Assembly (NCBI GenBank): GCA_965204455.1
Contig: CBDBEO010000001.1
Location: 6,135-70,134, forward strand
From: an uncultured Candidatus Binatia bacterium
GTDB taxonomy: Bacteria; Desulfobacterota; Binatia; Bin18
Direction of reading: 5' to 3'
Length of the DNA stretch: 64,000 nucleotides
Shown here: in pieces, positions 1 through 64,000 of the stretch
How positions within the stretch are numbered: position 1 is the first letter of the stretch
Layout: every line of letters begins with the position of its first letter
Translations under genes and position numbers: made by a program
Notes under the pieces: generated by a model
Told to the model about the DNA's origin: nothing
What the model saw: the letters and a program-made list of their open reading frames with translations, nothing else
Databases searched by the model: none

Positions 1-1023
1 GGCCCAACATCTGGAATCCGCCGCACAGCCCCAGCACCCGGCCGCCGCTTCTGACGTGGGCCATGATGTCATGGTCCCAGCCCTGGGCGCGTAAAAAGGC
101 CAGATCGCCGATGGTCGATTTGGTGCCGAACAGGATCACCACGTCCACGTCGCGCGGAATCGGTCGGCCGGGCGGCACAAAGCTGAAATCGACCTGCGGC
201 TCCAGGCGCAACGGGTCGGCGTCGTCAAAGTTGGCGATGCGGGACAGCAGCGGGGCGGCAATCCGAACCCGTCCGGGCTGCGTCGGGTAGAGCTGGGGCA
301 GCGGCACGGCGTCTTCAGCCGGCAGACGCGAGGCGGCCGCAGTCCAGGGGATGAGGCCAAAGCACGGCCAGCCGGTACGCTGCTCAATGACCGCAATGCC
401 GGCCTCGAACAGGCTCGGTTCGCCCCGAAACTTGTTGACCGCAAAGCCGACGATCAGGGCGCTGTCCGCCGGGTCGAGCACGGCCTGGGTACCGACCAGA
501 GCCGCGATAACGCCCCCGCGATCAATGTCGCCGACCAGACACACCGGGGCCTCGACGTGCCGGGCGAAGCCCATGTTGGCAATATCGCCAGCCCGCAGGT
601 TGACCTCCGCCGGGCTGCCCGCCCCCTCGACGATGACCAGCTCGTGCGCCGCGACGAGCCGGCCGAAGCTGTCCATGACGGCGCCCATCAGGCGCTGGCG
701 GCCGGCCGGGTAGTCTGCGGCGTCCAGGCTGCCGACCGGCCGGCCGTGGACCACGATCTGTGCGCCCCGGTCGGTGTGCGGTTTCAGCAGCACCGGATTA
801 AAATCGGTGTGCGGCGCCAGCCCGGCCGCCCGCGCCTGTACGGCCTGAGCCCGCCCAATCTCTCCGCCGTCGGCACACGCGGCCGCGTTATTAGACATGT
901 TCTGGGGTTTGAAGGGCGCAACGCGCAGCCCCCGCCGCCTGGCGATGCGACACAGACCGGCGACGATAACGGACTTGCCGACATCGGAGCCGGTCCCCTG
1001 GATCATGATGACCTGCGCACTCA
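1..1023 (-). CDS. cobQ: Cobyric acid synthase CobQ (partial). The C-terminal GATase domain runs off the window start.
   Basis: The minus-strand frame reads [28 protein letters not shown]...NMSNNAA near position 1023. Near position 1 it reads ...[14 protein letters not shown], a CobQ/CobB-type glutamine amidotransferase motif. There is no stop inside the window, so it is absent from the ORF track. Confidence 0.75.
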
Positions 1024-1149
1024 TCCCGGCTGTGTCTATCACAGCCTCCGCCTCCCGTCCGCCCCCGCCTGGGGCGACGCTCAGGTGTTGACTGTCGAGA
1101 TCATCCGTGGGGTGCATGGGCGGCGGGTGACGAACGACGAAACGCAAGG

Positions 1150-1680
1150 CTAGGGCAGGTGGGTGCGGACAAAGGTCTGCACGGCCGAGAAGTCGCTCTC
1201 AACCACGGCCCGGTCGGGCAGGCCCTCGATGTCGGTGCGCCGGTCGAGATAGGCGACCAGAGGCCGGCCGTAGTGCAGGGCCAGATCGACCTCACTCGCT
1301 GTTCCAGCCCCGCCGGGCAGGGCGATCACCGCGTTGGCGCTCAGGATATTGATATGGTTGCGTGACAGCGGCGCGGTGCCGCGTTCGCCGCTCAGCGGCA
1401 GGTGGGTGTAAATCGGAATCTCAACCCAGGGGTTGGGGTAGCCCGCTTTTGGTCCGGCCAGCGGGTCATCTGTTGCGCTGGGAATGATGCCGATGACCAG
1501 CCCCCGGCGTCCGACGGTCTCGGCAAACGCCTGGCTGACGGCGGCCATTACTCCGCGGCCGCCGCCGGTCAGCAGGTGTACGCCGGCCCGGGCCAGCCAC
1601 GAGCCGACCCGCCGGGCGCGCACGGCGTGCGGCTGGCTGCCGGAACCCATGACGCCGACAATCGGCAGGCGGGTGACCAC
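1150..1680 (-). CDS. LOG family / TIGR00725-like Rossmann-fold nucleotide-binding protein
   Basis: The C-terminal part of the 1150..1878 ORF carries the ...GGGxGVMxAV... and PGGxGTxxE motifs of the LOG/SLOG family. The N-terminal 66 aa of the track ORF look like non-coding read-through. A GTG start at 1680 follows the TAG stop of the upstream gene. Confidence 0.55.
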
Positions 1681-1687
1681 ACGGCAC

Positions 1688-2323
1688 CTAGCGGGGGGTG
1701 TGGCCGTGTTCGGCCAGCCGCTCGCGTACCCGCACGATGCGCTCCGCACCCCAGAACAGCTCGCCGTTGACCACATAGCTGGGCACGCCGAACACGCCGT
1801 CGGCCTCGGCTGCGGCCATGACTTGGTCGTGTTCCTGGCGTCCCTGGCCGTGCAGATAGTCGAGAAATCCTGCGGCATCGAGGCCGACCTCGGTCAGCAC
1901 CCGGCCGATGAGTTCCGGGTTTTCGATGTCGAGTTCGCGCCGCCAGAAGCGTTCATACACCGCATCATGATAGGCCCGGAAGTCGTCCCGGTGTTTGGCG
2001 TACAGCATGCCGATGTGGGCGATAGAACTATCGAAGATTTTCTGTGGGCCGCGAATCACCAGGCCGCGTCGGTTGGCCTCGCGCCGACAGTCCATATAGC
2101 TGTACTTGACCCGTCGCCACTGGTGGGCGTTGCGGTTTTCGCTCAGGACTGTCCCGTCGGCGCCGACCTCGGCCGAACCCAGAAAGCTGGGGATGTGGAG
2201 GGTCAGCGGCAGCCAGTCGACCGTCACGTCAAAATCCCGGGCGAGCTGATACGTCTCGGCCTGGGCCAGGTAGGCGTAGGGGCTTTTGTAATCAAAATAG
2301 TGGGTGATCTTTTCCAGGGCCAC
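1688..2323 (-). CDS. 2-hydroxychromene-2-carboxylate isomerase / DsbA-like thioredoxin-fold protein
   Basis: 211 aa: MALEKITHYFDYKSPYAYLA...FGVPSYVVNGELFWG, a typical HCCA isomerase / DsbA family N- and C-terminus. Confidence 0.7.
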   Translation of the reverse strand: MALEKITHYFDYKSPYAYLAQAETYQLARDFDVTVDWLPLTLHIPSFLGSAEVGADGTVLSENRNAHQWRRVKYSYMDCRREANRRGLVIRGPQKIFDSSIAHIGMLYAKHRDDFRAYHDAVYERFWRRELDIENPELIGRVLTEVGLDAAGFLDYLHGQGRQEHDQVMAAAEADGVFGVPSYVVNGELFWGAERIVRVRERLAEHGHTPR

Positions 2324-2344
2324 GGGTCTTCCTCCGTTCTGCGC

Positions 2345-2857
2345 TTAACCGGCGAACAGGGTGTAGCTCACGCCGGTGAAATGGGTCAGCTCCTGCGGCA
2401 GCAGCAGACGCCGGTCAGGGGCAAACACCCGTCGAGCGATTTCCAGGTTGATGGGGGGAATCTGGTCCAGGGCTTCGATTTCGGCGAGCGTCAGATAAGC
2501 CGCCCGGTCGACCTCGTCGTTGTCGGGCTGCGGCTCGCCGCTGACCGGATGCAGCAGCAGCACGATGTAGATGCTGTTGCCGCTGTCCGGGTCGTAGCGG
2601 TTGCGCAGACCCAGCACGCCCTCGACCGCAGCCACTACCCCGGCCTCTTCCCGGACCTCTCGGATCACCGCCTGTTCGATGGTTTCGTCGGGTTCGACAA
2701 AGCCGCCCGGCACCTGCCAGTTGCCGCGCCCGCGGCGCGAGGCTCGACGGACGAGCAGCAGGCGGTTGTTCCAGGCCACCGCGCCGCCGACGCCGAGGTT
2801 ATAGCCGGTGTTGTATCGCTCGGGGAGTGCCATACGCGTGAGGCGCCAGCTTGTCAC
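2345..2857 (-). CDS. NUDIX hydrolase
   Basis: A Nudix box, GGFVEPDETIEQAVIREVREEAGV, is present. The start may instead be the internal Met (MALPERY) at about 2833. Confidence 0.75.
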   Translation of the reverse strand: MTSWRLTRMALPERYNTGYNLGVGGAVAWNNRLLLVRRASRRGRGNWQVPGGFVEPDETIEQAVIREVREEAGVVAAVEGVLGLRNRYDPDSGNSIYIVLLLHPVSGEPQPDNDEVDRAAYLTLAEIEALDQIPPINLEIARRVFAPDRRLLLPQELTHFTGVSYTLFAG

Positions 2858-2872
2858 TTGCCGGCCGGCTTT

Positions 2873-3078
2873 GCAAGTTGAGACGCGGTCAGGATTGACA
2901 CCGGCGCGCGTCTCGGACCATAGCCGTGTAGGTCGGGTGAGCCGTAGGCGTAACCCGACAGCCCGTCCGTGTCGGATTACGCTTCGCTAATCCGACCTAC
3001 TACAGCCTAACGTAAAACGCGCTGAGCCCAAGCCGAGACGCGGTCAGGATTGACACCGGCGCGCGTCTCGGACCATAG
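2873..3078. repeat. Composite REP/BIME-like element: two 44-bp direct repeats (2880-2923 and 3035-3078) flank two inverted REP-like palindromes (2928-2959 and 2971-3000).
   Basis: Read directly from the sequence. The unit gagacgcggtcaggattgacaccggcgcgcgtctcggaccatag occurs twice, and each copy holds an 8-bp inverted repeat, gagacgcg...cgcgtctc. Between them sit gtaggtcgggtgagccgtaggcgtaacccgac and gtcggattacgcttcgctaatccgacctac, which follow the gtagg-stem-loop-stem form of enterobacterial REP elements. It lies in the divergent intergenic region between the NUDIX gene and the enoyl-CoA hydratase gene. Confidence 0.7.
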
Positions 3079-3108
3079 TGAGCAGCGCTGAGAAACAGGA
3101 GAACAGGC

Positions 3109-3894
3109 ATGCAGAACAACGCGGTGTATCTGGAAACCCGGGGCGAAATAGCCAGCCTGGTGCTGAACCGCCCGGACAAGCTGAACGCGCTCAACTCCGA
3201 GGTCCTGGAGCGCATCAAGGCCGCCACGGCCGAGGTGGCCGACAATCCCGAGATCAAGGTCATGATCGTGCGCGGAGCCACGGCCAAGGTGTTCTCGTCC
3301 GGGGCGGATATCAGCGAGTTCCCCAAGGTTCACGCCACGCCCGAGTCGCGCGAGCGATTTAACGATCTGTTCCGCTCGACCCTGGACGGCATCACCGGGC
3401 TGGAGAAACCGGTCATTGCCATGATCGCCGGCTATTGCTTTGGCGGGGGCTGCGCCCTGGCCCTGGCCTGCGACGTGCGCTACGCCGACCACACCGCCCG
3501 GTTCTGCATTCCGCCGGCCAGGCTCGGCGTGGCCTACACCCTGCACGAAACCAAACGCCTGGTCGATCTGGTCGGCCCGTCAAAAGCCAAGGAAATGCTG
3601 ATGGGGGCCAAGGTGCTGAACGCCGAAGAGGCCCTGACCTGGGGTCTGGCCACCCGGCTGTTTGACCCCGAGACCCTGGCCGACGAGACCTGGGCCTTTG
3701 CCCACGAGCTGTGTCGTCTGTCGCAGTTCACGATTCGGGCGGTCAAGACGACCGTCCGGGAAATCGTCGCCGGCGCCCAGGACGACACGCCGGCGAGCCG
3801 GGCGCTGCGCGCCCAGACGTTTGAGAACCCGGACTATTTCGAGGGCCGGGACGCCTTTCTGCAGAAGCGCAAACCCCAGTTCCGGTATCGCTGA
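3109..3894 (+). CDS. Enoyl-CoA hydratase/isomerase (crotonase family)
   Basis: 261 aa: ...VLNRPDKLNALN...FSSGADISEF...AMIAGYCFGGGCALALACD..., the crotonase fold signature. Confidence 0.85.
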   Translation: MQNNAVYLETRGEIASLVLNRPDKLNALNSEVLERIKAATAEVADNPEIKVMIVRGATAKVFSSGADISEFPKVHATPESRERFNDLFRSTLDGITGLEKPVIAMIAGYCFGGGCALALACDVRYADHTARFCIPPARLGVAYTLHETKRLVDLVGPSKAKEMLMGAKVLNAEEALTWGLATRLFDPETLADETWAFAHELCRLSQFTIRAVKTTVREIVAGAQDDTPASRALRAQTFENPDYFEGRDAFLQKRKPQFRYR

Positions 3895-3905
3895 AACCCC
3901 GTGTT

Positions 3906-4823
3906 CTACAGCGCCTTGACCTGGGCGTAGTCGCCGACCGGGATGCCAAACGCCTCGGCCTGGTGAATCAGGTCCAGGGCGTTTCGGACGTGGGCGTAGT
4001 CAATCATCATGCCGTCATAGGTCACGGCCGCCCGGCCGGCCTGCTCGGCCTCGGCCATGGCCTGTAAGATGCCCTTGTTCCACTCGATCTCCTCAGCCGA
4101 CGGGGCAAACACCTCGTTGGCCAGCGGCACGGCCGACGGGTGGATCAGCAGGGCGCCGCGGAACCCGATTTCCCGGGCGCGCCTGAGCTGCGCCTTGACC
4201 AGCTCGGTATCGCCGACCTCCAGCGAGCCGACGCCGAGCGGGTACTCAAAACCGGCCGCCCGACACGCCAGCAGGACGTGCGAGCCCATGTACAGGCTCT
4301 CCAGCCCCTCACGGGTCCACTGGAAACCGACCGCCTTGGTGACATCGCCCGAGCGCTGGCCAACGCCGCCGATCACGGCTCCGACGCGGGGACAGGCCGA
4401 GGCCAGCTCGTAGGCGTTCATAATCCCTTTGGCCGTCTCCGGGATGGCCATGATTTCGACCGTGCCGAGGTCCAGGCCGGCCTTGCGCTCGAACAGCTCG
4501 ATCCAGGCGTCGATTTTGCGGATCTCGTCTGCGTTTTCGAGCTTGGGAATGGCAATGCCGTCGAGCCCGGCGGTGACAATGGCTTCCACGTCCTCGCCCG
4601 TCAGACCGGTATCCAGCCCGTTGACCCGGACAAAGACGCCGACCGCGTTGTCCCGCAGGCGCTCAATGCCGGCCCGCACAATCGGACGCGCCTGGATCTT
4701 TTCGGCAATCGGTACGGCGTCTTCGAGATCAATGATCAGCGCGTCCGGCCCGTATTTAGGCGCCTTGTCAATCCAGTCCGGGCGATTGCCGGGAACAAAC
4801 AGAACCGAGCGGTACAGTTTCAT
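3906..4823 (-). CDS. HpcH/HpaI aldolase / citrate lyase beta subunit (CitE)-like acyl-CoA lyase
   Basis: 305 aa with a CitE / malyl-CoA lyase-like pattern: ...VPGNRPDWIDKA...DALIIDLEDAV... Confidence 0.75.
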   Translation of the reverse strand: MKLYRSVLFVPGNRPDWIDKAPKYGPDALIIDLEDAVPIAEKIQARPIVRAGIERLRDNAVGVFVRVNGLDTGLTGEDVEAIVTAGLDGIAIPKLENADEIRKIDAWIELFERKAGLDLGTVEIMAIPETAKGIMNAYELASACPRVGAVIGGVGQRSGDVTKAVGFQWTREGLESLYMGSHVLLACRAAGFEYPLGVGSLEVGDTELVKAQLRRAREIGFRGALLIHPSAVPLANEVFAPSAEEIEWNKGILQAMAEAEQAGRAAVTYDGMMIDYAHVRNALDLIHQAEAFGIPVGDYAQVKAL

Positions 4824-4906
4824 GGGCGTTCTCCTCCGTAGACGTGTAGAGATGTGATGGCTGCCAGCATTGGCCGATTCTTCGTTCAGGTCAAGAATCC
4901 CGGCTC

Positions 4907-6496
4907 TCAGGCAGCGCGGTCGGGGTGCGGCTCGGCCCGAAAATAGTCCACAATCGCCCGGCTGAACGCCGCAATCGTATACTCCTGGGGCTGGATGCTG
5001 ACGCGCAGTCCATAGCTGCGGGCCGTCTCGGCCGTGATCGGCCCGATGCAGCCGAGCGCCGTCGTGCCGAGCAGGGCCGGAATATCCTGGTCAGCAATCT
5101 GGTCGGCGTCTTGGTCGGCATCCTGGTCAGCAGTCTGGTCAGCATCCTGGTCGGCAAAGGCGGCCATGAAATTGTGGACCGTGCTGGAGCTGGTGAAGGT
5201 GATCAGATCGATCTGACCGGCTCGCAGCAGGCGGCGCAGCTCTGCGGTCCGGGTGGTGGGACGAACGGTCTGGTACACCCCGATCTCATTGACCTCGGCG
5301 CCGGCGGCGCGCAGGGCTTCGGGCAGGATGTCCCGCGCCTGGGTCGCCCGCGGCAGGAGAATCCGCTGGCCGGCGACCTCCCCGAGTACGGGCAGCAGGG
5401 CTTCGGCGCGGTACTCCGTCGGCACGGCTTCGACCCGCAGGTGGCGGGCTTCCAGGGCGCGGGCCGTCTCCGGGCCGATCGCCGCCAGGCGCACCCCGGC
5501 CAGACTGCGGATGTCGAGTCGGCGCTCGGCCAGGCGCTCAAAGATGTAGAGCACGCCGTTGACGCTGGTAAAAACCGCCCAGTCATAGCTCGGCAGCGCG
5601 TCCAGGGCCGCGTCCAGCCGGTCGGAGGCGGCGACCGGCACGGTTTCAATCGTTGGAAACTGGACCACGGCCGCGCCGTGCTGTTCGAGCCGCTCGACAA
5701 AGCCGCCGGCCTGCCGACGCGGTCGGGTGACCACGATACGCCGACCGAACAGCGGCTTGGTCTCAAACCAGCGCAGCTGTTGGCGCAGCTCGACCACCCG
5801 GCCGACAACCGCCACCGCCGGCGGCTCAAACCCCCGCTGCTCAACCAGATCGGCAATCGTCTCGACCGTGCCGACCAACACGTCCTGATCGGGCCGCGTG
5901 CCCCACCGAACCAGGGCCACCGGCGTGTGGCCGGACAGCCCGTGGCGCACCAAACGCTGCATATTGTTGCGCAGCTGACGGGTGCCCATGAGGAACACCA
6001 GGGTGCCGCCTACCCCGGCCAGGGTGGCCCAGTTGAGGTGCGGGGCGGTGTCCCAGACTTCTTTATGGCCGGTCACAATCGCCACCGCAGACGCGTGGTC
6101 ACGGTGGGTGAGTGGAATCCCGGCATAGGCCGGAACCGCCAGGGCCGAAGTGACGCCCGGCACAATCTCAAACGCAAGACCGGCCTCGACCAGTTCCTGG
6201 GCTTCTTCGCCGCCCCGCCCGAACAGAAACGGGTCGCCGCCCTTGAGCCGGACGACGGTCTGGCCCTGGCGAGCGCGATCCACAATCAGCCGGTTGATAT
6301 CGGCCTGGCTCATGCTCGGGCTGCCGCTGCGCTTGCCGGCGTAGATCAGCTCGGCCTGGGGACGGGCGTGGGCCAGGATGCGCTGATCGACCAGATAGTC
6401 GTACACCACGACATCGGCCTGTTCGAGACAGCGCTTGGCCTTGAGGGTCAGCAGCCCCGGGTCGCCGGGACCCGCGCCAACAAGATACACCGGCAT
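4907..6496 (-). CDS. cobA: Uroporphyrinogen-III C-methyltransferase fused to uroporphyrinogen-III synthase (CobA-HemD fusion)
   Basis: N-terminus MPVYLVGAGPGDPGLLTLKA...GGDPFLFGRGGEE matches CobA/CysG methyltransferase. The C-terminal half, RRIVVTRPRRQ...LITFTSSSTV...GCIGPITAE, matches HemD. Confidence 0.85.
   Translation of the reverse strand: MPVYLVGAGPGDPGLLTLKAKRCLEQADVVVYDYLVDQRILAHARPQAELIYAGKRSGSPSMSQADINRLIVDRARQGQTVVRLKGGDPFLFGRGGEEAQELVEAGLAFEIVPGVTSALAVPAYAGIPLTHRDHASAVAIVTGHKEVWDTAPHLNWATLAGVGGTLVFLMGTRQLRNNMQRLVRHGLSGHTPVALVRWGTRPDQDVLVGTVETIADLVEQRGFEPPAVAVVGRVVELRQQLRWFETKPLFGRRIVVTRPRRQAGGFVERLEQHGAAVVQFPTIETVPVAASDRLDAALDALPSYDWAVFTSVNGVLYIFERLAERRLDIRSLAGVRLAAIGPETARALEARHLRVEAVPTEYRAEALLPVLGEVAGQRILLPRATQARDILPEALRAAGAEVNEIGVYQTVRPTTRTAELRRLLRAGQIDLITFTSSSTVHNFMAAFADQDADQTADQDADQDADQIADQDIPALLGTTALGCIGPITAETARSYGLRVSIQPQEYTIAAFSRAIVDYFRAEPHPDRAA
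5084..5155. repeat. Six copies of an imperfect 12-bp in-frame tandem repeat inside cobA-hemD, encoding an (A/D)DQD low-complexity insert
   Basis: atcctggtcagc / aatctggtcggc / gtcttggtcggc / atcctggtcagc / agtctggtcagc / atcctggtcggc. On the minus strand it translates to FADQDADQTADQDADQDADQIADQD within the HemD domain. Confidence 0.8.
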
Positions 6497-6501
6497 ACGG
6501 C

Positions 6502-7431
6502 TCAGACCTCTGTCGCTTCCAGGCCGGCCAGGATCTCCCGGCCGCCCCGGTCCAGCAGCAGGGCGGCCGTCTCGGTCCCGATCTGGCCGGCCGTTTCGGT
6601 CGGACCGCTACGCTCGTGGCGCAGCAGGCGTTTGCCGTCCGGGCTGGCAACCAGGGCGGCCAGGCGCAGGCTGCCGTTGGCGATTGTGGCCCTGGCCGCC
6701 AGGGGCGTGCGGCAGCTGCCGCCCATGCCGCTCAGAAAGGCGCGCTCGGCCTCGACCGCCCAGGCGGTTTCGGGGTGGTGCAGGGGGGCGAGCAGGGCGG
6801 CGACCTCGTCGCCAGTCCGAATTTCAATCCCCAGCGCACCCTGGCCGATGGCCGGCAGAAATTCCTCGGCGTCGAGCGGAACGCCGTTCTTCAGACTCAG
6901 GCTCAGCCGTTTGAGCCCGGCCGCAGCCAGAATGGTGGCGTCCACCCGGCCTTCGAGCTGGCGGCGCAGACGGGTTTCCACATTGCCCCGCAGGACTTCG
7001 ATCCGCAGGTCGGGGCGCAGGTGCAGGAGCAGGGCCTGACGGCGCAGGCTGCTGGTGCCGACGCGGGTGGCCTCGGGCAGGTCGGCCAGCGACGAGCCGC
7101 CAGCCGAGATGAGTACGTCGCGGGGATCTTCGCGTTCGGGGATGGTGCTCAGGCGGAGTCCGGGCGGCAGCTCGGCCGGCAGGTCTTTCACCGAGTGGAC
7201 GGCCAGATCGACTGTGCCGGCCAGCAGCGCCTGCTCGATTTCTTTGACAAACAAGCCCTTGCCGCCAATCCGGGCCAGCGAGACGTGCTGGATTCTGTCT
7301 CCCGAGGTGCTTATCGGCACGAGTTCGACCCGCAAATCCGGCCAGTGGGCTTCGAGCCGCTTTTTGACCCAGCCGGCCTGCCAGACGGCCAGGGTACTGC
7401 CACGGGTGCCAATCCGAACGGTGCGTTTCAT
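6502..7431 (-). CDS. hemC: Hydroxymethylbilane synthase (porphobilinogen deaminase)
   Basis: 309 aa: MKRTVRIGTRGSTLAVWQA...GGKGLFVKEIEQALL... Confidence 0.9.
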   Translation of the reverse strand: MKRTVRIGTRGSTLAVWQAGWVKKRLEAHWPDLRVELVPISTSGDRIQHVSLARIGGKGLFVKEIEQALLAGTVDLAVHSVKDLPAELPPGLRLSTIPEREDPRDVLISAGGSSLADLPEATRVGTSSLRRQALLLHLRPDLRIEVLRGNVETRLRRQLEGRVDATILAAAGLKRLSLSLKNGVPLDAEEFLPAIGQGALGIEIRTGDEVAALLAPLHHPETAWAVEAERAFLSGMGGSCRTPLAARATIANGSLRLAALVASPDGKRLLRHERSGPTETAGQIGTETAALLLDRGGREILAGLEATEV

Positions 7432-7463
7432 GGACTCAGTCCTGTTGAATCAGTTTTGTTGGG

Positions 7464-8738
7464 TCAGTCCTGGTCGTCATCCAAGCCGAACATCTGCCGC
7501 ACTGCGGTTACACTGGTCGCACCGTCCTCGGCGTTCCCGTTCCGGGTGCGGTGTTTCAGATAGCCGATTGGCGGGTGGAGCAGTTTGTTCATCAAGGACG
7601 CACTCAGCCCCTCAATTGCCCGGCGCGTTTCGGGCGAGCAGTCTTTGAGCCCGGCCAGGGTTTTTTCGACCTCGCGCTGGCGCACGGCCTCGGCTTTCTG
7701 GCGCAGGGCGACAATGGTTGGACTGATGTCTCGACTGGCGTACCACTGCCAGAAGGCCTCGACTTCCTGACTGACAATGGCCTCGGCTTTGCGCGCCTCA
7801 AGCGCTCGCTCGCCCTGATGGTCGGCGACGATCTGTTCGAGGTCGTCAATATCGTACACAAACACATTCTCAAGGTCGTTGAGGCGGGGGTCGAAATTGC
7901 GCGGCACGCCGAGGTCAATCAGAAACATGGGCCGCCGTTTGCGCTCCTGCAGGGCTTCGTGAACACGCTCCGGGGTGAGGTGATAGGCGCTGCCCCCGGC
8001 CGAGCCAATCACCACATCGGCCAGGTGCAGCTGCCGGGGGAATTGCTCGAACGGCACGACGGTCCCGGCGCAGGTACTGGCCAGCTCGACCGCCCGCTGG
8101 AAGGTCCGGTTGGTGATGAGCAGGGTACCGATGGCCCTGGCCCGAAGCTGGCGGATGGCCTGCTGGCTCATCTCTCCCACGCCAATGACCATGGCGGTCT
8201 TGTCGGTCAGCTGGTCAAAAATCCGACACGCCAGCTCGACCGCCACCGAGCTGACCGAGACGGGTTTGGCCGCAATGGCGGTTTCGCTCCGCACCCGCTT
8301 GGCGACCGAGAAGGCCTTGTGGAACCAGCGGTGGAGCACCGTTCCCAGCGTGCCGAGCGAGGCCGAGGCGGTATACGCGTCTTTGATCTGTCCCAGGATC
8401 TGGGGTTCGCCCACGACCAGGGAATCGAGGCTGGAGGCGACGCGGAACACGTGTCTGACCGCCTGTCTGTCGGTATGGGTGTACAGGTGGGCTTCAAACA
8501 GCTGGAGCGGCAGGCCCTGCTCCTGGGCCAGAAAGGTTTTGATGTGGCGGCTGGCCTGTGGCGGATCGTGAGCCCAGGCCACGACTTCGACCCGGTTGCA
8601 GGTCGAGATGATCGCGCCTTCCTGGATGCCGGGCGCCTCGACCAGGCGGGGCAGGGCGTGGTGCAGCATGCCGTCGCTGAAGGCCAGCTTCTCGCGCACC
8701 TCGACCGGCGTCGTATGGTGGTTGAGGCCAACGATCAT
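7464..8738 (-). CDS. hemA: Glutamyl-tRNA reductase
   Basis: ...MIVGLNHHTTPVEVREKLAF...ISTCNRVEVV... is a conserved HemA N-terminus. The likely start is the internal Met at 8738 rather than the track start at 8825. Confidence 0.9.
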   Translation of the reverse strand: MIVGLNHHTTPVEVREKLAFSDGMLHHALPRLVEAPGIQEGAIISTCNRVEVVAWAHDPPQASRHIKTFLAQEQGLPLQLFEAHLYTHTDRQAVRHVFRVASSLDSLVVGEPQILGQIKDAYTASASLGTLGTVLHRWFHKAFSVAKRVRSETAIAAKPVSVSSVAVELACRIFDQLTDKTAMVIGVGEMSQQAIRQLRARAIGTLLITNRTFQRAVELASTCAGTVVPFEQFPRQLHLADVVIGSAGGSAYHLTPERVHEALQERKRRPMFLIDLGVPRNFDPRLNDLENVFVYDIDDLEQIVADHQGERALEARKAEAIVSQEVEAFWQWYASRDISPTIVALRQKAEAVRQREVEKTLAGLKDCSPETRRAIEGLSASLMNKLLHPPIGYLKHRTRNGNAEDGATSVTAVRQMFGLDDDQD

Positions 8739-8754
8739 CAGGCTGGGGTCCGGC

Positions 8755-9570
8755 TTAGCCAAATTCGCCTCCATGCCGACCCGGCAAGAACCGCACGCCC
8801 AGGAACGAGACCGCGAGCACGGCAAAACACACGATGGTCAGGGTCGCGGCGCGGCGTCCGCGCCAGCCGACGCTGCGATAGTGGAGCAGGAAGGCGTACA
8901 GGATCCAGCTGACCAGAGACAGGACCGGCCGCGGCTCCCAGATCCAAAAATGGCCCCAAGCGTGGCGAGCCCACACCGCGCCGCTGACAATGCCCAGGGT
9001 CAGCAGCGGGAAGCCCCACGACAGGGAGCGATAGTTCAGCTTGTCGAGGGTCTCCAGCGAGGGCAGGTGGCGCAGCACCCCGCCGATTTTTTTGCCCTTG
9101 AGCCGTTTTTCCTGAAACACATAGATCAGGCTGGCGAAGAAGGCGACGCAGAACACGGCGTTGCCCAAAAAGGCGAGCGTCACGTGGACCGGCAGCCAAC
9201 CGCTCTGCAGGGCCGGCGGCAGGGCCCGCGCCTGGGTATACAAGACAAACACGCCTAAGGTCAGGATGAAGCCAATCGGACTGACCACCGCCCCCAACAC
9301 GGTCAGGGACGAGCGCCACTGGACCAGCAGGAACAGGCCGCTGGTCATCCAGGTGAGGAAGGACACCGCCTCATACGGGTTGGTGACCGCAATGTAGCCG
9401 ACCGACAGCGAACGGACCATAATCGCCCCGCCGTGGGCGGCGCAGGCGACCAGCAGCAGGCCGGGCGCGAGGCGGCCAAAGAGCTGCTGGGGCGACACCA
9501 GGGCGAGCAGAAAACCCACCGTGCTCAGCAGATAGAAGACGAGGGCCGATGTCAGCAGGACAATTTCCAC
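8755..9570 (-). CDS. Cytochrome c assembly protein CcsA/ResC family (HemX-like; hemA-associated)
   Basis: 271-aa polytopic membrane protein with a W-rich CcsA-like region (...WARHAWGHFWIWEPRP...). It sits upstream of hemA, as in Bacillus hemAXCDBL. Confidence 0.7.
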   Translation of the reverse strand: MEIVLLTSALVFYLLSTVGFLLALVSPQQLFGRLAPGLLLVACAAHGGAIMVRSLSVGYIAVTNPYEAVSFLTWMTSGLFLLVQWRSSLTVLGAVVSPIGFILTLGVFVLYTQARALPPALQSGWLPVHVTLAFLGNAVFCVAFFASLIYVFQEKRLKGKKIGGVLRHLPSLETLDKLNYRSLSWGFPLLTLGIVSGAVWARHAWGHFWIWEPRPVLSLVSWILYAFLLHYRSVGWRGRRAATLTIVCFAVLAVSFLGVRFLPGRHGGEFG

Positions 9571-9573
9571 CGG

Positions 9574-10236
9574 TCATACCTGAAAGTCGAGGTGCTCCAG
9601 ACTGTAGGCTTCTCCCAGGGTTGCGCGCAGCAGGCCGTCGAGCTTATCAATTTTCCGGTCGCGGAGATAGTCGAGCAGGGGAGAATTGACGAGGCGGTGA
9701 AAACGGTGCTGGCGTTCCTGGCTTGACAGCCGCTCTCGGGTCACCCGCTCTCGGATACGAGCCAGCAGTTGGAGTGCCTGGGCGTACTCGGGACCAAAGT
9801 CTGCCGACAGCTGGCGGCGGATTTTTTGGGCCATGGCCGGGCTTGTCCCGCTGGTGGACACGGCGATTCTCAGGTCGCCCTGGGAGACGACGGCCGGGAC
9901 GATGAATGAACACACGGCCGGGCGATCGGCGACGTTCAGCAACACACCTGCGGCGTCCGCCTCCACAGCCAGACGCTGGTGCAAATCCTGGTCTGAGGTG
10001 GCCGCAAACACCAGACGAAAGCCGCGCAGATCACCGCTCTGGTAGGCGCGCCGCAATGTCCTGATCCGCAGTGCGGCGGCCCAGGCTTCGAGCTGCCGGG
10101 TCAGCCTCGGGCTGATCACGCTGACCCGGGCCTGGGCGTCGAGCAGAGACGCCACTTTCCGCTCGGCGACGCTTCCGCCCCCGATGACGAGGCATGGCTG
10201 GCCGCTCAGGTCGATAAAGATTGGATAATAGCCCAT
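9574..10236 (-). CDS. sirC: Precorrin-2 dehydrogenase / sirohydrochlorin ferrochelatase (SirC/CysG N-terminal domain-like)
   Basis: ...YPIFIDLSGQPCLVIGGGSVAERKV... is an NAD-binding siroheme synthase N-terminal domain. The likely start is MGYYPIF at 10236. Confidence 0.75.
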   Translation of the reverse strand: MGYYPIFIDLSGQPCLVIGGGSVAERKVASLLDAQARVSVISPRLTRQLEAWAAALRIRTLRRAYQSGDLRGFRLVFAATSDQDLHQRLAVEADAAGVLLNVADRPAVCSFIVPAVVSQGDLRIAVSTSGTSPAMAQKIRRQLSADFGPEYAQALQLLARIRERVTRERLSSQERQHRFHRLVNSPLLDYLRDRKIDKLDGLLRATLGEAYSLEHLDFQV

Positions 10237-10336
10237 AGCGTTCGTGGTCGGCCCAAAGGCTCGACCACTCTGGAACGCTAGCACAGCCGAAAAAGCAGAG
10301 GAATGCCCTGCGCGCCCCAGCTTGGAACGCTGCCGG

Positions 10337-12127
10337 TCAATAGCTCAGGGGGATGTATAAGGTCTGGCCGATCCGCAGCCGACGGGGGTTCTTCACCCCG
10401 TTGAGGCGCCTGAGCACGCCCGCAGTCGTCCCGTAGCGCTTGGCAATCGTGTCCAGGGTCTGGCCGCGCTGGACTGTATGGGTCGCGTAGCTGCCGGGCA
10501 GGCGCAGCTGCTGGCCGGGACGAATGAAGTTCACCCGCTCGATGCCGTTGAGTTTCTTGAGGGTGGCAACGGTGGTCTGATAGCGCTGGGCGATCGTGCC
10601 CAGGGTTTGACCGTGCTGGACCGTATGGGCGTAGTCTGAATGGCTGGCTTGCGGGTGGGCGGTGTGGGACGGAGCTGCGGCGACGGGCGCTTGGGCCATG
10701 ACAGTCGGTGTCTGAGGGGCGGCTTCAGGTGGCGTGGGTTGGGACGGAGCTGCGGCGGTGGGCGCCTGGGCGATGGCGGTCGGCGCCTGGGACTGGGGCA
10801 GGCGCAGGCGCTGGCCGACCCGGATGAAATTGACATTCGGGATATGGTTCAGCTCTTGCAGGGCCTTGACGCTGGTCCGGTAGCGTCGGGCGATGATGTC
10901 CAGGGTCTGGCCGGGCTGCACGGTATGCGAGTTGATATCCAGGGCCGCATACTGGCGGCGGAAATGGTCGGCCGTGCCATCCGGCAGACGCAGCCGGTAG
11001 CCGCTGGGGATGAAGCGCCTGCCCCGACGGATAGATCTGCCCAGGGCGGGGTTGAACTCAATCAGCCGCTCGGTTGAAATGTTGGCGCAGCGGGCCGCAA
11101 CGCCCAGCGACAGATAGCCGTCCAGGGCGACCTCGTCGTAGCGAAACGGGGCGTCGCGCTTGATCTCGCCAAAGTAGGCGGTCGCGTTTTTCTCGACTTC
11201 GAGGGCGGCCAGGAATTCGGGATAAAAGTTGCGCGAGGCAAAACCGAAGCGGCGGCTCTTGTAGGAACGGATAATGCGGGCAATATCGGTGGTGCCGAGC
11301 TTTCTGACGGCTCTGGCCATGCCGGCTTGACCGTGGTTGTAGGCGGTAATGGCCAGCGGCCAGGTGCCGAGTCTGTCGTAGTTGGCTTTGAGCAGCTTGG
11401 CCGCCGCCCGGGCGGCCAGGATCGGGTCGCGCCGCTCGTCAATCAGCCCATCAACCCGCATGAACAGCCGCCCGGTCGAGCGGATGAACTGCCACACCCC
11501 GGCCGCGCCGGCTTTTGAGTAGGCGTTGATATTGAACGTGGATTCGACCAGCGGCAGACGGGTCAACCCAACCGGCAGACCAGCCTGGCGGAAAATCGCC
11601 TCCATCTCGTCCAGATAGCGCCCCGAAATCTGAATCCCCTGCCGGAACTTTTCGCCGATCCCGGTCTGTGACCGAACCCGGTCCTCGGCTGCGGCGCGGA
11701 GAAACTTCCTGGAGCCGGGGATGTCGCTGAACAGCCGCTTGATCCGACGTTCTTCGGCCGTCAGCCGGGTGGCCTTGTTCGCGCGGTGCAGCTTGCGCAG
11801 GGTCGCCCGAATGTGTCTGATCTCGCGCTCGACGCGCTGTTTTCTCAGCCGGGCGAGGGTGCGCGGCCGGTCCGCATGCGTCTCATACAAGGACCGCAAA
11901 TCCAGCTCCTTGTAGATCGTCATGTGAACGCGGTCGTGCAGAATGACCGTCTGTCTCGAGGTGGTGAATACCCGTTGCCAGAACTCGACCTGTGGCCGGA
12001 GGGCCGACGGGTAGGGAAAGGGGTGAAAACTGGCCGTCTGCTCGGCCCGGAGTCCACCGGGCGGCAGGACGAGCACGATTCCGAGCAGGGTTCCGATCAA
12101 GACCCGCAAGATGTTCAGCGACCGCAT
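10337..12127 (-). CDS. Membrane-bound lytic murein transglycosylase (MltD-like): SLT domain plus three C-terminal LysM repeats
   Basis: Signal peptide MRSLNILRVLIGTLLGIVLVL, SLT-like core (...VESTFNINAYSKAGAAGVWQF...) and repeated LysM motifs (HTVQPGQTLDIIARRY..., HTVQHGQTLGTIAQRY..., HTVQRGQTLDTIAKRY...). Confidence 0.8.
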   Translation of the reverse strand: MRSLNILRVLIGTLLGIVLVLPPGGLRAEQTASFHPFPYPSALRPQVEFWQRVFTTSRQTVILHDRVHMTIYKELDLRSLYETHADRPRTLARLRKQRVEREIRHIRATLRKLHRANKATRLTAEERRIKRLFSDIPGSRKFLRAAAEDRVRSQTGIGEKFRQGIQISGRYLDEMEAIFRQAGLPVGLTRLPLVESTFNINAYSKAGAAGVWQFIRSTGRLFMRVDGLIDERRDPILAARAAAKLLKANYDRLGTWPLAITAYNHGQAGMARAVRKLGTTDIARIIRSYKSRRFGFASRNFYPEFLAALEVEKNATAYFGEIKRDAPFRYDEVALDGYLSLGVAARCANISTERLIEFNPALGRSIRRGRRFIPSGYRLRLPDGTADHFRRQYAALDINSHTVQPGQTLDIIARRYRTSVKALQELNHIPNVNFIRVGQRLRLPQSQAPTAIAQAPTAAAPSQPTPPEAAPQTPTVMAQAPVAAAPSHTAHPQASHSDYAHTVQHGQTLGTIAQRYQTTVATLKKLNGIERVNFIRPGQQLRLPGSYATHTVQRGQTLDTIAKRYGTTAGVLRRLNGVKNPRRLRIGQTLYIPLSY

Positions 12128-12183
12128 GACTCCTCCTCCATGCCTCTCCACAACGTCCACTCGGCCACACAGTATGGCTGGAC

Positions 12184-13515
12184 TTAGCGCAACCCTAACT
12201 CCTCCAACGGTCCCCGGTCGGAGACCGGAGCCGGGGAGACACCCGACTGCAGGGCGACCGAGCCCGGCGTGCGTTGGTATGAATCGGGCAGGTCGATTTC
12301 TTTGGCGTACTCCCGCAGCTCGGGCATGACCTCATTGGCGATCAGCCGCATGCTGGTCAGCCGATCCTCGTTGCTGACCGTGCCCTGGACATTAAAGAAC
12401 ACGAACACGCCCGGTCGCAGAATCTGCAACAGCAGTTTCAGCTTGGGGATGACGGTCTTGGGCGAGCCGATAATCAGCTGATGGTTGTTCTGGACCTTCT
12501 GGTAGCCGGACAAGAGCTTTTTGCGGACCACGTCGTAGTCGGCCTCCGGCCGCAGTTCGCCGTCTTTGGACTCGCGCAGCTTGTCGGGGCTGACGCCCAG
12601 CCAGCTGCCGCCCGGATGGCGGGCCAGCATTTTGATCGCGCCCTTGGAGTTATAGCCCGGCGGCAGGGTGTGCTCGGGCCGGGAAAAGGCGTTTTGCCCC
12701 CCGCCATACACGAAATTTCTGCCCAGCTCCTGGGCTTTTTCGTCCGTTTCGGCCACGAAGCTCGGAATCAGATAGCCGAAGTTCTCCGGACCGGCCTGGT
12801 AGCCGAGTTTGGCCGCCTCGTCGGCATACATATCCCACAGGTCGCAGGTCGGACCGAGCGCGGTGCCGAGACCGATATACGGGTAGCGGTGCTGGGCGCA
12901 CCAGCGCACCGTCTCCGGACTCAGGACGCCCGGAATCCACATCTGGGGGTAGGGTTTCTGGTAGGGCAGGGCCCACGGGTTGACGTGACGGTAGTGGAAG
13001 TGCTTGCCCTCGTAGCGCCACGGGCCGGGCTTGGTCCAGGCCTGGACGATAAAGTCGTGAGCCTCATTGAACATTTCGCGGTTGTAGGCCGGGTTGGCAT
13101 TGTTGAAGAACTGTTCGCTGCCCGCCCCGCGCACCCAGCCGGTTACCAGCCGGCCGCGCGAGATGAGGTCGATCTCGGCCAGCTCCTCGGCCATGCGCAG
13201 CGGGTGTTTGATGACCGGCAGGGGGTTGCCGATGAGGACGATTTTGACCTTGCTGGTGATGCGGGCCAGGATGGACGCCTCGACGTTCATCACGCTGCCC
13301 ATGCAGAACGGGTTGCCGTGGTGTTCGTTGAGAGCCACCGCGTCAAAGCCCAGTTCCTCGGCGTAGCAGTATTCGTCCAGGAAATAGTTGTAGTCGTCGG
13401 CCGCCTTGTGATGATCGAAGTGCCGGTTCGACAGGGCGAAAAAGGCCTTGTTTTTCAGAACCTCGTCCTCGTCGACCCAGCGGTACGGCCGTTCGGTGAA
13501 ATAGGCGAGTTTCAT
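12184..13515 (-). CDS. LLM-class (luciferase-like) flavin/F420-dependent oxidoreductase, large form
   Basis: 443 aa with the luciferase-like monooxygenase fold pattern (...GFDAVALNEHHGNPF...). Confidence 0.75.
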   Translation of the reverse strand: MKLAYFTERPYRWVDEDEVLKNKAFFALSNRHFDHHKAADDYNYFLDEYCYAEELGFDAVALNEHHGNPFCMGSVMNVEASILARITSKVKIVLIGNPLPVIKHPLRMAEELAEIDLISRGRLVTGWVRGAGSEQFFNNANPAYNREMFNEAHDFIVQAWTKPGPWRYEGKHFHYRHVNPWALPYQKPYPQMWIPGVLSPETVRWCAQHRYPYIGLGTALGPTCDLWDMYADEAAKLGYQAGPENFGYLIPSFVAETDEKAQELGRNFVYGGGQNAFSRPEHTLPPGYNSKGAIKMLARHPGGSWLGVSPDKLRESKDGELRPEADYDVVRKKLLSGYQKVQNNHQLIIGSPKTVIPKLKLLLQILRPGVFVFFNVQGTVSNEDRLTSMRLIANEVMPELREYAKEIDLPDSYQRTPGSVALQSGVSPAPVSDRGPLEELGLR

Positions 13516-13532
13516 GGCGTCCTCTTGCGAGT

Positions 13533-14318
13533 CTACGAGGCCAGGTAGTCTTTGACGATCCGAATAAACTCGGCCGAATTCTCGATCTCCGGTCGGTGGC
13601 CCACCCCCTCGATGGTGGCAACCTGGGCGTGGTCAATGACTTTTTTGTACGAATCAATACAGCCCTTGGGGACGATGGCGTCGGCACCGCCCCGGACCAG
13701 CAGGGCCGACAAGCCTGTGGCGCCTTCCAGCAGATGGGGCAGGCTGGGGTTGTGCATATACGGCTCCCAGCCGATCCGGGCGGCTTCCGCCCGGGCGTCC
13801 TCAAACGCCTCAAACTGGTCCGGGGTCATCTCGCCACCGTAGATGTCGCCGAACTCGGGCGTGTTGATATCGGCAACCGTCGCCCGCATATGGGTGCGGA
13901 TGGTCAGCGGGAAGATATCGGTGATCTCGCCCTCTTCGGGCCTGATGCCCATGGGCGCGACCAGGACCAGCCGCTCGAACATGGCGGGGTCGGCTGCGGC
14001 CATCTCGGCGGCCGCATAGCCGCCTGCGGAAAAGGCAATGGCATCAATCGGACCCAGGTTCATTTCCCGGATCATGCGGGCGTAGAAACCGCCCAGGTCG
14101 CGGTAGGTGCGGATCCAGTCCACGCGGGGGGTCTTGCCGTAGCCCGGTTGGAGGGGAATCAAAAATTCGTGCTCCTCGGCCAGGGCTTCGTTCCATGTGA
14201 CCCAGCCGGGAAAGCCAAGCTCATCGTGGAGCATAAAAAGAGGTTTGCCGGAGCCACCTCTGACGAGAGCAACGTCGGTGCCGCCGACATTGACCGTTGT
14301 TTCGGTCCAGTTTGCCAA
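13533..14318 (-). CDS. Alpha/beta hydrolase fold protein
   Basis: ...TETTVNVGGTDVALVRGGSGKPLFMLHD...AFSAGG... (GxSxG-like). The preferred start is TTG at 14316-14318, preceded by GGAGGAG (14325-14331) with a 6-nt spacer. The track's GTG start at 14414 would add an EREREREKEE stretch encoded by the CT microsatellite. Confidence 0.7.
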   Translation of the reverse strand: MANWTETTVNVGGTDVALVRGGSGKPLFMLHDELGFPGWVTWNEALAEEHEFLIPLQPGYGKTPRVDWIRTYRDLGGFYARMIREMNLGPIDAIAFSAGGYAAAEMAAADPAMFERLVLVAPMGIRPEEGEITDIFPLTIRTHMRATVADINTPEFGDIYGGEMTPDQFEAFEDARAEAARIGWEPYMHNPSLPHLLEGATGLSALLVRGGADAIVPKGCIDSYKKVIDHAQVATIEGVGHRPEIENSAEFIRIVKDYLAS

Positions 14319-14321
14319 TGA

Positions 14322-14354
14322 TCTCTCCTCCTTCTCTCTCTCTCTCTCTCTCTC
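14322..14354. repeat. Polypyrimidine/polypurine tract with a (CT)10-11 dinucleotide microsatellite (14334-14354)
   Basis: tctctcctccttctctctctctctctctctctc read directly. It lies immediately 5' of the SD/TTG start of the hydrolase gene, in the divergent promoter region shared with hisC. Confidence 0.85.
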
Positions 14355-14456
14355 TAGCGCCTTTTTGAGTAGCAAATGGCCCTGTGTGCTGTCAATCGCC
14401 TGGCCGACCGCCACGTATCTTCTCTCCTGGCCGGAAGTCGGCTATAGGAAGAGGCC

Positions 14457-15578
14457 ATGCAGCAGCCGTTTTCCCGCTTTGCGGTCGTGCGGCCGGCCGT
14501 CCGCCGCATGCACGGCTATGTGCCCGGCGAGCAGCCCCGCGAGTTGGACCGCTACATCAAGATCAATTCCAACGAGAACCCCTATCCGCCCTCGCCCCAG
14601 GTTGTGCGCGCCCTGCAACAGGCGGTCGGTGACGATTCCTCCCGCGCTGCCCCCGGCCAACAGCTGCGCATCTATCCGAGTCCCAGCGCCGAAGACGTGC
14701 GGCGCAAGGCGGCCGAGGTGTACGGTCTGGAGCCGGATCAGGTCCTGGTCGGCAACGGCTCGGACGACCTGTTGACCATGCTGATGCGCACCTGTATCGA
14801 CCCGGGCGACCGGGTCGCCTATCCGGTCCCGACCTATAGCCTGTACGATATTCTGGTGGCCATGCAGGACGGCCGGGCCGTGCATGTGCCCTGGCCCGAG
14901 GATTTTTCCTTGCCGCTCCAGGCCCTGGTCGAGAGCCGGGCCAAGCTCGTCTTTGTTGCCAACCCGAACGCGCCGTTCGGCAATTTCACGCCGGTCGAGC
15001 AACTCGCAGAGCTGGCCCGACAGACCCCGGGACTGCTCGTGGTTGACGAGGCGTATGTGGATTTTGCCCACCACACCGCCCTGCCGTTGCTGGCCCGTTA
15101 TCCCCAGGTGGTGATTCTGCGTACCCTGTCCAAGTCGTTTTCTCTGGCCGGGCTGCGGATTGGCTTGGCCTTTGGCCACCCCGAGCTGCTCGGCGAGTTG
15201 ATGAAGGTCAAGGATTCGTACAACATGAACCGCCTGAGCATGGTGGCGGCGGTGGCGGCGCTCGAAGACTACGGCTGGATGCGGGCCAATGCGGCCAGGA
15301 TCCGAGCCACCCGCGCACGGCTGAGCGCGGCCCTCCACGACCTCGGCTATGACGTCTCCCCCTCGCAGGCGAATTTTGTGGTGGCCCGCCGACGCGGGGT
15401 CAGCCAGCAGCCCCTGTACGAGTGGCTGAAAGCGCGGCGGATTCTGGTCCGCTATTTTTCCGAACCCGAACTGAGCGACTGCGTGCGCATTTCGGTTGGC
15501 AGTGACGAGGAGATCGATCAGCTGCTGGCCGCCATGCGCCAGTTTCTGGCCCAGCCCAGACCCAGGGAGACAGCATGA
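14457..15578 (+). CDS. hisC: Histidinol-phosphate / aromatic aminotransferase (HisC family, class II PLP aminotransferase)
   Basis: 373 aa: ...YIKINSNENPYPPSP... is the typical HisC N-terminus. Confidence 0.8.
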   Translation: MQQPFSRFAVVRPAVRRMHGYVPGEQPRELDRYIKINSNENPYPPSPQVVRALQQAVGDDSSRAAPGQQLRIYPSPSAEDVRRKAAEVYGLEPDQVLVGNGSDDLLTMLMRTCIDPGDRVAYPVPTYSLYDILVAMQDGRAVHVPWPEDFSLPLQALVESRAKLVFVANPNAPFGNFTPVEQLAELARQTPGLLVVDEAYVDFAHHTALPLLARYPQVVILRTLSKSFSLAGLRIGLAFGHPELLGELMKVKDSYNMNRLSMVAAVAALEDYGWMRANAARIRATRARLSAALHDLGYDVSPSQANFVVARRRGVSQQPLYEWLKARRILVRYFSEPELSDCVRISVGSDEEIDQLLAAMRQFLAQPRPRETA

Positions 15579-16618
15579 GAATTTCACTCTTTCATCTACC
15601 CAGCTTTTTTCCCCAGCTGCACGACAGCGAGTACGAGTTCTACCAGAATATCCTGCTTGAGACCGATAAGGCCGAGGAGTACGGCTTTCATTCGGTGTGG
15701 TTCGCCGAGCACCATTTTTACCACTACGGCGGCCATATTCCGTCGGTGCCGGTCCTGGGCACGGCCGTGGCCCAGCGGACCACACACATCCGCATCGGCT
15801 CCGGCATCGCCCTGCTGACGCTGCAAGACCCGATTCGGATTGCCGAGGAGTTCGCCATGCTCGACTGCCTGTCGGGCGGGCGGCTGGAGTTTGGGATTGG
15901 CCGCGGCTTTCAACGGGGCGAGTTTGACGCCTTTGAGCGCGATATGGGCGATAGTCGGCGGCTGTTTGAGGAGGCCCACGATATCATCATGAAGGCCTGG
16001 ACCGAGCCCCGGTTTTCCTACCGGGGCAAGTTCCGCACGGTCACCGATCTGCAAGTCCTGCCCAAACCGGTCCAGAAGCCGCCACCGGTGTATGTGGCGT
16101 GTATCTTCACCCCGGAGTCTTTTGAGTGGACCGGCCAGCAGGGCTATCACCTGATGGTCGTGCCCTACGCCGCCGCCAAGCCCGAAACCCTGATCGACAG
16201 AATCACGCTGTTTCGTGACACGCGCACCGCCCACGGCCATACCGACGCCGCCGAAGTCCTGGGCGTGTACCATTTCTACTGTGGCGAAACGCCCGAAAAA
16301 GCCAAGTCCGAGCCGCAGGCGGCGATGATGCGCTACCTCGAATCGGTCCAGGCGGCCAACCCCGAGTCGGCCTACTCCGAGCAGTACGCGGCCTATAAGA
16401 ATCTGCGCAAAGGCTTCGAGGCCATGGATTACGAGAACTATCTGTATCCCCAGCGCGTGCTCTTTGGCGATCCTGAGCAGTGTATTGAGCGCATTCGGCA
16501 GATCAAAGCCTCGGGGATCACGAACGTGAGCCTGTTGGCCGACTTTGGCGGTCTGCCCCGGCAGCAGATCCTGGCCTCGCTGGACCGCTTCGGCAAGCAC
16601 GTCCTGCCGCACATATGA
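15575..16618 (+). CDS. LLM-class flavin-dependent oxidoreductase
   Basis: 347 aa: ...HSVWFAEHHF...GSGIALLTLQDPIRIAEEFAMLDCLSGGRLEFGIGRG... It overlaps the hisC stop by 4 bp (ATGA). Confidence 0.8.
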   Translation: MRISLFHLPSFFPQLHDSEYEFYQNILLETDKAEEYGFHSVWFAEHHFYHYGGHIPSVPVLGTAVAQRTTHIRIGSGIALLTLQDPIRIAEEFAMLDCLSGGRLEFGIGRGFQRGEFDAFERDMGDSRRLFEEAHDIIMKAWTEPRFSYRGKFRTVTDLQVLPKPVQKPPPVYVACIFTPESFEWTGQQGYHLMVVPYAAAKPETLIDRITLFRDTRTAHGHTDAAEVLGVYHFYCGETPEKAKSEPQAAMMRYLESVQAANPESAYSEQYAAYKNLRKGFEAMDYENYLYPQRVLFGDPEQCIERIRQIKASGITNVSLLADFGGLPRQQILASLDRFGKHVLPHI

Positions 16619-16628
16619 GGAGGGCAGC

Positions 16629-17753
16629 ATGAAAATCCAACACACAAAAGGCACCGTTCCCAAGCAGGCTCACGTCGCCATTCCCGAGGGGCTGTACGAA
16701 GAGGAGCACGGCCGGCAGGGATTCTTTGGCCCGGCCAGCCAGTTCTACCACACCCATCCGCCGACCGACTGGAAGCGGATTGAGGGGCCGCTGCGGCCGC
16801 GGGCGTTTCACGCCTACGACCTGGTGCCGACCGACCGCGACGACCCGCGTGGCGAACCGTGCCAGGTGTTGTACAACGACGACGTGAGCCTGTCCGTCTC
16901 GCAACGCTCGGAGCCGATGCCGCACTGCTTCCGCAATGGCGACGGCGACGAGGTGCATTTTATTCACAAGGGCCGAGGTGTGTTGCAGAGCGATTTTGGG
17001 CCGCTGGCGTATGTCGAGGGCGATTATCTGGTGATCCCCAAAGGCACGAGCTACCGCCTGGTGCCGGACAGCCGCGACAACTTCTCGCTGATCATCGAAT
17101 CGCGCGGTCCGATCAGCTTCCCCGACCGGGCCGGCGTCGGCCATTACGCGCCGTTTGACTATGACGTGATCGAAGTGCCCGAGCCCGGGCCGGTGACCGA
17201 ACAGCGCGACGAGTGGGAGCTGCGGGTCAAACGGCGCGGCGTGTACACGTCCATCTTTTATGATTTTTGTCCGCTCGACGTGGTGGGCTGGAAGGGCAGC
17301 CACTCGGTGTTCAAGCTGAACGTCAAGGACTTCCGGCCGCTGATGAGCGAGGGCGTGCATCTGCCGCCCAGCGCCCACGGGACGTTTGAGGCCGCGGGCT
17401 TCGTGATCTGTACCTTTGCCCCGCGTCCGCTTGAGGGCGACCCACGCGCCCTGCGGGTGCCCTGGTACCACCGCAATATCGACTACGACGAGGTGTTTTT
17501 CGTTCACAGCGGCGAGTTCACCCTGAGCCGTAAGAGCGGCACCACGCCCTACGGGGTGATTTCGCTCAATCCCCAGGGGCTCCACCACGGACCGCAGCCC
17601 GGGGTGTGGGAGAACAGCGTCAAGAACTGGAAAAAAGACGCCCGGCTGGAATTTGTCGCCATCAATCTGGATACCGAACAACCGCTCCAGATGACGTCGG
17701 CGGCCTACGAGGTCGAGATCGCCGGCTATGCCGACCTGTGGGCCAAGAAGTAG
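16629..17753 (+). CDS. Homogentisate 1,2-dioxygenase-like cupin (short form)
   Basis: Start is MKIQHTKG after the RBS gaggagggcagc. The call rests on overall similarity of the pattern to the HmgA family (...DGDEVHFIHKGRGVLQSDFGPLAYVEGDYLVIPKGT...) and is uncertain. Confidence 0.5.
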   Translation: MKIQHTKGTVPKQAHVAIPEGLYEEEHGRQGFFGPASQFYHTHPPTDWKRIEGPLRPRAFHAYDLVPTDRDDPRGEPCQVLYNDDVSLSVSQRSEPMPHCFRNGDGDEVHFIHKGRGVLQSDFGPLAYVEGDYLVIPKGTSYRLVPDSRDNFSLIIESRGPISFPDRAGVGHYAPFDYDVIEVPEPGPVTEQRDEWELRVKRRGVYTSIFYDFCPLDVVGWKGSHSVFKLNVKDFRPLMSEGVHLPPSAHGTFEAAGFVICTFAPRPLEGDPRALRVPWYHRNIDYDEVFFVHSGEFTLSRKSGTTPYGVISLNPQGLHHGPQPGVWENSVKNWKKDARLEFVAINLDTEQPLQMTSAAYEVEIAGYADLWAKK

Positions 17754-17756
17754 TTC

Positions 17757-18125
17757 GTGCTGAAGGATGCTATGGACCCGCTCTTTGATGCTGACGCCCC
17801 GCTGACCACCTACGAACAGGCCAGCCTCAGCTTGCAGCAAGCCGGCATTGCCACCCAACAGGCCGGCAACGACATCGCCCTCTGGGTCGGCGTCGGCCAA
17901 GCCGCCGTGGCCCTGACCGTCGGCTTGATCCAGGCCGGGGTGGTCGGCTGGGGCATTCGCTACATGACCCGGATAGGCGAGCGGCGCGAACAACAGCACG
18001 CCGACCGCCACGAGGAAACGATGTGGGCTTTAGAGCAGCAAGCCACGGCCAGCCGTGAGCAGCACGCGGCCACCATGCGGGCCCTGGAAGCGTTGATCGA
18101 GCGCACTGCGCCATCCCAACTGTGA
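17757..18125 (+). CDS. Hypothetical small membrane protein
   Basis: 122-aa ORF with a hydrophobic central segment. No recognisable family. Confidence 0.3.
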   Translation: MLKDAMDPLFDADAPLTTYEQASLSLQQAGIATQQAGNDIALWVGVGQAAVALTVGLIQAGVVGWGIRYMTRIGERREQQHADRHEETMWALEQQATASREQHAATMRALEALIERTAPSQL

Positions 18126-18260
18126 CACTGTGGCTGAGGAGGCCGACACGGGGCAGGTCCTGATTCAGCTTCCAGGAGTGGGCCGAGCGTAAGGCGGTGG
18201 CCTGTTGGAGCTGGAATGATTTTAATTTAGGAGTGCCAAGCCTGAGGCTTGCGCGCCGGA

Positions 18261-20852
18261 TCAGAAGGAATACGACGCCCGTAGATAGTAGAAGCCGCCG
18301 TTGTAGCCGTACGGTGAGACGACCGGGTATTTCATGCCGTGGCGGCCGGCATACTTGTTTCTGGTCGGATAGGTGTCGAGCAGGTTCTGCGCGCCAAACG
18401 CCAGGGTCACGCCGCTCAGCGCGCCGCTGAAGAAGGTATATGACGCTTCCAGGTCGAGCAGGGCGCGGGCGTGGGCGTGGACGGGGCTGGTGGCTCTGAA
18501 GATCGGGAAATCCTTGAAATCGTCATGGTAGTGGAGCCGGCTGAGCAGCCGCCACGGTCCCCAGCGGTGGTCTGCGCTCAGCGTGAAGCGGAACTCCGGG
18601 GAGGTGTTCTCAATCTGGGCGGCCCGCAGATCATTGGTGATGCTGGGGTTACGCTTATCGACCTCGGTGGTGTTCCAGTTGCCGGCAAAGGTGAACAGGG
18701 TCGAGCCGGCCCGGCCGCCGAACCACTCCAGGGGGTAGGTCGCCACGACATCCAGCCCCTGGGTCGTGGTGCTGAAGTCGTTGTTGAAGTAGCTGACCTG
18801 GCCGCCCACAATGTCGATGCCGACGGCGGCCAGGGCGGCTCTGTCGGCCTCGGTGAGGAGGAAATTCTGGCTCAGCATGATCCGCCGGCGGACCTCCATG
18901 TTGTAGTAGTCGGCGGTGACGGACAGGGCGCCGAGCGTGATGACCGCGCCGACGCTGAAGCTGGTTGAGTGTTCGGGGCCGAGCGGCTTGCCGCCCTTCT
19001 GTTGGGCAATCGGGTCGTTGCCCGACAGCACGTAGGTCAGGTTCAGTTCGCCGGTTTCGGCGTTGAGGCTCGAGGTGATGTTCCGATAGTTGGCCTGCCC
19101 GACGGTTGGCGCCCGAAAGTTCGTTCCGATGGAACCGCGCAGCGCCAGCCTCTCCCCCAGCAGGGGGGGGGTCCAGCGGGCGGCCAGCTTGCCGTTGAGC
19201 GACTCACCGACGCCGGCATGGTGCTCAAACCGACCTGCGGCGGTGAGCAACACATCGGCCACGACATCGGCCTCCAGGTCGAGATAGGCGCCAAAACTGT
19301 CCCGGCTGGCCTCGGTCGCCTCTGCGGGCGAGGTGCCCGGGTGGCCGGAGACCGCGACCGCCAGGCCCTGCCGGGCCAGCGCCTCGTCACGGAAGTAGGA
19401 ATTCGGCTCGCCGGTTCCGCTCTCAAAGGTTTCTTCCCGGTACTCCAGGCCAATGGCGACGTTCAGCGGAGAAGCGAGGAGGCCGAGGTCGAACGGCCGG
19501 GACAGGTCGAGGTTGAAGATCTTGTCCCGCTCCTCGTACCTGCGGGTTCGGTAGCGGGTCGGAATCGCGTCCCTGAAGCGGATCAGATTCGGATTGACGC
19601 TGTTCCTGAGGTGGGTGTCCATGCTGTTCTGACCGAAGCCGGCGCTCAGGTCGTAGCGCCAGCCGTCCAGCAAAAGAATAGAGGTGCTGCGCAGCTTCCC
19701 CCGCAGGCCGAAGACGAGGCTCCAGTCGTTGACCACGCCCCGGAACCGGGGGGTGAAGCCGCCTGGGAATGCCTGGGCCAGGGCGTAGCAGTTGTCCTGG
19801 CCCATCAGCGGGGCCAGGGCGGCCGGACCCTGCTCGACATAATCGCCAGCCGTGATCGTCGGGCAGTTGGCGGACCGCCCGTCCGCAGACAGGTCGGCGA
19901 CCAGCAGTTCATCGCCCTGGGCGAACACGCCGGGAAAACTGGCCGGATTGCGCCAGTAGAAGGTGTCTTCAATCTCGCGCTCGGCGTAGTTGCCGAAGGC
20001 GTACAGCTGATGGTCGGTGCCGAGGTCGAGGCCGAGGTTGCCGAAGAATTTATAGTCGTAGGTCACGTCCGGCGCGCCCCAGGGTTGGGCTGCGGATCTG
20101 CGGATAAAGGCGTTGCCGTGCTCGATCATGCGCCGGGCGTCGTCGCGCTGCACGCTGCGGTTGGTCGAATCCGCATTGGTGAACTCGAAGCTGAAGTTGG
20201 CAAAGCCGGCCTCGGTCAGCGGCAGGCCGATGTTGGCCGCGACATTCAGCCGGTCGCCGTCGCCGTGGTAGTACTGGCCCAGGTTGGTCTCCAGGCTGCC
20301 GCCCTCGGGCGCGTCGCGCAGGACGAAGTTCAGCACCCCGGCCACCGCGTCGGAGCCATACTGGGCGCCGGCTCCGTCGCGCAGGACTTCCACCCGCTTG
20401 AGGGCGATGGACGGGATGGAGGCGATATCCGTCCCGTGTGAACCGCTGGCCAAGCCATAACTCCAGCGGGTAATCGCCGAGGAACGGTGGCGGCGTTTGC
20501 CGTTGACCAGCACCAGGGTCGAGTCCGGCGGCAGGCCGCGCAGCTTGGCTGGGCGGACCAGGGCGGCCTCGACACCGATGCCGTACTGAAAGACCTTGTA
20601 GGATGGGACGGTCGCCGACAGCAGGTCGTTCATGTCCGTGGTGCCGTAGGACTTGAGACTGTCGCCGTCAATCACGTCCACCGGCACGGGCGAATCCGCA
20701 GCCGAGCGGCCCGCCGCCCGGGAGCCAACCACCCGGATTTCTTCGAGGCCGACGATCCTGTCGGCTTGGACGGCCTGCTGCGCTCCGGCCGGGGCTGAGA
20801 TCAGCAAAACCAGGAGTAACACTAGGAAACCGCACGGCCCGAACTTCCTCAT
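18261..20852 (-). CDS. TonB-dependent outer-membrane receptor (paralog 1)
   Basis: Start is MRKFGPCGFLVLLLVLLISAPAGAQ (signal peptide). Plug-domain motifs follow: ...SPVPVDVIDGDSLKSYGTTDMNDLL...LRGLPPDSTLVLVNGKRRH... The C-terminus ends in an aromatic residue (...ASYSF). Confidence 0.85.
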   Translation of the reverse strand: MRKFGPCGFLVLLLVLLISAPAGAQQAVQADRIVGLEEIRVVGSRAAGRSAADSPVPVDVIDGDSLKSYGTTDMNDLLSATVPSYKVFQYGIGVEAALVRPAKLRGLPPDSTLVLVNGKRRHRSSAITRWSYGLASGSHGTDIASIPSIALKRVEVLRDGAGAQYGSDAVAGVLNFVLRDAPEGGSLETNLGQYYHGDGDRLNVAANIGLPLTEAGFANFSFEFTNADSTNRSVQRDDARRMIEHGNAFIRRSAAQPWGAPDVTYDYKFFGNLGLDLGTDHQLYAFGNYAEREIEDTFYWRNPASFPGVFAQGDELLVADLSADGRSANCPTITAGDYVEQGPAALAPLMGQDNCYALAQAFPGGFTPRFRGVVNDWSLVFGLRGKLRSTSILLLDGWRYDLSAGFGQNSMDTHLRNSVNPNLIRFRDAIPTRYRTRRYEERDKIFNLDLSRPFDLGLLASPLNVAIGLEYREETFESGTGEPNSYFRDEALARQGLAVAVSGHPGTSPAEATEASRDSFGAYLDLEADVVADVLLTAAGRFEHHAGVGESLNGKLAARWTPPLLGERLALRGSIGTNFRAPTVGQANYRNITSSLNAETGELNLTYVLSGNDPIAQQKGGKPLGPEHSTSFSVGAVITLGALSVTADYYNMEVRRRIMLSQNFLLTEADRAALAAVGIDIVGGQVSYFNNDFSTTTQGLDVVATYPLEWFGGRAGSTLFTFAGNWNTTEVDKRNPSITNDLRAAQIENTSPEFRFTLSADHRWGPWRLLSRLHYHDDFKDFPIFRATSPVHAHARALLDLEASYTFFSGALSGVTLAFGAQNLLDTYPTRNKYAGRHGMKYPVVSPYGYNGGFYYLRASYSF

Positions 20853-20952
20853 ACGCCTGCCTCGCCTGTTCACCGCGCCTGGTGGGTGAGTGCTAGAAAG
20901 AGTAAACGTGTCCTCTAATAGATATGAGCTGTCGATACGTTCACTCTTTGTT

Positions 20953-23598
20953 TCAGAATGCGTACGACGCCCTGAAGTAGTAGAAGCCGCCGTTGTAGCC
21001 ATACGGCGAGGCGACCGGGTACTTCTGGCCGGCATCATACGCATCGCGATGCAGCCGTCCGACCTTGGTCGGATAGGTGTCGAGCAGGTTATCCGCACCG
21101 ACCGCCACCGTCATCCCGAAGGCGAACGTGTACGACGCTTCCAGGTCGAGTAAGGCCCGAGCCTTGGGGCGGAGGGAGGGGCTGATGAAATAATCCTGGT
21201 ACGGCTCGGTGAATTGGTCGTAGTAGTGCAGCCGGGCGAGGAGTCGCCACGGGCCCCAGGTGTGGTCCGCCATCAGCGAGAAGCGGAATTCCGGCTCGAT
21301 CTCTTCAACCTGGACTTTGCGCACCGCATCGATGACCTGCGCGTCAATCGAATCCAGATTGAGTTTGGTGTCGTTCCAGTTGCCGGCGAAGGTCAACAGG
21401 GTCGTGCCAAAGCGGTCGCTGAACAGGTCCAGGGGGTAGGTTGCCACCATATCGATGCCCTGGGTGTAGGTCTCGAACGCGTTGGCAAAGAACTTGACGG
21501 TCGTCACGCCCCGATTGTCGACGCCCCGCGCCGCCAGGGCGGCGATATCGTGAGCGGTGATGCTCTGGGGGGCGGTCAGCCCAATCCGGTTTCTGACTTC
21601 TATGTTGTAGTAGTCCAGGGTGACGGACAGCTCGCCGAGGGTCAGTATCGTGCCGATGGAAAAGGAGAAGGAGGTCTCGGGCGTGAGCGGCTTGGCCCCC
21701 TTTTGTTGGGCAATCGGGTCGCTGGCCGGCAGCGTGGGCTGCTCGGTGAGGAGGCCGTGCTCGTCAAGGCCGAAGGTCGTATCCCGGTAGATGACCTGCC
21801 CCACGGTCGGAGCGCGAAAGCCGGTGCCCAGCGAGCCGCGCAGCGCCAGGTAGTCCGCGATCACGTCCCAGCGGCCGGCCAGCTTGCCGTCCAAAGACTC
21901 GCCGACGCCTTCATGGTGCTCGAAGCGGCCGGCGGCGGTGAGCAGGACGCTTTCAATGACATCGGCCTCCAGGTCGAGATACGCACCAAAGCTGTCCCGG
22001 TTGGCCTCCACGGCATTCTCCGGCCGAATGCCGGGATAGGCTTGGCCGCCGATGTCAAACCCCTGGGCCGCGAGACCATGCTCCTTGGCCTGCCCGTCGC
22101 ATTCTCCCTGGTCGTCGATGCACCAGCCGTTTTTCTCGCCGGATTCGATCTCGTACTCTTCCTCGCGGTACTCCAGCCCGAAGGCCACGTTCAGCGGAGA
22201 GTAGAAGAGGCCGGTATCGAACCGCCGGGACAGGTCGAGGTTGAAGGTCTTGTCCCGCTCCTCGTAGGCGCGCCCAAAGTATTCCGTCGGCATCTCCTCT
22301 CTGAGGCGCAGGAGTTGCGGGTTGACGGTGTTCCAGATGAAGTAGGTCGTGCGGTGCTGGCCGAACACGGCGCTCATGTCGTAGTTCCAGCCGTCGAGCA
22401 GCAGGGAGGCGCTGCGCAGTGTCCCGCGCAGGCCGAAAGCGATACTCCAGTCTTCCACATTGCCGCGCATCCGGGGGGTGAAGCCGCCCGGCAGATTCTG
22501 GGCCAGCGCGTAGCAGTTCGGGTTGCCCTGCAACGCGGCCAGCGCGGCCGCGCCGTTTTGCGCAAACTCGCCGCGCGGGATGCTTGGACAGTTGCCGGAG
22601 CGTCCGTCGGGCGACAGGTCGGCGATCAGCACGTTCCCACTATCTTCATAGACCCCGCCTATCGAGGCCGGAGACCCATACTCGGCGGTTGGGGAGCGAA
22701 AATACCACGAGTCCAGGATCTCGCGTTCGGCCCAGTTGCCGAAGGCGTAGGCGTGGTGGTGGTCGCCGAGGTCGAGGCCGAGGTTGCCGAAGAATTTGTA
22801 ATCGTACGGCACGTCGGCCGCGCCCCAGACCATCGCCGGGGATTTGACGGGCAGGCCCGCGCCTCTCAGTGCCTGCTCCGAGTCGAGCGCATAGCTGCGG
22901 TCGGTCGAGTCGGAGTTGACGAACTCGAAGCTGAAATTGGCGAAACCGGCGTCGGTCAGCGGCAGCCCGATGTTGGCCGCCGTGCTCACCGAGTCGCCGT
23001 CGCCCTGGTAGTATTGCCCCCAGCGCGCCTCGATTGAGCCGCCCTCGGGCGCGTCGCGCAGCACGAAGTTCATCACCCCGGCCACCGCGTCCGAGCCGTA
23101 CTGGGCGCCTGCGCCGTCACGCAGCACCTCGACGCGTTTGAGGGCGATGGCCGGGATCGAACGAATGTCGGCGCCGTGCGCCCCCTGGGCCTGGCCGAAG
23201 GTGAAGATGCTGATCGCCGACGAGCGGTGGCGGCGTTTGCCGTTGATCAGCACCAGGGTCGAGTCCGGCGGCAGGCCGCGCAGCTTGGCCGGACGGACCA
23301 GGGTGTTGGCATCGCCGATGGCGTGTTGGGTGATATTGTAGGACGGAATGGTCGCGGCCAGCAGGTTGTTGAGATCCCGCACGCCGTAGTTGCGGAAGCT
23401 GTCGCCGTCGATGATATCGACCGGCACGGGCGAATCTGCGGCCGAGCGGCCAGGCATCCGGGAGCCGACGACTTGCAGCTCGTCGAGTCCGATGACCTCA
23501 TCCTGCGGCTGCGTCTCCTGGGCTCCTGCCGGTGCAAAGCCTCCCACGAGCAGCAGGGCTCCCATCAGACCACCCAACCATCTCCCGAATTGTCTCAT
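20953..23598 (-). CDS. TonB-dependent outer-membrane receptor (paralog 2)
   Basis: 881 aa: MRQFGRWLGGLMGALLLVGGFAPAGAQ..., clearly paralogous to the preceding gene along its full length. The C-terminus is ...ASYAF. Confidence 0.85.
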   Translation of the reverse strand: MRQFGRWLGGLMGALLLVGGFAPAGAQETQPQDEVIGLDELQVVGSRMPGRSAADSPVPVDIIDGDSFRNYGVRDLNNLLAATIPSYNITQHAIGDANTLVRPAKLRGLPPDSTLVLINGKRRHRSSAISIFTFGQAQGAHGADIRSIPAIALKRVEVLRDGAGAQYGSDAVAGVMNFVLRDAPEGGSIEARWGQYYQGDGDSVSTAANIGLPLTDAGFANFSFEFVNSDSTDRSYALDSEQALRGAGLPVKSPAMVWGAADVPYDYKFFGNLGLDLGDHHHAYAFGNWAEREILDSWYFRSPTAEYGSPASIGGVYEDSGNVLIADLSPDGRSGNCPSIPRGEFAQNGAAALAALQGNPNCYALAQNLPGGFTPRMRGNVEDWSIAFGLRGTLRSASLLLDGWNYDMSAVFGQHRTTYFIWNTVNPQLLRLREEMPTEYFGRAYEERDKTFNLDLSRRFDTGLFYSPLNVAFGLEYREEEYEIESGEKNGWCIDDQGECDGQAKEHGLAAQGFDIGGQAYPGIRPENAVEANRDSFGAYLDLEADVIESVLLTAAGRFEHHEGVGESLDGKLAGRWDVIADYLALRGSLGTGFRAPTVGQVIYRDTTFGLDEHGLLTEQPTLPASDPIAQQKGAKPLTPETSFSFSIGTILTLGELSVTLDYYNIEVRNRIGLTAPQSITAHDIAALAARGVDNRGVTTVKFFANAFETYTQGIDMVATYPLDLFSDRFGTTLLTFAGNWNDTKLNLDSIDAQVIDAVRKVQVEEIEPEFRFSLMADHTWGPWRLLARLHYYDQFTEPYQDYFISPSLRPKARALLDLEASYTFAFGMTVAVGADNLLDTYPTKVGRLHRDAYDAGQKYPVASPYGYNGGFYYFRASYAF

Positions 23599-23795
23599 AT
23601 CTCCTCCTTATTCCGCCCCGTCTGCGCGGGCCGGATGTCGCCTTGTCGGGAACGTGCCATTGATAAGCGTAACTTATGCAGATGGGCAGGAAAGAGCAAG
23701 TGAACCTGCTTGTCAAGGAGAGGCTTTCGGGTGATAGTGCCGGGCAAGACTTGCCGTGCCGCCTGTCTGTGTGTGAACCAAACACGAGGTGAACC

Positions 23796-25544
23796 ATGTC
23801 CGCCGCATCCCCTGGTCCCAACCTGGACATCCGCTACGAACCCAATGAGCGTCCGCCGCATCTGCTGTCCCTTGGCCTCGGCTTTCAGTACGCCCTGCTG
23901 GTGCTGGCCGGGATCGTGCTGACCCCGGCGATTGTGATCCGGGCGGCCAGCCAGAGCGAGGTCTATATGTCCTGGGCGATCTTTGCGGCCCTGGTGATCT
24001 GTGGGCTGACGACCGCCCTGCAGGCCGCCCGGCTGTGGCGCATCGGCTCCGGTCACGTCCTCATCATGGGCACCTCCGGCACCTTCATTGCCGTGTGCAT
24101 CGCGGCCCTGGTCGAGGGTGGGCCGGGGCTGCTGGCGACCCTCATCGTTGTCTCATCGCTGTTCCAGTTCGCGCTGTCGGCGCGGCTGGCCCTGCTGCGG
24201 CGGATCATCACGCCGGTCGTGTCGGGGACGGTGATCGCTCTGATCGCCGTCACCATCATGCCGATCATGTTCGGGCTGTTGACCGAGGTGCCCGAGGGCA
24301 CGCCGCCGGCTGCGGCTCCGCTCAGCGCGGCGGTGACCCTGGTCACCAGCGTCGCCTTCGTGCTGCGCGCCTCGGGTATCTGGCGCCTGTGGGCGCCGGT
24401 CATCGGCATTGGCGCGGGCTGTGTGGCGGCCTCACTGTTCGGTCTGTATGACACTCAGCAGGTGGGCGCGGCCGCCTGGGTCGGCTTCCCGACGGGCGGC
24501 TGGGCCGGGTTTGACCTGAGCTTTGGTCCGGCCTTCTGGGCGCTCTTGCCGGCCTTTGTGTTCGTGACCCTGGTCGGGGCGATTGAGACGGTCGGCGATA
24601 CGGTCGCCGTGCAGCGGGTCTCGTGGCGTACGCCGCGGGCGGTCGATTTCCGCACGGTGCAGGGCTCGCTGGCCGCCGACGGCCTGGGCAATCTGCTGTC
24701 CGGCTTTGCCGCAACCGTGCCGAATACGACCTACTCGTCGAGCGTGCCGCTGGCCGAACTGACCGGGGTGGCCGCCCGCAGCGTTGGGGTGTGCATGGGA
24801 ATCATCTTTGTCGTGCTGGCCTTTTTGCCCAAAATCACGGCGCTGCTGCTGGCCATTCCAAACCCGGTGGTCGGCGCCTACGCGATCATCCTGATGGGGC
24901 TGCTGTTCATGCAGGGGATGAAGATCGTCGTCCACGATGGCATTGATTACCGCAAGGCCGTGGTGGCCGGACTCTCCTTCTGGATCGGGGTGGGCTTCCA
25001 GAATGGGGTGATCTTCGCCGACTATTTCAATGAGACCTGGGGTGCCCTGCTGGGCAACGGCATGACCATGGGCGGCCTGGCCGCCGTCGTGCTGAGTGTG
25101 TTCATGGAGGTGACCGGACCGCGCCGCCGGCTTGAGATGGGCTTGAACATCGAGGCTGTGCCGAACATTGAGCGTTTTCTGCGCGGTTTCGCCTCGCGCT
25201 TGGGCTGGAATACCGAGTCAACCGAACGCCTGTGCTCGGCCGGCGAAGAGACCTTGCTGACTCTGCTGCGGTCAGAGGACGGCGAGCAGGCGGCCGCAGG
25301 ACGGCGTCTGCTGGTGGTTGCGCGCAGTGACGCCAACGCCGCAGAGTTGGAGTTTGTGTCCGCGACCGGTGAGCAGAACCTCGAGGACCAGTTGGCCCTG
25401 CTCGAGGAAGGCGCGGCCGGGACGCCGGCTGAGGCTGAGCTGTCGCTGCGCCTGCTGCGTCACTTCGCCTCGTCGGTGCGCCACCAGCAGTATCACGACA
25501 CGGCTGTGGTGACGGTCCGGGTCGAGGCCAGCGGTGCCGCATAG
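23796..25544 (+). CDS. NCS2 (nucleobase:cation symporter-2 / xanthine-uracil permease) family transporter with an unexplained ~150-aa C-terminal cytoplasmic extension
   Basis: ...LGLGFQYALLVLAGIVLTPAIV... and ...IPNPVVGAYAIILMGLLFMQG... are NCS2-like. Residues from about 440 to 582 (MEVTGPRRRLEM...VTVRVEASGAA) are non-membrane and of unknown family. Confidence 0.7.
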   Translation: MSAASPGPNLDIRYEPNERPPHLLSLGLGFQYALLVLAGIVLTPAIVIRAASQSEVYMSWAIFAALVICGLTTALQAARLWRIGSGHVLIMGTSGTFIAVCIAALVEGGPGLLATLIVVSSLFQFALSARLALLRRIITPVVSGTVIALIAVTIMPIMFGLLTEVPEGTPPAAAPLSAAVTLVTSVAFVLRASGIWRLWAPVIGIGAGCVAASLFGLYDTQQVGAAAWVGFPTGGWAGFDLSFGPAFWALLPAFVFVTLVGAIETVGDTVAVQRVSWRTPRAVDFRTVQGSLAADGLGNLLSGFAATVPNTTYSSSVPLAELTGVAARSVGVCMGIIFVVLAFLPKITALLLAIPNPVVGAYAIILMGLLFMQGMKIVVHDGIDYRKAVVAGLSFWIGVGFQNGVIFADYFNETWGALLGNGMTMGGLAAVVLSVFMEVTGPRRRLEMGLNIEAVPNIERFLRGFASRLGWNTESTERLCSAGEETLLTLLRSEDGEQAAAGRRLLVVARSDANAAELEFVSATGEQNLEDQLALLEEGAAGTPAEAELSLRLLRHFASSVRHQQYHDTAVVTVRVEASGAA

Positions 25545-25688
25545 AACGCCGGGGTATTGCGAAACCCTATATTTTTCAGACCTTTAGCATTTTCTTGGAC
25601 GCTATCGGGCAGCAATTTCTCCGTTTACTCAGCCGCCCCGATGTGCTAAGCACGAAACCAGAATTCATCGCGCAGGAGGGCCATTCCC

Positions 25689-26441
25689 ATGTCAGGCCAC
25701 TCTAAATGGAGTACGATCAAGCACAAAAAGGCGGTCAAGGATGCCCGCCGGGGCAAACTGTTCAACAAACTGATTAAAGACCTGACGATTTCGGCCCGCA
25801 TGGGCGGCAGTGATGTGTCGGCCAATCCGCGTCTGCGAACGGCCCTGGCTGCGGCCAAGGCGGCCAGTATGCCGAACGACACGATTGAGCGGGCGATCAA
25901 AAAAGGCGCCGGCGAACTCGAAGGCGTCAGCTATGAGGAGGTGGTGTACGAGGGCCACGGGCCGGGCGGGGTGGCGATCATGCTGCAAGTCGTGACCGAT
26001 AACAAAAACCGCACGGTGGCCGAGATCCGCCATTTCCTGACCAAGCATGGCGGTAGCCTGGGCACCTCGAATTCGGTCGCCTGGATGTTTGATAAGAAGG
26101 GCATTATTTCGGTCGAAGCCGAGCAGGTTGACGAAGACCAACTGATGGAGATTGTCCTCGAAGCCGGAGCCGAAGACGTGAGTGGTGGCGAGGGCGCGTT
26201 CGAGGTGGTGACCAGCCCGGAGGATTTTGACGCGGTGCACACCGCGCTTGAGCAGGCCGGTCTGGCCATGCAGTCGGCTGAGGTGACGCTCATCCCCCAG
26301 AACACGGTCAGCCTGTCCGGGAAAGAGGCCGAGCAGGTGTATAAACTGCTCGATGTGTTGCAGGAACACGACGATATCCAGAGTGTGGCCGCCAACTGTG
26401 AGTTCTCTGAGGAGGACTTCGAGCGCTTGAGCGCGGCCTGA
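25689..26441 (+). CDS. yebC: YebC/PmpR family DNA-binding transcriptional regulator
   Basis: MSGHSKWSTIKHKKAVKDARRGKLFNKLIKDL... is the canonical YebC N-terminus. Confidence 0.9.
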   Translation: MSGHSKWSTIKHKKAVKDARRGKLFNKLIKDLTISARMGGSDVSANPRLRTALAAAKAASMPNDTIERAIKKGAGELEGVSYEEVVYEGHGPGGVAIMLQVVTDNKNRTVAEIRHFLTKHGGSLGTSNSVAWMFDKKGIISVEAEQVDEDQLMEIVLEAGAEDVSGGEGAFEVVTSPEDFDAVHTALEQAGLAMQSAEVTLIPQNTVSLSGKEAEQVYKLLDVLQEHDDIQSVAANCEFSEEDFERLSAA

Positions 26442-26518
26442 GCACGCAGAGGGGTGGGGGCAAAACCCGTCAGCGTTCTCGCATCGACACGTCGACGGGT
26501 TCAAGGAGGAGGAGACAG

Positions 26519-27151
26519 GTGGGACGCACGGAAACAGCACAGCGGGTGCTTGGGGTAGACCCCGGGACGCGGCAGACCGGCTGGGGTATTGTTGACCGCC
26601 GAGGCCGGGCTCTCGCTTTTTGTGCCGGCGGGGTGATCTCGACCGCCGGCTTCTCCTCCTTGCCGGAACGGCTGCGGGTGGTGCACGCCGGCATCACCGA
26701 GGTGATTAAGCAATGGACGCCTCACACCCTGAGTCTGGAAAAAGCGTTTGTGGCCTACAATGTCCAGAGCGCGTTTCGGCTCGGCGAAGCGCGGGGTGTG
26801 ATCCTGCTGGCCGCGGCTCAGGCCGGGCTGCACATTGCCGAGTACAATCCGACCGAGATCAAGACTGCGGTGGTCGGTTATGGCCGGGCGGATAAGACCC
26901 AGGTGCAGAAAGCGGTGTTTGCTCTATTGGGCAATGCACGGGCCTTGCCGACCAGCCCGGACGCCACGGATGCCCTGGCCGCAGCGGTGTGCCACTGTCA
27001 TACCTCACCGCTGGCGGCCCAGATTCAGGCCCAGCTGGCCGCGACGCCCTCTGGTCGGCGCAAAAGCGGCCCGCGTTCGTGGCGTCAGGTGTCTATTGAC
27101 AGTCTGGCTCCCGAGCGGGTGGTCGGAGGGCCGCCGCGAGGCCGGGGCTGA
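26519..27151 (+). CDS. ruvC: Crossover junction endodeoxyribonuclease RuvC
   Basis: ...RVLGVDPGTRQTGWGIV...EYNPTEIKTAVVGYGRADKTQVQ... Confidence 0.9.
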   Translation: MGRTETAQRVLGVDPGTRQTGWGIVDRRGRALAFCAGGVISTAGFSSLPERLRVVHAGITEVIKQWTPHTLSLEKAFVAYNVQSAFRLGEARGVILLAAAQAGLHIAEYNPTEIKTAVVGYGRADKTQVQKAVFALLGNARALPTSPDATDALAAAVCHCHTSPLAAQIQAQLAATPSGRRKSGPRSWRQVSIDSLAPERVVGGPPRGRG

Positions 27152-27153
27152 CG

Positions 27154-27744
27154 ATGATTGCGCGTCTGAGCGGCAGAGTCGAAGACAAGGCGCCGGATCA
27201 CCTGATTGTCGATGTCGGGGGGGTGGGCTATCAGGTGTTTGTCTCGCTCCAGACGTTCTATCGCCTGCCCGAGCGAGGCCAGTCGGTCAGCCTGCATATC
27301 CATACCCATGTGCGTGAAGATGTCTTGCAGCTGTTCGGTTTTCTCGATGAGCAGGAAAAGGCCGGGTTTGTGCTGCTCAAGGGGGTGAGCGGGATCGGCC
27401 CCCGACTGGCCGTCAATATCCTGTCCGGCATTCCGGTTGAGGACCTTGAGGACGCCCTGCGCGCCGGTGATGTGACCCGGCTGCTGGCGGTTCCGGGGGT
27501 CGGACGAAGAACGGCCGAGCGTTTGGTCGTCGAGCTGCGGGAAAAGGTCGGGACGCTTCCCGGCAGTGACGGCGCGGCCGTTCCCGGTGCCCAGGTTCCG
27601 GTTTCCACGGATGCGGTGTCGGCCCTGGTCAACCTGGGCTATCGTCAATCTCAGGCCGAAAAGGCGGTCCAGCACGCCCTGCGGGATGGCCGCTCGACGC
27701 TGACCGATATTATCCAGGAGTCGCTACGGAGTCTGAGCGCGTGA
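27154..27744 (+). CDS. ruvA: Holliday junction DNA helicase RuvA
   Basis: [31 protein letters not shown]...[15 protein letters not shown]... Confidence 0.9.
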
Positions 27745-28823
27745 GCGAGCCAAAAGCATCACCCAGAGACCCCGCGCTCGATCTGGACCCGTCGCCGGAA
27801 GACGGTGGGGATGCCGTCGAGAGCGGCGGCGAAGCGCGGCTCGAGGGCTCGCTGCGTCCCCGCAGCCTCGACGACTACATCGGCCAGGAGAGTACCAAAC
27901 AGAACCTGCGCATCGCCATTCAGGCGGCCAAACAACGCGGCGACGTGCTCGACCACCTGCTGTTTTACGGCCCTCCGGGGCTGGGCAAGACCTCAATGGC
28001 CCATATCATTGCCCGAGAAATGGGGGTGGATATTCGGGCCACGACCGGGCCGGTGATTGAACGGCCGGGCGATCTGGCCGCCATCCTGACCAATCTCGAA
28101 GACGGCGATGTGCTGTTCATCGACGAAATTCACCGCCTGAATCGGGTGGTGGAAGAATTCCTGTATCCGGCCATGGAGGATTTTCAGCTTGACCTGGTGG
28201 TCGGCCAGGGCCCCTCGGCCCGCACCGTCAAGCTGTCGCTCAAGCACTTTACCCTGGTCGGCGCGACAACCCGCTCAGGCCTGCTGACCTCACCCCTGCG
28301 CGACCGTTTCGGCTCGACCTTTCGGCTCGACTTTTACCGGGCGGCCGAGCTGGACCAGATTATTCGTCGCTCGGCCGCTATCCTGCACATGACGATTGAC
28401 CCCGACGGGGTGGCCGAGATTGCGCGCCGGTCGCGCGGCACGCCGCGGATTGCCAACCGCCTGCTGCGGCGGGTCCGCGACTTCGCCCAGGTCAAGGCCG
28501 ACTCGGTGGTCAGCCTGGAGGTAGCCCAGGCTGCGCTACAGCTGCTGGAGGTCGACGAGGTCGGTTTTGACAAAATGGACCGGACCGTCCTGCTGACGAT
28601 TATTGACAAGTTTCAGGGCGGCCCGGTCGGGATCGAAACGATCTCGGCGGCCATCGGCGAAGAGAAAAATACGATCGAAGACGTGTATGAGCCGTATCTG
28701 ATCCAGGAGGGCTATCTGCAGCGCACCCCCCGTGGGCGGCTGGCGACCCTGAAAGCCTATACCCATTTTGGCCGGGCCCACAGCGGCGGGACGGACGGCT
28801 CGGGTCAGGACCGGCTGTTCTGA
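27741..28823 (+). CDS. ruvB: Holliday junction DNA helicase RuvB
   Basis: ...[12 protein letters not shown]...[18 protein letters not shown]...LFIDEIHRL... It overlaps the ruvA stop by 4 bp. Confidence 0.95.
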
Positions 28824-28843
28824 ACCCCGCGACCGTCGAGCAG

Positions 28844-31156
28844 GTGAGACCCATGGACACGCGACCGCCGTCCGCTTCCCCGCCCCCAGAGTCTGAGCAG
28901 GCCAAACGCCGGCGGCGCTGGGAAGGCGTGCTGATTCTGATCGCCGCTCTTGGCGTGGGGCTGTTTGCCGTCTTTCAGAGTCCGCTGCCGCAGCTCAGCA
29001 ACACCCACAGTCTGAGCAGCAATATCGTCTTCGTCCTGCTGATCAACCTCAATATCATTCTGCTCGTCCTGCTCGTTTTTCTGGTCGGTCGCAATCTGGT
29101 CAAACTCTTTTACGAGCGGCGGCAGAAGCTGCCGGGCGCGTATTTGCGCTTTCAGCTGGTCCTGGCCTTTGTGGCGATTTCCCTGTTGCCGGCCATTCTG
29201 CTGTTGTTGATCGGCATCGGCTTTGTCAACCGGTCCATCGACAACTGGTTCTCCAGCGAGATCGAAGACTCGCTGGGCGGAGCGCTCAGCGTTGTCGATG
29301 CCTTCTACGACCATTTGGCCGATGAGGCGCTGTTTCACGCCCGTGGCTTGGCCACTGAGATAGCGGCTCAGAGAGCGACCGCCGAGCACGGTCAGGCGCT
29401 GCTGCCCCTGCTTGAGCACACCCGCCAGCGCTTCGAGCTGGGCCGGATTCTGGTCTTTGGTCCCGGGCGGCAGCTGGTGGCGAGCGCCTCGGGGCCGGAC
29501 CGCACGTTTGGTGGGGACGGCAGCGTGGACGCCAAACTGCTCGACCGGGTGTTCCGCACGACCGCCGTCCGCCAGACCTATTTCCTGGGCCAGACCGAGG
29601 TCGTGCGTGGCGGCGTGCCCATCCTGGACCGCGGTGAGGTGGCCGGAGCGGTGGTTGTCGAATACGCGGTGCCACCCCATGTGGCCCACCAGGGCAGCCA
29701 GGTGGCGGACGCCTTCCGCGAGTATCGGCAGCTCAGAATCCTCAAGCAGCCGATGAAGAACAACTATTTGATCACCATGTTTCTGGTCACCCTGGTCGCG
29801 GTCTTTGCTGCGGTGTGGCTGGGGTTCTTTTTGTCCAAGAAGATTGCGGTTCCCCTCCAACAACTGGCTGCGGCAACCCGTGAGGTGGCCCAGGGCCACT
29901 GGACCCATCGGCTCGAAGGAGAAGGCCAGGACGAGGTGGGGACCCTGGTGGCCGCCTTCAACCGGATGACGACCGACTTGCAGCAGAGCCACCACGAGCT
30001 GGAAGCCCGCCGACGCTACATGGAAATCCTGTTGGCCAATATGAACACCGGGGTCGTCTCCCTGGACCGGACCGGCCTGGTTTCGACGGTCAATCGGGCT
30101 GCCGAACACCTGCTCGGGGTAGCGGCCGAGCGGGCCGTTGAGCAAGACTACCATGAGGTGTTCGGGGCGGGCGAGTTCGCCGAACTGCGACGGATGGTCG
30201 GCGCCCTGCTGAGCGAATCGCTCGACCGCCCGAACGCCGGGGACGAGAGCGGACCCAAACACCAGGCTCAGCTGCGCCTGCTGCGCGACGACCACGCCCT
30301 GACCCTGCTGGTGACGGCCGCGCCGCTGACCGATGAGCGTGGGGACGTGTTGGGCGGAGTGTGCTTTTTTGAGGATGTGACGCAGATCATCCGGGTTGAA
30401 CGCATGGAAGCCTGGCGCGAGGTCGCCTACCGGATTGCCCACGAAATCAAAAATCCGCTGACTCCGATTCAGCTCGCCGCTCAGCGCCTGCACCGCCGCT
30501 TTGCGCCGCAGCTGTCCGATCCCCAGGGCGTTTTTGACGAGTGTGTCCAGAGCATTGCCCATGAGGTCGATACGATTAAACGGCTGGTCAACGAGTTTTC
30601 GACCTTTGCCCGCCTGCCGACCGCCGAGTACCGGCCGGAGAACCTGAACGCCCTGATCCAGGAGGTGATTGTCATCTTTTCCGAGGCGCACCGGGACCTG
30701 GAGTTCAGCCTGTCCCACGACCCCGAGCTGCCGCTGTTGGACCTCGACCGTGAGGGCATCAAACGGATGATTCGCAACCTGCTGGACAACGCGGTGGCCG
30801 CCTGCCGGACACCGCTCAACGGCAGTGCCAAGGCGGGTCGGATTGAGGTGGTGACCCGCTTTTTCCGCTCGGTCGGCATCGTCCGGCTCGAGGTGGCTGA
30901 CACCGGCTGCGGTATTCCGGCCGAGATCAAGGATCGCTTGTTCGAGCCCTATTTTTCGACCAAAAAAGACGGCACGGGTCTGGGCTTGGCGATCGTGGCC
31001 ACGGTGGTGGCCGACCATCAGGCGTTTTTGCGCGTGCGGGACAATCTCCCCCACGGCAGTCGCTTTATCATTGAGCTGCCGGTCCGCCGGCGGGAACAGC
31101 TGAGCCCGGACCGGGCCGCACCGCCGCAACCGAGTGCAAACGGCCAGTACAGCTAG
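28844..31156 (+). CDS. Sensor histidine kinase, NtrY-like architecture (N-terminal TM segments, HAMP, PAS, HisKA, HATPase_c)
   Basis: Hydrophobic N-terminus. H-box IAHEIKNPLTPIQLAAQRL. C-terminal HATPase motifs ...DTGCGIPAEIKDRLFEPYFSTKKDGTGLGLAIV... Confidence 0.85.
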   Translation: MRPMDTRPPSASPPPESEQAKRRRRWEGVLILIAALGVGLFAVFQSPLPQLSNTHSLSSNIVFVLLINLNIILLVLLVFLVGRNLVKLFYERRQKLPGAYLRFQLVLAFVAISLLPAILLLLIGIGFVNRSIDNWFSSEIEDSLGGALSVVDAFYDHLADEALFHARGLATEIAAQRATAEHGQALLPLLEHTRQRFELGRILVFGPGRQLVASASGPDRTFGGDGSVDAKLLDRVFRTTAVRQTYFLGQTEVVRGGVPILDRGEVAGAVVVEYAVPPHVAHQGSQVADAFREYRQLRILKQPMKNNYLITMFLVTLVAVFAAVWLGFFLSKKIAVPLQQLAAATREVAQGHWTHRLEGEGQDEVGTLVAAFNRMTTDLQQSHHELEARRRYMEILLANMNTGVVSLDRTGLVSTVNRAAEHLLGVAAERAVEQDYHEVFGAGEFAELRRMVGALLSESLDRPNAGDESGPKHQAQLRLLRDDHALTLLVTAAPLTDERGDVLGGVCFFEDVTQIIRVERMEAWREVAYRIAHEIKNPLTPIQLAAQRLHRRFAPQLSDPQGVFDECVQSIAHEVDTIKRLVNEFSTFARLPTAEYRPENLNALIQEVIVIFSEAHRDLEFSLSHDPELPLLDLDREGIKRMIRNLLDNAVAACRTPLNGSAKAGRIEVVTRFFRSVGIVRLEVADTGCGIPAEIKDRLFEPYFSTKKDGTGLGLAIVATVVADHQAFLRVRDNLPHGSRFIIELPVRRREQLSPDRAAPPQPSANGQYS

Positions 31157-31165
31157 GAGGACGGT

Positions 31166-32449
31166 ATGCAGGAGACCATTCTGGTGGTTGATGACGAGGA
31201 ACAGATTCGGACCACCCTGCGCGGCATCTTGGGCGATGAGGGATTTCAGGTCTTGGACACCGGTGACGGGACCCGGATCCTCGATTTGGTCCGCACCCGT
31301 CAACCCCGGCTGGTCATTCTCGATATCTGGATGCCACAGCTCGACGGGATCAGTCTGCTCGAACAGCTGAAAACGCAGCAGCCGGAGTTGCCGGTCATCG
31401 TCATTTCCGGCCACGGGACGATTGAGACGGCAGTCCGGGCAACCAAGCTGGGGGCGACCGATTTTATTGAAAAACCGTTTTCGCTCGAAGCCCTGCTGCG
31501 CTCGGTGTATCGGGCGATTGGACGTGAGGCGGCTGGCTCTGCGGCCCGAGGAGAATCCCGCGACCTGCCGCCCAGCCGTCAGGCTGCCGTGCGGCCGCGC
31601 GAGTGCGTGCAGGCCCGGACCATCGGGCGCAGTGTCGTGCTGCGCGGTCAGGGTTTGCACTCCGGGGTGCGCACCGGGGTGATCCTCCAGCCGCTGCCGC
31701 CCGGTAGCGGGATTGTGTTCGGCTCTTTATCGACCGATGTCGTCATTCCGGCCTCGGTCGACTATGTCGGCTCGACCGGCTATGCGACAAGTTTGTACCG
31801 GGACGGCGCCGTGGCGCGGACGATTGAGCATCTGATGGCGGCTCTGCACGGCTATGGCATCAGCAATCTGATGGTCAAGATGCAGGATGAGATTCCGATT
31901 CTGGACGGCTCGGCGCGTGAGTTCTGTCAGCTGCTCGACGAAGCCGGCGTCGTCGAGCAGGACGAGACGGTTGAGGTCATTGCGGTTGACCGGCCGTATC
32001 AGGTTGGCGACGGGGAAGGCGGGAAGAGGCTGCGCCTTGAGCCGGCCGACCATTTCTCGGTCCGTTATATTCTCGACTATCCCCCGCCGGTCGGCCGTCA
32101 GGAGCACTGCTATGTCCACCACGGGACCGAGAGCTTTGGCGCCGAAATTGCCCCGGCCCGCACCTTCGGATTTTTGAAAGAGGTCCAGGCCCTGGAACAG
32201 ATGGGCTTGGCCAACGGTGGACGGCTGGACAACTGTATTTTGATCGGCGACCAGGGCGTGATTAACCCCCCGCTGCGTTTTGACGACGAACTCGCCCGCC
32301 ATAAAATCCTGGACTTGATTGGCGACCTGTACCTGTTGGGCCGGCCGCTGCGGGCCAGGGTGACGGCCGACCGGACCGGTCATGGCGATAATATCGCTCT
32401 GGTTCGAGTCCTGCGCGAGGGGCTGGGCCTGCTCCCGACGCTGCACTGA
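31166..32449 (+). CDS. lpxC: Response-regulator receiver domain fused to UDP-3-O-acyl-N-acetylglucosamine deacetylase (REC-LpxC)
   Basis: Residues 1-125 form a CheY-like receiver: ILVVDDEEQIRTTL...LVILDIWMPQLDG...GATDFIEKPF. Residues from about 150 to 427 align along their full length with E. coli LpxC and keep the zinc and catalytic residues: TIEHLMAAL (E78/H79), ARHKILDLIGDL (H238/D242), TGHGDN (H265). Confidence 0.85.
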   Translation: MQETILVVDDEEQIRTTLRGILGDEGFQVLDTGDGTRILDLVRTRQPRLVILDIWMPQLDGISLLEQLKTQQPELPVIVISGHGTIETAVRATKLGATDFIEKPFSLEALLRSVYRAIGREAAGSAARGESRDLPPSRQAAVRPRECVQARTIGRSVVLRGQGLHSGVRTGVILQPLPPGSGIVFGSLSTDVVIPASVDYVGSTGYATSLYRDGAVARTIEHLMAALHGYGISNLMVKMQDEIPILDGSAREFCQLLDEAGVVEQDETVEVIAVDRPYQVGDGEGGKRLRLEPADHFSVRYILDYPPPVGRQEHCYVHHGTESFGAEIAPARTFGFLKEVQALEQMGLANGGRLDNCILIGDQGVINPPLRFDDELARHKILDLIGDLYLLGRPLRARVTADRTGHGDNIALVRVLREGLGLLPTLH

Positions 32450-32485
32450 AGAGCCGCTGAATGGCGGTCAGCATGCACCTGTGGG

Positions 32486-33511
32486 GTGTGTGGAAAACCG
32501 GCTCTGACCGGCTATGATGGAGGCATGCTCAAACGCTGGCTCTACCTCAGCCTCGCTGGCTGGCTCCTTTTTGCGCTCCCTGTCGGACTCGTGGCCGACG
32601 GCTTTGGCCAGAGTCGGCCGTCCTTCAGCCAGATCGTCCGCTACGTCCAGCTCGCCCAGCTCGAACGGGTGACCGACCGTCTGCGCTCGGTCATCCCCAA
32701 CCCGCCTCAGTTTGAACTGCTGGTATTTGACGATCCGTCCATCAACGCCGGGGCCACCTCCGGTCGCGTCATGGTTTCGACCGGCATGCTGAACTTTGTC
32801 CGTTCGGACGACGAGCTGGCCGTGATTGTCGGCCATGAAATTGCCCATCTCAGCCTGGACCACGTGTCGCAGGGCGTCTTCAGGTCCAGCCTGCTCGGGC
32901 TGGCCAGCCTGCTGGTGGACAGCATCTATCCGGGCATAGGCCTGCTGACCGGCCAGGTCGGGCGTCTGTTTTTGAATCACTACAACCAGGACCAGGAGCG
33001 TGAGGCGGACGCGCTCGGTCTGCGCTACGCGTTTGACGCCGGGTATGATCCCCGGGCCGGGGCTGAGGTCATGCGCCGCATGGCTCGTGAGGTGCCGGAA
33101 ACTGCGACGGCCGGATTTTTCTCGTCGCATCCGTCCTCCCCGGAGCGGGCTGCAACGCTGCGTCAACTGGCCGCCCGGCTGACGGCTGGCCGCCCCGGTC
33201 CGGCGCCCGTCGCCCTGTCGCCTCCGTCCCCGCCGGCGCCCCGGTTCGAGCGGGACGAAGACGCCTGCCGCCGGGCGCGGTCGTACTTCTACCGGGCTCT
33301 GGCCGCCCGCTCCCTGCGCCAGAAAGTGCGCCTCTACGACTGGGGCCTGGGTATCTGTCCGCACAGCCCGCGGGCGCGTTTCGAGCTGGCCGAGGTGTAT
33401 ACCCGTCTGGGCCAGACCGAGCGCGCGACCGCCCAACTCCGGGCGGTGCTGCGCTATGACCCGGCCTATCCCGGCGCCCGGCAGCGCTTGCGCAGCTTGC
33501 AGCAGCGCTGA
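32486..33511 (+). CDS. M48 family zinc metallopeptidase (secreted/periplasmic) with a TPR-like C-terminal region
   Basis: Signal peptide, then HExxH in ...VIVGHEIAHLSLDHV..., an M48/Ste24-like context. Confidence 0.75.
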   Translation: MCGKPALTGYDGGMLKRWLYLSLAGWLLFALPVGLVADGFGQSRPSFSQIVRYVQLAQLERVTDRLRSVIPNPPQFELLVFDDPSINAGATSGRVMVSTGMLNFVRSDDELAVIVGHEIAHLSLDHVSQGVFRSSLLGLASLLVDSIYPGIGLLTGQVGRLFLNHYNQDQEREADALGLRYAFDAGYDPRAGAEVMRRMAREVPETATAGFFSSHPSSPERAATLRQLAARLTAGRPGPAPVALSPPSPPAPRFERDEDACRRARSYFYRALAARSLRQKVRLYDWGLGICPHSPRARFELAEVYTRLGQTERATAQLRAVLRYDPAYPGARQRLRSLQQR

Positions 33512-33521
33512 GATCGCCTGC

Positions 33522-34094
33522 TCAGGATTGCTTGCCGGCCGCGATGATCTCACGGACCATCTCAGAAAGCGACGCTGTCGGCGGGGCTGGTTGGGCTGTC
33601 GGCGGTCGCACGAGCGCCCGGAAGAGGCTCGACTCGCGCCGAAAAAATCCCTCGGTGTGATACGACTCGCGCAGCCCCAGGTAGGTGAAATCGAGGTGAT
33701 GGCAGACCTCGTGCAACAGGGTGCGCAAATAGGTCCGAAAGGCCACGACCTGGCCGCGTTTGGCGGTACGCATCCAGACCTGAATGGAATCCTTGTGGCT
33801 GCCGTTGTTGTACTGGGTGTACAGGCCGTGCAGCTCGCCGCGGCGATTTGAGGGGCGCACGCCCTGGACCTGGACCCGCACGCTGCGTACGCCGAGCCGT
33901 CGGCAGATCTGGTTCACGATTCGCTGAGACAGGGCCTGGACCTGAGGCCGGTTGTCCCGTCCCAAGGCGTCGGCCAGGCTGGTCACCGCGTCCGACAGTT
34001 GGGGGCTGGGGGGCAGCTCAATCGAGCTGATGGCGGCACTGCGATCATAGATCCGCTGCTGCACTGGACTCAGCCTGGTCCGCCAATTCCGCAT
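33522..34094 (-). CDS. Hypothetical HExxH-motif protein (SprT-like / DUF45-like putative zinc hydrolase)
   Basis: 190 aa containing ...TLLHEVCHHLDF... No further family assignment is possible from the sequence alone. Confidence 0.4.
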   Translation of the reverse strand: MRNWRTRLSPVQQRIYDRSAAISSIELPPSPQLSDAVTSLADALGRDNRPQVQALSQRIVNQICRRLGVRSVRVQVQGVRPSNRRGELHGLYTQYNNGSHKDSIQVWMRTAKRGQVVAFRTYLRTLLHEVCHHLDFTYLGLRESYHTEGFFRRESSLFRALVRPPTAQPAPPTASLSEMVREIIAAGKQS

Positions 34095-34228
34095 CCGCCT
34101 CTCCCTGATAGGGCGTCATTGTGACCCGAACGGGCGGACACCGCAAGCCGACTAAAATTCTTTCCTCGGCGCCTGAGATAGCGTACAGTGGGCCTTTATT
34201 TCAGACCCCATAATGGGCAGGAGGCAGC

Positions 34229-34702
34229 ATGGGATCCCTCGTCAGACGCTGGAGCTGTGTGACCCTGGTCATGCTCGTAGCCGGCACGCCTATGCGAGTC
34301 GCCGCGTGTTTCGCCGATTTCTTTCCCAAGCAGCAGGTCGGTCAGGAGATGACGCTGACCGGCCAGTTCTACCGTTTTTCCTATGCGCGTCGCTTTTTTC
34401 GGCGCGACCCCAAGACCGGCCAGGTGGATTATTTTACCTTTTTTGGGGTAGAGGTCGTGCCGACCACGATTATCGGCGACGGGACCCTGTCGCAGGAGCC
34501 GAAGCAGATCGATTCCCTGCTGTTGCTGTATCCCGACGAGGAGCTGGTCCGGGACCTACCGGAGAAGGGCGATAAGATCTGGTTCACCGGCACACTGCTC
34601 GGCTATCAACACGGGGCGAGCGGCATTACCTCGGCCTTCGGCATTGGCGGGATGCCCTATATTCTGCTCAAGGGCTTCTCTGACCAGGCACCGGCGCCCT
34701 GA
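34229..34702 (+). CDS. Hypothetical secreted protein
   Basis: 157 aa with N-terminal signal peptide MGSLVRRWSCVTLVMLVAGTPMRVAA. No recognisable domain. Confidence 0.35.
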   Translation: MGSLVRRWSCVTLVMLVAGTPMRVAACFADFFPKQQVGQEMTLTGQFYRFSYARRFFRRDPKTGQVDYFTFFGVEVVPTTIIGDGTLSQEPKQIDSLLLLYPDEELVRDLPEKGDKIWFTGTLLGYQHGASGITSAFGIGGMPYILLKGFSDQAPAP

Positions 34703-34751
34703 ACTGCTCGGCGGCCTTGCCAAGACGCAAAAAAATCTGCACGGTCATAGC

Positions 34752-36527
34752 CCTATGGCGTGGGATGCGTGGTTTACCCTGGCGGTCGTGGTCGTCGGTA
34801 TTGGGGCCTTGATGCGGGATCTGCTGGCCCCGGATCTGATCTTTGTGGGGATGCTGGCCGTGCTGCTGGCGAGCGGGATTGTGTCGCCCCAGGAGGCGTT
34901 TGTCGGGTTTTCCAATCCGGAAATTCTCGCCATCGGCGCCCTGTTCGTGGTGGCCGGTGCGCTCCAGCATACCGGTGCTCTGGGCTTTGTGGCCACGCGG
35001 CTGTTCGGCCAGATTACCAGCCACCGACGCGCCCTGCTGCGCATGATGCTGCCCACCGCCGGCATCTCGGCCTTTTTGAACAACACCCCGATTGTGGCCA
35101 TGTTCACGCCGGTGGTGTTTGACTGGGCGCGACGCCACCAGGTGTCGCCGTCGCGCTTTCTCATCCCGCTGTCCTACGCGACGATTCTGGGCGGGGCGTG
35201 CACCCTGATCGGAACCTCGACCAATATGGTCGTCAACGGCTTGATGGTCGGCGCCGGACAGCCGGGCATGTCCTTCTTTGAGCTGAGCGCGGTCGGGGTG
35301 CCGTGTGCCGTGGTTGGCGTGGGCTTTGTGGTTATTGCCGGCCGCGTCCTGCTGCCCGACCGCAAGGAGCTGCTGGAAAGTCTGGGTGAAACGCGCCGCG
35401 AGTATCTGGTCGAGCTTGAGGTGACGGCCGAGTGTCCCCTGGTCGGCCAGCAGATCGAAGAGGCCGGTCTGCGCCACCTGCCCGGCCTGTTTCTGGTGCG
35501 TATTGAGCGATCCGAGGGAACCGTCTCTCCGGTCGGGCCGCAAGAGCGGATTCGGGTCGCCGACCGGCTGGTCTTTACCGGGGTGGTCGCGACGATCGTC
35601 GATCTGCAAAAGATCCGGGGGCTGGTGCCGGCCGGGGATCACCGCGACGGAGTCGAACGGGTCGGGGAGGGCAACAATCTGAGCGAGGCGGTCATTTCTG
35701 AGGACTCGCCGCTCAACGGGGTCACGATTCGAGACGCCAATTTCCGCACCCGCTACGGCGCGGCCGTGGTCGCGGTGCATCGTGGCGGGCGCCGGCTGAG
35801 CGGAAAAATCGGCGATATTCTGCTCCGCGCCGGAGACACCCTGTTGCTCGAAGCCTCGGCCGGTTTTGCCCGCACCTACCGCAACTCGGCCGACTTCTAT
35901 CTGGTGTCCGAGGTCGATAACAGCGCGCCGCCGCGGTACGACAAGGCCATTCCGGCCCTGCTGGCCCTGGTCGCCCTCATTACGACCGTCACCCTGGGCC
36001 TGTTGCCGATGATGACCGCCGCCCTGCTGGCCGCGTTTGGCGTCATCGTGTGTGGCTGTCTGTCGGTCGGCGAGACCCGCCGGGTTGTCGATGTCTCGGT
36101 GTTGATTCTCATTGCCTCGGCGTTCGGGATCGGCCGGGCGCTGGACAAGACCGGGGCGGCCGAATTTCTGGCCTCGTTTCTGGTCGAGGTCGGCGCCGGG
36201 CTGGGGCCGGTGGGCGTGCTGGCCCTAGTGTATCTGGTCACCCTGGTCTTCACCGAATGTATCTCTCACGCCCCGGCCGCAGTCCTGATGTTTCCCATTG
36301 CGGCCGAGACCGCCGGGCAGTTCGGGGTCGATGTGCGGCCGTTTGCGATCACGATTGCGATTGCCGCCTCGGCCGCGTTCGCCTCGCCGCTCAGCTATCA
36401 GACCCACCTGATGGTGTACGGACCGGGCGGCTACCGCTTTACCGATTTTCTGAAGATCGGCATTCCGCTCGACCTGCTGATCTTTGCCGTGGCCATGATC
36501 TGCATTCCGTGGATGTGGCCCTTCTGA
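34752..36527 (+). CDS. SLC13/DASS (ArsB/NhaD superfamily) anion permease with central TrkA-C (RCK_C) domains
   Basis: Start is MAWDAWFTLAVVVVG. Membrane repeats flank two soluble segments typical of TrkA_C: ...VTAECPLVGQQIEEAGLR... and ...VISEDSPLNGVTIRDANFR... Confidence 0.75.
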   Translation, partial: PMAWDAWFTLAVVVVGIGALMRDLLAPDLIFVGMLAVLLASGIVSPQEAFVGFSNPEILAIGALFVVAGALQHTGALGFVATRLFGQITSHRRALLRMMLPTAGISAFLNNTPIVAMFTPVVFDWARRHQVSPSRFLIPLSYATILGGACTLIGTSTNMVVNGLMVGAGQPGMSFFELSAVGVPCAVVGVGFVVIAGRVLLPDRKELLESLGETRREYLVELEVTAECPLVGQQIEEAGLRHLPGLFLVRIERSEGTVSPVGPQERIRVADRLVFTGVVATIVDLQKIRGLVPAGDHRDGVERVGEGNNLSEAVISEDSPLNGVTIRDANFRTRYGAAVVAVHRGGRRLSGKIGDILLRAGDTLLLEASAGFARTYRNSADFYLVSEVDNSAPPRYDKAIPALLALVALITTVTLGLLPMMTAALLAAFGVIVCGCLSVGETRRVVDVSVLILIASAFGIGRALDKTGAAEFLASFLVEVGAGLGPVGVLALVYLVTLVFTECISHAPAAVLMFPIAAETAGQFGVDVRPFAITIAIAASAAFASPLSYQTHLMVYGPGGYRFTDFLKIGIPLDLLIFAVAMICIPWMWPF

Positions 36528-36569
36528 GCTGAGGTCTGCCTTTTCAGGGTGCGTGTCAGGAGGACTGGT

Positions 36570-37331
36570 ATGAGCAAACAATTTGACGGAAAAGTCGCTT
36601 TGGTGACTGGCGGCAGCTCGGGCATCGGGCGAGCCTCGGCGCTGGCCTTTGCCCGTGAGGGAGCCCGGCTCGTTGTTGCTGATGTTGATGTCGAAGGCGG
36701 CCAACACACCTGCCGGCTGATTGAGCAGGCCGGCGGCGAAGCCGTATTTGTGGCAACCGATGTCTCGCAGGCGGCTCAAGTCGAAGCGGCGGTCAAGCGG
36801 ACCATCGACCGCTATGGGCGGCTGGATTATGCCCATAATAATGCCGGCATTGAGGGCATGGTCCTGACCCCAACGGCAGAGTGGACCGAAGAGGCCTGGC
36901 ACCGGGTCATCGGGGTGAATCTCAAAGGGATATGGCTGTGCATGAAGTATGAGATTCCGCATCTGCTCAAGCAGACCGGTGGGGCGATTGTCAACACTGC
37001 CTCAATCGCCGGCTTGGTCGGCAGTCGCTCAGCCGCCTACGGGGCCAGCAAACACGGCATCGTCGGGCTCACCAAAACAGCCGCCCTGGAATATGCCCGG
37101 TCAGGTATCCGGGTGAATGCCGTGTGTCCAGGTGTGATCCGTACTCCGATGCTGGAAAGAAGCTTAGAGCGTATGCCGGATCTCGAAGCCCGTTTTGTCG
37201 AGGTCGAGCCCATCGGTCGTATGGGTTCGCCGGAAGAGATCGCCGAGGCCGCAGTCTGGCTGTGTTCTGACGCGGCGTCGTTTGTGACCGGTCATGCCAT
37301 GGCCGTTGATGGCGGGTATGTGGCACGCTAG
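36570..37331 (+). CDS. SDR family NAD(P)-dependent oxidoreductase
   Basis: RBS caggagg, then start MSKQFDGKVALVTGGSSGIGRA (TGxxxGxG). The catalytic motif is YGASKHGIVGLTK. Confidence 0.9.
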   Translation: MSKQFDGKVALVTGGSSGIGRASALAFAREGARLVVADVDVEGGQHTCRLIEQAGGEAVFVATDVSQAAQVEAAVKRTIDRYGRLDYAHNNAGIEGMVLTPTAEWTEEAWHRVIGVNLKGIWLCMKYEIPHLLKQTGGAIVNTASIAGLVGSRSAAYGASKHGIVGLTKTAALEYARSGIRVNAVCPGVIRTPMLERSLERMPDLEARFVEVEPIGRMGSPEEIAEAAVWLCSDAASFVTGHAMAVDGGYVAR

Positions 37332-37402
37332 CATTTTTCTGGAAATTATCTGGAGCAGGCGGCCGTCTCACCACGGGCGCCACTCACACCCGGGGTAGGA
37401 CG

Positions 37403-38530
37403 CTAATCGCGGAAGCGCGGCATGACCTTTTCGGCGAACAGCTCGAAGCTGCGTAGCACCACGTCGCGGGGCAGCAGGCCGTCGCCAATCAGGAAGAACA
37501 TTTCGTCGGTGCCGATTTTGATCGCCAGTTCGATTTTGCGCGATACGCTGTCCGCGTCGCCGATCAGCGGCTCGGCCACCCCCAGGCCGAACGGAATGCC
37601 CCATTGCTCCCAGAACCAGCGGGTGTCGGCCAGGGCGCGCTGGGTCTGGGCGGCGCTGTCGGTCACCACCAGCTGTCCGCCCAGGGCCAGCTCGGTGCCG
37701 GGCGGGACGGTGCGGCCGGCCTTGTCGGCTTCTTCGCGGTAGATGCTCTGTAGCCGGGCGCACAGCTCTTCGTGCAGGAGAATGATGATCGGTTTGCCGC
37801 CCTCGCGGGCCCAGTAGCGAATCGACTCGGTGTTATGGGTAAACCCGGCGTACAGCGGCGGGTAGGGCTTTTGGTAGGGGCGCGGAGCGATGCCGACCTG
37901 CTCGATGCGCATATCCTCCGTCACCCCCGCGCCATAGCGGGTATAGGCTTCCATGGGATGCGGGTTTGTGGCGTCGGGGGGCGGGAACTGCCAGAACTCG
38001 CCCCGGTGGCAAAAGGTGTCCTGGGTCCAGGCTTTCTTGATGATCGCCACGCCTTCTTCAAACACCCGGCGGTTGAGCAGGTCGGAGGCCTGTTTTTTAT
38101 TCCAGTGGCCGACCGCCTCGACGCCCGGCCGGGTGGCATAGTTCTGGACCCAGCGCGCTTGATAGCCGCGCACGAAGGCGACGTTGAGCCGGCCTTGCAG
38201 CATGTGATCCATCATGGCCACATCCTCGGCCACCCGCAGCGGGTTGTGGGTGTTGAGCACATAGCCCAGCACGTCGACGCGCAGCCGCTCGGAATGCTGG
38301 CCGATGAACATGCTCAGCAGGCCCGGGCTGCCGGTCGCCTCCATGCCCTCGATCTGCAGGTGATGCTCGGGATGGCCGAAGCCGGCAAAGCCGGCCTGGT
38401 CGCACAAGCGGACGTAGTCCTTGAGATCGTTCAGCATGCGCTGGTACAGGGCCGGGTTTTTTCCGGCCATGCCGGCCTCCAGCTCCGGGCGGGTACCGAC
38501 CGTTCCGTAGGCAATCGCGTGAAATTTCAT
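37403..38530 (-). CDS. LLM-class flavin-dependent oxidoreductase
   Basis: 375-aa luciferase-like pattern: ...AGFAGFGHPEHH... Confidence 0.8.
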   Translation of the reverse strand: MKFHAIAYGTVGTRPELEAGMAGKNPALYQRMLNDLKDYVRLCDQAGFAGFGHPEHHLQIEGMEATGSPGLLSMFIGQHSERLRVDVLGYVLNTHNPLRVAEDVAMMDHMLQGRLNVAFVRGYQARWVQNYATRPGVEAVGHWNKKQASDLLNRRVFEEGVAIIKKAWTQDTFCHRGEFWQFPPPDATNPHPMEAYTRYGAGVTEDMRIEQVGIAPRPYQKPYPPLYAGFTHNTESIRYWAREGGKPIIILLHEELCARLQSIYREEADKAGRTVPPGTELALGGQLVVTDSAAQTQRALADTRWFWEQWGIPFGLGVAEPLIGDADSVSRKIELAIKIGTDEMFFLIGDGLLPRDVVLRSFELFAEKVMPRFRD

Positions 38531-38595
38531 CGTGCTCCTTTCAGCTCAGCACGGAGGTCGAGCGAGGCGTGGTGATCGGCCAGAACCAGCTGTAC

Positions 38596-39012
38596 TCATG
38601 GGCAGAGATCTTTCTTGAGCAGGTGTTTGTGCCGTTGGGTTTGATAGATATTGCCTCCAACGATTGATTTGAAGTCAGCGTGTAGATCTGTATCACTTGA
38701 GACCAACACGCGGACTCCAGAAACCTGAGCCAGAGCGAGGATGTCCGGGTCGTTCGAGCGTAACTTTGGCAGCCTCTTCTTCTCCTGCTCAACGGCTTCC
38801 ATGGGAAAGTCTTTGAGCTTCCCGGCTCTTCTGTATTGCGTAAACCGATTTCTCACTCTTGGCGATCTCTCTAATTCATCCTTCATTTTGCCCACCGGCG
38901 AATAGACAATTGCTCCGTTCTTGTTGTCTACCCAATCTCTCACAGGCTTCATATCTTCATTGTCGGGAGCGAGAAACAGGCCGTAGTTATCCGTGTCCAG
39001 AATAAGGCACAT
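38596..39012 (-). CDS. PIN-like domain nuclease (putative), inside a low-GC island
   Basis: Starts MCLILDTDNYGLF (the PIN strand-1 Asp motif). Four acidic positions have PIN-like spacing: D6, E45, D96/98 (NDPDILALA) and D117/119 (SSDTDLH). Local GC is about 45-50%. The alternative start at 39036 is non-ATG. Confidence 0.5.
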   Translation of the reverse strand: MCLILDTDNYGLFLAPDNEDMKPVRDWVDNKNGAIVYSPVGKMKDELERSPRVRNRFTQYRRAGKLKDFPMEAVEQEKKRLPKLRSNDPDILALAQVSGVRVLVSSDTDLHADFKSIVGGNIYQTQRHKHLLKKDLCP

Positions 39013-39022
39013 GATTCTGCTC

Positions 39023-40363
39023 TTAACTAAAACCAAGTAATTTATCGGATTCTTTGATAAAGAATTCCCGGTAGCTGGACGGAGCGCCTAACAGATTCGC
39101 CTGTCCGTCAAACATGATGTTGTGAACCTTGACGCCATTGCCTGCTGGCTCCAGGTAGATAAGCGAAACGTCTTCCGGCGATACTCTCTTGTTCATAATC
39201 TCGATACGGGCACGATCAACCATATAGTCGCTATGTGTTTCGATGATAAAATTATGCTTCTTCTGTTTGATCAGATCAATCAGCAAGGACGATAGCTCTG
39301 CTTGTCCTCTAGGGTGTAGGTGAACCTCCGGTTGTTGCATCAAAAACGGCACCCCCGGACGCGAATTTAACATGCGTACCAAAATAGGCAGAAGCTGATT
39401 TACGCCGTAGCCTACATCTATCATATTGACCTTCGGTCCTCTGACTTTGATTTGCAGTTGAAAGGGGTCACCAATGGATTTTCCGAGCCTTCTGACGTGG
39501 ATGTCTGAGAACAACCCAGAAGATTGACCAAATTCAATCAGTCTTTCCTTGAGTGCTTTCCACTCCTTCTCATTCGCCCTGAACATGTTCATGAGCACCA
39601 TAGGGATATCACTACCCTCGGGACTGATGGTTTCCTTCAAAGGGTTATAGGTCCGCTGCGGCTTGGAACGAATGGGTGCGAAGCTGTAAGGTCTTTCTTC
39701 GTACGGTCCATACCGTCTCCCAGATAAGAACTCTGGGAATCTTTCAACAAATTTGTAAAAATTCTCTTCCTCGGAAGACAGGTCCCTCTTCTCCGCCGCT
39801 TCAAACGCCATATAAGTCAAGTTAGACGATACGTTCGTATTCAATCGAGACCGATTTATCCTAACGACAAATTTCCTCAATCCCTCTTCTCCGACGCTCT
39901 CGCTAATTTCAGAGTTAGGGCCAGGAATCCTTTGTCTGTTTGGTTCATCAATCTTCTCTTTACCTTCGATGAAGACCATCTCACCCTCGGGAAGAGTTAC
40001 ACGCTGCTCCTGAACAACAGGCTCAGAACCCTTCTCTTTCTCCGTTAGGGTCAGGATATACTCTGTGCCACCTCTTTTGTTTTCGGAGCTGTACTCAAAG
40101 CCAAATCTGAAGCTTTTCTTTCGGGGGCTGGATTTCCTTACGATATCGGCGAACGTTCCCATTTGATAGGGATCGACGTTAAAATCCAAGTGGGACTCAT
40201 ATGGTGTCGGGCTTGCGAAAGTGTGTAAGGTTTGAAAACAGCCGAGAACGGTGGTTTTTCCGGTGCTATTCTCGCCGACCAGGAAGGTCAGGGGCCGGAT
40301 GTTGAACTCTTGTCTGCCGGCGAAACAACGAACGTCTTCGATTATCAATTTTCGGAGGTTCAC
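39023..40363 (-). CDS. AAA_21/AAA_15-type SMC-like ABC ATPase (OLD/AbiL/GajA-N-like, no nuclease domain), inside a low-GC island
   Basis: Walker A LVGENSTGKTT. C-terminal ...VPFLMQQPEVHLHP... then ...NFIIETHSDYM (H-loop THS). The Walker B position reads QQPE rather than the canonical DEPE. 446 aa. Confidence 0.75.
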   Translation of the reverse strand: MNLRKLIIEDVRCFAGRQEFNIRPLTFLVGENSTGKTTVLGCFQTLHTFASPTPYESHLDFNVDPYQMGTFADIVRKSSPRKKSFRFGFEYSSENKRGGTEYILTLTEKEKGSEPVVQEQRVTLPEGEMVFIEGKEKIDEPNRQRIPGPNSEISESVGEEGLRKFVVRINRSRLNTNVSSNLTYMAFEAAEKRDLSSEEENFYKFVERFPEFLSGRRYGPYEERPYSFAPIRSKPQRTYNPLKETISPEGSDIPMVLMNMFRANEKEWKALKERLIEFGQSSGLFSDIHVRRLGKSIGDPFQLQIKVRGPKVNMIDVGYGVNQLLPILVRMLNSRPGVPFLMQQPEVHLHPRGQAELSSLLIDLIKQKKHNFIIETHSDYMVDRARIEIMNKRVSPEDVSLIYLEPAGNGVKVHNIMFDGQANLLGAPSSYREFFIKESDKLLGFS

Positions 40364-40503
40364 ACCGTTACCTCCACAATCGTCATGGTGTCGTTGCCGA
40401 AGATGTCCACGACTTTGACGGCGATCTTATGCCGGCCCGGCGAGTATTCATGCCGATCATCATGCAGGAGCGCTCTGTACGTGCGTGACATCAGAATGTT
40501 TCG

Positions 40504-40806
40504 CTAAAACGGCAGGAAGCTCCGAAACAGGCTCCCGTCGTCGTCGGCCTCGACGGGTGGACCAAGCTCGTCGTCCTCGTCCGAGGCAAAGGGGTTCAGA
40601 CGGGCGAACAGGCCCGGCTTGACGATCACGTCTCCCTCTCGGGGTTCTACGTCTTCGGGACTGGCATAGACCGGCATCTCTGACCGGACGTTCTCGTCAA
40701 TGTACCGCTTGCCGACGAGGTGGTCTTCGTTATCGCCGCCAAAAATCCAGAACGAACACCCGCTCAGCGCCAGACACCACCACACACCCAGGAACACCTG
40801 TTTCAT
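40504..40806 (-). CDS. Hypothetical lipoprotein
   Basis: MKQVFLGVWWCLALSGCSF (lipobox LSGC), 100 aa, acidic C-terminus. Confidence 0.4.
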   Translation of the reverse strand: MKQVFLGVWWCLALSGCSFWIFGGDNEDHLVGKRYIDENVRSEMPVYASPEDVEPREGDVIVKPGLFARLNPFASDEDDELGPPVEADDDGSLFRSFLPF

Positions 40807-40840
40807 CGCCTTCTTCTATCCTCCTTGTGACCCGGACGGC

Positions 40841-43510
40841 TCATTCGGCCGGGGGGCCGAACAGGGTGCGCAGACTGATGTCGCCGAGCAGCAGGAAAAC
40901 GGCGGCAATAATCATGATGTTGTCCAGCGGGTGTAGCTGCTTGCGCTGACCCTCGCGCTTCTGAGCCACCAGCTCGTGGGGGGCGGGGTCGAGCTTGCCG
41001 CCGCTGCCCTCGGCCAGGGCGCGCAGCAGGTCGCGGTTGGGGTGCTGTTGGCGGTACTCGTCGAGCGAGGCATCGGCCGTGCGGCTGACCATGACGGTCT
41101 GGGTCTTCTGGTTGACGACCTTGCCGTCTTTGCGCTTGATGATCGTGACTGGAAAACTGCCCTGCTGCCGGCGGGCCATGACTGCCTCGTATACCCGCGG
41201 GGCGACCGGCATCAGGGTGATCAGATCGCTGGTCGCGCCGCGGGGCAGGCGGGCCTGCAGAATGCCGTCCTGGTCGCTGTCGTAGGACTCCACCCGCAGC
41301 ACGGTCCGGTTGCGCCGCTGGGGCATGCTGATCCGGTATTCCCAGGCTGTCTCGTCGCGCATTGACCAGCGCACGGCCTGCGACCAGAACTTGCCGAAAC
41401 CCGGCCAGCGGATCCAGTTGCCCGCCCCGCTGCCGCTGGGATCGAAGGTGACGGCCACGACCTTGCCCAGCCCGTACTGCCAGGTGGCCAGAATCGGGTC
41501 GCGTTCTTCCTTGGCATCGGTGTACAGCTGGACTTTTGCGCCCTGCTTGGGGTTGGTCAACATGTATTCGTCGAGGTCGGGGAAGTCGTGCAGGCCGCTC
41601 AGGATCTGGCCGCGCACCCCGACCAGGGGCTGGATGTGTTTGGGCTCCTGATCCTCCTCGTCCTCGTCTTCCTCGTCATCCTCACCCAGGGTCTGGCGGG
41701 TGTCCTTGACCAGCAGCTGGGGCAGCCGTGCCGCGTCAGAGACGTGATAAAACCGGCCCTTGGTTTTTTCGGACATGTAGGACAGCAGCCGCAGGTTGAC
41801 GGTGTCGGCCCCGATCCGGATCGTGGTGATCGAAATCTGGCGCTGGGTAATCAGGTTGACCAGGGGGTAGTGGTCGGCCGGGCTGCGGTTGGTGTCGCCG
41901 TCGGTCAGCAGGATGATATGGCGGATGGCCCGGCGGGTCTGTCCCAGCTGGTCGGCCGCGGTTTCCAGGGCTCTGAAAAAATCGGTGCCGCCGCCGTACT
42001 GCAGGCGTTCTATCTTATCGCGCAGCTCGTTCCGGTTCTGGGACAGGGGTCTCAGCGCAGACAGCACATACGCCTCCGAATCAAAGGCGACCGCCCCGGC
42101 CATGTCGCTGTCCTTGAGCTGACGCAGCACGGCCAGGGCCGACTGCTGGGCGTAGTGCATTTTCTGACCGTCGTGCAGCCCCCGGACCTTGCTGTTGTAG
42201 CCCATGCTGTTGGAGCGGTCGATGATCAGAAACAGGGCGATTGGAATGCGTTTCTTTTTGAGCGTTTTGGGCGCGGGCGGGGGTTGTTCCTGAAAGGTGA
42301 TGGGTAAGACCCGCTCGACCGGCGTCTCTCGAAAGGCCAGATCGCCGAAAGACCGGGTGCCCCCGGCCATCAGAAAGCCGCCGCCAAAATCGCGCACATA
42401 GCGCTCGATGACCCGCATCTGGCGGTCGGTGATACCGCCCCGGCCAATATCGTCAAACACCAGACAGTGATAATCGAGCAGATCTGACAACCGGGTCGGG
42501 ATGCCCTCGGGACTGCGGAACTCGATATCGACTTCCTTGAGCTGAAGCGCGCGGGCCAGGTGGGTGCGCGGGTTGTCGGTAATGACCAGCGCGCGCACCT
42601 TGCCCGAGACGGCCAGGGTGGCGTGTTGGCGGTTATTACCGGCCACGGTATCCGGCTCGGCCCTGATTTCGGCTCGCAGCAGATAGTTGCCGGGCTGCAT
42701 GATCTGGGCCGGCACCTCGAAAACCGACAGGCCGGGCCCGAGTTGGACCGACTGGTTGGTCAGCCGATCCTGGTTGGCGTGGATGGTCACCCGGCCCTCG
42801 ACCGTCTGCTCATTGCCGTTGCGGACCACCAGGCGCAGGGTAAACACGCTGCCCTCCCGCACCAGGGGCGGGATGACGAATTTCTCCAGGGAGACTTCGG
42901 GCTGTTGGCCCGAGGGCGGAATGACCGGGAAAATACTGATGCCCATCTGCCGCGCCAGGGCCAGATGCTGGCGCGCCGAGCCGCTCGTCTCGTTGCCGTC
43001 GGTCATCAGCAGCAGGCGCTTTTGGGCCTGTTCGGGGTAGAGGGCAAACACCCGCTCCAGGGCTTCGGCAATATTGGTTCCGCCGCCGGTGTGAGCCTCG
43101 TCCGGACCGACCGACACGCTGACCGAGGTCGGCGGGCCGGGCGGGACAAGCAGGCTGGTATCGGTGGCAAACGCCAGGGCCGAAAACTCCTCTTCGGCGG
43201 TCAGGTGGCCGCGCAGCTGGGCCAGGTAGTCGTTCATCCACTGGCGGCCCTCACGCGAGATGCTGTCCGAGGTATCCAGCGCCGCAACCAGGGCCAGCTT
43301 ATGCTCGGACAGGGTGGTTTGCAGGTTCAGGCCGGCCAGGGCGGCGACCAGGGCGACTGCGGCCAGGCTGCGCAGCACGGCGGCGCTGAACAACACCCCC
43401 CGTCCGCGCTGCCACACCAGCGGCAGCCACAGCAGCGGGACCAGGGCCAGCAGCCAGAACCAGTCCGGCTCAAGAAAGACGTAGCTGCGTCCGAAAATAT
43501 CGTAGCTCAT
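40841..43510 (-). CDS. Large von Willebrand factor A (vWA) domain membrane protein (BatB-like, aerotolerance-operon type)
   Basis: Start is MSYDIFGRSYVFLEPDWFWLLALVPLLWLPLV (the BatA_N-like NPxxL/TM region), followed by vWA-like segments (...LVAALDTSDSI..., ...LFLIIDRSNSMG...). An ATGA overlap with the upstream gene is verified at 43507-43510. Confidence 0.7.
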   Translation of the reverse strand: MSYDIFGRSYVFLEPDWFWLLALVPLLWLPLVWQRGRGVLFSAAVLRSLAAVALVAALAGLNLQTTLSEHKLALVAALDTSDSISREGRQWMNDYLAQLRGHLTAEEEFSALAFATDTSLLVPPGPPTSVSVSVGPDEAHTGGGTNIAEALERVFALYPEQAQKRLLLMTDGNETSGSARQHLALARQMGISIFPVIPPSGQQPEVSLEKFVIPPLVREGSVFTLRLVVRNGNEQTVEGRVTIHANQDRLTNQSVQLGPGLSVFEVPAQIMQPGNYLLRAEIRAEPDTVAGNNRQHATLAVSGKVRALVITDNPRTHLARALQLKEVDIEFRSPEGIPTRLSDLLDYHCLVFDDIGRGGITDRQMRVIERYVRDFGGGFLMAGGTRSFGDLAFRETPVERVLPITFQEQPPPAPKTLKKKRIPIALFLIIDRSNSMGYNSKVRGLHDGQKMHYAQQSALAVLRQLKDSDMAGAVAFDSEAYVLSALRPLSQNRNELRDKIERLQYGGGTDFFRALETAADQLGQTRRAIRHIILLTDGDTNRSPADHYPLVNLITQRQISITTIRIGADTVNLRLLSYMSEKTKGRFYHVSDAARLPQLLVKDTRQTLGEDDEEDEDEEDQEPKHIQPLVGVRGQILSGLHDFPDLDEYMLTNPKQGAKVQLYTDAKEERDPILATWQYGLGKVVAVTFDPSGSGAGNWIRWPGFGKFWSQAVRWSMRDETAWEYRISMPQRRNRTVLRVESYDSDQDGILQARLPRGATSDLITLMPVAPRVYEAVMARRQQGSFPVTIIKRKDGKVVNQKTQTVMVSRTADASLDEYRQQHPNRDLLRALAEGSGGKLDPAPHELVAQKREGQRKQLHPLDNIMIIAAVFLLLGDISLRTLFGPPAE

Positions 43511-45399
43511 TCCGCCCTCGCTCGGGTGTACCGCCACAGCGCGTACAGCCATTCCAGAAACAGCAGGCCTGCGGCGCCGTAGTACAACAGCTGGCCAAAC
43601 TCGACCGGCACGGTACGGCTGACCTCGTGGGGAGCCTGGGAGGTGTCCAGAACGACCGGCGCCGCCTCTGGAGCGGGCTCGGCCTGGGGCTGGCGTCCGA
43701 TGTCCGACTCGAGTTCATCGAACAAATTCGCGTACCACGTGGTCCGGTAGTCGCCGTTTTGCAGCCGATAGGCGCCCACGTGTGGAATATCCACCGCTGC
43801 GGCTTCGAGTGAGCGCGTTTCGCCGCCAGGCAGGGTCAGTTCCAGCGTCTCAAGCGCCACCGAGGTCGGCACAAAGAAGGTTTCGCCGGGCGTGGTCAGG
43901 GCCGGGACGCTGGGGTCTGGCGGCAGCAGCCAGCGCACCGCGTTCAGAAACAGCAGCAGCAGGCTCAGGTTGTCGGAGTCGGTCAGGTTGCCCCGGCCCA
44001 GGTCAAAGGCCAGGCACACCACCCGGTGGCCGTCTTTTTCGCCGGTCAGCGCCAGCGGCACCTCGCCGCCAGCGGTGCGTGACGAGATCAGGACTTGGGC
44101 CCACGACGGCAGGGCCAGCACCCGGGCCTTCTTGAGCGGCAGGGCGTCAACATACTGCAGGTTATGCAGAATCTCGTGGCTCTCGCGCCAGTCCAGAATG
44201 CTGAGATCTTTGGCCTCGGCCACGACCGGAAAGAGCGGATTGTCCAGAGGCGGGAAGACGTACAAACTGTTGGCGGCGACCGCCGTGCCGGGGACGAACT
44301 GGTGGAACACGACGATGTCCTGGGGCTCAAGGCTGAGGGTGGAAAAGTCGTCCGGGCTGACCGCAGTCAGGCTGAGGTTGGGAATCGAGCGGCTGACCCG
44401 TTGCAGCTCGCTGTGCAGGCTGGGGCTGGCCGAGACCAGGACGAGGCGGCGCTCATGACCCTGGGCCACCCAGGCCAGGGCCTGGTTGTCGACCGACAGC
44501 CCGTCGTCGGGACTGATCCGGGCGACCAACTGGCCGGCCTCGCTGAAGTTGCCGATTGAAAAGGACGCGCTCTCGCGGGCCGGCAGGCTGAACGTCCGGC
44601 GGAAGATCTGGCGCTCGTTCAGGTGGACCGTCAGGCTGCCCCGCTTGGTGCGTGCGGCGTAGTTACGGACCAGAATGTAGGCGCGCGCCTGCGAGTAGTG
44701 CTGGAACGGGTTCTGGTACAGGTTGAGGGCGGCCAGGGCGATATTGTCGTCGTTGCGACCGACCCGGTGATAGACCAGATGCGCCAGCTGGGCCTGGGGC
44801 AGGCTGAGCTGGGCCTGGGGCACGTCGGTGAAGACGTGAACGCTGGCCCGCTGGCCGGCCCGGTCGCGCTGGGCCAGGGCCAGCTCAATCCCGAGGTCGA
44901 GGTTGGTCGGGCTGTCCTCGGGCCGCAGCGATTCGAGCAGGTGCAGAAAGACGCGGTGGTCGGTGGTAAAGCCGCTGACCACCCGGGGGCGGGCCGCCAC
45001 GCTGATCAGCATCACCTCGTCGAGCGGTCCGAGGGACCGCACGACCTGGACGGCCTGGGCGCGGGCCAGGCTGAAGCGCTGGGTGGTGCCCTCACGGACC
45101 TGCATGCTGGCCGACACGTCAAAGACCAGAATATGGCGGTTGCCCTGAACCTCGGTGACCGTATGGGGGCGGTAGGGGTGCAGCAGCCCGCTCAGCAGCA
45201 GGCTCAGCAGCAGGGCTTGCAGCAGGAACAGCAGACTCGGCATGAACCGCCGGACGCGGACGCTGTCCTCCCTGATTTCGTTCCAGAACATCAGGCTGGC
45301 CACCTCAACCCGTTTCCGCCAGCGCTCCCGCAGGTAGACCAGGATCAGAATGCCCAGCAGGGCAAACAGCGGCAGGGCGGCTGGATTCAGAATGCCCAT
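43507..45399 (-). CDS. BatA-like aerotolerance-related membrane protein (Bat N-terminal domain plus vWA-like region)
   Basis: MGILNPAALPLFALLGILILVYL is the characteristic BatA N-terminal motif. ...ILVFDVSASM... is a vWA MIDAS-like DxSxS. Confidence 0.7.
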   Translation of the reverse strand: MGILNPAALPLFALLGILILVYLRERWRKRVEVASLMFWNEIREDSVRVRRFMPSLLFLLQALLLSLLLSGLLHPYRPHTVTEVQGNRHILVFDVSASMQVREGTTQRFSLARAQAVQVVRSLGPLDEVMLISVAARPRVVSGFTTDHRVFLHLLESLRPEDSPTNLDLGIELALAQRDRAGQRASVHVFTDVPQAQLSLPQAQLAHLVYHRVGRNDDNIALAALNLYQNPFQHYSQARAYILVRNYAARTKRGSLTVHLNERQIFRRTFSLPARESASFSIGNFSEAGQLVARISPDDGLSVDNQALAWVAQGHERRLVLVSASPSLHSELQRVSRSIPNLSLTAVSPDDFSTLSLEPQDIVVFHQFVPGTAVAANSLYVFPPLDNPLFPVVAEAKDLSILDWRESHEILHNLQYVDALPLKKARVLALPSWAQVLISSRTAGGEVPLALTGEKDGHRVVCLAFDLGRGNLTDSDNLSLLLLFLNAVRWLLPPDPSVPALTTPGETFFVPTSVALETLELTLPGGETRSLEAAAVDIPHVGAYRLQNGDYRTTWYANLFDELESDIGRQPQAEPAPEAAPVVLDTSQAPHEVSRTVPVEFGQLLYYGAAGLLFLEWLYALWRYTRARAE

Positions 45400-45411
45400 G
45401 GCACGCGTGTC

Positions 45412-46320
45412 CTAACGCAGGGCCAGCAGCCCGGTTCGGGTCAGCTCCTGGCTGACCACCTGGGTCACCGCCTGGCGGGTCGAGGCCTGGCTGTACAGAA
45501 TCTGGTGCTGGTGACAGAAGTCACGCACGGCGTTGAGGTGGGCCTGCAACAGCTCCTGGTAGCGGCCCAGGTTGGCCTCGCTGAGGGTAATCCAGCGCTC
45601 GGCGCCGTCCTCAACATCGTACAGCTTGCCGCGGCGGAAGAGACGCCTGGGATCCAGCTCGGCGGCGCCCAGGACGTGGACCGCCTTGACCTCATAGCCG
45701 CGCGCCTTGAGGAAGGCCAGCGACTCTCTATACTGGTCGGCCGGGGTCATGAAATCCGAGACGATGATCGCCACCCCGGGCTCCAGGGTTTGACCGATAT
45801 AGGCCCGGACCGATTCTCGCAGGGTGGTCTTGCCGCTCGCCGACAGGCTGTCAAGAAACTGCCGGAGCCGAAAAAACCGGCTGCGGTGGCGCAGAAACGG
45901 GGTCGCCCGAAAGGCCGGCGTCCGGGCGTCGGGGGCGGACAGGGCAATCAGCCGCAGGGTGTTGTTGTTGGCCAGCACGACATAGCTGAGGGCCGACATG
46001 ATATCCAGGGCAAAGCCGAACTTGTCGTCCACGGCCGGCACGCCCATTGAGGCGCTGGTGTCGAGGAAGAGGTGGAACGGAATCTCGCGTTCGGCGGTGA
46101 AAGTCCGAACCATGAGCTGATCGAGCCGCCCCAGGGTGTTCCAGTCCAGATGTCGGAAATCGTCGCCGGGCGAGTATTCTTTGAAGGATTCAAACTCGAC
46201 GCCCGAGGTTTGGCTGGTGCGGGGAATCGGGGTTTCACCCGGGCGGTGGCCGCGCGCCGTGCGGACACGAATATGAAACCGGTTGAGGGTTTTGAAGAAG
46301 GTGGAATCAAGGCTGGCCAC
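45412..46320 (-). CDS. DUF58 domain protein (MoxR-associated)
   Basis: ...FESFKEYSPGDDFRHLDWNTLGRLDQLMVRTF..LFLDTSASMG... is the DUF58 signature region. Confidence 0.8.
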   Translation of the reverse strand: MASLDSTFFKTLNRFHIRVRTARGHRPGETPIPRTSQTSGVEFESFKEYSPGDDFRHLDWNTLGRLDQLMVRTFTAEREIPFHLFLDTSASMGVPAVDDKFGFALDIMSALSYVVLANNNTLRLIALSAPDARTPAFRATPFLRHRSRFFRLRQFLDSLSASGKTTLRESVRAYIGQTLEPGVAIIVSDFMTPADQYRESLAFLKARGYEVKAVHVLGAAELDPRRLFRRGKLYDVEDGAERWITLSEANLGRYQELLQAHLNAVRDFCHQHQILYSQASTRQAVTQVVSQELTRTGLLALR

Positions 46321-46332
46321 GGTCGGATCGCC

Positions 46333-47403
46333 TTATTGGAGTTGGCGCGCGCTGGTGAGGATGCGCTCAATCAGGCTGTTGGGATCGACGTTGTCCGCCT
46401 CAGCCGCAAAGTTGAGCACCAGACGATGATTGAGGGTCGGCCCGGCCACCCGGTTCACGTCGTCGTAGCTGACGTTGGCCCGGCCGTCGAGCAGGGCCAC
46501 GACTTTGGCCCCCAGCATCAGGGTCTGGCCGCCGCGCGGGCTTGAGCCAAACGACACGTAGCGGTTGATCTCTTCGTCTTTGGCCAGCGTCACCGCAGCC
46601 CTGTCCTCCGCGCTCATATAGTTGGCCTCGGCCGGAATCGTGGCATGAATCAGAGCCGCGATATACTCCTCTATGTGCGGGGCGACGATGACCTCGCGCA
46701 CCAGATGGCGCAGGGCCATGATTTTTCCTGGGGCCGTGCCCTGTTCAAAGACGGGCTGAATCTCGGGCAGTTCGGTCGTCGTGGTCGCGCTGATGATGCG
46801 CTGGACTTCCTGATGGGTCGGGTAGCGCAGGCGGACCTTGAAGAAAAAGCGGTCCAGCTGGGCTTCCGGCAGCGGATAGGTGCCCTCCATCTCAATCGGG
46901 TTGAGGGTGGCCAGGACAAAAAAGGGCGGCGCCAGGCGGTGGGTGGTGCCGGCCACCGTCACCTGCAGTTCGGCCATGGCTTCGAGCAGGGCGGCCTGGG
47001 TTTTGGGGGTGGAGCGGTTGATCTCGTCGGCCAGCAGCACGTGCGAGAAGATCGGCCCCGGCACAAAGCTGAAATCGCGCCGGCCGTCCTCGCCGTCCAT
47101 GACCATGCGGGTGCCGGTAACGTCGGCCGGCATGAGGTCAACCGTAAACTGAATCCGGCTGAAGCTGAGGTTCAGCGCCTCAGCCAGCGAGCGGACGATC
47201 AGCGTCTTGCCCGTTCCCGGCACGCCCTCAATCAGGACGTGACCGCCGGCAAAAAAGGCGACCAGGATGTTCTCGATCAGTTCGTCGTGGCCGACCACGA
47301 TCCGGGCCACTTCTGACTGGATGCGGCGAAACGTTTCCTGGAACTCGGCGATGAGGCTGGCCGCAGGAACTTCACTTACGGTTTGGCTCAGCGTTTCGCT
47401 CAT
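46333..47403 (-). CDS. MoxR-like AAA+ ATPase
   Basis: ...IVGHDELIENILVAFFAGGHVLIEGVPGTGKTLIVRSLA...ADVTG... is the MoxR family Walker A and sensor pattern. Confidence 0.9.
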   Translation of the reverse strand: MSETLSQTVSEVPAASLIAEFQETFRRIQSEVARIVVGHDELIENILVAFFAGGHVLIEGVPGTGKTLIVRSLAEALNLSFSRIQFTVDLMPADVTGTRMVMDGEDGRRDFSFVPGPIFSHVLLADEINRSTPKTQAALLEAMAELQVTVAGTTHRLAPPFFVLATLNPIEMEGTYPLPEAQLDRFFFKVRLRYPTHQEVQRIISATTTTELPEIQPVFEQGTAPGKIMALRHLVREVIVAPHIEEYIAALIHATIPAEANYMSAEDRAAVTLAKDEEINRYVSFGSSPRGGQTLMLGAKVVALLDGRANVSYDDVNRVAGPTLNHRLVLNFAAEADNVDPNSLIERILTSARQLQ

Positions 47404-48830
47404 CTCGACTCTCCTCGGGAAAACAGACGTTTGACAATGGCCTCGTATTCGGGCGGGATCTTGGCCTTGCGGATGGCGTCGTCCAAAGACTGCTCCTGAC
47501 TCAGCCGGCGGCGTGATTTGCTGGGCGGCAGCTCGCCCTCGTACTTGACCGGCTCGCCGTCCCCGCCCCGGGTGAGTTCATAGGTGCTGTCCAGCGACAG
47601 CTGGAAGGTCTGCGGGCTGTCGCCCAGGCTGGTCCGGTCGCCGAACAGGTTCGGGTCGGTGCCGCTGCCGGCTCCCATGCCCGCTCCGCCCGCGCTTCCG
47701 TCGCTGCCCGGCATCTGCGGGGTCTGGGGTTGAAAGCTGCCGCGGACGTTTTTGCGGTCCAGGCGAGCCTGGCTGAGCTGTTGCAGGCCGCTGCCCTGGG
47801 TCGGCATCTGGGCGCCCGCCGGGCCGACGGCGTCGCTGGCCTCACGCGTGCGCCCGTTCTGCGGTCTGTCCGCGACCTGCACCGAATAATCGGCCTTGTC
47901 CCTAGGCGTGTCGGCAAGCTGCAAGGCGTCGAGGTCCAGATGATCGGGCAGGGGCGGGATGGTGGGCGCCTCGGACTGGGCAGACGGGTCTGGGGTGGGC
48001 GGAATCGACAAGCCGTGCAGGGTATCACGGATCGACTGCTGGAGTTCGTCGGACAGCGAGGCCAGGGGTTGCAGGGCCGGGTTGGTCGTGTCGCCGTCCA
48101 TGGCAGTGGGCTCGTTCTGGCCCGTGGCCGTCGACGTATCGTGCTGGGGGAACAGGCTGCTCTCGCCCCAGTTTTCCGAGGCGGAGGGGATAAGCGACAT
48201 TTTTTCGTCAATCAGCTTTTCCATCCGTTCGGGCAGGTTCTGGGCCAGCTGCTGCATATTGACCAGGCTGAACGGGTCGTCCTGCTGCTGGGAGGAGAGG
48301 GGCGGAATCAGGCTGGTCAGGCTCAACAGGCCGAGTGCGGCCAAAAAGGGCAGGCTGGTCCACGGAATCCGGCGCGGGGCGATCTTGGGCAGGTCCCAGT
48401 CGGCCAGCCGGGCGGTGTTGTCGGCCAGCAGGTGCGGCCACAGGCGCGAGGGCGGGGCTCTGCCGACCACGCCGTCCTGAAGCTGGGCGGCCAGGGTCGA
48501 GACCCGCTCTTGCAGGCCGGCGCGCTGGTCGGCCCGGCGGGCGGCCCGGACCATATCCGTCCAGTCCCGCACGCCGCGACGCAGGCTGGCAAACAGCAGG
48601 CCGAGCAGGCCGAGGCCGAGCGGCCAGCTGACCCAGGCAAAAAGAGGGGAGGCAAGCTCGAGCTTATAGGCGCACACGATCAGAACGCAGCTGACCAGGG
48701 CCAGGGCCGTCCCGAAAATATACACGCGATGCTGGAAGGTGTAGCGATTCAGCCGTCCCCGCAGCCGTCGCAGCCGGTCTTCTATGTCTGCCAGGGCCAG
48801 CTGCTCGTGTGTTCCTGGGACACCTACCAT
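47400..48830 (-). CDS. Hypothetical membrane protein with a Pro/Gln-rich periplasmic region (first gene of the Bat-like operon)
   Basis: 476 aa: TM helices near the N-terminus, then a low-complexity P/Q/S-rich stretch. It overlaps the moxR start by 4 bp. Confidence 0.45.
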   Translation of the reverse strand: MVGVPGTHEQLALADIEDRLRRLRGRLNRYTFQHRVYIFGTALALVSCVLIVCAYKLELASPLFAWVSWPLGLGLLGLLFASLRRGVRDWTDMVRAARRADQRAGLQERVSTLAAQLQDGVVGRAPPSRLWPHLLADNTARLADWDLPKIAPRRIPWTSLPFLAALGLLSLTSLIPPLSSQQQDDPFSLVNMQQLAQNLPERMEKLIDEKMSLIPSASENWGESSLFPQHDTSTATGQNEPTAMDGDTTNPALQPLASLSDELQQSIRDTLHGLSIPPTPDPSAQSEAPTIPPLPDHLDLDALQLADTPRDKADYSVQVADRPQNGRTREASDAVGPAGAQMPTQGSGLQQLSQARLDRKNVRGSFQPQTPQMPGSDGSAGGAGMGAGSGTDPNLFGDRTSLGDSPQTFQLSLDSTYELTRGGDGEPVKYEGELPPSKSRRRLSQEQSLDDAIRKAKIPPEYEAIVKRLFSRGESR

Positions 48831-49097
48831 TGCTGACTGCTCCCTTTCTGGTGCGCAAGCATGTCCACGCTCCGGTTCCCCTGTGTACAGATCGCCGTTC
48901 GGCTCGTGTCGGGTCTCGCTCAGGGCCTCACCCGTCCTAAGTGCTTGATGTTCCTAGCCGTACTGGCGTCTCGTGGGAAGCGCTCCCAACAATAGTCGAG
49001 AGCATGACACAGGTCAACTCGGGAAAACTGCCGCCGGCTCCCCCTCGGCACGGGCGGCTCCTGGCTGTGCCGAGGTTCATCGTCTATACACACACCC

Positions 49098-50060
49098 ATG
49101 ACCGCGCACCTCCGAGTCCTCAGCCTGGTCGGCCTGCTCACGCTGCTGGCGGGTGCCTGCCACGAACCCCTGCGGCTGCCATATATCGTGCCCGAGCTGC
49201 ACAACTGGCCCGAGACGTATAGCGGTACGCCAGGTCTGCGGCTGCACGTTTTTCAGACCGGCTGGCTGACCCTGCCGAGCCGGCTGGTGTATGAGGGCGG
49301 CAGCGTTTTTGGCCGGACACAGCTCGACGTGCTGGTGTTTGCCATCCAGCACCCCGACCAGGGGCTGGTGCTGGTCGGCACCGGGCTCAACCGGGCGCTG
49401 GCCGACTCCTCGGCCGACGGCCCCCAGACCTACCTGGAAATCCCGCTGTCAGTCATCGGACGGGCCCGGCTGGAGGGCGGCCAGGACATTGTCGCCCAGC
49501 TCGAAGACGCCCAGCTGGCGCCCGACGGGCCGACGCATGTCATCCTGCCCGACCTGCGGCCCGATCATGCCGGGGAGCTGGAGCATTTTTCCGAGGCTGT
49601 GGCGGTGGTGAGCCGCGCCGAACACGCCGCAGCGCTGGGGCAGACGGGTCTGGGGGCGTACCTGCCCAAAGAGTATGACCAGGTCACCCGGTGGCAGTTC
49701 ATAGATTTCGGCCAGGCTGAGCCGCTCGGCCTGCTGGCTGCGGCCCAGGACGTGTTCGGTGACGGCAGCCTGGTGGTGCTCGACGCCAGCGGCATGACTG
49801 CGGGCGGCCTTGCGGTGTTCGTCCAGCTTCCCTCGGGACCGGTGCTGTTATGCGGCAATCTGGCCTGGACCAGAGAGCAGTATGTGTATACCCGTCTGCC
49901 CGGGCTGGCCTTTGATCGGAGCGCCTGGTGGGATAAGATCTGGCGGGTGAAGAAGTGGAGTCAGCTCGCGCCTGAGTTGACGGTTTTGCCCGATCATGAC
50001 TGGCGAACGGTTGAGGAGCGGGCAACGGCCGATATGCAGCTCCACCTGTTTGAGGAATGA
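49098..50060 (+). CDS. MBL-fold metallo-hydrolase-like lipoprotein (degenerate metal-binding motif)
   Basis: Signal/lipobox LLAGAC. The core ...LVFAIQHPDQGLVLVGTGL... resembles the AHL-lactonase/MBL fold, but the HxHxDH motif is not canonical. Confidence 0.45.
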   Translation: MTAHLRVLSLVGLLTLLAGACHEPLRLPYIVPELHNWPETYSGTPGLRLHVFQTGWLTLPSRLVYEGGSVFGRTQLDVLVFAIQHPDQGLVLVGTGLNRALADSSADGPQTYLEIPLSVIGRARLEGGQDIVAQLEDAQLAPDGPTHVILPDLRPDHAGELEHFSEAVAVVSRAEHAAALGQTGLGAYLPKEYDQVTRWQFIDFGQAEPLGLLAAAQDVFGDGSLVVLDASGMTAGGLAVFVQLPSGPVLLCGNLAWTREQYVYTRLPGLAFDRSAWWDKIWRVKKWSQLAPELTVLPDHDWRTVEERATADMQLHLFEE

Positions 50061-50989
50061 CAACCGACACGGGAGGGGCTCGCCGCCCCGACGACTCGTT
50101 GCAGACGATGGAGGTCACGATTCTTGGCCACGGCTCGCTGATGAGCGGGCGAGGCTTAGCCTTCTCGGGGACGTTTGCCGTTCGCCGGGCCGGCATTGTG
50201 GCGCTGGCCGACTGTCGGCGGGGGTTTGCCAAGCTGTCGATGTACGGCAACCGGTTTGCCACCGATGTCGAGCTGTCGCGACTGCCCTTGCGGGGCCGGC
50301 GGGTGTCGCCCCCCACCGGCCGGGCCGGCGGGACCGAGACCCTGGCCCTGAGCGTCTCCCTCGACGACGGCTACCGGCTGATGAAGCGGGAGGGCTATCA
50401 GCCCGACGCAGCCCGGCAGCTGGTCCGTCTCGGGCGGCGGCAGGGCCTGGGGCTGGCCGATTTCCTGTGGCAGGTACAGACCCAGGCCGGGCACGATGCG
50501 GTCGGCTATCGGCGGCGGCTGTTTGAGCTGACGGGCTATACCTCGCCCCACTATATCCCGCATCCGGTGCGGATTGACGGAGACGAGACCGCCCTGATCT
50601 TTGTCGCGCCCGGCTTTGAGGCCACCGGCTCTGAGGCGGTCATCTCGGTCCGCCAGCAAACCGGCGTGCGGGGGCTGATGTCCGCCGGGCGGGCCTGGCA
50701 GCGCAAACCCAACGACGAGCAGCTGAGCTATATGGTGTCGTGCGTCCTGGGCGGCGTCCACGGACTCAAGATTGACGATCTGCTGCCCCGGTCTGGGGAT
50801 GAAACGCGCCTGATCACGGCCTTGAGAGAGCGCGTGCGGCCGGAAATCACGGTCGAACCGAGCCGGTTCAGGGAGACCGTCGGCCTGTCGGCCGAGCAGT
50901 ATGGCCGCGCCTTTGGTGAACCCGCGCAGTTGCTCAGACGGAGCGGTTTGCACGACTTTGTGGCGGGCAATCTCAGCCCGCCTGCCTGA
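50057..50989 (+). CDS. Hypothetical protein
   Basis: 310 aa, ATGA-coupled to the upstream gene. No confident family. Confidence 0.35.
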   Translation: MTTDTGGARRPDDSLQTMEVTILGHGSLMSGRGLAFSGTFAVRRAGIVALADCRRGFAKLSMYGNRFATDVELSRLPLRGRRVSPPTGRAGGTETLALSVSLDDGYRLMKREGYQPDAARQLVRLGRRQGLGLADFLWQVQTQAGHDAVGYRRRLFELTGYTSPHYIPHPVRIDGDETALIFVAPGFEATGSEAVISVRQQTGVRGLMSAGRAWQRKPNDEQLSYMVSCVLGGVHGLKIDDLLPRSGDETRLITALRERVRPEITVEPSRFRETVGLSAEQYGRAFGEPAQLLRRSGLHDFVAGNLSPPA

Positions 50990-51501
50990 TGTATGGAGAC
51001 GACACGATGTCTTTCTTTTCAGTCGCCATCGGAAAAGACCAGTTGCGTTTCACGGCCGCCCACTTTATCGCCTTTCCGGGGTTTCGAGAGCCGCTGCACG
51101 GCCATACCTATCAGGCCCAGGTCACGGTCAGCGGACCGGTCGGGCCGGACGGCTATGTGGTCGATTTCCTGGTCCTCAAGAAGATTGCCGAAGAAGAATG
51201 TGCCCGGCTCCATTTTCGGACTCTGTTGCCCGACCGTAGCGATTGCCTGGACATTGCCGAGCGTGACGGGCAGGTCGAGGTCAACTGCGAGGACGGCAGC
51301 CGTTTTGTGTTGCCGCGCCAGGACGTGTGCCTGTTGCCGATTGTGCACTCGTCTTCGGAAGAACTCGCCCAGCACCTGGTCGGGCGGTTGCGGCAGCGGC
51401 TGCGTAGCGAGCGCAACAATATCGAAACCATCGAGGTCAGCATTGAGGACATCCCCGGTCAGCTTGCCGTGTGCCGCGAAGCCTTTGGGGAGACCGGATG
51501 A
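50989..51501 (+). CDS. 6-pyruvoyl-tetrahydropterin synthase (PTPS/QueD) family protein
   Basis: ...FIAFPGFREPLHGHTYQAQV... contains the HGH zinc motif of PTPS/QueD. An alternative start lies at MSFFSV (51007). Confidence 0.6.
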   Translation: MYGDDTMSFFSVAIGKDQLRFTAAHFIAFPGFREPLHGHTYQAQVTVSGPVGPDGYVVDFLVLKKIAEEECARLHFRTLLPDRSDCLDIAERDGQVEVNCEDGSRFVLPRQDVCLLPIVHSSSEELAQHLVGRLRQRLRSERNNIETIEVSIEDIPGQLAVCREAFGETG

Positions 51502-51776
51502 GCCGGGCCTGGTGGGCCGGGCTGTGTCTGATGCTATCGACTGGGCTGGGCTGCGGCCCCGAGCTGCCCGAGGCGGAATCCGCAGCCGCCCAGGTCTATG
51601 TCCGGCGCTGTTCGGGCTGTCACCGCGTGTATCACCCGGGGCTGCTGACAGCCCAGATGTGGGACTTTATGTTGACCCGGATGGATGATGAGCTGCGGCG
51701 GCTGGGCAGACCGCCGCTCCAGGGACAGGAGCGGCAGACCGTGCGCGCCTATCTCCACAAGCACAGCGGCGGGTAG
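51498..51776 (+). CDS. Small lipoprotein with a single CxxCH haem-binding motif (mini cytochrome c-like)
   Basis: MSRAWWAGLCLMLSTGLGCG (lipobox) then ...RRCSGCHRVYHPG... An ATGA overlap with the PTPS stop is verified. Confidence 0.45.
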   Translation: MSRAWWAGLCLMLSTGLGCGPELPEAESAAAQVYVRRCSGCHRVYHPGLLTAQMWDFMLTRMDDELRRLGRPPLQGQERQTVRAYLHKHSGG

Positions 51777-51799
51777 GGGCAGTCCCCTCGTGCCTGCCC

Positions 51800-52249
51800 C
51801 TACGGGTTGGGCTGCAAATTGTACTGATCGTACACCGGCGGCAGCTCCAGGGTGGCCTTGGCCCGATCTTGCAATTGGCGCAGATGGGCGCTCAACGCCT
51901 GCTGGCACGGACTGTCGGCCAGGCAGTCCTGGAACGGGGCGGGTGCGGCGGTCATGGCCCGCTGGAGGGTTTGCAAGACCCAGGCGGCCTCGGTTTTCGC
52001 GACCGGTGGCGCGGGCGGGCTGGGCGGCGGAGCCGCCGCCACCGAGGGTGGTGGCAGGGCCGGACTCGGTGGACGGGCCGCGCTTGGCTCTGGCCTGTCT
52101 GAGGAAGCGGGGGAGGAGAACGCCGGCAGGCGCGAGGTCGAGCTGCCCGGAATAACCGTGCCAATCGCTCCGAGTACGTCGCGCTGTTGCTGAACCGTAC
52201 AGCTGGTGAGGAGGAATAGGCTGCCGAGCCACAGGCAGATGTATCGCAT
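51800..52249 (-). CDS. Proline-rich lipoprotein, hypothetical
   Basis: MRYICLWLGSLFLLTSCTV (lipobox LTSC), then a P/A/S-rich low-complexity region. Confidence 0.4.
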   Translation of the reverse strand: MRYICLWLGSLFLLTSCTVQQQRDVLGAIGTVIPGSSTSRLPAFSSPASSDRPEPSAARPPSPALPPPSVAAAPPPSPPAPPVAKTEAAWVLQTLQRAMTAAPAPFQDCLADSPCQQALSAHLRQLQDRAKATLELPPVYDQYNLQPNP

Positions 52250-52324
52250 GGTGGTACTCCCTCGGGCTGGACCGGGCCCGCCGACCTTGACTTGTGTACG
52301 CAAACAGCAGACTGTCTAGCACAT

Positions 52325-52678
52325 ATGGAACACAAGCACACCTATCCGGAAGCCCTGGAGGCCCTGCTGAGCCGCCTGCCCGAACTTGAGCTGGTGCTGG
52401 GGCCCCAGGCCAAGGGGGGCCTTGAGGTGGTCCAGCGCTCGCTGCAACAGGCGATTGCCCTGCGGGCCGACGGCGACGTGCCGCGCGCCGTGTCCTACAT
52501 TGCGACGGCCATGGACCGTCTGTCTCAGCTGGCCGATGGGCTGGGACCGCAGGAGGCGATGATGATGCGGATGCTGACCGAGCAGTTTCGTCAGGCCCTG
52601 CTCAGCGGGCACGATGGCGAGGCGCGCCGGGTGTCCGACCTGATGCGTGACAAGTCGGGCACCACGGTCCGCAAATAA
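52325..52678 (+). CDS. Hypothetical protein
   Basis: The ORF starting MEHKHTYPEALEALL has codon usage consistent with a real gene. No family identified. Confidence 0.3.
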   Translation: MEHKHTYPEALEALLSRLPELELVLGPQAKGGLEVVQRSLQQAIALRADGDVPRAVSYIATAMDRLSQLADGLGPQEAMMMRMLTEQFRQALLSGHDGEARRVSDLMRDKSGTTVRK

Positions 52679-52679
52679 T

Positions 52680-54098
52680 TCACAAAATATACCGCGACAG
52701 ATCCTCGTCTTTGACAATCTGTTCGAGCTTGTCTCTGACGACCTGGGCGTTGATGGTGACTTCCTGCCCGTCAAGCTCCGGGGCGTCGAAGGATAGATCC
52801 TCGACCAGACGTTCGACCACGGTATGCAGGCGCCGGGCGCCGATGTTTTCGGTCCGTTCGTTGACGATGGCGGCGATCCGCGCAATCTCTTCGACCGCGT
52901 CAGCCACAAAGGCGAGGGTCACGTTCTCGGTCGCCAGCAGGGCGCTGTACTGGGTCAGCAGGGCGTTCTTGGGCTCGGTCAGGATGCGGATGAAGTCGCG
53001 CTGGTTGAGGGCGTCGAGCTCGACCCGGATCGGAAAGCGGCCCTGGAACTCGGGAATCAGGTCGGACGGTTTGGCGGTGTGGAAGGCGCCCGAGGCGACG
53101 AACAACACGTGGTCGGTGCGGACCATGCCGTATTTGGTGTTGACCGTGCAGCCCTCGACCAGGGGCAGGAGGTCGCGCTGCACGCCCTGGCGCGAGACGT
53201 CCGGACCCTGGGCGTGGTCGCGGCCGGCAATCTTGTCGATTTCGTCGATGAAAATAATCCCGGTTTGCTCGACCCGACGGATCGCCTCGCGGACCACCGC
53301 CTCCATATCGACCAGCTTGTCGGCCTCTTCCTGGGTCAACAGCTCGACCGCCTCGGGCACCTTGAGCCGCCGCTTTTTGGTCTTCTGGGGCATGATGTTG
53401 GAGAACATTTCTTTGAGCTGGTTTTCCATGTCTTCCATGCCCTGGGGAGCCATGACCTCGATAAAGGGTGAGGCGGGCCGCGTCAGCTCGATTTCGACCT
53501 CGCGCTCGTCGAGTTTGCCCTGGCGCAGCATGCGACGCATCTTCTCGCGGGTGGCCTGTCCCGGCTGCTGGGTCGGGTCGTCGGTGTCGTGGCCGTCGGT
53601 CTGGCCGAAGCCGGCCCGCGAGGGCGGGGGAGGCAGCAGCAGATCGAGAATCCGTTCTTCGGCCTGGGCCTGGGCCTTGACCTGAATCCGTTCCTTGGCC
53701 TCCTGCTTGACCATATTCACAGACAGTTCGGTCACGTCGCGGACCATGGACTCGACATCGCGGCCGACATAGCCGACCTCGGTGAATTTGGAGGCCTCGA
53801 CCTTGACGAACGGCGCCTGCGCCAGCCGGGCCAGCCGGCGGGCGATCTCGGTCTTGCCGACCCCGGTCGGGCCGATCATCAGAATATTTTTGGGCGCGAT
53901 CTCATCCCGCAGCTCCGGCGGAACCTGCTGGCGACGCCAGCGGTTGCGGAGAGCAATGGCCATGGCCCGCTTGGCCTTGGCCTGACCGATGATGTAGTGG
54001 TCGAGTTCGGACACGATCTCGCGCGGAGTCATAACCGGCAGCACCGCTTCTTGGGGCTCGGGATCGACAGGGGGGACAGCATTAACGGCGTTCGCCAT
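52680..54098 (-). CDS. hslU: ATP-dependent protease ATPase subunit HslU
   Basis: ...[34 protein letters not shown]...[19 protein letters not shown]... The probable start is MANAVNAV at 54098. Confidence 0.9.
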
Positions 54099-54624
54099 AG
54101 GACAGCTCCTCGAGCGTGATGTGGCCGTTGGTGTACACGCAGATCTCTGCGGCCGTACGCATGGCTTCTTCGGCAATCGTCCGGGCGTCCAGCCCTGTGT
54201 GCTTGCGCAAGGCCCGGGCTGCGGCCAGGGCGTAGTTGCCGCCCGAGCCGATAGCCAGAATGCCGTCGTCGGGTTCGAGCACGTCGCCCGAGCCCGAGAT
54301 CAACAGCGACGAGTCCTGGTCGACGACCGCCATCAGGGCTTCCAGCCGCCGCAGCACCCGGTCTGAACGCCAGTCACGGGCCAGCTCGACCGCAGCCCGG
54401 CGCAGGTTGTTATTGTACTCTTCGAGTTTTTTTTCAAACATGTCGCACAGGGTCAGGGCGTCGGCCGTGCTGCCGGCAAAGCCGGCCAGGATTTTGCCCT
54501 GGGACAGTTGGCGAATCTTGCGCGCCGTGTGTTTCATGACCGCGTCACCCAGACTGACCTGACCATCCCCGGCCATCACGACCCGACCCTGATGGCGAAC
54601 CGACACGATAGTCGTGCCGTGCAT
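54082..54624 (-). CDS. hslV: ATP-dependent protease subunit HslV
   Basis: [31 protein letters not shown]... (Thr nucleophile after the N-terminal Met and residues). ...[14 protein letters not shown]... Confidence 0.9.
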
Positions 54625-54755
54625 GCTGTAGCCTTTCATGAGCCGACCACCTCCTGTTGCGGAATGCAGAACGGAAAACACAGCGCGGTCAAGAAGGTCG
54701 GTCTTCCGCCCATAGCCTTCCCTCCTGTCTCGTTCGTCATTGGAGCACCGCTGCG

Positions 54756-55697
54756 CTAGGCGCGCGGGTGCGCCTTATCGTACACTTCCATGAGGTGGTC
54801 GAGGTTCACATGGGTGTATTTCTGGGTTGTGGACAGACTGGCGTGACCGAGGAGTTCCTGGATGGCGCGCAGGTCGGCCCCGGCCTCGAGCAGATGGGTG
54901 GCAAAGCTGTGGCGCAGCGCGTGGGGACTGGTTTTCAGGCTGATGCCGCAGGCGCGGGCGTAGTCCGCCACGATCCGGGCCACGCTGCGGGTGGTCAGGC
55001 GTCCGCCGCGACGGTTGAGAAAGACGGCCGGACAGCTGGGCGTGCGGGGGCTGGCGGCGCGGTTCTTGGGTGTCAGCAGGCTCGGAATCTGAGCCCGGTA
55101 GCGGGTCAGGCTGTCGAGTGCACGCCGCCCGATCGGCACCACCCGTTCGGTATTGCCCTTGCCCTGCACCCGGATGACCTCCAGGTTGTCATCGACATCG
55201 TCCCAGTCGAGGCTGACGAGTTCGCTGACCCGCAGGCCGCATGAGTACAGGACTTCGAGCATGGCTCGCGCCCGCAGGCCGGCGGCCGAGTCGGGCGGCG
55301 GGGCGTCCAAGAGACGAAACATCTCGTCGACCGGCAGATAGCTCGGCAGCGGATGGTCTTTTTTGGGAGACGCGAGCTGCAGGCTGGGATCGCGCTGCAC
55401 CTCACCCTCGCGGACCAGAAAACGGAAAAAGCTCTTCAGGGCCGAGAGTTTGCGGCCGATCGAGCTCTTGGTGTGAGCGTGGTACAGGCTCGACAGAAAA
55501 GCCTGGATCAGGTGGTGATCAATCTGCTGGATACCGAGCGGGCGCGGGTTGGCCCGTGGGGTGGGCCTTTCCACAAAGGCAAAAAATTGGGCCACATCAC
55601 TCAGATAGTTCCGTTGGGTGTGGGTGGACAGGTTTTGCTCCACCCGCAGGAAAACCTCGTAGCGGGCCAACAGGCTGGGAATAGTCGGTGTCTTCAT
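54756..55697 (-). CDS. xerC: Tyrosine recombinase XerC/XerD family
   Basis: The C-terminus ...[39 protein letters not shown] carries the catalytic R..HxxR..Y motif. It sits upstream of hslVU, the usual xerC position. Confidence 0.85.
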
Positions 55698-55776
55698 AGT
55701 CTGGACAAGAACGGGACAATGGTATCAATAAGTCTGTGCCGAATAAAGAGCGGTGTCGAGAAACGGAGGACGAGCC

Positions 55777-56085
55777 ATGCCACAGTCGCCGACCTGTCAC
55801 CAGTGCGGGGCCGAAATTCAGGTTGTCGAGCGGATCGGCCGTCGGGACAGCTGTCCAGGCTGTGAGGCCGATGTGCGCTGCTGTCTGAACTGTGTGTTCT
55901 ACGACCCCCACGTGTCAAATGCCTGCCGCGAGCCAAACGTCGAGCCGGTCCGGGACAAAGACGCGGCCAATTTCTGCGACTATTTCTCGCTGGGTAATCC
56001 GGCCGCCCGGCCCACGGCCGAGCCGAGCCAAGCGACTGACGCCCGGGCGCGTCTCGAGGCGCTGTTCGCCAAGAAGAAAGACTAG
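55777..56085 (+). CDS. Hypothetical zinc-ribbon protein (CxxC...CxxC...C...C)
   Basis: MPQSPTCHQCGAEIQVVERIGRRDSCPGCEADVRCCLNCVFYDPHVSNAC... Confidence 0.4.
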   Translation: MPQSPTCHQCGAEIQVVERIGRRDSCPGCEADVRCCLNCVFYDPHVSNACREPNVEPVRDKDAANFCDYFSLGNPAARPTAEPSQATDARARLEALFAKKKD

Positions 56086-56100
56086 ACGAAGGACAGTCGA

Positions 56101-56508
56101 ATGAACCGCTTGCTGCTCTGCTTGTCCGTGCTCGCGTCCATCGTCACCCTGAGCGCTTGTCAGCCCGATCCGAACAGCCCGCGCGGCGTGGCCGAACGCT
56201 TTCTGGACGCACACTATGTGCGCATGGACCTGCAGGCGGCCAAGGCTTACTGCACCGGTCTGGCGCTCAAGCGTGTCGAGGACGAGATCCGCCTGACCGA
56301 GGGGCAGGTGATTGACGCCAATACCCGGCTGCCGCGGGTGTATTACAGCCTGGTGAAAGAAACGCCGCGTGGCGACACCAGCGTCTCCTTCCAGTATCAG
56401 GCCAGGATTACGGTGGCCGGGGGCGGGGAGTTTCAGAAAGAATTGCTGCTCAGCCTGCGCAAGGGGCAAGACGGCTGGCGGGTGATGAATTACAGCGAGT
56501 TTGATTGA
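56101..56508 (+). CDS. Hypothetical lipoprotein
   Basis: MNRLLLCLSVLASIVTLSAC (lipobox LSAC). 135 aa. Confidence 0.4.
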   Translation: MNRLLLCLSVLASIVTLSACQPDPNSPRGVAERFLDAHYVRMDLQAAKAYCTGLALKRVEDEIRLTEGQVIDANTRLPRVYYSLVKETPRGDTSVSFQYQARITVAGGGEFQKELLLSLRKGQDGWRVMNYSEFD

Positions 56509-56519
56509 GCCGTCAGCCC

Positions 56520-57284
56520 ATGGTGTTGTTTCGCCAGCCGGATGCGGCGCGGACGACCGCCTTTCTGGCCGTCCAGGCCGGCCGCCCCTACAGCTATGCC
56601 GAGACCGGTGCGTCGCGCACCGGCCCGCCTCCGGGCTGTGCAGTCGATCATCATCGGGTCTTGCTGGGATACGGGCGGGCGACCTTTCGCGCCGCCCGTG
56701 CGGCGCTGGATGGCTGGCAGATGTTTCGGCTCGGCTGGGTCAGGCTGCGGCCACAGGCGAGCGCTGATAGCCAATCGAGCGGGCACCTGTCCGCCTTTCC
56801 AGCTGTTGAGCGGCCGGTGGCTGAAGGGCAGGTGGTCGCCGTCATTGCCCGGCTGGCCGGGGTGTGGTTTCTGAACGCCTGCCGGGTTGTCTACGTATGG
56901 CAGGATGCCGGAGCGATTGACCGCTTTGGCTTTGCCTATGGCACGCTTGACGCCCATATGGCGCGCGGCGAGGAGCGATTCAGCGTCGAGTGGCATCACA
57001 CCGACGATTCGGTGTGGTACGACCTGCTGGCGTTTTCCCGGCCCCGGCACCTGCTGTTTCGTCTCGGTTATCCGCTGGGTCGGTGGCTACAGCACCGTTT
57101 TGCCCGTGACTGTGCCGCAGCCATGACTCGGGCTGTGGCCGGGGCGCCAAACGGCAGACGGGCCGGGGTTGGCGAAGTCCGGATCGTGCGTCGGCATACC
57201 CCCCGGACCGAGCTGGCCCGCTGGCTCGGCTATTGGGCGGGGATTGTGGGGCTGCTGGGCGGAACGTTTTGCTGGCTGGGGTAA
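56520..57284 (+). CDS. Hypothetical protein (DUF1990-like?)
   Basis: About 255 aa, no signal peptide. The family assignment is tentative. The track start at 56505 is TTG. Confidence 0.35.
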   Translation: MVLFRQPDAARTTAFLAVQAGRPYSYAETGASRTGPPPGCAVDHHRVLLGYGRATFRAARAALDGWQMFRLGWVRLRPQASADSQSSGHLSAFPAVERPVAEGQVVAVIARLAGVWFLNACRVVYVWQDAGAIDRFGFAYGTLDAHMARGEERFSVEWHHTDDSVWYDLLAFSRPRHLLFRLGYPLGRWLQHRFARDCAAAMTRAVAGAPNGRRAGVGEVRIVRRHTPRTELARWLGYWAGIVGLLGGTFCWLG

Positions 57285-57296
57285 AGACGAATGAGA

Positions 57297-57334
57297 ATCT
57301 CTTCTGGAGAATGACTTCCTCCTCCAGAAGAGAT
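57297..57334. terminator. Bidirectional intrinsic-terminator-like hairpin between convergent genes
   Basis: A perfect 13-bp stem, atctcttctggag / ctccagaagagat, with a 12-nt loop. It lies between the + strand gene ending at 57284 and the - strand peroxiredoxin gene ending at 57363. Confidence 0.55.
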
Positions 57335-57362
57335 CCTCGTTCGCCGTTGTGGCCGGTAACGC

Positions 57363-58019
57363 CTATTTCGGCTGGGAGACGAGCCGCAGGTAGGGTTTGA
57401 GGGTCTTCCAGCCCTCGGGGTATTTCTCCTTGGCCTCGGCGTCAGACACCGCCGGCACAATGATCACGTCTTGGCCCTGGCGCCAGTTGACCGGGGTGGC
57501 GACCTTGTGCTGAGCGGTCAGCTGCATGGAGTCCAGCACCCGCAGGACCTCGTCGAAGTTGCGGCCGGTGGTCATCGGGTAGGTCAGCATCAGCTTGATC
57601 TTTTTGTCCGGCCCGATCACAAAGACCGAGCGAATGGTGGCGTTGTCGGCCGCGGTACGCCGGGCGCTGCCGCTGGCCGCGGGGTGGATCATGTCGTACA
57701 GCTTGGAGACGGCCAGGTCGGCGTCGCCGATCAGCGGATAGTTGACCGCATGCCCCTGGGTTTCTGCGATGTCTTTGACCCAGCTGGTGTGATCGCTGAC
57801 CGGGTCGGTGCTGAGGCCGATGATCTTGCAGTTGCGCTTGTCAAATTCGGGTTTGAGGCCGGCCATATAGCCCAGCTCGGTCGTGCACACCGGGGTGAAA
57901 TCCTTGGGGTGGGAGAACAGAATCGCCCAGCTGTCCCCAATCCAGTCATGAAAGTTGATCGTGCCCTCCGTTGTGTCGGCGGTAAAATTCGGAGCTTCTT
58001 CACCAATATGGAGCGCCAT
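57363..58019 (-). CDS. 1-Cys peroxiredoxin (Prx6-type)
   Basis: MALHIGEEAPNFTADTTEGTINFHDWIGDSWAILFSHPKDFTPVCTTELG... is the canonical peroxiredoxin active site (PVCTTE). The track ORF has a non-coding N-terminal extension. Confidence 0.9.
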   Translation of the reverse strand: MALHIGEEAPNFTADTTEGTINFHDWIGDSWAILFSHPKDFTPVCTTELGYMAGLKPEFDKRNCKIIGLSTDPVSDHTSWVKDIAETQGHAVNYPLIGDADLAVSKLYDMIHPAASGSARRTAADNATIRSVFVIGPDKKIKLMLTYPMTTGRNFDEVLRVLDSMQLTAQHKVATPVNWRQGQDVIIVPAVSDAEAKEKYPEGWKTLKPYLRLVSQPK

Positions 58020-58140
58020 GCTTGTCCTCCCCTGAGAGTGATGTGAGCTGAAGGTGAACGAGACTCGCTTCTCGCTGCGGTGGTCGGCCGCGTTCACCCC
58101 CCCTTTTCTAACGATTTCCCAGCCGAGAGTCCAGCCTGAC

Positions 58141-59280
58141 CTAGGCCGAAAACCCTTCGAGCCGGGCCAGCCGCTCGCGGTGGTAGGTGGCGTCCCCGAA
58201 GGCGAACTCGTTCCACTTGGCGCGCTTGAACCAGAAGTGCATATCGTGCTCCCAGGTGAAGCCGATGCCGCCGTGCATCTGGACCGCCCGGTTGGTCGTG
58301 CGGGCATACACGTCCGACAGCCGAGCCTTGGCCAGGGCGGCGGCTCGGGATGCCTCGGCAGGCAGGGCGTCAAAGGCGTAGGCGGCATACCACACCAGCG
58401 ACCGGGCCGGCTCGATGTCGCTGGCCATCTCTGCCGCCATATGCTTCAAGGCCTGGAACGAGGCGATGGGGCGGTTGAACTGGGTGCGGGTTTTGGTGTA
58501 CTCGACGGCCAGCTCCAGGGCTTTCTGCGCCCCGCCCAGGCTGTCGGCGGCCAGGGCCACACACGCCGCGTCAAGCAGCCTGGCCACGATTTTCCAGCCC
58601 TTGTCCTTTTTGCCGAGCAGGGCGGTTTTGGGTACGGCGACCTGCTGGAACTCGGCCCGATACACCCGGCGGGTCTGGTCAACGATATCGAGCGGGGTGA
58701 GGCTGAGGCCCGGAGCCTGCCGCTCGACCAGGAACAGGCTGACCCCCTGTTCGGCCTTGCCCGAGGTTCGCGCCACTACCAGCAGGACATCGGCAACCTC
58801 CGCAAATGGGACAAACATCTTGGTGCCGGACAGCACATAGCCGTGTTTGGTTTTTTTGGCTTTGAGCCGCACGCCCCGGGCGTCGAGACGGTCGTCGGCC
58901 TCAAGCAGGGCCAGCGTGCCAATCGCCTGGCCCGTAGCCAGACGCGGCAGCCAGGTCTGCCGCTGGGCCGAACTGCCGGCCTGGACCAGGCCCAGGGTGG
59001 TCAGCACCGACGAGAACACGAACGGGCCGGGCACGACCGCCCGTCCGATCTCTTCGAGCAGGACCGCCATATCCAGCATGCCGAGTCCCAGGCCGCCGTG
59101 GGCTTCGGGGATCAACAGACCGGTCCAGCCCAGTTCGGCCGTCTTGCGGTGGAGTTCGGGCGAAAACCCCTTGGGGTCGTCGTACAGCTCTCGGACCAGA
59201 CCGGGCGGGCACTCCTGGCTCAGAAATTCCCGGGCTGTGTTTTGCAGCAGCTCCTGTTCGGCTGACAGGCCAAAATCCAT
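58141..59280 (-). CDS. Acyl-CoA dehydrogenase family protein
   Basis: 379 aa with ACAD N/M/C domain patterns (...GLGMLDMAVLLEEIGR..., C-terminal ...QMHGGIGFTWEHD...). Confidence 0.9.
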   Translation of the reverse strand: MDFGLSAEQELLQNTAREFLSQECPPGLVRELYDDPKGFSPELHRKTAELGWTGLLIPEAHGGLGLGMLDMAVLLEEIGRAVVPGPFVFSSVLTTLGLVQAGSSAQRQTWLPRLATGQAIGTLALLEADDRLDARGVRLKAKKTKHGYVLSGTKMFVPFAEVADVLLVVARTSGKAEQGVSLFLVERQAPGLSLTPLDIVDQTRRVYRAEFQQVAVPKTALLGKKDKGWKIVARLLDAACVALAADSLGGAQKALELAVEYTKTRTQFNRPIASFQALKHMAAEMASDIEPARSLVWYAAYAFDALPAEASRAAALAKARLSDVYARTTNRAVQMHGGIGFTWEHDMHFWFKRAKWNEFAFGDATYHRERLARLEGFSA

Positions 59281-59300
59281 AGCGCTCCCTCGACTGCGGT

Positions 59301-60491
59301 TCAGCCCGACTTGGGCATGCCCAAGCCCCGCTCACTGATGATATTCTTCTGGATCTGTGAGGTGCCGCCGCCGATAATCAGACCCAGGGTAAACATGAAC
59401 TCGTACTGCCACACGCCGTTATCGATCACCCGGTCTGTCCCGCGTTTGAGCGGGGCGTAGGAATTCATGATCTCGAGCGCCAGGGCGCAGATGTCGTGGT
59501 TCAGCTCGGTGCCGACCAGCTTGTTGACCATGGCTCCGAGCCCGGCTCGGCGGCCTTTGATGACATCGGTCAGCTGGCGCAGCGAGTGGTACTTCATGGC
59601 CTCGACCCGACCGAGCAGCTCGGCCAGCTTCTGGCGGATGACCGGGTCCTCGGCCGCCGGCTTGCCGTAGCGCCGATGGCTGCGGGCCAGCCGCAGCAGG
59701 TTGTGCATCATCATCTGGGTGCGGGTGGTCGAGCCCAGCATGTTGCGCTCGTGAAACAGGGTCGCGTTGGCCACCATCCAGCCCTGGTGCAGTTCGCCGA
59801 CCAGGTTGTCCCGGGGGACGCGCACGTCCTCGAAAAATACCTCGTTGAAGCCGGCGTCGCCCGTCATCTGGACCAGGGGGCGGACCGTAATCCCGGGCGT
59901 TTTCATGTCGATCAGGACGTAGGAGATGCCACGGTGCTTGGGCGCGTCCGGGTCGGTCCGGACCAGGCAGAACATCCAGTCCGAAAACTGGGCGCCCGAG
60001 GTCCAGACCTTCTGGCCGTTGATGATGAACTCGTCGCCGACCAGTTCGGCCCGCGTCCGCAGGGAGGCCAGGTCTGAGCCCGAGCCGGGTTCGGAATAGC
60101 CCTGACACCAGATCTCTTCGGCGGTCAGCACGGTGGGCAGATAGCGCTGTTTCTGCTGCTCGGTGCCGCACTGCAGCAGGGTCGGGCCGAGCATGGTCAG
60201 GCCCGAGGCGCCGATCAGGCCCGGCGCCCGGGCCAGGATGAGTTCTTCGTTGACGATGGTCTGGCGCATGACATCGCTGTCGCCCTGGCCGCCGTACTCC
60301 TTGGGCCAGCCCCTGGCCACATAGCCGGCCTGATGCAGGCTGCGCTGCCAGGCTTTTGCGCGTTTGAGGCGGCGTGGATCGTCGGGCGCCAGCGTGCTGA
60401 GCGATTTGTCCTTTTGGGGAACGTTTTTTTTCATCCAGGCCCGGACCTGTTTGCGAAAGGCCTCGTCCTGTTTGGAATAACTGAGATCCAT
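59301..60491 (-). CDS. Acyl-CoA dehydrogenase family protein
   Basis: 396 aa: ...CQGYSEPGSGSDLASLRT... and the C-terminal ACAD fold. Confidence 0.9.
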   Translation of the reverse strand: MDLSYSKQDEAFRKQVRAWMKKNVPQKDKSLSTLAPDDPRRLKRAKAWQRSLHQAGYVARGWPKEYGGQGDSDVMRQTIVNEELILARAPGLIGASGLTMLGPTLLQCGTEQQKQRYLPTVLTAEEIWCQGYSEPGSGSDLASLRTRAELVGDEFIINGQKVWTSGAQFSDWMFCLVRTDPDAPKHRGISYVLIDMKTPGITVRPLVQMTGDAGFNEVFFEDVRVPRDNLVGELHQGWMVANATLFHERNMLGSTTRTQMMMHNLLRLARSHRRYGKPAAEDPVIRQKLAELLGRVEAMKYHSLRQLTDVIKGRRAGLGAMVNKLVGTELNHDICALALEIMNSYAPLKRGTDRVIDNGVWQYEFMFTLGLIIGGGTSQIQKNIISERGLGMPKSG

Positions 60492-60509
60492 ATCACCCTC
60501 CGGCGTGGG

Positions 60510-61622
60510 CTACAGGTTGTACAGCCGTCTGGCGTTCTCGCCGATGATCTTGGTCCGGGCGGCTTCCGACAGCGGCGCGCAGGCTTCTCGAACCTCCTCG
60601 ACCACGCCCGGAAAGGTGCAGTCGAAGTGCGGATAGTCCGAGCCCCAGATCACGCAGTCTTCCAGGCCCATGGCGACCATGCCCTGCAGGGTGCGTTCGT
60701 CGGGGTCGAGGGCGATAAAGCACTGCTGCTTGAAATGCTCGCTCGGTTTTTGCTTCAGCCACGGCACGTAATGGCCCATTTTCTCGAAATGACCGTCCAT
60801 GCGGTCGAGCCAGTAACCGATCCAGCCCACGCCCGATTCCAGAAAGGCGACCCGCAGCCCGGGGAACTTGCTCAGCACCCCGCCGCAGATGATATCCATG
60901 CACGCGCCCTGCTGCTCCCAGGGGTGGCAGACCATGTGGAAGAAAAACGGGTCTTTGTAACGCTCCTGGCCCAGCGTCGGCATTTTGGTGCCAAAGCTGC
61001 CGTGAATGGCGATTGGAATGTTCAGCGCCTCGGCCTCGCGCCACAGCACGTCATAGGCCGGATCGTTCAGCCGGCGACCGTTGAACGGGTTGGGACGGAT
61101 GAACACGGCCCGCATGTCCAGCTCTCTCACGACGCGGCGCATCTCGGTGACCGCTTCGTTGACATCCTGGAGCGGCAGCGGGGCAACGGCAAAGAAGCGC
61201 TCGGGGTAGGGCTTGCAGAAGTCGGCAATCCAGTTGTTATAGGCCCGGCACGCGGCCGCGGCCAGCTGCGGGTCTTCCAGGTCGCCGTAGATCAGCCACA
61301 GGCTGGGATAGAAAAAGGCCTGCTCAATGCCTTCGAGGTCCATGTCCTTGACCCGGGCGTGGGGGTCATAGCCGCCCACAACGATCTCGTCCCAGCCCAT
61401 GGTCCGGGCTTTGTGCGGGTCGGACAGCCCGCCCGGCGTACACGCCGCAGCAATCGCCATGTTCCGGTCGTGGCGGACTTGGCCGTTGATCCTGAGCTTA
61501 TCAATGCCGTCACGGTCACGAAAAATCTGAATCACCCCGTCGCGATAGGCCGGCTCGGTATACTCCTGCCAGACGCTCGGCGGCTCGAGAATATGTCCAT
61601 CCGCGTCAATAATCTGGGCCAT
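60510..61622 (-). CDS. Amidohydrolase-2 family metal-dependent hydrolase (ACMSD-like)
   Basis: RBS aggagag, then start MAQIIDADGHILEP. ...IIGENARRLY is a typical PF04909 C-terminus. Confidence 0.75.
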   Translation of the reverse strand: MAQIIDADGHILEPPSVWQEYTEPAYRDGVIQIFRDRDGIDKLRINGQVRHDRNMAIAAACTPGGLSDPHKARTMGWDEIVVGGYDPHARVKDMDLEGIEQAFFYPSLWLIYGDLEDPQLAAAACRAYNNWIADFCKPYPERFFAVAPLPLQDVNEAVTEMRRVVRELDMRAVFIRPNPFNGRRLNDPAYDVLWREAEALNIPIAIHGSFGTKMPTLGQERYKDPFFFHMVCHPWEQQGACMDIICGGVLSKFPGLRVAFLESGVGWIGYWLDRMDGHFEKMGHYVPWLKQKPSEHFKQQCFIALDPDERTLQGMVAMGLEDCVIWGSDYPHFDCTFPGVVEEVREACAPLSEAARTKIIGENARRLYNL

Positions 61623-61705
61623 GGCTGCTCTCCTGTGTGGCGTTCCTCGGCGCCCATCTTCGGCGTCCATTTTCACTGTTCACTACGCGCAGGCGGCGCG
61701 GCCTG

Positions 61706-62179
61706 TCAACCTGACACCCCGGGCAGGCCGACGACGACCTGATTGCTGATCCGCTCCACCTCACCGTCGGCCCGCAGGCCCTTGAGGGAAACCGTGCAAC
61801 ACGTCTCTGGATCGCTGAGGTCGTCCCAGTCGATGTCGGCCTCGGCCGGGATGGGAAAGCTGACCGAGACCGCGCCGGCGTAGCGCTTGAAGGGCTCGAG
61901 CGCGCCGGCCAGTCTGACCTCGGGTTCGAGCGGAAAGACCAGCACTTCGAGGTAGGGCAGGGGCAGCTCGGCGTCCTCGGCCAGGTCATATTCGAGCCGG
62001 ACGGTCAGCGATTCGGCGTTGAAGCGGAGCAGCTCGACCTGTGAGATGTGAATCAGCTCCCTGCTGGGCTCTGAACCCGAGCAGCCCCAGAGCAGCAATC
62101 CGGCCACGAGAAGCAGAACGCCAGGCAGATACCTGAATCCGTTTTTTTGCTGAGAGGTGCGTGCCTGTTGTCTGCTCAT
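61706..62179 (-). CDS. Hypothetical lipoprotein
   Basis: Signal/lipobox ...LLLWGCSGS. 157 aa. Confidence 0.4.
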   Translation of the reverse strand: MSRQQARTSQQKNGFRYLPGVLLLVAGLLLWGCSGSEPSRELIHISQVELLRFNAESLTVRLEYDLAEDAELPLPYLEVLVFPLEPEVRLAGALEPFKRYAGAVSVSFPIPAEADIDWDDLSDPETCCTVSLKGLRADGEVERISNQVVVGLPGVSG

Positions 62180-62240
62180 GTTCCATCCCCCGCCGTGCGA
62201 AGACCGCCTGGCGCCGGAGCGATTTCAGACCTGGACCGGG

Positions 62241-63128
62241 CTAAATCAGCTTCACGTCCCGTGCGAAGCGTTCCATCATGCCGGCCATGTCTTCGTAGCT
62301 GCGGGCAAAGTTGAAAAACGCCAGGTACAGATAGCTGGCTCCCAGCTCCTGGTAGCGCGGAATGTCATCGACGATGGCCTCGGGCCGTTTGCCCCGGGGC
62401 GACACACACAGGGTAATGGTGGACCTGTCCCGCCCGGCCTTGGCCGCCCTGTCCCTGAGTTTGTCCACCCGTTCGGCAAATTCTTCAGGACTGAACACCA
62501 CGGCCGCCCAGCCGTCGCCGTATTCGACGATCCGGCGCAGAGCCGGTCCGGTATGCCCGCCCAGCCAGATCGGCGGGTGGGGGCGTTGGACCGGTCGGGG
62601 CTCGCAGCACAGCTCGGGGAACTGGTGAAAGCGGCCCGAGAAGCTGGCGCTGTCTGCGGTCCACAGGGCCTTCATGACCGCCACACTCTCGTCGCTCAGC
62701 GGGCCGCGGTCGGCAAACGGGGCGTTGAGGGCCTTGAACTCCTCCTCCATCCAGCCCACGCCGACCCCCAGGATGACCCGGCCGGCGGACAAGACATCGA
62801 GGGTGGCGACCGTCTTGGCGGTCACGACCGCATTCCGATGGGGCAGGACCAGGACGGCCGTGCCGAGACGGATGGTGGTGGTGCAGGCGGCGGCAAAGCT
62901 CAAGACTGTCAGCGGCTCAAGGATGGGCGCGTGCGGGTTGAGCGGAAACGCCCCGTTGGCGGTATACGGATACTGTGAGGCGATCTCCAGCGGGGTGACG
63001 ATGTGATCGCCCACCCACACCGAATCGTAGCCGAGCGCTTCGGCCGTTTGGGCGGTGGTCCGAATGTTGTTCAGCACGTCGCCTCTGGCCAGCGGACCGA
63101 TGTGGGGTAAAAAGGCTCCGTATTGCAT
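62241..63128 (-). CDS. LLM-class F420-dependent oxidoreductase-like protein
   Basis: RBS gaggagg, then start MQYGAFLPHIGPLA...LGYDSVWVGDHIVTP...LGVGVGW..., the luciferase-like (TIGR03619-type) pattern. Confidence 0.8.
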   Translation of the reverse strand: MQYGAFLPHIGPLARGDVLNNIRTTAQTAEALGYDSVWVGDHIVTPLEIASQYPYTANGAFPLNPHAPILEPLTVLSFAAACTTTIRLGTAVLVLPHRNAVVTAKTVATLDVLSAGRVILGVGVGWMEEEFKALNAPFADRGPLSDESVAVMKALWTADSASFSGRFHQFPELCCEPRPVQRPHPPIWLGGHTGPALRRIVEYGDGWAAVVFSPEEFAERVDKLRDRAAKAGRDRSTITLCVSPRGKRPEAIVDDIPRYQELGASYLYLAFFNFARSYEDMAGMMERFARDVKLI

Positions 63129-63349
63129 GCTGCGTCCCTCCTCTGGGGCTCTCGACTCGCCAAGTGAACGATGCGGGCTGCCTCGGTGAGAAAAGATCAT
63201 CGTTCCCCTGTTGGGTCAAGACAAGGCCGGCGAATGGGCCGGGCGCGGCCCGCAATCTGGCAATCCGGGGCCGGACGTGCTAACACCACCTGAACCGCAG
63301 TCCGCCCGAAACACACGAGTCTGACGAATCGAGATTCATGAGGAGAGCC

Positions 63350-64000
63350 ATGGAGGGAGTCCGCATACTCTTGGTCCGACACGGGGAGACGGTGTGGAAC
63401 CAGGAAAACCGCTGGCAGGGCCAGGCCGACGTGCCGCTGAGCGACAACGGGCGGGACCAGTCGTGGCGTCTGGCGCGGCGGCTGGACGCGGAAAAGCAGC
63501 CGGTCCAGGCGATCTACACCAGCGACCTGATCCGCGCGGTGGATACGGCGATGATTCTGGGCCAGACCCTGGGGGTCGAGCCGACCATTGAGACCGGCTG
63601 GCGGGAGATGAACATCGGCACCTGGAGCGGGCTGCGGACCGGCGAGGTGATTGCCCGCCACCCCGAGGAGTGGGAACGCCTGCGGGCGGGCGAGGATCTG
63701 CCTCGGGGCGGCGGCGAGACCTTCGCCCATTTTCAGGGCCGCCTGATTGCTGCCGCCCGGTCACTGGTCACCAGGCACCCCGGTCAGCAGGTGGCGGTGG
63801 TGACCCACGGCGGTGCGGTGCGGGCGTTCTTGCTGTACTGCCGCGGTTTGGCCATGAGCGAGTTCCGCAAGATCGACAAAATCGGCAACACCGGCCTGAG
63901 CAAGGTGACCCTGAGCGCGGGCGGCAGCGCGCTGATCCATTATGTGAACGACACCAGTCATCTGGATGGGGTGGCGTTGTCGGGCGAGACGGTTGACGCC
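63350..64000 (+). CDS. Histidine phosphatase (phosphoglycerate mutase-like) family protein, partial at window end
   Basis: MEGVRILLVRHGETVWNQENRWQGQADVPLS... (RHGE catalytic motif). There is no stop before position 64000. Confidence 0.75.
   Translation, partial: MEGVRILLVRHGETVWNQENRWQGQADVPLSDNGRDQSWRLARRLDAEKQPVQAIYTSDLIRAVDTAMILGQTLGVEPTIETGWREMNIGTWSGLRTGEVIARHPEEWERLRAGEDLPRGGGETFAHFQGRLIAAARSLVTRHPGQQVAVVTHGGAVRAFLLYCRGLAMSEFRKIDKIGNTGLSKVTLSAGGSALIHYVNDTSHLDGVALSGETVDA

What the first reader, a model, noticed from the sequence alone, without database searches (positions are those of the whole stretch)
31166..32449. Response-regulator receiver domain fused to a catalytically intact LpxC, immediately downstream of an NtrY-like sensor kinase
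LpxC catalyses the committed step of lipid A biosynthesis. It is normally a stand-alone enzyme whose level is set by proteolysis (FtsH), not by phosphorylation. In this window the N-terminal roughly 125 aa form a complete CheY-like receiver, including the DD, D-phospho-acceptor (LVILDIW) and K motifs. The rest aligns along its length with LpxC and keeps all zinc and catalytic ligands (E78/H79, H238/D242, H265 equivalents). The gene lies 10 bp downstream of a membrane HAMP-PAS histidine kinase (28844-31156), consistent with a dedicated two-component pair. This implies direct phospho-control of lipid A synthesis, or of a paralogous deacetylase activity, by an envelope or redox signal. If it is the only lpxC in the genome, the arrangement would be a very unusual regulatory solution.
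Basis: partly seen in the sequence, partly recalled or inferred. Interest (0 to 1): 0.85.

Follow-up and report, generated by a model that had tools for sequence, protein, structure and literature searches.

The report
Response regulator fused to LpxC enzyme
In this Binatia bacterium the enzyme for the committed step of outer-membrane lipid A synthesis (LpxC) is fused to a phosphorylation-receiver domain and sits next to an NtrY-type sensor kinase; it is the shortest member of a widespread, apparently undescribed NtrX–LpxC fusion family, which suggests direct signal control of lipopolysaccharide synthesis.

Summary
ORF 31166-32449 (+) encodes a 427-aa protein with a complete receiver (REC) domain, a variable linker of about 29 aa predicted to be disordered, and an LpxC domain. 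LpxC passes NCBI's lpxC equivalog cut-off and keeps every Zn and catalytic residue. It lies 9 nt downstream of an NtrY-type HAMP-PAS histidine kinase.

It is not an assembly artefact. More than 230 full-length protein clusters share the architecture, both domains are under strong purifying selection (ω about 0.03-0.15), and the order ruvCAB–kinase–REC-LpxC is conserved across Binatia.

The closest LpxC relatives are 650-750-aa proteins from Nitrospinota, Tectomicrobia and Schekmanbacteria. These are complete NtrX-like regulators (REC, AAA+ lacking GAFTGA, Fis HTH) with LpxC fused at the C-terminus, again directly downstream of an NtrY-type kinase. Intermediates (REC–HTH–LpxC, and REC–HTH remnant–LpxC) show repeated loss of the transcription-factor modules, and the Binatia protein is the fully reduced form.

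NtrYX is reported to repress lpxC transcription in alphaproteobacteria. The fusion family is a physical counterpart of that link, and I found no paper that describes it.

Two points remain unproven: that phosphorylation changes LpxC activity, and that this is the genome's only lpxC.

The parts
28844..31156 (+). NtrY-type sensor histidine kinase (770 aa): N-terminal transmembrane/NtrY_N region, HAMP, PAS, HisKA (H-box AHEIKNPLTPI), HATPase_c. Presumed cognate kinase.
   Evidence: Pfam hits. It aligns over residues 87-757 at 34-37% identity with the kinases directly upstream of the NtrX::LpxC long forms (L083-L086), and at 28-34% with NtrY genes directly upstream of alphaproteobacterial ntrX. 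Adjacency is conserved in L001-L009 and L081.
31155..31160 (+). Shine-Dalgarno AGGAGG overlapping the kinase stop codon, 5 nt before the ATG. This suggests co-transcription and close translational linkage.
   Evidence: Read directly from the sequence.
31166..31516 (+). Receiver (REC) domain, residues 1-117, of NtrX/NtrC type. Phospho-acceptor D53 is the codon at 31322-31324. Acidic pocket D9/D10, S81, F100, K103.
   Evidence: PF00072 at 107.8 bits. Best NCBIfam regulator model is NtrX and best solved relative is the Brucella NtrX receiver 4d6x/5m7n. Site residues are conserved in A1-A3. The AF2 model gives a (beta-alpha)5 fold with pLDDT about 85-94. dN/dS 0.07-0.15.
31517..31603 (+). Inter-domain linker, residues 118-146. 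Variable in sequence and length and predicted disordered. It occupies the place where relatives carry AAA+ and HTH_8 modules.
   Evidence: Alignments A1 and A2. pLDDT below 50 for residues 122-142. dN/dS about 0.4-0.8 in the closer, unsaturated comparisons.
31604..32449 (+). LpxC (UDP-3-O-acyl-GlcNAc deacetylase) domain, residues 147-427, plus the stop codon. E221/H222 are codons 31826-31831, H379/K380 are 32300-32305, D383 is 32312-32314, H406 is 32381-32383. There is no extended C-terminal tail.
   Evidence: PF03331 at 281 bits and TIGR00325 at 237.9 bits against a cut-off of 187.25. Residue-by-residue alignment with P. aeruginosa LpxC. Foldseek target-normalised TM 0.77-0.87 to solved LpxC structures. 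dN/dS 0.03-0.12.
26519..28823 (+). ruvC-ruvA-ruvB, tightly packed upstream; ruvB ends 20 nt before the kinase start. This is conserved context and a possible common transcription unit, not a functional part.
   Evidence: Pfam. The order ruvC-ruvA-ruvB-HK-REC_LpxC is conserved in L001-L009.
32486..33511 (+). Secreted M48 metalloprotease with a TPR tail, distantly BepA/LoiP-like, starting 36 nt downstream. It is adjacent only in close relatives, so it is context and not a core part.
   Evidence: PF01435 and TPR hits. BepA model 62 bits, far below its cut-off of 570. Adjacent in L001-L004 and L081, absent or elsewhere in L005 and L006.

Best explanation
The gene encodes a two-component response regulator whose output module is the lipid A committed-step enzyme LpxC. 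The upstream NtrY-type membrane kinase senses a signal of unknown nature (envelope or redox, judged from the NtrY architecture) and phosphorylates D53 of the receiver. The phosphorylation-induced change on the receiver's alpha4-beta5-alpha5 face then alters LpxC output. The two candidate routes are making or breaking an intramolecular REC-LpxC contact across the flexible linker (CheB-like), or phosphorylation-driven dimerisation. Either way, flux into lipid A and LPS would be set post-translationally. In evolutionary terms the protein is the fully reduced form of an NtrX::LpxC fusion (REC-AAA+-HTH-LpxC) that arose next to ntrY and repeatedly lost its transcription-factor modules. Shown here: the architecture, intact sites in both domains, purifying selection on both, the conserved kinase partnership, and the reduction series. 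Inferred: phosphotransfer, an effect on catalysis and its direction, and that this is the housekeeping LpxC.
For: Both domains score above curated thresholds and all phospho-site and catalytic residues are intact. More than 230 full-length REC-LpxC clusters exist, with about 18 clusters at 50% identity plus about 15 long-form clusters in an exhaustive search. Pfam and NCBIfam identify the long forms as NtrX-like REC + Sigma54_activat + AAA_lid + HTH_8 + LpxC. An NtrY-type kinase is directly upstream in Binatia, in the lineage of P0127 (close relatives are named Nitrospinae), in Tectomicrobia and in Schekmanbacteria. Alignment A2 shows the series long form, then REC-HTH-LpxC (P0129, P0131), then P0382 keeping only the last HTH helix, then the window protein with no remnant. 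In the LpxC tree the fused forms cluster together (63/100). A clade that mixes long and short forms has 100/100 support, so module loss was recurrent. dN/dS is 0.07-0.15 for REC and 0.03-0.12 for LpxC, and mostly about 0.4-0.8 for the linker. AF2 gives pTM 0.84 with a disordered linker; my estimate is that this value needs both domains to be placed confidently relative to each other. NtrYX is reported to control lpxC mRNA and LPS level in R. sphaeroides and C. crescentus (PMC7240162; PMC12444477).
Against: There is no biochemical evidence for phosphotransfer or for any effect of the receiver on deacetylase activity. LpxC is monomeric in the solved structures I know of, so a dimerisation mechanism has no precedent for this enzyme. 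The Bdellovibrionota members have no adjacent kinase. Bootstrap support for monophyly of all fused forms is only moderate (63/100), from a distance tree on a similarity-selected sample. Model coordinates and PAE were not available, so the REC-LpxC interface is unknown. Sole-copy status is not established.
Confidence: 0.65

Rival explanations
1. Accessory paralogue. The fused protein is a second LpxC-like deacetylase, possibly with a different substrate or a conditional role, and a canonical stand-alone lpxC elsewhere in the genome carries out housekeeping lipid A synthesis.
For: Whole genomes could not be scanned. Stand-alone LpxCs exist in neighbouring lineages: NC10, Nitrospirota (Manganitrophaceae) and Acidobacteriota are the closest stand-alone clusters. 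One REC-LpxC cluster is named Methylomirabilota, so both types may occur within one phylum as named by NCBI.
Against: The LpxC domain passes the TIGR00325 equivalog cut-off in short, intermediate and long forms. All catalytic and substrate-contacting residues checked are 96-100% conserved. None of the 10 closest stand-alone clusters is named Binatia, Nitrospinota or Tectomicrobia. No second lpxC lies in the window or within 10 kb in any locus. In Bdellovibrionota the gene sits beside murC-murB-ftsQ-ftsA, a classic lpxC neighbourhood. The only 'stand-alone' member on a long contig inside the clade (P0158) is a frameshift artefact; the other three sit on contigs of about 0.9 kb or unchecked length and are probably truncated gene calls.
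Confidence: 0.15
2. The receiver controls LpxC abundance and not its catalysis. Phosphorylation would gate proteolysis, or hand-off to a protease or adaptor, replacing the FtsH/LapB degron system of enterobacteria.
For: LpxC is classically controlled by regulated proteolysis (PMC12444477). The protein lacks an extended C-terminal tail. Receiver-containing proteolysis adaptors such as RssB exist (my own knowledge), and RssB models appear among the REC hits. A LapA-domain gene lies two genes upstream of the kinase in the long-form loci.
Against: No protease or adaptor gene is consistently linked. AF2's high pTM suggests a defined intramolecular packing, which fits direct allostery or occlusion more simply. 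There is no direct evidence either way.
Confidence: 0.12
3. Relic receiver. The REC domain is an evolutionary leftover of the NtrX fusion with no signalling role, or it serves only as a scaffold.
For: The AAA+ and HTH modules of the ancestor were clearly dispensable and decayed. The Bdellovibrionota members are orphans without an adjacent kinase.
Against: D53, S81, F100 and K103 are invariant, and D9/D10 invariant or nearly so, across phyla. REC dN/dS of 0.07-0.15 is as low as that of the enzyme domain. The kinase gene is retained immediately upstream with a shared ribosome-binding region. REC is the one module that is never lost in complete genes.
Confidence: 0.07
4. Assembly or annotation artefact that joins two separate genes.
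For: None found. One relative (P0158/L087) shows the opposite artefact, a fused gene split by frameshifts.
Against: A single uninterrupted ORF is found in independent assemblies from many samples and phyla.
Confidence: 0.01

Closest known systems
NtrY/NtrX two-component system (Brucella, Rhodobacter sphaeroides, Caulobacter crescentus, Sinorhizobium)
   Same: The kinase has the NtrY architecture (NtrY_N, HAMP, PAS, HisKA, HATPase) and lies directly upstream of the regulator gene. The receiver's best family and structure matches are NtrX. Long-form relatives match the NtrX model end to end and, as I recall for NtrX, lack GAFTGA. There is a functional overlap: NtrYX controls lpxC mRNA and LPS amount in alphaproteobacteria (PMC7240162, PMC12444477).
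   Different: The output here is an enzyme covalently attached to the receiver, not a DNA-binding AAA+/HTH module. The window protein has neither AAA+ nor HTH and scores 136 bits against the NtrX cut-off of 600. The known NtrX effect on lpxC is transcriptional, indirect and part of a large regulon.
CheB (REC-methylesterase) and other receiver-enzyme regulators (PleD/WspR REC-GGDEF, RpfG REC-HD-GYP)
   Same: An N-terminal receiver is joined by a flexible linker to a hydrolytic or enzymatic output domain. CheB gives a plausible mechanism in which the receiver occludes the active site until it is phosphorylated (my own knowledge).
   Different: The catalytic domain is unrelated. The target is a central biosynthetic committed step and not a signalling or second-messenger enzyme. 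No mechanism has been tested.
Canonical stand-alone LpxC regulated by FtsH/LapB(YciM) proteolysis (E. coli), and other lineage-specific schemes reviewed in PMC12444477
   Same: Same enzyme family, fold and catalytic residues. [quoted passage not shown]
   Different: There is an N-terminal receiver and a partner kinase, and no extended C-terminal degron-like tail. The 2025 review of lipid A regulation never uses the words 'receiver' or 'fused'.
Bifunctional LpxC-FabZ fusion (NCBIfam NF009667 / PRK13188)
   Same: It is another natural LpxC fusion protein, and the LpxC part matches that model (206 bits).
   Different: The fusion partner there is a fatty-acid dehydratase at the C-terminus (a metabolic coupling), not a signalling domain at the N-terminus. 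The cut-off of 465 is not met.
Desulfovibrio vulgaris DVU2931/DVU2933/DVU2934 system
   Same: A response regulator of a two-component operon whose single mapped target is lpxC. In Syntrophobacter the lpxC gene lies next to the orthologous operon (PMC3333781). This is another case of two-component control aimed specifically at LpxC.
   Different: Control there is transcriptional and by a separate protein. Any relationship of DVU2934 to NtrX or to the fusion family was not tested.

Membership tests
LpxC (PF03331 / TIGR00325 UDP-3-O-acyl-GlcNAc deacetylase) | Profile score above the curated thresholds | tested here: met
   PF03331 281 bits (cut-off 27); TIGR00325 equivalog 237.9 bits (cut-off 187.25).
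LpxC (PF03331 / TIGR00325 UDP-3-O-acyl-GlcNAc deacetylase) | Zn ligands (E. coli H79, H238, D242) and catalytic or substrate residues (E78, H265, T191, F192, K239, D246) | tested here: met
   H222, H379, D383; E221, H406, T333, F334, K380, D387 align with P. aeruginosa LpxC. They are 96-100% conserved in 92 non-redundant fused sequences. E. coli numbering is from my own knowledge.
LpxC (PF03331 / TIGR00325 UDP-3-O-acyl-GlcNAc deacetylase) | Two-domain LpxC fold | tested here: met
   AF2 model, with most 10-residue blocks of the LpxC part at pLDDT above 80 and low confidence at about 331-370. Foldseek target-normalised TM 0.77-0.87 to A. aeolicus, P. aeruginosa and E. coli LpxC.
LpxC (PF03331 / TIGR00325 UDP-3-O-acyl-GlcNAc deacetylase) | Deacetylase activity on UDP-3-O-acyl-GlcNAc; housekeeping (single-copy) role | not testable with these tools
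   There is no second lpxC in the window or held loci, but whole genomes could not be scanned and no assay is possible.
Response-regulator receiver (PF00072) | Profile match, (beta-alpha)5 fold, and the acidic pocket DD, phospho-acceptor D, S/T, aromatic switch and K | tested here: met
   107.8 bits (cut-off 30.2). D9/D10, D53, S81, F100, K103 are invariant or nearly so. The predicted secondary structure has five strands alternating with five helices.
Response-regulator receiver (PF00072) | Cognate histidine kinase and phosphotransfer | tested here: inconclusive
   A kinase gene lies 9 nt upstream, and the adjacency is conserved in four lineages. Phosphotransfer itself cannot be tested. The Bdellovibrionota members have no adjacent kinase.
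NtrX (NCBIfam NF051870) | Full-length REC + AAA+ + HTH_8 architecture, scoring above the equivalog cut-off | tested here: not met
   136 bits against a cut-off of 600, with only model positions 3-121 (REC) matched. AAA+ and HTH are absent. Long-form relatives match the whole model (361 and 247 bits) but are also below the cut-off. The protein is therefore NtrX-derived and not an NtrX.
NtrY-type sensor kinase | NtrY_N membrane region + HAMP + PAS + HisKA + HATPase_c, encoded directly upstream of an NtrX-type regulator | tested here: met
   All domains were found, with NtrY_N marginal at 23.7 bits against 23.2. 28-34% identity to NtrY upstream of alphaproteobacterial ntrX, and 34-37% over residues 87-757 to the kinases of the long-form loci. 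No NtrY-specific curated model was among the 25 best NCBIfam hits shown.
CheB-like intramolecular inhibition (a mechanism, not a family) | The unphosphorylated receiver packs on and occludes the catalytic site | not testable with these tools

The most novel reading that the evidence does not exclude
In Binatota, Nitrospinota, Tectomicrobia, Schekmanbacteria and some Bdellovibrionota the only LpxC of the cell is itself a response regulator. An NtrY-type kinase would then gate the committed step of LPS synthesis directly by phosphorylation. On this reading, control of LpxC is the ancient core job of the NtrY/NtrX system, and the DNA-binding function of NtrX is secondary and dispensable. This would explain both the repeated loss of AAA+/HTH in the fusions and the puzzling envelope and LPS phenotypes of ntrYX mutants in alphaproteobacteria.
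Probability: 0.35. Interest if true: 0.88.

Novelty: new variant of a known kind. Interest (0 to 1): 0.78.

Why it matters
LpxC is the flux-controlling and generally essential step of lipid A synthesis, and it is a major antibiotic target. According to the 2025 review I read (PMC12444477), its regulation is understood mainly as proteolysis by FtsH/LapB in enterobacteria, is acknowledged to differ elsewhere, and is poorly known outside the proteobacteria. A receiver-LpxC fusion with a dedicated kinase would be a new regulatory principle for LPS synthesis: direct phospho-control of the enzyme.

The full NtrX::LpxC fusions add Rosetta-stone-type evidence that NtrY/NtrX and LpxC are functionally coupled across several phyla. 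That gives a concrete, testable hypothesis for the long-unclear physiological role of NtrYX. The natural reduction series (REC-AAA+-HTH-LpxC, then REC-HTH-LpxC, then REC-LpxC) is also a clean example of how a transcription factor can turn into an enzyme regulator.

Tried and rejected
**A second, canonical lpxC**
- tblastn of the LpxC domain and of four stand-alone LpxCs found nothing further in the window or in the 87 held loci.
The question stays unresolved.
- I considered matching 'longest_contig' sizes between fused and stand-alone hits. I dropped the idea because only the best 120 hits are listed.

**P0158, the one apparently stand-alone LpxC inside the fused clade on a long contig**
- Its contig (L087) has ruvB and the kinase broken into pieces.
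- The REC coding sequence is spread over three frames just upstream.
- I rejected it as a frameshifted assembly.

**Searches that gave nothing useful**
- No unfused ntrY-ntrX-lpxC order (a pre-fusion state) occurs in any alphaproteobacterial or other NtrX locus held.
- The cluster look-ups did not name a cultured organism with the fusion.
- The afdb50 fold search, meant to list UniProt entries with the two-domain architecture, was unavailable. The PDB search only confirmed the LpxC fold.
- The promoter and terminator scan was uninformative.
- Literature probes for REC-LpxC, NtrX+LpxC, LpxC+Binatota, LpxC+Nitrospina+fusion and similar term sets found no description of the fusion. Subscription-only papers are not covered.

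**Other rejected or downgraded ideas**
- The downstream M48-TPR protease as a BepA orthologue functionally tied to the system: the match is weak (62 bits against a cut-off of 570), and the adjacency holds only in close relatives.
- Inter-domain co-evolution analysis (DCA): not attempted, because the family has too few effective sequences.
Full report
**Observation.** The window contains an uninterrupted ORF at 31166..32449 on the + strand (ATG start, 427 aa). An AGGAGG Shine-Dalgarno at 31155-31160 overlaps the stop codon of the preceding gene, and the intergenic spacer is 9 nt. Pfam finds a receiver domain at residues 5-114 (107.8 bits) and an LpxC domain at residues 151-416 (281 bits). NCBIfam's lpxC equivalog model TIGR00325 scores 237.9 bits against a curated cut-off of 187.25, and the best regulator model for the N-terminus is NtrX.

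A residue-level alignment with P. aeruginosa LpxC structures shows that all key residues are kept: E221/H222, T333/F334, H379/K380/D383/D387 and H406. The best solved relative of the receiver is the Brucella NtrX receiver (4d6x, 5m7n). The receiver has D9/D10, the phospho-acceptor D53 (LVILDIW), S81, F100 and K103. The upstream gene (28844..31156) is a 770-aa membrane kinase with NtrY_N (marginal), HAMP, PAS, HisKA and HATPase_c domains.

**Not an artefact.**
- A search of 5.8 billion protein clusters returned 120 listed hits at 64-95% identity. All carry both PF00072 and PF03331, and nearly all cover at least 98% of the query.
- A later search added about 110 more clusters of the same type.
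- The genome collection holds a 98%-identical copy on a 5.2-Mb Candidatus Binatia contig (L001), and further full-length copies in other MAGs, most of them named Binatia (L002-L008).
- Pairwise dN/dS against seven orthologues is 0.07-0.15 for REC and 0.03-0.12 for LpxC. The linker gives about 0.4-0.8 in the closer comparisons; it is short and the values are noisy.
- The window's composition (64% GC) and synteny identify the organism as a member of Binatia (Binatota).

**Surroundings.** The order ruvC-ruvA-ruvB-kinase-REC_LpxC is conserved in all Binatia-type loci, down to 61% kinase identity. The downstream genes are adjacent only in close relatives: a secreted M48-TPR protease that is distantly BepA/LoiP-like, a WLM-like protein, a 157-aa ORF and a CitMHS/TrkA_C transporter. 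The rest of the window encodes two tandem TonB-dependent receptors, which implies an outer membrane, but no other lipid A gene. It contains no second lpxC.

**The wider family (the main new result).** An exhaustive HMMER search of 1.84 billion cluster representatives at 50% identity showed two groups of close relatives.
- About 18 clusters are further REC-LpxC proteins at 35-57% identity.
- About 15 clusters are 650-736-aa proteins whose C-terminal LpxC is 49-56% identical to the window's. That is closer than any stand-alone LpxC, which reach only about 39-47%.

Pfam shows that the second group has REC + Sigma54_activat AAA+ + AAA_lid_14 (± HTH_8) + LpxC. A search seeded with one of them (P0127) found more than 100 such clusters, named by their sources as Nitrospinae/Nitrospinota, Candidatus Tectomicrobia or Schekmanbacteria. 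JGI calls several of them 'NtrX'.

NCBIfam's best regulator model for these long forms is NtrX, matched end to end (361 and 247 bits, below the equivalog cut-off of 600). Their LpxC parts also pass TIGR00325. In alignment they have a Walker A motif (GERGTGK), DG or DD in place of the Walker B DE, and no GAFTGA loop. From my own knowledge, lack of GAFTGA is the NtrX hallmark.

Intermediates also exist:
- P0129 (Nitrospinota, 505 aa) and P0131 (Entotheonellia, 491 aa) are REC-HTH-LpxC.
- P0382 (458 aa) is 79% identical to the long form P0127 in its best local alignment. It keeps only the last HTH helix ('LRQKIKAYDIE').
- The window protein keeps nothing between REC and LpxC except a variable linker of about 29 aa.

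**Kinase partnership.** A kinase of about 750 aa with HAMP, PAS, HisKA and HATPase_c domains lies immediately upstream of the fusion at three further kinds of locus. NtrY_N is also detected in two of them.
- A 3.9-Mb contig carrying P0127, whose close relatives are named Nitrospinae (L083).
- Tectomicrobia (L084, L085).
- Schekmanbacteria (L086).

In L083-L085 the kinase is preceded by a DUF4390 gene. In all three kinds of locus the fusion is followed by purM-purN. The window's kinase aligns with these kinases over residues 87-757 at 34-37% identity. It aligns at 28-34% with the NtrY genes that lie directly upstream of alphaproteobacterial ntrX. The kinase-fusion pair is therefore ancient. Two Bdellovibrionota MAGs carry REC-LpxC (449 and 450 aa, 44-45% identity, all motifs intact) without an adjacent kinase. 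There the gene lies between purA and a Nudix-like gene, followed in L012 by murC-murB-ftsQ-ftsA.

**Phylogeny.** I built a neighbour-joining tree of 117 LpxC domains filtered to below 72% identity. It places all fused forms in one group, apart from 61 of the 65 stand-alone LpxCs. Bootstrap values:
- 63/100 for the fused group.
- 98/100 for the Binatia clade.
- 100/100 for a clade containing both long forms (P0127, P0375, P0378) and short forms (P0400, P0413).

Loss of the AAA+/HTH modules therefore happened more than once. Four 'stand-alone' sequences nest inside the fused group. Two are on contigs of about 0.9 kb and are probably truncated gene calls; the contig of a third (P0213) was not checked. 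The only one on a long contig, P0158, is a frameshift artefact: in L087 the REC coding sequence lies just upstream in frames 1 and 2, and ruvB and the kinase are also fragmented. Caveats: this is a distance method, and the stand-alone sample was selected by similarity to the query.

**Structure.** AlphaFold2 with a 125-sequence family alignment gives mean pLDDT 84 and pTM 0.84. It predicts a (beta-alpha)5 receiver, a disordered linker (residues 122-142, pLDDT below 50) and an LpxC domain. Foldseek matches the model to solved LpxCs with target-normalised TM 0.77-0.87, and no solved structure covers both domains. The LpxC domain is only 66% of the chain, so I infer that a pTM of 0.84 requires a confidently placed receiver. 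The interface could not be inspected. Positions conserved specifically in the fused clade (K238, G171, Y230, C254, L359, I173, L177, V158, T170, H228) lie mostly in LpxC domain I. They are candidates for a coupling surface.

**Literature.**
- In R. sphaeroides, deleting ntrYX raises lpxC mRNA 8.8-fold, and total LPS also rises. No NtrX binding site was found at lpxC (PMC7240162).
- The 2025 review 'The regulation of lipid A biosynthesis' reports the same direction of control in C. crescentus and cites about a two-fold LPS accumulation in the R. sphaeroides mutant. It treats the regulation as non-specific regulon control, and it never uses the words 'receiver' or 'fused' (PMC12444477).
- In D. 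vulgaris a response regulator (DVU2934) has lpxC as its single mapped target (PMC3333781).
- Nine searches with different term sets found no paper describing a REC-LpxC or NtrX-LpxC protein.
- The sequences themselves are public, annotated simply as LpxC or occasionally as NtrX.

**Most likely mechanism.**
- Shown: a complete receiver and a complete LpxC in one polypeptide, both under purifying selection, encoded next to and probably co-transcribed with an NtrY-type kinase. The protein derives from an NtrX::LpxC fusion by loss of the transcription-factor modules.
- Inferred: the kinase phosphorylates D53. The activated receiver changes LpxC output, either through an intramolecular contact across the flexible linker (CheB-like occlusion or release) or through phospho-dependent dimerisation. 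Lipid A flux would then follow the kinase's signal.
- The receiver is the one module never lost in complete genes, while AAA+ and HTH decay repeatedly. This argues that REC-to-LpxC coupling is the selected function.
- The direction of control (activation or inhibition) and the signal are unknown.

Rivals are an accessory paralogue with a canonical lpxC elsewhere (0.15), receiver-gated proteolysis in place of catalytic control (0.12), a relic receiver (0.07) and an artefact (0.01).

**Unresolved.** I could not establish whether this is the only lpxC in the genome. In favour: it passes the equivalog threshold, its catalytic residues are invariant, the clade spans whole phyla, no stand-alone LpxC named from those phyla is among the 10 closest clusters, and in Bdellovibrionota it lies beside a dcw cluster.

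**Verdict.** This is a real, conserved and apparently undescribed variant of two known things: a response regulator with a new enzymatic output, and LpxC with a new mode of control. It comes with a clear evolutionary history and an experimentally grounded link to NtrYX biology. I rate the novelty as a new variant of a known kind, and the interest at 0.78.

Noticed in passing
L083:8001-10133, L084:8001-10103, L086:8001-10193 (and proteins P0122-P0140, P0331-P0444): A large family of 650-750-aa NtrX-like regulators (REC, AAA+ without GAFTGA, AAA-lid, HTH_8) with a C-terminal LpxC domain. It occurs in Nitrospinota, Tectomicrobia and Schekmanbacteria, always directly downstream of an NtrY-type kinase and upstream of purM-purN.
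   Followed up: yes
L083:1916-2314 and 12000-13862; L084:1975-2370 and 12238-13896: In the long-form loci a LapA-domain gene lies two genes upstream of the kinase; LapA/LapB take part in LpxC turnover in E. coli. LolA and RseP genes lie a few genes downstream. This envelope-biogenesis neighbourhood may or may not be meaningful.
   Followed up: no
L087:7585-8879: The only 'stand-alone' LpxC on a long contig inside the fused clade (P0158) is a frameshift artefact of an indel-rich assembly. REC is encoded just upstream in other frames, and ruvB and the kinase are also fragmented. This is a caution for counting domain architectures from metagenome gene calls.
   Followed up: yes
L012:2401-9056 and L011:3358-4710: Bdellovibrionota REC-LpxC genes (449 and 450 aa) have no adjacent kinase. 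They sit between purA and a Nudix-like gene, followed in L012 by murC-murB-ftsQ-ftsA (a dcw cluster).
   Followed up: partly
window 32486-33511 (+): A secreted M48 metalloprotease with a TPR tail starts 36 nt after REC-LpxC. It is only distantly BepA/LoiP-like (62 bits against a cut-off of 570), and the adjacency is kept only in close Binatia relatives.
   Followed up: partly
window 38596-40363 (-): A low-GC island (GC3 about 0.55 against about 0.8 elsewhere) encodes an AAA_15/AAA_21 ATPase that matches the PADLOC defence models NsnB (1e-40), PDC-M55A and AriA, plus a 146-aa partner with no match. The 92%-identical relative L081 has additional content next to the same luciferase-like gene, including a ResIII helicase. 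It looks like a variable defence islet.
   Followed up: partly
window 40841-47403 (-): A MoxR AAA_3 ATPase, a DUF58 protein, a BatA/VWA protein and a large VWA/GATase1-like protein form a Bat/MoxR-vWA type operon.
   Followed up: no
window 18261-23598 (-): Two tandem TonB-dependent receptor genes (945 and 881 aa), evidence that the organism has an outer membrane. The + strand ORFs at 18471-20798 picked by my GC-based gene caller are antisense shadows of the first receptor.
   Followed up: yes
window 28805-31660 (-) and 31727-32446 (-): Long antisense ORFs (951 aa and 239 aa) overlap the kinase and the REC-LpxC gene. Codon-position GC favours the + strand genes, so these are high-GC shadow ORFs.
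   Followed up: partly
window 4907-10284 (-): A tetrapyrrole biosynthesis cluster: glutamyl-tRNA reductase, porphobilinogen deaminase, a fused uroporphyrinogen methyltransferase/HemD, and a sirohaem-synthase-like NAD-binding protein. A LysM-SLT lytic transglycosylase follows at 10337-12160.
   Followed up: no
window residues 156-177, 228-238, 254 and 359 of the 31166-32449 product: Positions conserved specifically in the fused LpxC clade and different in stand-alone LpxC. Examples are K238 (usually E), G171, Y230, C254 and L359. Most lie in LpxC domain I, so they may mark a receiver-coupling surface or may simply be clade signatures.
   Followed up: partly
literature: PMC3333781: In Desulfovibrio vulgaris the response regulator DVU2934 has lpxC as its only mapped target, and in Syntrophobacter the lpxC gene abuts the orthologous operon. 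Whether DVU2934 is related to the NtrX-LpxC lineage was not examined.
   Followed up: no

Follow-up and report, generated by a model that had tools for sequence, protein, structure and literature searches.

A low-GC ATPase-PIN gene pair at the site of a former type III restriction-modification operon in Candidatus Binatia: a probable divergent relative of the antiphage system HEC-03

Gene content and borders of the low-GC island

The window (the whole 64-kb stretch of DNA that was analyzed) has a mean GC content of 0.641 (sd 0.037 in 600-bp windows), and positions 38401-40600 form the only stretch in which 600-bp windows fall below 0.56, the lowest value (0.455) differing from the mean by about 5 sd. 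Over approximately 38650-40300 the GC content is 0.45-0.50 vs. 0.60-0.69 in the flanks, in line with the drop from about 65% to 45-50% described in the first-pass annotation of this sequence. The cassette as delimited in Table 1 stands out against a GC content of 0.647 in the remaining window. It carries two genes, both on the minus strand, for an ABC ATPase and a PIN-domain protein, with the expected spacer of 10 bp between them. The two co-directional open reading frames lie where they had been placed, but they do not make up the whole island, as had been thought: it continues upstream beyond the ATPase start for approximately 90 bp, into the remnant of a methyltransferase gene that had been overlooked. 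The island is flanked by a Bac_luciferase/LLM gene and by a gene for a 100-aa protein with a lipobox (LSGC). Both flanks had been recognized correctly, but the LLM gene is not a core gene at this site, as it is absent from the orthologous locus in two related genomes.

Table 1. Features of the low-GC island and its borders (positions in the window).
Feature	Position	Strand	Remarks
Right-hand host flank arm, GCGTGGTGATCGG on + strand	38567..38579		Flush with cassette end
Low-GC cassette	38580..40452		1873 bp, GC 0.478; homologous to intact Mod-ATPase-PIN-Res operons elsewhere
PIN-domain protein gene, predicted RNase effector	38596..39012	-	138 aa from ATG
ABC ATPase gene, NsnB / HEC-03 ATPase type	39023..40363	-	446 aa, GTG start; Pfam and PADLOC matches
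Hypervariable ATPase segment, residues 85-222	39698..40111	-	Candidate sensing surface; conservation profile
44-codon mini-ORF, type III DNA methyltransferase (Mod) remnant	40360..40491	-	Starts at Mod start-codon position
GGAGG Shine-Dalgarno	40371..40375	-	7 nt upstream of ATPase GTG, inside retained Mod tail; read from sequence
Left-hand arm, CCGATCATCATGC on + strand	40453..40465		Flush with other cassette end, inside 36-nt filler of mini-ORF

There is no tRNA gene within the window, and no integrase, transposase or target-site duplication was found in the island or, at the same locus in a related genome (L007), among the Pfam-annotated genes. A promoter and terminator scan gave counts near the shuffled expectation, with no promoter standing out upstream of the pair.

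The ATPase

Profile matches place the larger protein among the ABC ATPases of the OLD/AbiL/GajA/PtuA/AriA type. In Pfam it matches AAA_15 (8e-18), AAA_21 (3.7e-13) and AAA_23 (6.5e-6), and no Toprim, DUF4435, HNH or other nuclease domain was found in it with Pfam, NCBIfam or PADLOC, which confirms its earlier description as an AAA_21/AAA_15-type ATPase without a nuclease domain. Among the PADLOC defense models the best match is NsnB (1.1e-40; residues 3-440 against positions 2-340 of the 345-position profile), followed by PDC-M55A (1.1e-35), HEC-03B (PDLC04148; 2e-24, residues 3-414 against positions 2-416 of 458) and AriA (1.1e-20); GajA, PtuA and Old match as well. A PDB match was obtained to OLD (6p74, 2.4e-5). 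The structure model of the ATPase is poor (mean pLDDT 64.7, with residues 1-35 below 50), and the Foldseek matches that it gave (Rad50/SMC heads, retron/Septu PtuA and OLD, at TM 0.2-0.3) fit an ABC ATPase, allow no finer discrimination and were not used for subfamily assignment.

Across 78 ATPases that are paired with a PIN gene, the Walker A residues G30, G35 and K36 are near-invariant (76-77 of 78), and G318-Y319-G320 (GYG), Q343, P345 and E346 are invariant. A GxG signature and an arginine at the Q-loop position are present. At the Walker B position the acidic and catalytic residues are replaced by two glutamines, Q343 (78/78) and Q344 (76/78), which could mean that the ATPase is crippled. 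As Walker A is intact, the combination suggests that the protein may be an ATP-binding switch rather than a motor.

Residues 85-222 are hypervariable, with a mean majority fraction of 0.31 vs. 0.62-0.72 in the rest of the protein. Relatives whose other ATPase segments are 70-85% identical have 24-36% identity here, and no nucleotide-level homology to L001 or L016 was found across this stretch. Such a conservation profile fits a sensor role, for which this insert is a candidate.

The PIN-domain protein

In the mechanical list of open reading frames the smaller gene starts at a TTG (39036), upstream of the ATG. Full-length homologues are mostly approximately 138 aa long and the aligned ones start with MCLILD, supporting the ATG start. 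The resulting N-terminus, MCLILDTDN, is conserved along with the acidic residues. The protein itself has no match in Pfam, NCBIfam, PADLOC or PHROGs, and a profile search of PDB sequences found nothing; its annotation rests on fold comparison, profile-profile comparison and the scanning of distant family members. Fold comparison identifies a PIN fold in the 138-aa protein, with VapC toxins as its structurally nearest neighbors, and of the 53 proteins in the broadened family, 43 match Pfam PIN (PF01850) at E ≤ 1 (best 3.9e-11).

On the modeled structure, the protein is a PIN fold with four acidic residues at the canonical positions: D6 after β1, E46 in the helix 41-49, D88 capping the helix 89-98, and D107 after β4. 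D6, D88 and D107 do not vary among the 53 diverse family members, and E46 is conserved to at least 90%. Judged by these residues the metal site D6-E46-D88-D107 appears intact, and RNase activity is predicted. The fold, the four acidic residues and the MxxILDTDN start had thus been read correctly from the sequence.

Clustering at 50% identity divides the family into 1,716 clusters. Full-length members of the top 150 are approximately 130-170 aa long with a lone exception, P0292, of 327 aa, whose N-terminal part matches ATPase models and not a toxin domain.

Pairing, distribution and selection

In all 80 loci, from many phyla, the PIN gene is immediately preceded by the ATPase gene, and in most relatives the two genes abut or overlap. 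The first-pass annotation had deduced horizontal acquisition from the base composition, and the finding that cassette GC is below that of the flanks in 75 of 76 loci fits horizontal mobility. It had also proposed a survey of homologue neighborhoods; this established the pairing, but revealed no classical defense-island context, which was not found within the window either, the immediate neighbors of the pair being mostly ordinary metabolic genes (76 upstream and 74 downstream neighbors examined). The collections searched contained no copies of the pair on plasmids or phages. The nearest relatives are, by their names, almost all metagenome-assembled genomes of sponge symbionts from many phyla, and the truncated layout of the window recurs in two more metagenome assemblies, with an identical PIN protein and an ATPase of 99.8% identity.

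Comparison of the window copy with its relatives gave a dN/dS of 0.07-0.25 for both genes (0.11-0.19 for the ATPase), values that integrate over the past and say nothing on selection after the loss of the restriction-modification (R-M) genes described below. With that reading of dN/dS, the pair is intact and appears to be under purifying selection.

Traces of a lost type III R-M operon

The mini-ORF upstream of the ATPase gene (translation MSRTYRALLHDDRHEYSPGRHKIAVKVVDIFGNDTMTIVEVTV, followed by a stop) ends in 31 codons that correspond to the C-terminus of a type III methyltransferase (Mod), preceded by a 36-nt filler. The Mod proteins of L005, L009, L011, L013, L016 and L020 have C-termini that match this tail (common ending HECQPGRHKIAVKVVDIFGNDTMTIVEV.V and stop), and the flank homology between the window and L016 extends to the ATG at 40489. 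The TGA stop of the mini-ORF (40362-40360) overlaps the GTG of the ATPase gene (40363-40361), and the same GGAGG as in the window is found in L005, L009 and L013.

In related Ca. Binatia genomes the order Mod-ATPase-PIN-Res is found at the same chromosomal site, which holds an intact operon in L016 (with Mod intact), a decaying operon in L014, and in the window the pair alone with 44 codons of Mod. The Mod proteins match the PADLOC model MTase_III, with a best E-value of 6e-109 among the upstream neighbors. By blastn, window positions 40452..38580 are 84% identical to L004/L005 over 1873 bp. The homology to L005 ends approximately 10 bp short of the Res start; Res is absent from the window, where its position is taken by the LLM gene and an SDR gene. 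A functional type III R-M system at this locus can be rejected, as both Mod and Res are gone. From these alignments the window pair is the remainder of a Mod-ATPase-PIN-Res operon and not a clean two-gene acquisition, as had first been assumed, and the Mod remnant together with the operon order at the same site in relatives indicates that the pair outlived its host R-M system. Decayed R-M genes next to an intact pair are found in L011, L012, L014 and L080 as well as in the window.

Over the whole set, a type III methyltransferase is the upstream neighbor in 8 of 76 loci and a type III restriction enzyme the downstream neighbor in 10 of 74, while type I S subunits occur in 4; some three quarters of all 80 loci lack a recognizable R-M gene within 10 kb.

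The pair-only site may have arisen by insertion at a palindrome or by decay in situ, and a search for empty sites does not separate the two. When joined, the two arms that border the cassette form a perfect palindrome (TGATCGG/CCGATCA), with 11 of 13 positions complementary; the chance of so good a flush match is 2e-5, or 6e-4 when ±2 nt of slack is allowed. In 75 other loci, inverted repeats flanking the pair are not enriched (22.7% vs. 18.7% for a null of shifted positions). Looked up by exact sequence, the flanking LLM protein had no record, and a metagenome scan with it found 7 relatives, all in other gene contexts, and no empty site. The layout of an empty site expected under insertion at the palindrome is lipoprotein-TGATCGGCCGATCA-LLM.

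Homology to HEC-03

HEC-03 is a validated two-gene antiphage system of an ABC ATPase and a VapC-like PIN protein (Payne et al., 2024 preprint; bioRxiv 10.1101/2024.01.29.577857). It is the Hma-embedded candidate 3 from Pseudomonas cichorii ATCC 10857 (WP_025259138.1 and WP_025259137.1); it reduced plaquing by orders of magnitude, required both genes to do so, and was validated outside its Hma context (Payne et al., 2024). The pairing of an ATPase with a PIN protein had been considered unnamed in the first-pass annotation. This does not hold: HEC-03 is such a pair, to both components of which the window proteins appear to be distant homologues, and Menshen NsnB-NsnC is another known association of an ATPase with a PIN-like domain (PMC12065111).

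The window ATPase is 25% identical to WP_025259138.1 over 187 aa (BLASTP, E 1e-17), and the motifs DVGxGVxQ.LP, xQPE.HLHP and IIE(S/T)HS are common to both. In an hhalign comparison of the PIN family with the HEC-03 PIN family, the probability was 83.8%, where 90-95% is the usual comfort level, with an E-value of 7.9e-6 over 140 columns at 20% identity. The D-E-D-D positions fall on D/E6, E52, D110 and D129, which are invariant in the HEC-03 PIN family, and we regard this link as good, not overwhelming. The PADLOC model for the HEC-03 PIN protein (PDLC04147, HEC-03A) matched neither the window protein nor three family members at E ≤ 10, while as a control it found the genuine HEC-03 PIN protein at 9.4e-86. 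The pair therefore matches an already named system in its architecture and by remote homology, but not by the current detection models.

Proposed function and alternative explanations

The pair is probably a divergent, so far unannotated relative of HEC-03, that is, an antiphage module in which an ATPase regulates a PIN RNase. That it acts as a self-contained module of the HEC-03 type, with the ABC ATPase as sensor and regulator and the VapC-like PIN RNase as effector, is the reading that we favor with moderate confidence; the defensive function is proposed by analogy with the HEC-03 experiment. In such a module both proteins would be made together from one transcript, and the ATPase would oligomerize and keep the PIN protein in an inactive complex. 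This complex is modeled on what AlphaFold 3 predicts for NsnB-NsnC and on the structures solved for Septu and PARIS (see PMC12065111). A phage-derived cue, read by the insert of residues 85-222, and/or altered ATP binding would change the complex and free or activate the nuclease, which would then cleave RNA (tRNA, rRNA or mRNA), so that translation would halt and the infection abort. Both the trigger and the RNA target are presumed by inference. In the ancestral setting the pair lay inside a type III R-M operon, flanked by mod and res, with the ATPase start coupled to the mod stop; that it is intact after the loss of the R-M genes argues that the module works independently.

As the PIN protein is structurally nearest to VapC toxins, the pair might instead be an addiction module in the style of toxin-antitoxin (TA) systems, with the ATPase as neutralizer, that mainly stabilizes itself and originally its R-M island. 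The Pfam entry for AAA_21 reads 'putative AbiEii toxin, Type IV TA system', the cassette has outlasted its decayed host operon, and it is scattered among unrelated metabolic genes with a foreign GC content, like selfish elements. There is, however, no small VapB-like antitoxin, the upstream gene encoding a 446-aa ABC ATPase, and the homologous HEC-03 pair protected from phage with both genes needed. The lack of plasmid or phage copies in the collections searched also speaks against this explanation, which we consider unlikely, although TA and abortive-infection functions overlap and the choice is partly a matter of emphasis.

A slightly weaker case can be made that the pair assists or guards a type III R-M system (cf. 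PrrC-EcoprrI) and works only with Mod and Res, for instance by firing once the R-M complex is inhibited by an anti-restriction protein from a phage; in the window it would then survive as a relic that is inactive or constitutively silent. For this speaks that, both at the orthologous site and in the nearest relatives, the pair sits between mod and res and its ATPase start codon overlaps the stop of mod; further points are the R-M neighbors counted above (8/76, 10/74 and 4), and the PrrC precedent and rationale for embedding discussed in the HEC paper (Payne et al., 2024). This is hard to reconcile with the roughly three quarters of loci that lack a recognizable R-M gene nearby, with the several lineages in which the R-M genes are degraded and both pair genes are full-length, and with the recurrence of the truncated layout in two further metagenome assemblies. 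The low dN/dS points the same way, though averaged over history and not a measure of selection since R-M loss, as does the validation of HEC-03 outside its Hma context. We judge this explanation to be even more unlikely than an addiction module.

Slightly above both of these we place the possibility, still not a likely one, that the family is natively a dedicated guardian of type III R-M with Mod-coupled translation. Its ATP-binding switch would monitor Mod/Res or anti-restriction factors via the insert and release the active PIN RNase once restriction is subverted; the cassette could outlive its host R-M system and spread, and the family, with its active PIN protein as effector, may be ancestral to the adaptor-plus-toxin architecture of NsnC. 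If so, PrrC would have a two-protein counterpart in type III R-M, carried by a cassette that spreads among unrelated bacteria sharing one habitat.

If the HEC-03-type module that we favor is recognized as such, a sizeable and widely transferred family would be added to the immune modules that combine an ATPase with a nuclease, and 'guilt by embedding' would be extended to type III R-M operons, a system type outside the HEC survey (Payne et al., 2024). Current defense-finding models miss the pair, since the HEC-03 PIN model, Pfam and NCBIfam are blind to the small protein. The series from L016 via L014 to the window is a natural experiment in which an embedded module is kept while the surrounding R-M system is lost, and the near-invariant QQ and the hypervariable insert offer starting points for how this class of ATPase senses infection, also in HEC-03 and Menshen.

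Comparison with known systems

VapBC can be rejected, as there is no small upstream VapB gene; neither a VapB antitoxin nor a DNA-binding partner is present, the gene in this position being that of the ATPase, and Pfam PIN does not match the window protein itself. With Septu (PtuAB), PARIS (AriAB), Gabija (GajAB) and OLD the pair shares the OLD-type ABC ATPase superfamily and an ATPase that regulates (here by proposal) a bound nuclease. The effectors of these systems are HNH (PtuB) or Toprim (AriB, GajA, OLD) proteins, neither of which is found here: OLD, Gabija and PARIS are rejected for want of a Toprim domain or partner, and Septu for want of HNH. In the PrrC and RloC anticodon nucleases, an ABC-type ATPase controls an RNA-cleaving effector inside type I R-M loci, as a second line of defense. 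The likeness to these is the encoding of an ABC-type ATPase and an RNA-cleaving (here predicted) effector inside an R-M operon; in PrrC and RloC the ATPase and a different nuclease domain are fused, whereas here there are two proteins with a PIN nuclease, the host system is type III R-M, and most copies lie outside R-M loci. PDC-M55, the second-best match of the ATPase, is a three-family cassette in the supplement of the HEC paper (Payne et al., 2024), and the small protein had no match among the PDC-M55 models.

In Menshen, NsnC starts with an inactive PIN-like domain that serves as adaptor for a fused C-terminal toxin and that NsnB is predicted to bind; NsnB is reported to have a GxG signature, an Arg-for-Gln Q-loop and a non-DE Walker B, and the system often adjoins R-M systems, type III included (PMC12065111). 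The pair resembles it in its NsnB-like ATPase (the best defense-library match, over the full length) with the same three features, in a partner that begins with a PIN-fold domain, and in frequent R-M association. The differences are a stand-alone PIN protein that keeps its catalytic residues, no NsnA (ParB-DUF262) and no DUF3696. DUF3696, at the C-terminus, is the defining domain of the HEC-03 and NsnB ATPases and the predicted binding partner of the PIN-like domain; its model PF12476 was matched by none of 42 ATPase relatives at E ≤ 0.1. DUF262 is not among the families matched by at least two of the 76 upstream or 74 downstream neighbors and is absent at the window locus. We therefore reject Menshen, and for all these resemblances find it highly improbable that the pair is a degenerate NsnABC system from which NsnA and the NsnC toxin domain have disappeared.

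From HEC-03 the pair differs in that its PIN protein is missed by the corresponding model, with a PIN family identity of approximately 20%, and in that its ATPase matches HEC-03B less well than NsnB and PDC-M55A. The annotation of the HEC-03 ATPase includes a DUF3696 domain, whereas this domain was not detected in the ATPase relatives here; the Walker B position is QQ in the window family and EQ in HEC-03, and the host operon here is a type III (Mod/Res) system. What the two have in common is a co-directional, abutting gene pair in which an ABC ATPase of approximately 450 aa is followed by a stand-alone VapC-like PIN protein of approximately 140-160 aa. Their ATPases share the GxG signature and the xQPE.HLHP Walker B region, and both pairs are found embedded in an operon for DNA modification-based defense as well as free-standing.

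Gene layout of the low-GC island

The GC content drops to 0.45-0.50 across approximately 38650-40300, compared to 0.60-0.69 in the flanks. In a scan of the whole 64 kb with 600-bp windows (mean 0.641, sd 0.037), only those starting at 38401-40001 were below 0.56, with a minimum of 0.455. Two ORFs on the (-) strand fill this dip, confirming the first-pass annotation of a dip over exactly two co-directional genes. The start of the smaller ORF was placed at the ATG that yields a 138-aa protein, as most full-length homologues are approximately 138 aa and the aligned ones begin with MCLILD. The island is bordered by a Bac_luciferase/LLM oxidoreductase gene on one side and a gene for a 100-aa lipobox protein on the other.

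Coordinates of features in the window and in loci carrying relatives of the pair (L numbers)
Locus	Feature	Position	Strand	Description
Window	ATPase ORF	39023-40363	-	446 aa, GTG start, inside GC dip
Window	Small-protein ORF	38596-39012	-	138 aa from ATG; 10 bp past ATPase stop
Window	Hypervariable ATPase segment	39698-40111		ATPase residues 85-222
Window	Mod remnant (mini-ORF)	40360-40491	-	44 codons
Window	DNA homology to intact operons	38580-40452		last ~90 bp of mod plus pair; ends 10 bp short of res start
Window	Arm at right breakpoint	38567-38579		host sequence GCGTGGTGATCGG, ends 38579
Window	Arm at other breakpoint	40453-40465		host sequence CCGATCATCATGC, begins 40453
Window	SDR (+) / LLM (-) genes	36530-38579	+/-	GC-rich; at the position of Res
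Window	Left flank	46932-40489		matches L016 1-6454, 85% nt identity
Window	Right flank	36529-28803		matches L016 13174-20376
L016	Res	10416-13173		
L011 (=L001)	Res fragments	10482-11095		Res reduced to N- and C-terminal fragments; "TnsA-like" 134-aa ORF is the Res C-terminus
L012	R-M decay	8221-8642		type III, beside intact pair
L014	R-M decay	7689-8659 and 10437-13124		type III: Mod internal deletion, Res split by frameshift
L080	Res remnant	9080-9163		28 aa
L070	Tandem pairs	6863-10417		two ATPase+PIN pairs beside Res gene
L036	Interrupted ATPase gene	7410-9617		interrupted by ~2.2 kb
L050	Interrupted PIN gene	10309-11123		interrupted by ~0.8 kb

The small protein is a PIN domain

The small protein has no match in the family libraries (Pfam, NCBIfam, PADLOC, PHROGs), nor in a profile search of PDB sequences. 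Its structure model, based on a 41-sequence alignment, is confident (pLDDT 93.3, pTM 0.87), and the best 22 Foldseek matches are PIN-domain proteins, nearly throughout of the VapC type. Residues D6 (after β1), E46, D88 (helix N-cap) and D107 (after β4) are invariant in this alignment, occupy the canonical PIN D-E-D-D positions, and are still conserved in a widened 53-sequence alignment. Pfam PF01850 (PIN) does not match the window protein itself, but is matched by 43 of the 53 family members (best 3.9e-11). Based on the model, the fold matches, the acidic residues and the PF01850 matches in relatives, the small protein is a PIN domain, and the earlier assignment of a PIN-like protein with four acidic residues was right.

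Searched with a profile, 1.84 billion representatives yielded 1,716 clusters of the family at E<=1e-3. Among the best 150, full-length members are stand-alone proteins of approximately 130-170 aa, with a single exception (327 aa) whose N-terminal part matches ATPase models. The family is large and missed by current models.

Cys2 and a C-terminal L-C-P (C137) are invariant in the 41-sequence alignment. The PIN family of the antiphage pair HEC-03 also has an invariant C-terminal LCP, together with two more invariant cysteines (C23, C27). The conserved cysteines might form a metal site or an ATPase contact.

The ATPase has an unusual Walker B region

The larger protein matches Pfam AAA_15 (8e-18), AAA_21 (3.7e-13) and AAA_23, and the Pfam search revealed no nuclease domain, in agreement with the first-pass annotation of an AAA_21/AAA_15-type ATPase lacking one. 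A fold search with the weak AF2 model (pLDDT 64.7) returned Rad50/SMC/PtuA/OLD-like ABC ATPases and nothing finer. Among 78 paired ATPases, Walker A residues G30, G35 and K36 are near-invariant, the signature GYG (GxG) is invariant, and the Q-loop region has a conserved R237. The Walker B region reads h-h-Q343-Q344-P-E-x-H-L-H-P, with Q343 in 78/78 and Q344 in 76/78. This essentially invariant QQ is an unusual feature of the family: EEPE of the solved OLD ATPase structure 6p74 aligns to QQPE of the window protein, the HEC-03 ATPase has EQPE, and NsnB of the Menshen system (NsnABC) is reported to have EN (PMC12065111). Judged by these motifs, the clade may lack the canonical catalytic glutamate and may serve as an ATP-binding switch.

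Residues 85-222 are hypervariable, with 24-36% identity where relatives share 70-85% elsewhere, and are therefore a candidate sensing surface; this accords with the idea that ATPase inserts set specificity (bioRxiv 10.1101/2024.01.29.577857). The segment also appears mosaic.

Conservation and distribution of the pair

From 214 relatives of the small protein identified in a scan of GTDB species genomes, 80 loci were retained. An ATPase homologue lies directly upstream of the PIN gene in all 80, bearing out the pairing; it is a single full-length match in 77 and fragmented in L023, L030 and L036. Both genes show dN/dS values of 0.07-0.25 against relatives. Of 76 loci, 75 have a pair with a GC content below that of the flanks; the difference exceeds 10 points in 29.

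The 80 closest genomes (L009-L088) are nearly all sponge-symbiont MAGs of many phyla, with habitat inferred from names only, and include Ca. Binatia, Poribacteria, Latescibacterota, Entotheonella, Porisulfidus, Poriferihabitaceae, Nitrospirales, Dehalococcoidia and Gammaproteobacteria. GC of the cassette stays within 0.36-0.57 regardless of that of the host (0.40-0.68). This range of hosts, together with a cassette GC independent of theirs, suggests exchange across phyla within one habitat.

At the L070 locus the two PINs of the tandem pairs share 36% and 44% identity with that of L005, and Mod lies ~7 kb downstream. The interrupted copies in L036 and L050 look like disruptions by insertion sequences; a Mutator-family transposase is the downstream neighbour in three loci. 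In five Poribacteria loci (L061, L068, L071, L072, L076) a BatB-like VWA gene is found a short way upstream of the pair (~6000-8700); its product is 28% identical to the VWA protein of 903 aa in the window. This gene is the nearest upstream ORF in four, with a short ORF between in L071; L072 has MoxR, DUF58 and BatA as well. The window, L014 and L016 have the same kind of VWA neighbour in a different phylum, which could reflect chance, a hotspot for insertion or a functional connection.

The pair as the remaining core of a type III restriction-modification island

Directly upstream of the ATPase start the (-) strand reads …HEYSPGRHKIAVKVVDIFGNDTMTIVEVTV followed by a stop, which is the C-terminal end of a type III methyltransferase (Mod); the TGA of this remnant overlaps the ATPase GTG. 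The mini-ORF starts where the ATG of Mod lies (window CTGATGTCACGC, L016 GTGATGGTCAGG), ends at the stop of Mod and still includes the ATPase's GGAGG ribosome-binding site. The related loci L004-L006 have the gene order N6_N4_Mtase, ATPase, PIN, ResIII, and L001-L003 have Mtase, ATPase, PIN, Res fragment. The first-pass annotation, which treated the locus as a plain two-gene acquisition, missed this embedding in type III restriction-modification (R-M). According to PADLOC, MTase_III lies next upstream in 8/76 loci and REase_III next downstream in 10/74; four neighbours are type I S subunits and four are the MADS ATPase mad3, and the remainder are metabolic genes.

On both sides, the window shares synteny with two Ca. 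Binatia MAGs, L016 and L014 (left-flank protein identities to L016: MoxR 93%, DUF58 85%, BatA 84%, VWA 89%, lipoprotein 72%). Between the flanks, L016 carries intact Mod-ATPase-PIN-Res, L014 a Mod with an in-frame internal deletion and Res as two ORFs, and the window the mini-ORF and the pair, with no Res. The orthologous site occurs in at least two states. As both genomes have Res in place of the SDR and LLM genes, the LLM gene is variable at this locus and not core as the first-pass annotation had it. R-M has also decayed around an intact pair in L011, L012 and L080, which with L014 are independent cases. The truncated layout recurs in L007 and L008, which are independent metagenome assemblies (PIN identical, ATPase 99.8% identical). 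The organism of the window is accordingly related to Ca. Binatia. Given the synteny and the graded loss of the operon, the window pair is the core that remains of a type III R-M island, and L016, L014 and the window form a natural series in which the embedded module is kept while R-M decays.

How the present shape arose can be read in two ways. The host arms at the breakpoints are complementary at 11/13 positions and, when joined, form a perfect 14-bp palindrome (TGATCGG-CCGATCA, containing GGCC/CGGCCG) with the cassette on its dyad axis; the chance of a flush match is 2e-5, or 6e-4 with ±2 nt slack. These flush inverted arms suggest that the cassette inserted at a host palindrome; they might mark insertion at a hairpin or cleavage site. 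Flanking inverted repeats were not enriched at other loci, and an LLM protein look-up and a metagenome scan found no empty site (flanks without cassette). In-situ decay, in contrast, is suggested by the preserved start-codon region of Mod and by the complete operon that L016 has at the orthologous site. The cassette is nearer to that of L005, which has a different genomic context (84% nt), than to that of L016 (75-81% in alignable parts). Its PIN has L009 as nearest relative (dS 0.36) and its ATPase has L005 (dS 0.59, versus 1.21 to L009). Alleles have therefore been exchanged, and the differing nearest relatives of PIN and ATPase point to recombination within the cassette.

Proposed mode of action

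By homology and analogy, the pair probably acts through a PIN RNase that would be held by the ATPase and released on a phage cue. That it is instead an addiction module is unlikely, and a guardian that depended on the R-M system and is now a relic is slightly less likely still.

Comparison with HEC-03 and Menshen

The best PADLOC matches of the ATPase, all near full length, are NsnB (1.1e-40), PDC-M55A (1.1e-35), HEC-03B (2e-24) and AriA (1.1e-20), with weaker matches to GajA, PtuA and Old. Menshen thus supplies the closest ATPase model, and an ATPase/PIN-like interface has been predicted for it (PMC12065111). Membership in Menshen was rejected, as the locus lacks NsnA, DUF3696 (0/42 ATPase relatives) and the NsnC architecture of an inactive PIN joined to a toxin.

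HEC-03 consists of an ABC ATPase and a VapC-like PIN protein, was discovered embedded in Hma operons, and cut plaquing by orders of magnitude with both genes required (Payne et al., bioRxiv 10.1101/2024.01.29.577857). In the P. cichorii representative, a 461-aa "DUF3696 domain-containing protein" precedes a PIN of 157 aa, and the two genes overlap. PADLOC swaps the names used in the paper's text, so that HEC-03A is the PIN and HEC-03B the ATPase. Besides the HEC-03B match, the window ATPase matches the HEC-03 ATPase sequence (E 1e-17) and shares its motif layout. The HEC-03A model does not detect the window PIN, while a genuine HEC-03 PIN was matched at 9.4e-86. The HEC-03 PIN family (36-sequence profile) aligns end to end with the window PIN family profile (83.8% probability, E 7.9e-6), pairing D6, E46, D88 and D107 with its invariant D/E6, E52, D110 and D129. 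The first-pass annotation did not recognize the pairing as one of the named systems. The pair is not an unrecognized class of defence system: it is left unannotated by current models and belongs, as a divergent member, to the ATPase-plus-PIN antiphage modules of the HEC-03 kind.

Follow-up and report, generated by a model that had tools for sequence, protein, structure and literature searches.

A QQPE Walker B motif in an OLD-type ABC ATPase paired with a predicted PIN nuclease in a Candidatus Binatia bacterium

Can an ABC ATPase in which glutamine has replaced both Walker B carboxylates still turn over ATP, or does it signal by binding it? Modules that pair an ABC ATPase with a nuclease (Gabija, Septu, PARIS, Menshen, HEC-01 to HEC-04) rank with the most frequent immune systems of bacteria, and whether their signal is carried by ATP binding or by hydrolysis is a central question, raised explicitly for the HEC systems (bioRxiv 10.1101/2024.01.29.577857). 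The case considered here is an ATPase gene within a 64,000-nucleotide stretch of the genome of an uncultured Candidatus Binatia bacterium (the window; Table 1). The canonical Walker B, hhhh[D/E]E with its catalytic Glu, is absent from this protein, and QQ stands at the aligned positions. A sequence-only reading of the window took QQPE for a naturally occurring E-to-Q trap and proposed a protein that probably binds ATP and dimerises but hydrolyses poorly, and that may gate a partner nuclease.

Table 1. Features of the cassette and their positions in the window
Feature	Position	Strand	Evidence
ABC ATPase, OLD-ABC / DUF3696-type clade, QQ family, 446 aa	39023..40363	-	Pfam, PADLOC, hhalign, AF2
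Walker A GENSTGKT, aa 30-37, family-specific E31	40253..40276	-	G30, G35, K36 invariant
Hypervariable insert, aa 121-220, candidate trigger-sensing region	39704..40003	-	column conservation, pLDDT
Signature-motif equivalent GYGVNQ, aa 318-323, GxG replacing SGG	39395..39412	-	G318, G320, Q323 invariant
Walker B and D-loop-equivalent block FLMQQPEVHLHP, aa 340-351	39311..39346	-	register against OLD/PtuA, conservation, codons
H-loop strand IIETHS, aa 373-378	39230..39247	-	E375 (H-2) 147/147, H377 (H-loop His) 147/147
C-terminal DUF3696-like domain, aa 385-446	39026..39211	-	hhalign, end-to-end with PF12476-bearing relatives
VapC-like PIN-domain protein, 138 aa	38596..39012	-	orthologue length, AF2, Foldseek, adjacency
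Type III mod methyltransferase 3'-end relic, ~30 codons and stop	40360..40452	-	Mod C-terminus match

The QQ pair at Walker B

The ATPase has the features of the OLD-ABC (AAA_15/AAA_21) group: a GxxxxGK[ST] Walker A, the head fold, the H-loop His and a signature-type motif. Pfam reports AAA_15 (8e-18) and AAA_21 (3.7e-13), both above cut-offs, and the AF2 model (pLDDT 89.7) matches the heads of SMC, Rad50 and PtuA (E about 1e-11). A Pfam search finds no match to the DUF3696 model in the protein; by hhalign it aligns to DUF3696 families over residues 2–445 on 1–447 (probability 100%, E 6.5e-51). The motifs of the DUF3696-type clade, x[Q/N]PExHLHP, E-[ST]-H-S, GxG and an Arg in place of the Q-loop Gln, recur in it as QQPEVHLHP, ETHS, GYG and R232/R237. 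Among PADLOC models it matches NsnB (1e-40), PDC-M55A (1e-35), HEC-03B (2e-24) and AriA (1e-20).

Sequence, profile and fold comparisons agree that QQ falls where OLD and PtuA carry their pair of Walker B acids. Phmmer aligns flmQQPEvhlhp of the ATPase to viiEEPEmylhp of Thermus OLD (6p74) and vliDEiElhlhp of PtuA, and a profile of 62 family sequences gives the same Walker B alignment. In the AF2 model one beta-strand (residues 339–342) lies directly before Q343 and Q344 and another (371–376) before H377. The motif and its register, as first read from the sequence, are thus correct. Both glutamines are encoded by CAA (nt 39335–39337 and nt 39332–39334, respectively), E346 lies at nt 39326–39328, and the reading frame starts with GTG behind a GGAGG ribosome-binding site.

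The pair is also conserved among orthologues. QQ is present in 120/120 close orthologues, and among 149 representatives of 50%-identity clusters, reaching down to 37% identity, Q343 is kept in 149/149, Q344 in 143/149 (the others being four E, one L and one T) and E346 in 147/149. By column conservation, residues 341–360 form the best-conserved block of the protein. Across 83 genomic loci CAA and CAG are used about equally (43:39 at position 343 and 42:41 at position 344), indicating that the amino acid is kept although its codon changes. An artefact, be it an error of sequencing or assembly, a pseudogene or a misplaced register, is scarcely credible: we found no point in its favour, QQ occurs in more than 270 independent homologues and at 82/83 genomic loci, an independent ENA assembly carries an identical protein, the reading frame is intact with a dN/dS of 0.11 (window versus locus L158), and the later LLIDL segment, which the sequence-only reading had named as a possible true Walker B, lies inside a helix of the AF2 model (351–368) with an unconserved Asp (column 363: E29/K18/Q14/D13/N12). 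Judged from these alignments, QQPE is a selected, conserved hallmark of a distinct and undescribed sub-family of DUF3696-type ABC ATPases, the QQ family, which comprises at least 501 loci across many phyla when one genome is taken per species.

A two-gene cassette and its restriction-modification context

Ten nucleotides downstream of the ATPase begins a gene whose true start is M9 of a 146-aa open reading frame, since orthologues are 138 aa long. A Pfam search finds no match to PIN models in this partner. Its AF2 model (pLDDT 93.7) has as its top 20 Foldseek matches in the PDB exclusively VapC/PIN proteins (TM 0.5–0.6, the leading ones 0.55–0.60). D6, E46, D88, D107 and D113 are invariant, the first four lying at strand ends and helix starts, so that the partner has the four conserved acidic residues of a PIN fold and is a predicted nuclease. 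The partner nuclease postulated from the letters of the window therefore has a candidate, a putative VapC-like PIN protein. In 78/85 loci from many phyla the PIN gene is the next gene downstream of the ATPase, and the same adjacency is found in distant relatives on viral contigs (L098–L100).

In its closest relatives the cassette is embedded between the mod and res genes of a Type III restriction-modification (R-M) operon and translationally coupled to it; in the window the R-M genes are gone and the cassette has remained by itself. Loci L002–L008 and L014 carry it between mod (N6_N4_Mtase) and res (ResIII) on the same strand, and L006 and L007 have a full Mod-ATPase-PIN-Res operon at the syntenic site. 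In the window res is absent and mod is reduced to a 30-codon relic (HEYSPGRHKIAVKVVDIFGNDTMTIVEVTV, followed by its stop) that shares 27/30 positions with the C-termini of Mod in L002 and L006–L008, and its stop overlaps the ATPase start by 4 nt (GTGA). The mod relic decays, and the PIN gene, with a dN/dS of 0.08 in the comparison with L158, is like the ATPase under purifying selection after the loss of R-M. What the sequence-only reading called an "island" is a two-gene cassette remaining from a Type III R-M operon, an origin that had been missed. We found no convincing promoter upstream of the ATPase in the window, and a search for direct or inverted repeats flanking the cassette as insertion marks gave short chance matches only.

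Such coupling raises the possibility that the cassette is an accessory or regulatory part of Type III R-M, or a plain addiction (toxin-antitoxin) module hitch-hiking in R-M operons. The GTGA overlap and the same-strand embedding favour this account, as do the G+C content of the cassette (45–50%, below the 55–59% of mod/res and the 62–65% of the flanks) and its survival of R-M loss, as expected of an addictive module. However, a Mod-like gene lies near the cassette in 17/85 loci and a Res-like gene in 12/85, and most cassettes stand alone, which excludes an obligate accessory role. Homologous ATPase and PIN pairs give phage defence by themselves, the example being HEC-03 (Hma-embedded candidate 03, an ABC ATPase with a VapC-like PIN protein; Payne et al., bioRxiv 10.1101/2024.01.29.577857), and a toxin-antitoxin-like mechanism is compatible with defence, PARIS being both. 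We consider this account improbable. The ATPase and PIN genes probably form a self-contained module, which would most likely be an abortive-infection or toxin-antitoxin-like anti-phage system.

A remodelled nucleotide-binding site

The sequence-only reading measured QQPE against DEPE, which is the wrong baseline for this clade. Walker B in HEC-03, NsnB and their plasmid and viral relatives reads EQPE or ENPE, not DEPE, and the EN of NsnB has already been published (PMC12065111). Loss of the catalytic Glu is thus ancient, clade-wide and in part known, and only E343Q, the replacement of the first dyad residue from the E of the clade to Q, is particular to the QQ family. The natural E-to-Q replacement holds in that Gln occupies the catalytic position, and fails as a peculiarity of this protein.

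Two further positions vary with the Walker B pair. Among 59 relatives on viral contigs, the residue two before the H-loop His (H-2) is E in 48/48 proteins with EQ, EN or QQ and in 0/11 with DE, the latter having T, N or S there (11/11); the combination of EQ, EN or QQ with E at H-2 is also seen in 12 plasmid relatives and 119 HEC-03-like proteins. E375 was rejected as a QQ-specific compensation: E at H-2 is clade-wide, occurs with EQ and EN and also with EE, and is older than QQ. The EE case is an Acinetobacter member of the clade (L087), from which it follows that E at H-2 can occur with the Walker B Glu still in place. Specific to the family is the P-loop. Position 343 is Q in 66/66 QQ-family members and E in 65/65 EQ proteins, position 31 is E in 63/66 QQ-family members and A, R, Q or T in EQ families, and these are the only two family-discriminating positions within the nucleotide-binding motifs. 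On this comparison, E343Q is coupled to the P-loop Glu of GENS.

The motifs for nucleotide binding and for the dimer sandwich (Walker A K36, GYGxSQ and H377) are strongly constrained across the family, and ATP binding and dimerisation, as originally proposed, are probable. Engineered E-to-Q ABC mutants and degenerate sites such as those of CFTR NBD1 and TAP1 have a non-acid at the catalytic Glu, and ATP occlusion is expected of them. In natural degenerate ABC sites the H-loop His and the signature motif of the partner are usually missing as well, and such sites occur in heterodimers with one active site. The window ATPase, presumably homomeric, differs from them in keeping the His and the signature and in also losing the Walker B Asp/Glu. 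Because the H-loop His is kept together with E375, E346 and E31, unlike in typical degenerate sites, other residues may sustain catalysis. The site looks remodelled rather than decayed, and the claim that the protein hydrolyses poorly is contestable.

Remodelling could mean that ATP is still hydrolysed, normally or conditionally, with no trap at all. In the DUF3696 clade the catalytic carboxylate would have shifted from Walker B+1 to where the neighbouring H-loop (sensor-1) strand ends, which yields E-x-H with E375; in the QQ family the carboxylate that ligates Mg would next have left the Walker B strand for the P-loop, A31E being coupled to E343Q. The strand order of the ASCE/ABC topology counts for such a site, the H-loop strand being flanked by the P-loop and Walker B strands, and so do the perfect partition at H-2 among the viral-contig relatives, its recurrence in the plasmid and HEC-03-like proteins, the invariance of E375 and H377, and the sole discrimination of the families by positions 31 and 343. 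Conversely, the covariation may stem from one or two ancestral events with many descendants rather than from repeated compensation, L087 combines EE with E at H-2, and we know of no precedent for a re-wired site of this kind in ABC ATPases. We regard it as a real possibility, with less than even confidence. A broader claim, that the DUF3696 clade, with its experimentally active defence systems, works with a re-wired catalytic centre (the general-base Glu in E-x-H, and GENS in the QQ family) of previously unrecognised ABC architecture, or else that this is a homomeric ABC family signalling purely by ATP binding, seems to us tentative and rather unlikely.

Known systems and a possible ATP-bound switch

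The cassette resembles HEC-03 in several respects. Both are operon pairs of a DUF3696-type ABC ATPase gene followed by a small PIN gene, both are found in methylation-based defence operons (the cassette in its close relatives), and in HEC-03 another residue already stands in for the catalytic Glu (EQPE), with an H-loop of E-S-H-S. Phage defence by HEC-03 needs both genes (bioRxiv 10.1101/2024.01.29.577857). In contrast, the window ATPase scores far below a true member on HEC-03B (7e-134 for the ATPase of the Aeromonas relative L088, which is HEC-03). PADLOC finds no match to HEC-03A in the window PIN protein, where the partner in L088 reaches 2e-24, and hhalign of the two PIN proteins shows no similarity past the first strand. 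Walker B is QQ rather than EQ, the P-loop is GENS, the host operon is Type III R-M rather than Hma, and the PIN protein has 138 aa against about 177 aa. HEC-03 or PDC-M55 proper was therefore rejected, the scores being too low and the partner unrecognised.

Menshen (Millman 2022; Li et al., NAR 2025, PMC12065111) provides NsnB, the best PADLOC match of the ATPase, for which true members score 1e-119. The two proteins share an ABC head with a DUF3696-like tail, the Q-loop Arg, GxG for SGG (a replacement described for NsnB; PMC12065111) and a non-canonical Walker B, which is EN in NsnB and QQ here. Each is partnered with a PIN-fold protein, and for NsnB a DUF3696 dimer that grips the PIN-like domain of NsnC has been predicted (Li et al., NAR 2025, PMC12065111). 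However, NsnC joins an inactive PIN-like N-terminal domain to a C-terminal toxin domain, whereas the window partner is a stand-alone PIN protein with its acidic set intact. No NsnA (ParB-DUF262) gene was found in the window or in 85 related loci, where PIN, Mod and Res are the only recurrent neighbours. With no NsnA and a single-domain PIN protein, canonical Menshen (NsnABC) was rejected.

Other relatives are more remote in architecture. OLD, GajA and PtuA belong to the same superfamily and share the hhhh-XX-PE-x-HLHP ... THS layout with motif-level similarity only (E 1e-5 to 1e-12); their Walker B pair is EE or DE, their H-2 residue is S or T, and their nuclease is either fused (Toprim) or an HNH partner. 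PrrC, in the Type I R-M system EcoprrI, is likewise an ABC-type-ATPase-controlled RNase nested in an R-M operon, serving as a back-up when restriction is neutralised, but PrrC combines ATPase and anticodon-nuclease domain in one polypeptide and has a Type I host, and most QQ-family cassettes are not embedded in R-M. In PARIS, the OLD-ABC-type ATPase AriA sequesters a nuclease toxin and frees it on a phage trigger, a toxin-antitoxin-like logic; AriA differs in having a canonical DE Walker B, in needing hydrolysis, and in its Toprim/DUF4435 nuclease partner. AriA E393Q stays locked on the nuclease, abolishing defence and AriB release (PMC10802264), which by analogy shows what a Gln at that position would do in a related ATPase. 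Since this mutant is dead for defence, a simple permanent trap would not work by the PARIS mechanism, and a fully hydrolysis-dead ATPase would need another mode of release.

With these comparisons in mind, we somewhat favour the reading that the QQPE sub-family, siblings of NsnB and HEC-03, forms with its PIN partner an anti-phage module in which a slow-turnover ATP switch holds the nuclease. By homology, ATP would be enclosed by two protomers, the P-loop of one facing the GYGxSQ of the other, and the C-terminal DUF3696-like domains would grip the PIN protein so that it stays inactive. The lack of a carboxylate on the Walker B strand suggests very low basal turnover, which would make the ATP-closed, nuclease-holding state a long-lived default. 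More speculatively, a trigger acting on the insert at residues 121–220 may open the dimer or provoke a single slow turnover through E375, E31 and E346, freeing the PIN RNase and arresting the cell. We infer a sensing role for this insert, in which column conservation is 0.07–0.16 as against 0.5–0.8 elsewhere in the ATPase and the AF2 pLDDT dips at residues 142–148 and 217–220. An ATP-bound switch gating a nuclease, as the sequence-only reading had it, is plausible, with a re-wired and still hydrolysing site as a serious competitor; that the switch is a non-hydrolysing one is contestable because the whole clade has rebuilt its active site.

The locus records a defence cassette that has outlived the R-M operon that once enclosed it. 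The QQ family as a whole is a natural experiment, being large and under strong purifying selection with Gln at both Walker B carboxylates and the other motifs of the nucleotide site intact. If its members are hydrolysis-dead, ATP binding alone can gate a toxin; if they do hydrolyse, the clade-wide E-x-H and the family-specific GENS would mark a non-canonical ABC catalytic arrangement.

The Walker B position of the window ATPase

The ATPase gene starts with GTG, seven bases 3′ of GGAGG, and sits in a patch of ~1.9 kb with low G+C (about 46–49%) in a surrounding genome of 62–69% G+C. Residues 340–351 read FLMQQPEVHLHP, with IIETHS at 373–378. Four independent lines identify Q343/Q344 as the true Walker B pair. 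In phmmer comparisons with PDB sequences, the segments matched to flmQQPEvhlhp are viiEEPEmylhp in Thermus OLD (6p74) and vliDEiElhlhp in PtuA; a profile built from 62 family sequences reproduces this register; the AF2 model (pLDDT 89.7, pTM 0.91) has one β-strand, 339–342, that stops immediately before the pair and another, 371–376, that runs into H377 of the H-loop; and its top structural matches are SMC, Rad50, and PtuA heads. The position assigned by the sequence-only reading therefore stands, while the alternative it named, the LLIDL segment, falls inside helix 351–368 with an Asp that is not conserved.

Coordinates of the cassette, its surroundings, and related plasmid loci
Feature	Source	Coordinates	Strand	Remarks
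ABC-type ATPase, 446 aa	window	39023..40363	-	exactly one ORF
PIN partner, 138 aa	window	38596..39012	-	ten bases downstream of ATPase
Relic of mod 3′ end, ~30 codons	window	40360-40452	-	27/30 identical
100-aa ORF	window	40504-40806	-	between VWA gene and island
Variable hotspot	window	34644-45399
HEC-03-type pair and RNA ligase	L088, Aeromonas plasmid	3362-5990
HEC-03-type pair and RNA ligase	L089, Rhodococcus plasmid	3347-5909
HEC-03-type pair and RNA ligase	L095, Azotobacter plasmid	2365-4983
352-aa partner of DUF3696 ATPase (EQ)	L086, Bacillus plasmid	5380-6438

Conservation in homologues and codon usage rule out that QQ is an error or a one-off. The pair is present in 120/120 of the closest database homologues (55–100% identity), and among representatives of 50%-identity clusters (n = 150, down to 37% identity) Q343 is found in 149/149 and Q344 in 143/149, the six exceptions carrying E (4), L (1), or T (1). 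Codons 343 and 344 are CAA and CAG in near-equal numbers across 83 genomic loci; Glu is just one G/C transversion away, so it is Gln itself that is under selection. Conservation along the protein peaks at residues 341–360, with the P-loop next, and residues 121–220 are hypervariable. Invariant positions include Walker A G30, G35, and K36, the signature equivalent G318-x-G320-x-x-Q323, R237, E346, E375, and H377. Four cluster representatives (P0212, P0234, P0241, and P0252) carry QE(P)E and are natural "revertants" that retain the first Gln with Glu again at the catalytic position.

A sibling family in the DUF3696-type clade

Pfam assigns the ATPase to AAA_15/AAA_21, and its best PADLOC models are NsnB of Menshen (1e-40), PDC-M55A (1e-35), HEC-03B (2e-24), and AriA (1e-20). 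Relatives on plasmids carry the annotation "DUF3696 domain-containing protein", and profile–profile comparison aligns its family with DUF3696 families over the whole length (probability 100%, E 6.5e-51), placing QQ onto EQ. True members match their own models much more strongly (1e-119 for a Psychrobacter NsnB and 7e-134 for an Aeromonas HEC-03 ATPase), so the window ATPase represents a separate sibling family, apart from both. This QQ family, matched by no specific model, is new.

The DE(P)E baseline assumed by the sequence-only reading is not the norm here: the clade's own norm is EQ, with EN in true NsnB. EQ occurs in 119/119 HEC-03-like proteins and in 10 of twelve plasmid relatives (the others being one EE and one EN, the latter true NsnB). 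A noncanonical Walker B was already in print for this clade: in NsnB, EN takes the place of DE, the Q-loop Gln is Arg, and SGG is GxG (Li et al., PMC12065111). Among 59 diverse relatives on viral contigs, the pair is EQ in 43, DE in 11, QQ in 4, and EN in 1; the residue two before the H-loop His is Glu in 48/48 non-DE proteins (E-[ST]-H-S in those with EQ) versus 0/11 DE proteins, which have Thr, Asn, or Ser. These counts indicate that the catalytic Glu was lost long ago and across the whole clade; its loss is accompanied by an invariant Glu on the adjacent strand and reaches HEC-03, the clade's experimentally active member. The change specific to the QQ family is at the first Walker B position (Q in 66/66 versus E in 65/65). 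Position 31 is the sole other family-discriminating residue within the nucleotide-binding motifs, E in 63/66 versus A/R/Q/T in EQ families, and the P-loop reads GENS in all QQ proteins, including four distant viral ones. A Walker B entirely without carboxylates is new, as are the coupling of E343Q to GENS and the rule, valid across the clade, that a missing Walker B Glu goes with E-x-H.

The PIN partner and a proposed switch

The partner nuclease expected from sequence was recovered as a predicted VapC-like PIN-fold protein, encoded directly after the ATPase in 78/85 loci. Searches of Pfam, NCBIfam, and PHROG gave no match for it; AF2 models it as a PIN fold (pLDDT 93.7), every top PDB match of the model is a VapC toxin, and the acids D6, E46, D88, D107, and D113 are invariant. 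As in all orthologues, translation truly begins at M9 of the listed ORF. A Mod-like gene lies near the cassette of these two genes in 17/85 loci and a Res-like gene in 12/85, with no other recurrent neighbours among the 85, and QQ ATPases on viral contigs also precede the same PIN family, at 29–33% identity.

The next gene after HEC-03-type pairs (an EQ ATPase and a 170–178-aa PIN-like protein) on three plasmids codes for an "RNA ligase family protein"; the three together may form an RNA-damage-and-repair triad, and the neighbour supports an RNA target for the PIN partners of such pairs. The Bacillus plasmid ATPase pairs instead with a 352-aa protein, not PIN and without a Pfam match, whose IIDSD … NKREMENYLP motifs recall DUF4435/Toprim (AriB-like), so partners are swapped within the DUF3696 clade.

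Motif, conservation, architecture, and homologies are directly established, and from them a mechanism can be proposed. By homology, the ATPase would dimerise as an ATP sandwich and its paired DUF3696-like tails would clamp the PIN protein, given the AF3 model of NsnB4–NsnC2 (PMC12065111) and the sequestration of AriB by AriA (PMC10802264). The motif suggests very slow basal hydrolysis, which would make the ATP-closed, toxin-holding state the default; more speculatively, some trigger might act on the hypervariable insert and so free the PIN RNase. We lean, with reserve, toward this slow or non-hydrolysing switch. A re-wired, still catalytic site is a lesser but serious possibility: the site has the look of remodelling, not of decay, with the H-loop His retained and E375, E346, and E31 conserved, and AriA E393Q is locked and defence-dead (PMC10802264), a reservation on the switch. 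The covariation that speaks for a re-wired site may stem from just one or two ancestral events. The remodelled look of the site and the AriA E393Q phenotype set the weight we give to each reading.

Type III R-M embedding, R-M loss, and possible horizontal spread

An ABC ATPase and PIN embedded in methylation-based defence are already known from HEC-03; embedding in Type III R-M followed by R-M loss is new. At L002–L008 and L014, loci from relatives, the cassette lies between N6_N4 methyltransferase and ResIII helicase-nuclease genes, inside a Type III R-M operon, with the ATPase start overlapped by the stop of mod. Two Candidatus Binatia MAGs (L006 and L007) match the window's flanking genes at 72–89% identity, sharing BatA-like, VWA, lipoprotein, and CitMHS transporter genes, and have a complete Mod–ATPase–PIN–Res operon at the syntenic site. 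In the window, a mod relic ending in PGRHKIAVKVVDIFGNDTMTIVEVTV and a stop persists upstream of the ATPase, still overlapping its GTG as GTGA; nothing else of mod and no part of res is present at the cassette locus, and a luciferase-like monooxygenase (LLM) gene then an SDR gene are in place beyond the cassette. L158 is likewise R-M-less (relic–ATPase–PIN–LLM), its relic further decayed. The site is a variable hotspot within a conserved Binatia-like neighbourhood. The adjacent 100-aa ORF carries a signal of lipoprotein type (…LALSGCSF), and its C-terminal half is acidic; it is 72% identical in L006/L007 and is without a family match. Mod and/or res are split or truncated beside intact ATPase and PIN ORFs at R-M-embedded loci L003, L005, L006, L014, and L016; this may reflect genuine R-M decay or phase variation, or else erroneous frameshifts in MAGs from long reads.

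Between the R-M-less window and L158, dN/dS is 0.11 for the ATPase and 0.08 for PIN, so the cassette has stayed functional without R-M. At 0.87 and 0.58, its dS is 3–7 times that of the flanks (0.13–0.18), suggesting allele exchange, and its G+C (45–50%) is below that of mod/res (55–59%) and of the host. High dS and low G+C fit a separately exchanged, embedded module, a pattern termed "embedding" by Payne et al. (bioRxiv 10.1101/2024.01.29.577857). Genome record names assign the best 80 genomic relatives (L006–L085; 37–65% identity) largely to marine-sponge-associated lineages of many phyla, including Poribacteria, Ca. Binatia, Latescibacterota, Caldilineaceae, Spirochaetia, Bdellovibrionales, Poriferihabitaceae, and Porisulfidus. 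Sponge microbiomes are rich in defence genes (PMC5099237), and this distribution suggests that the QQ cassette has spread horizontally within the sponge holobiont.
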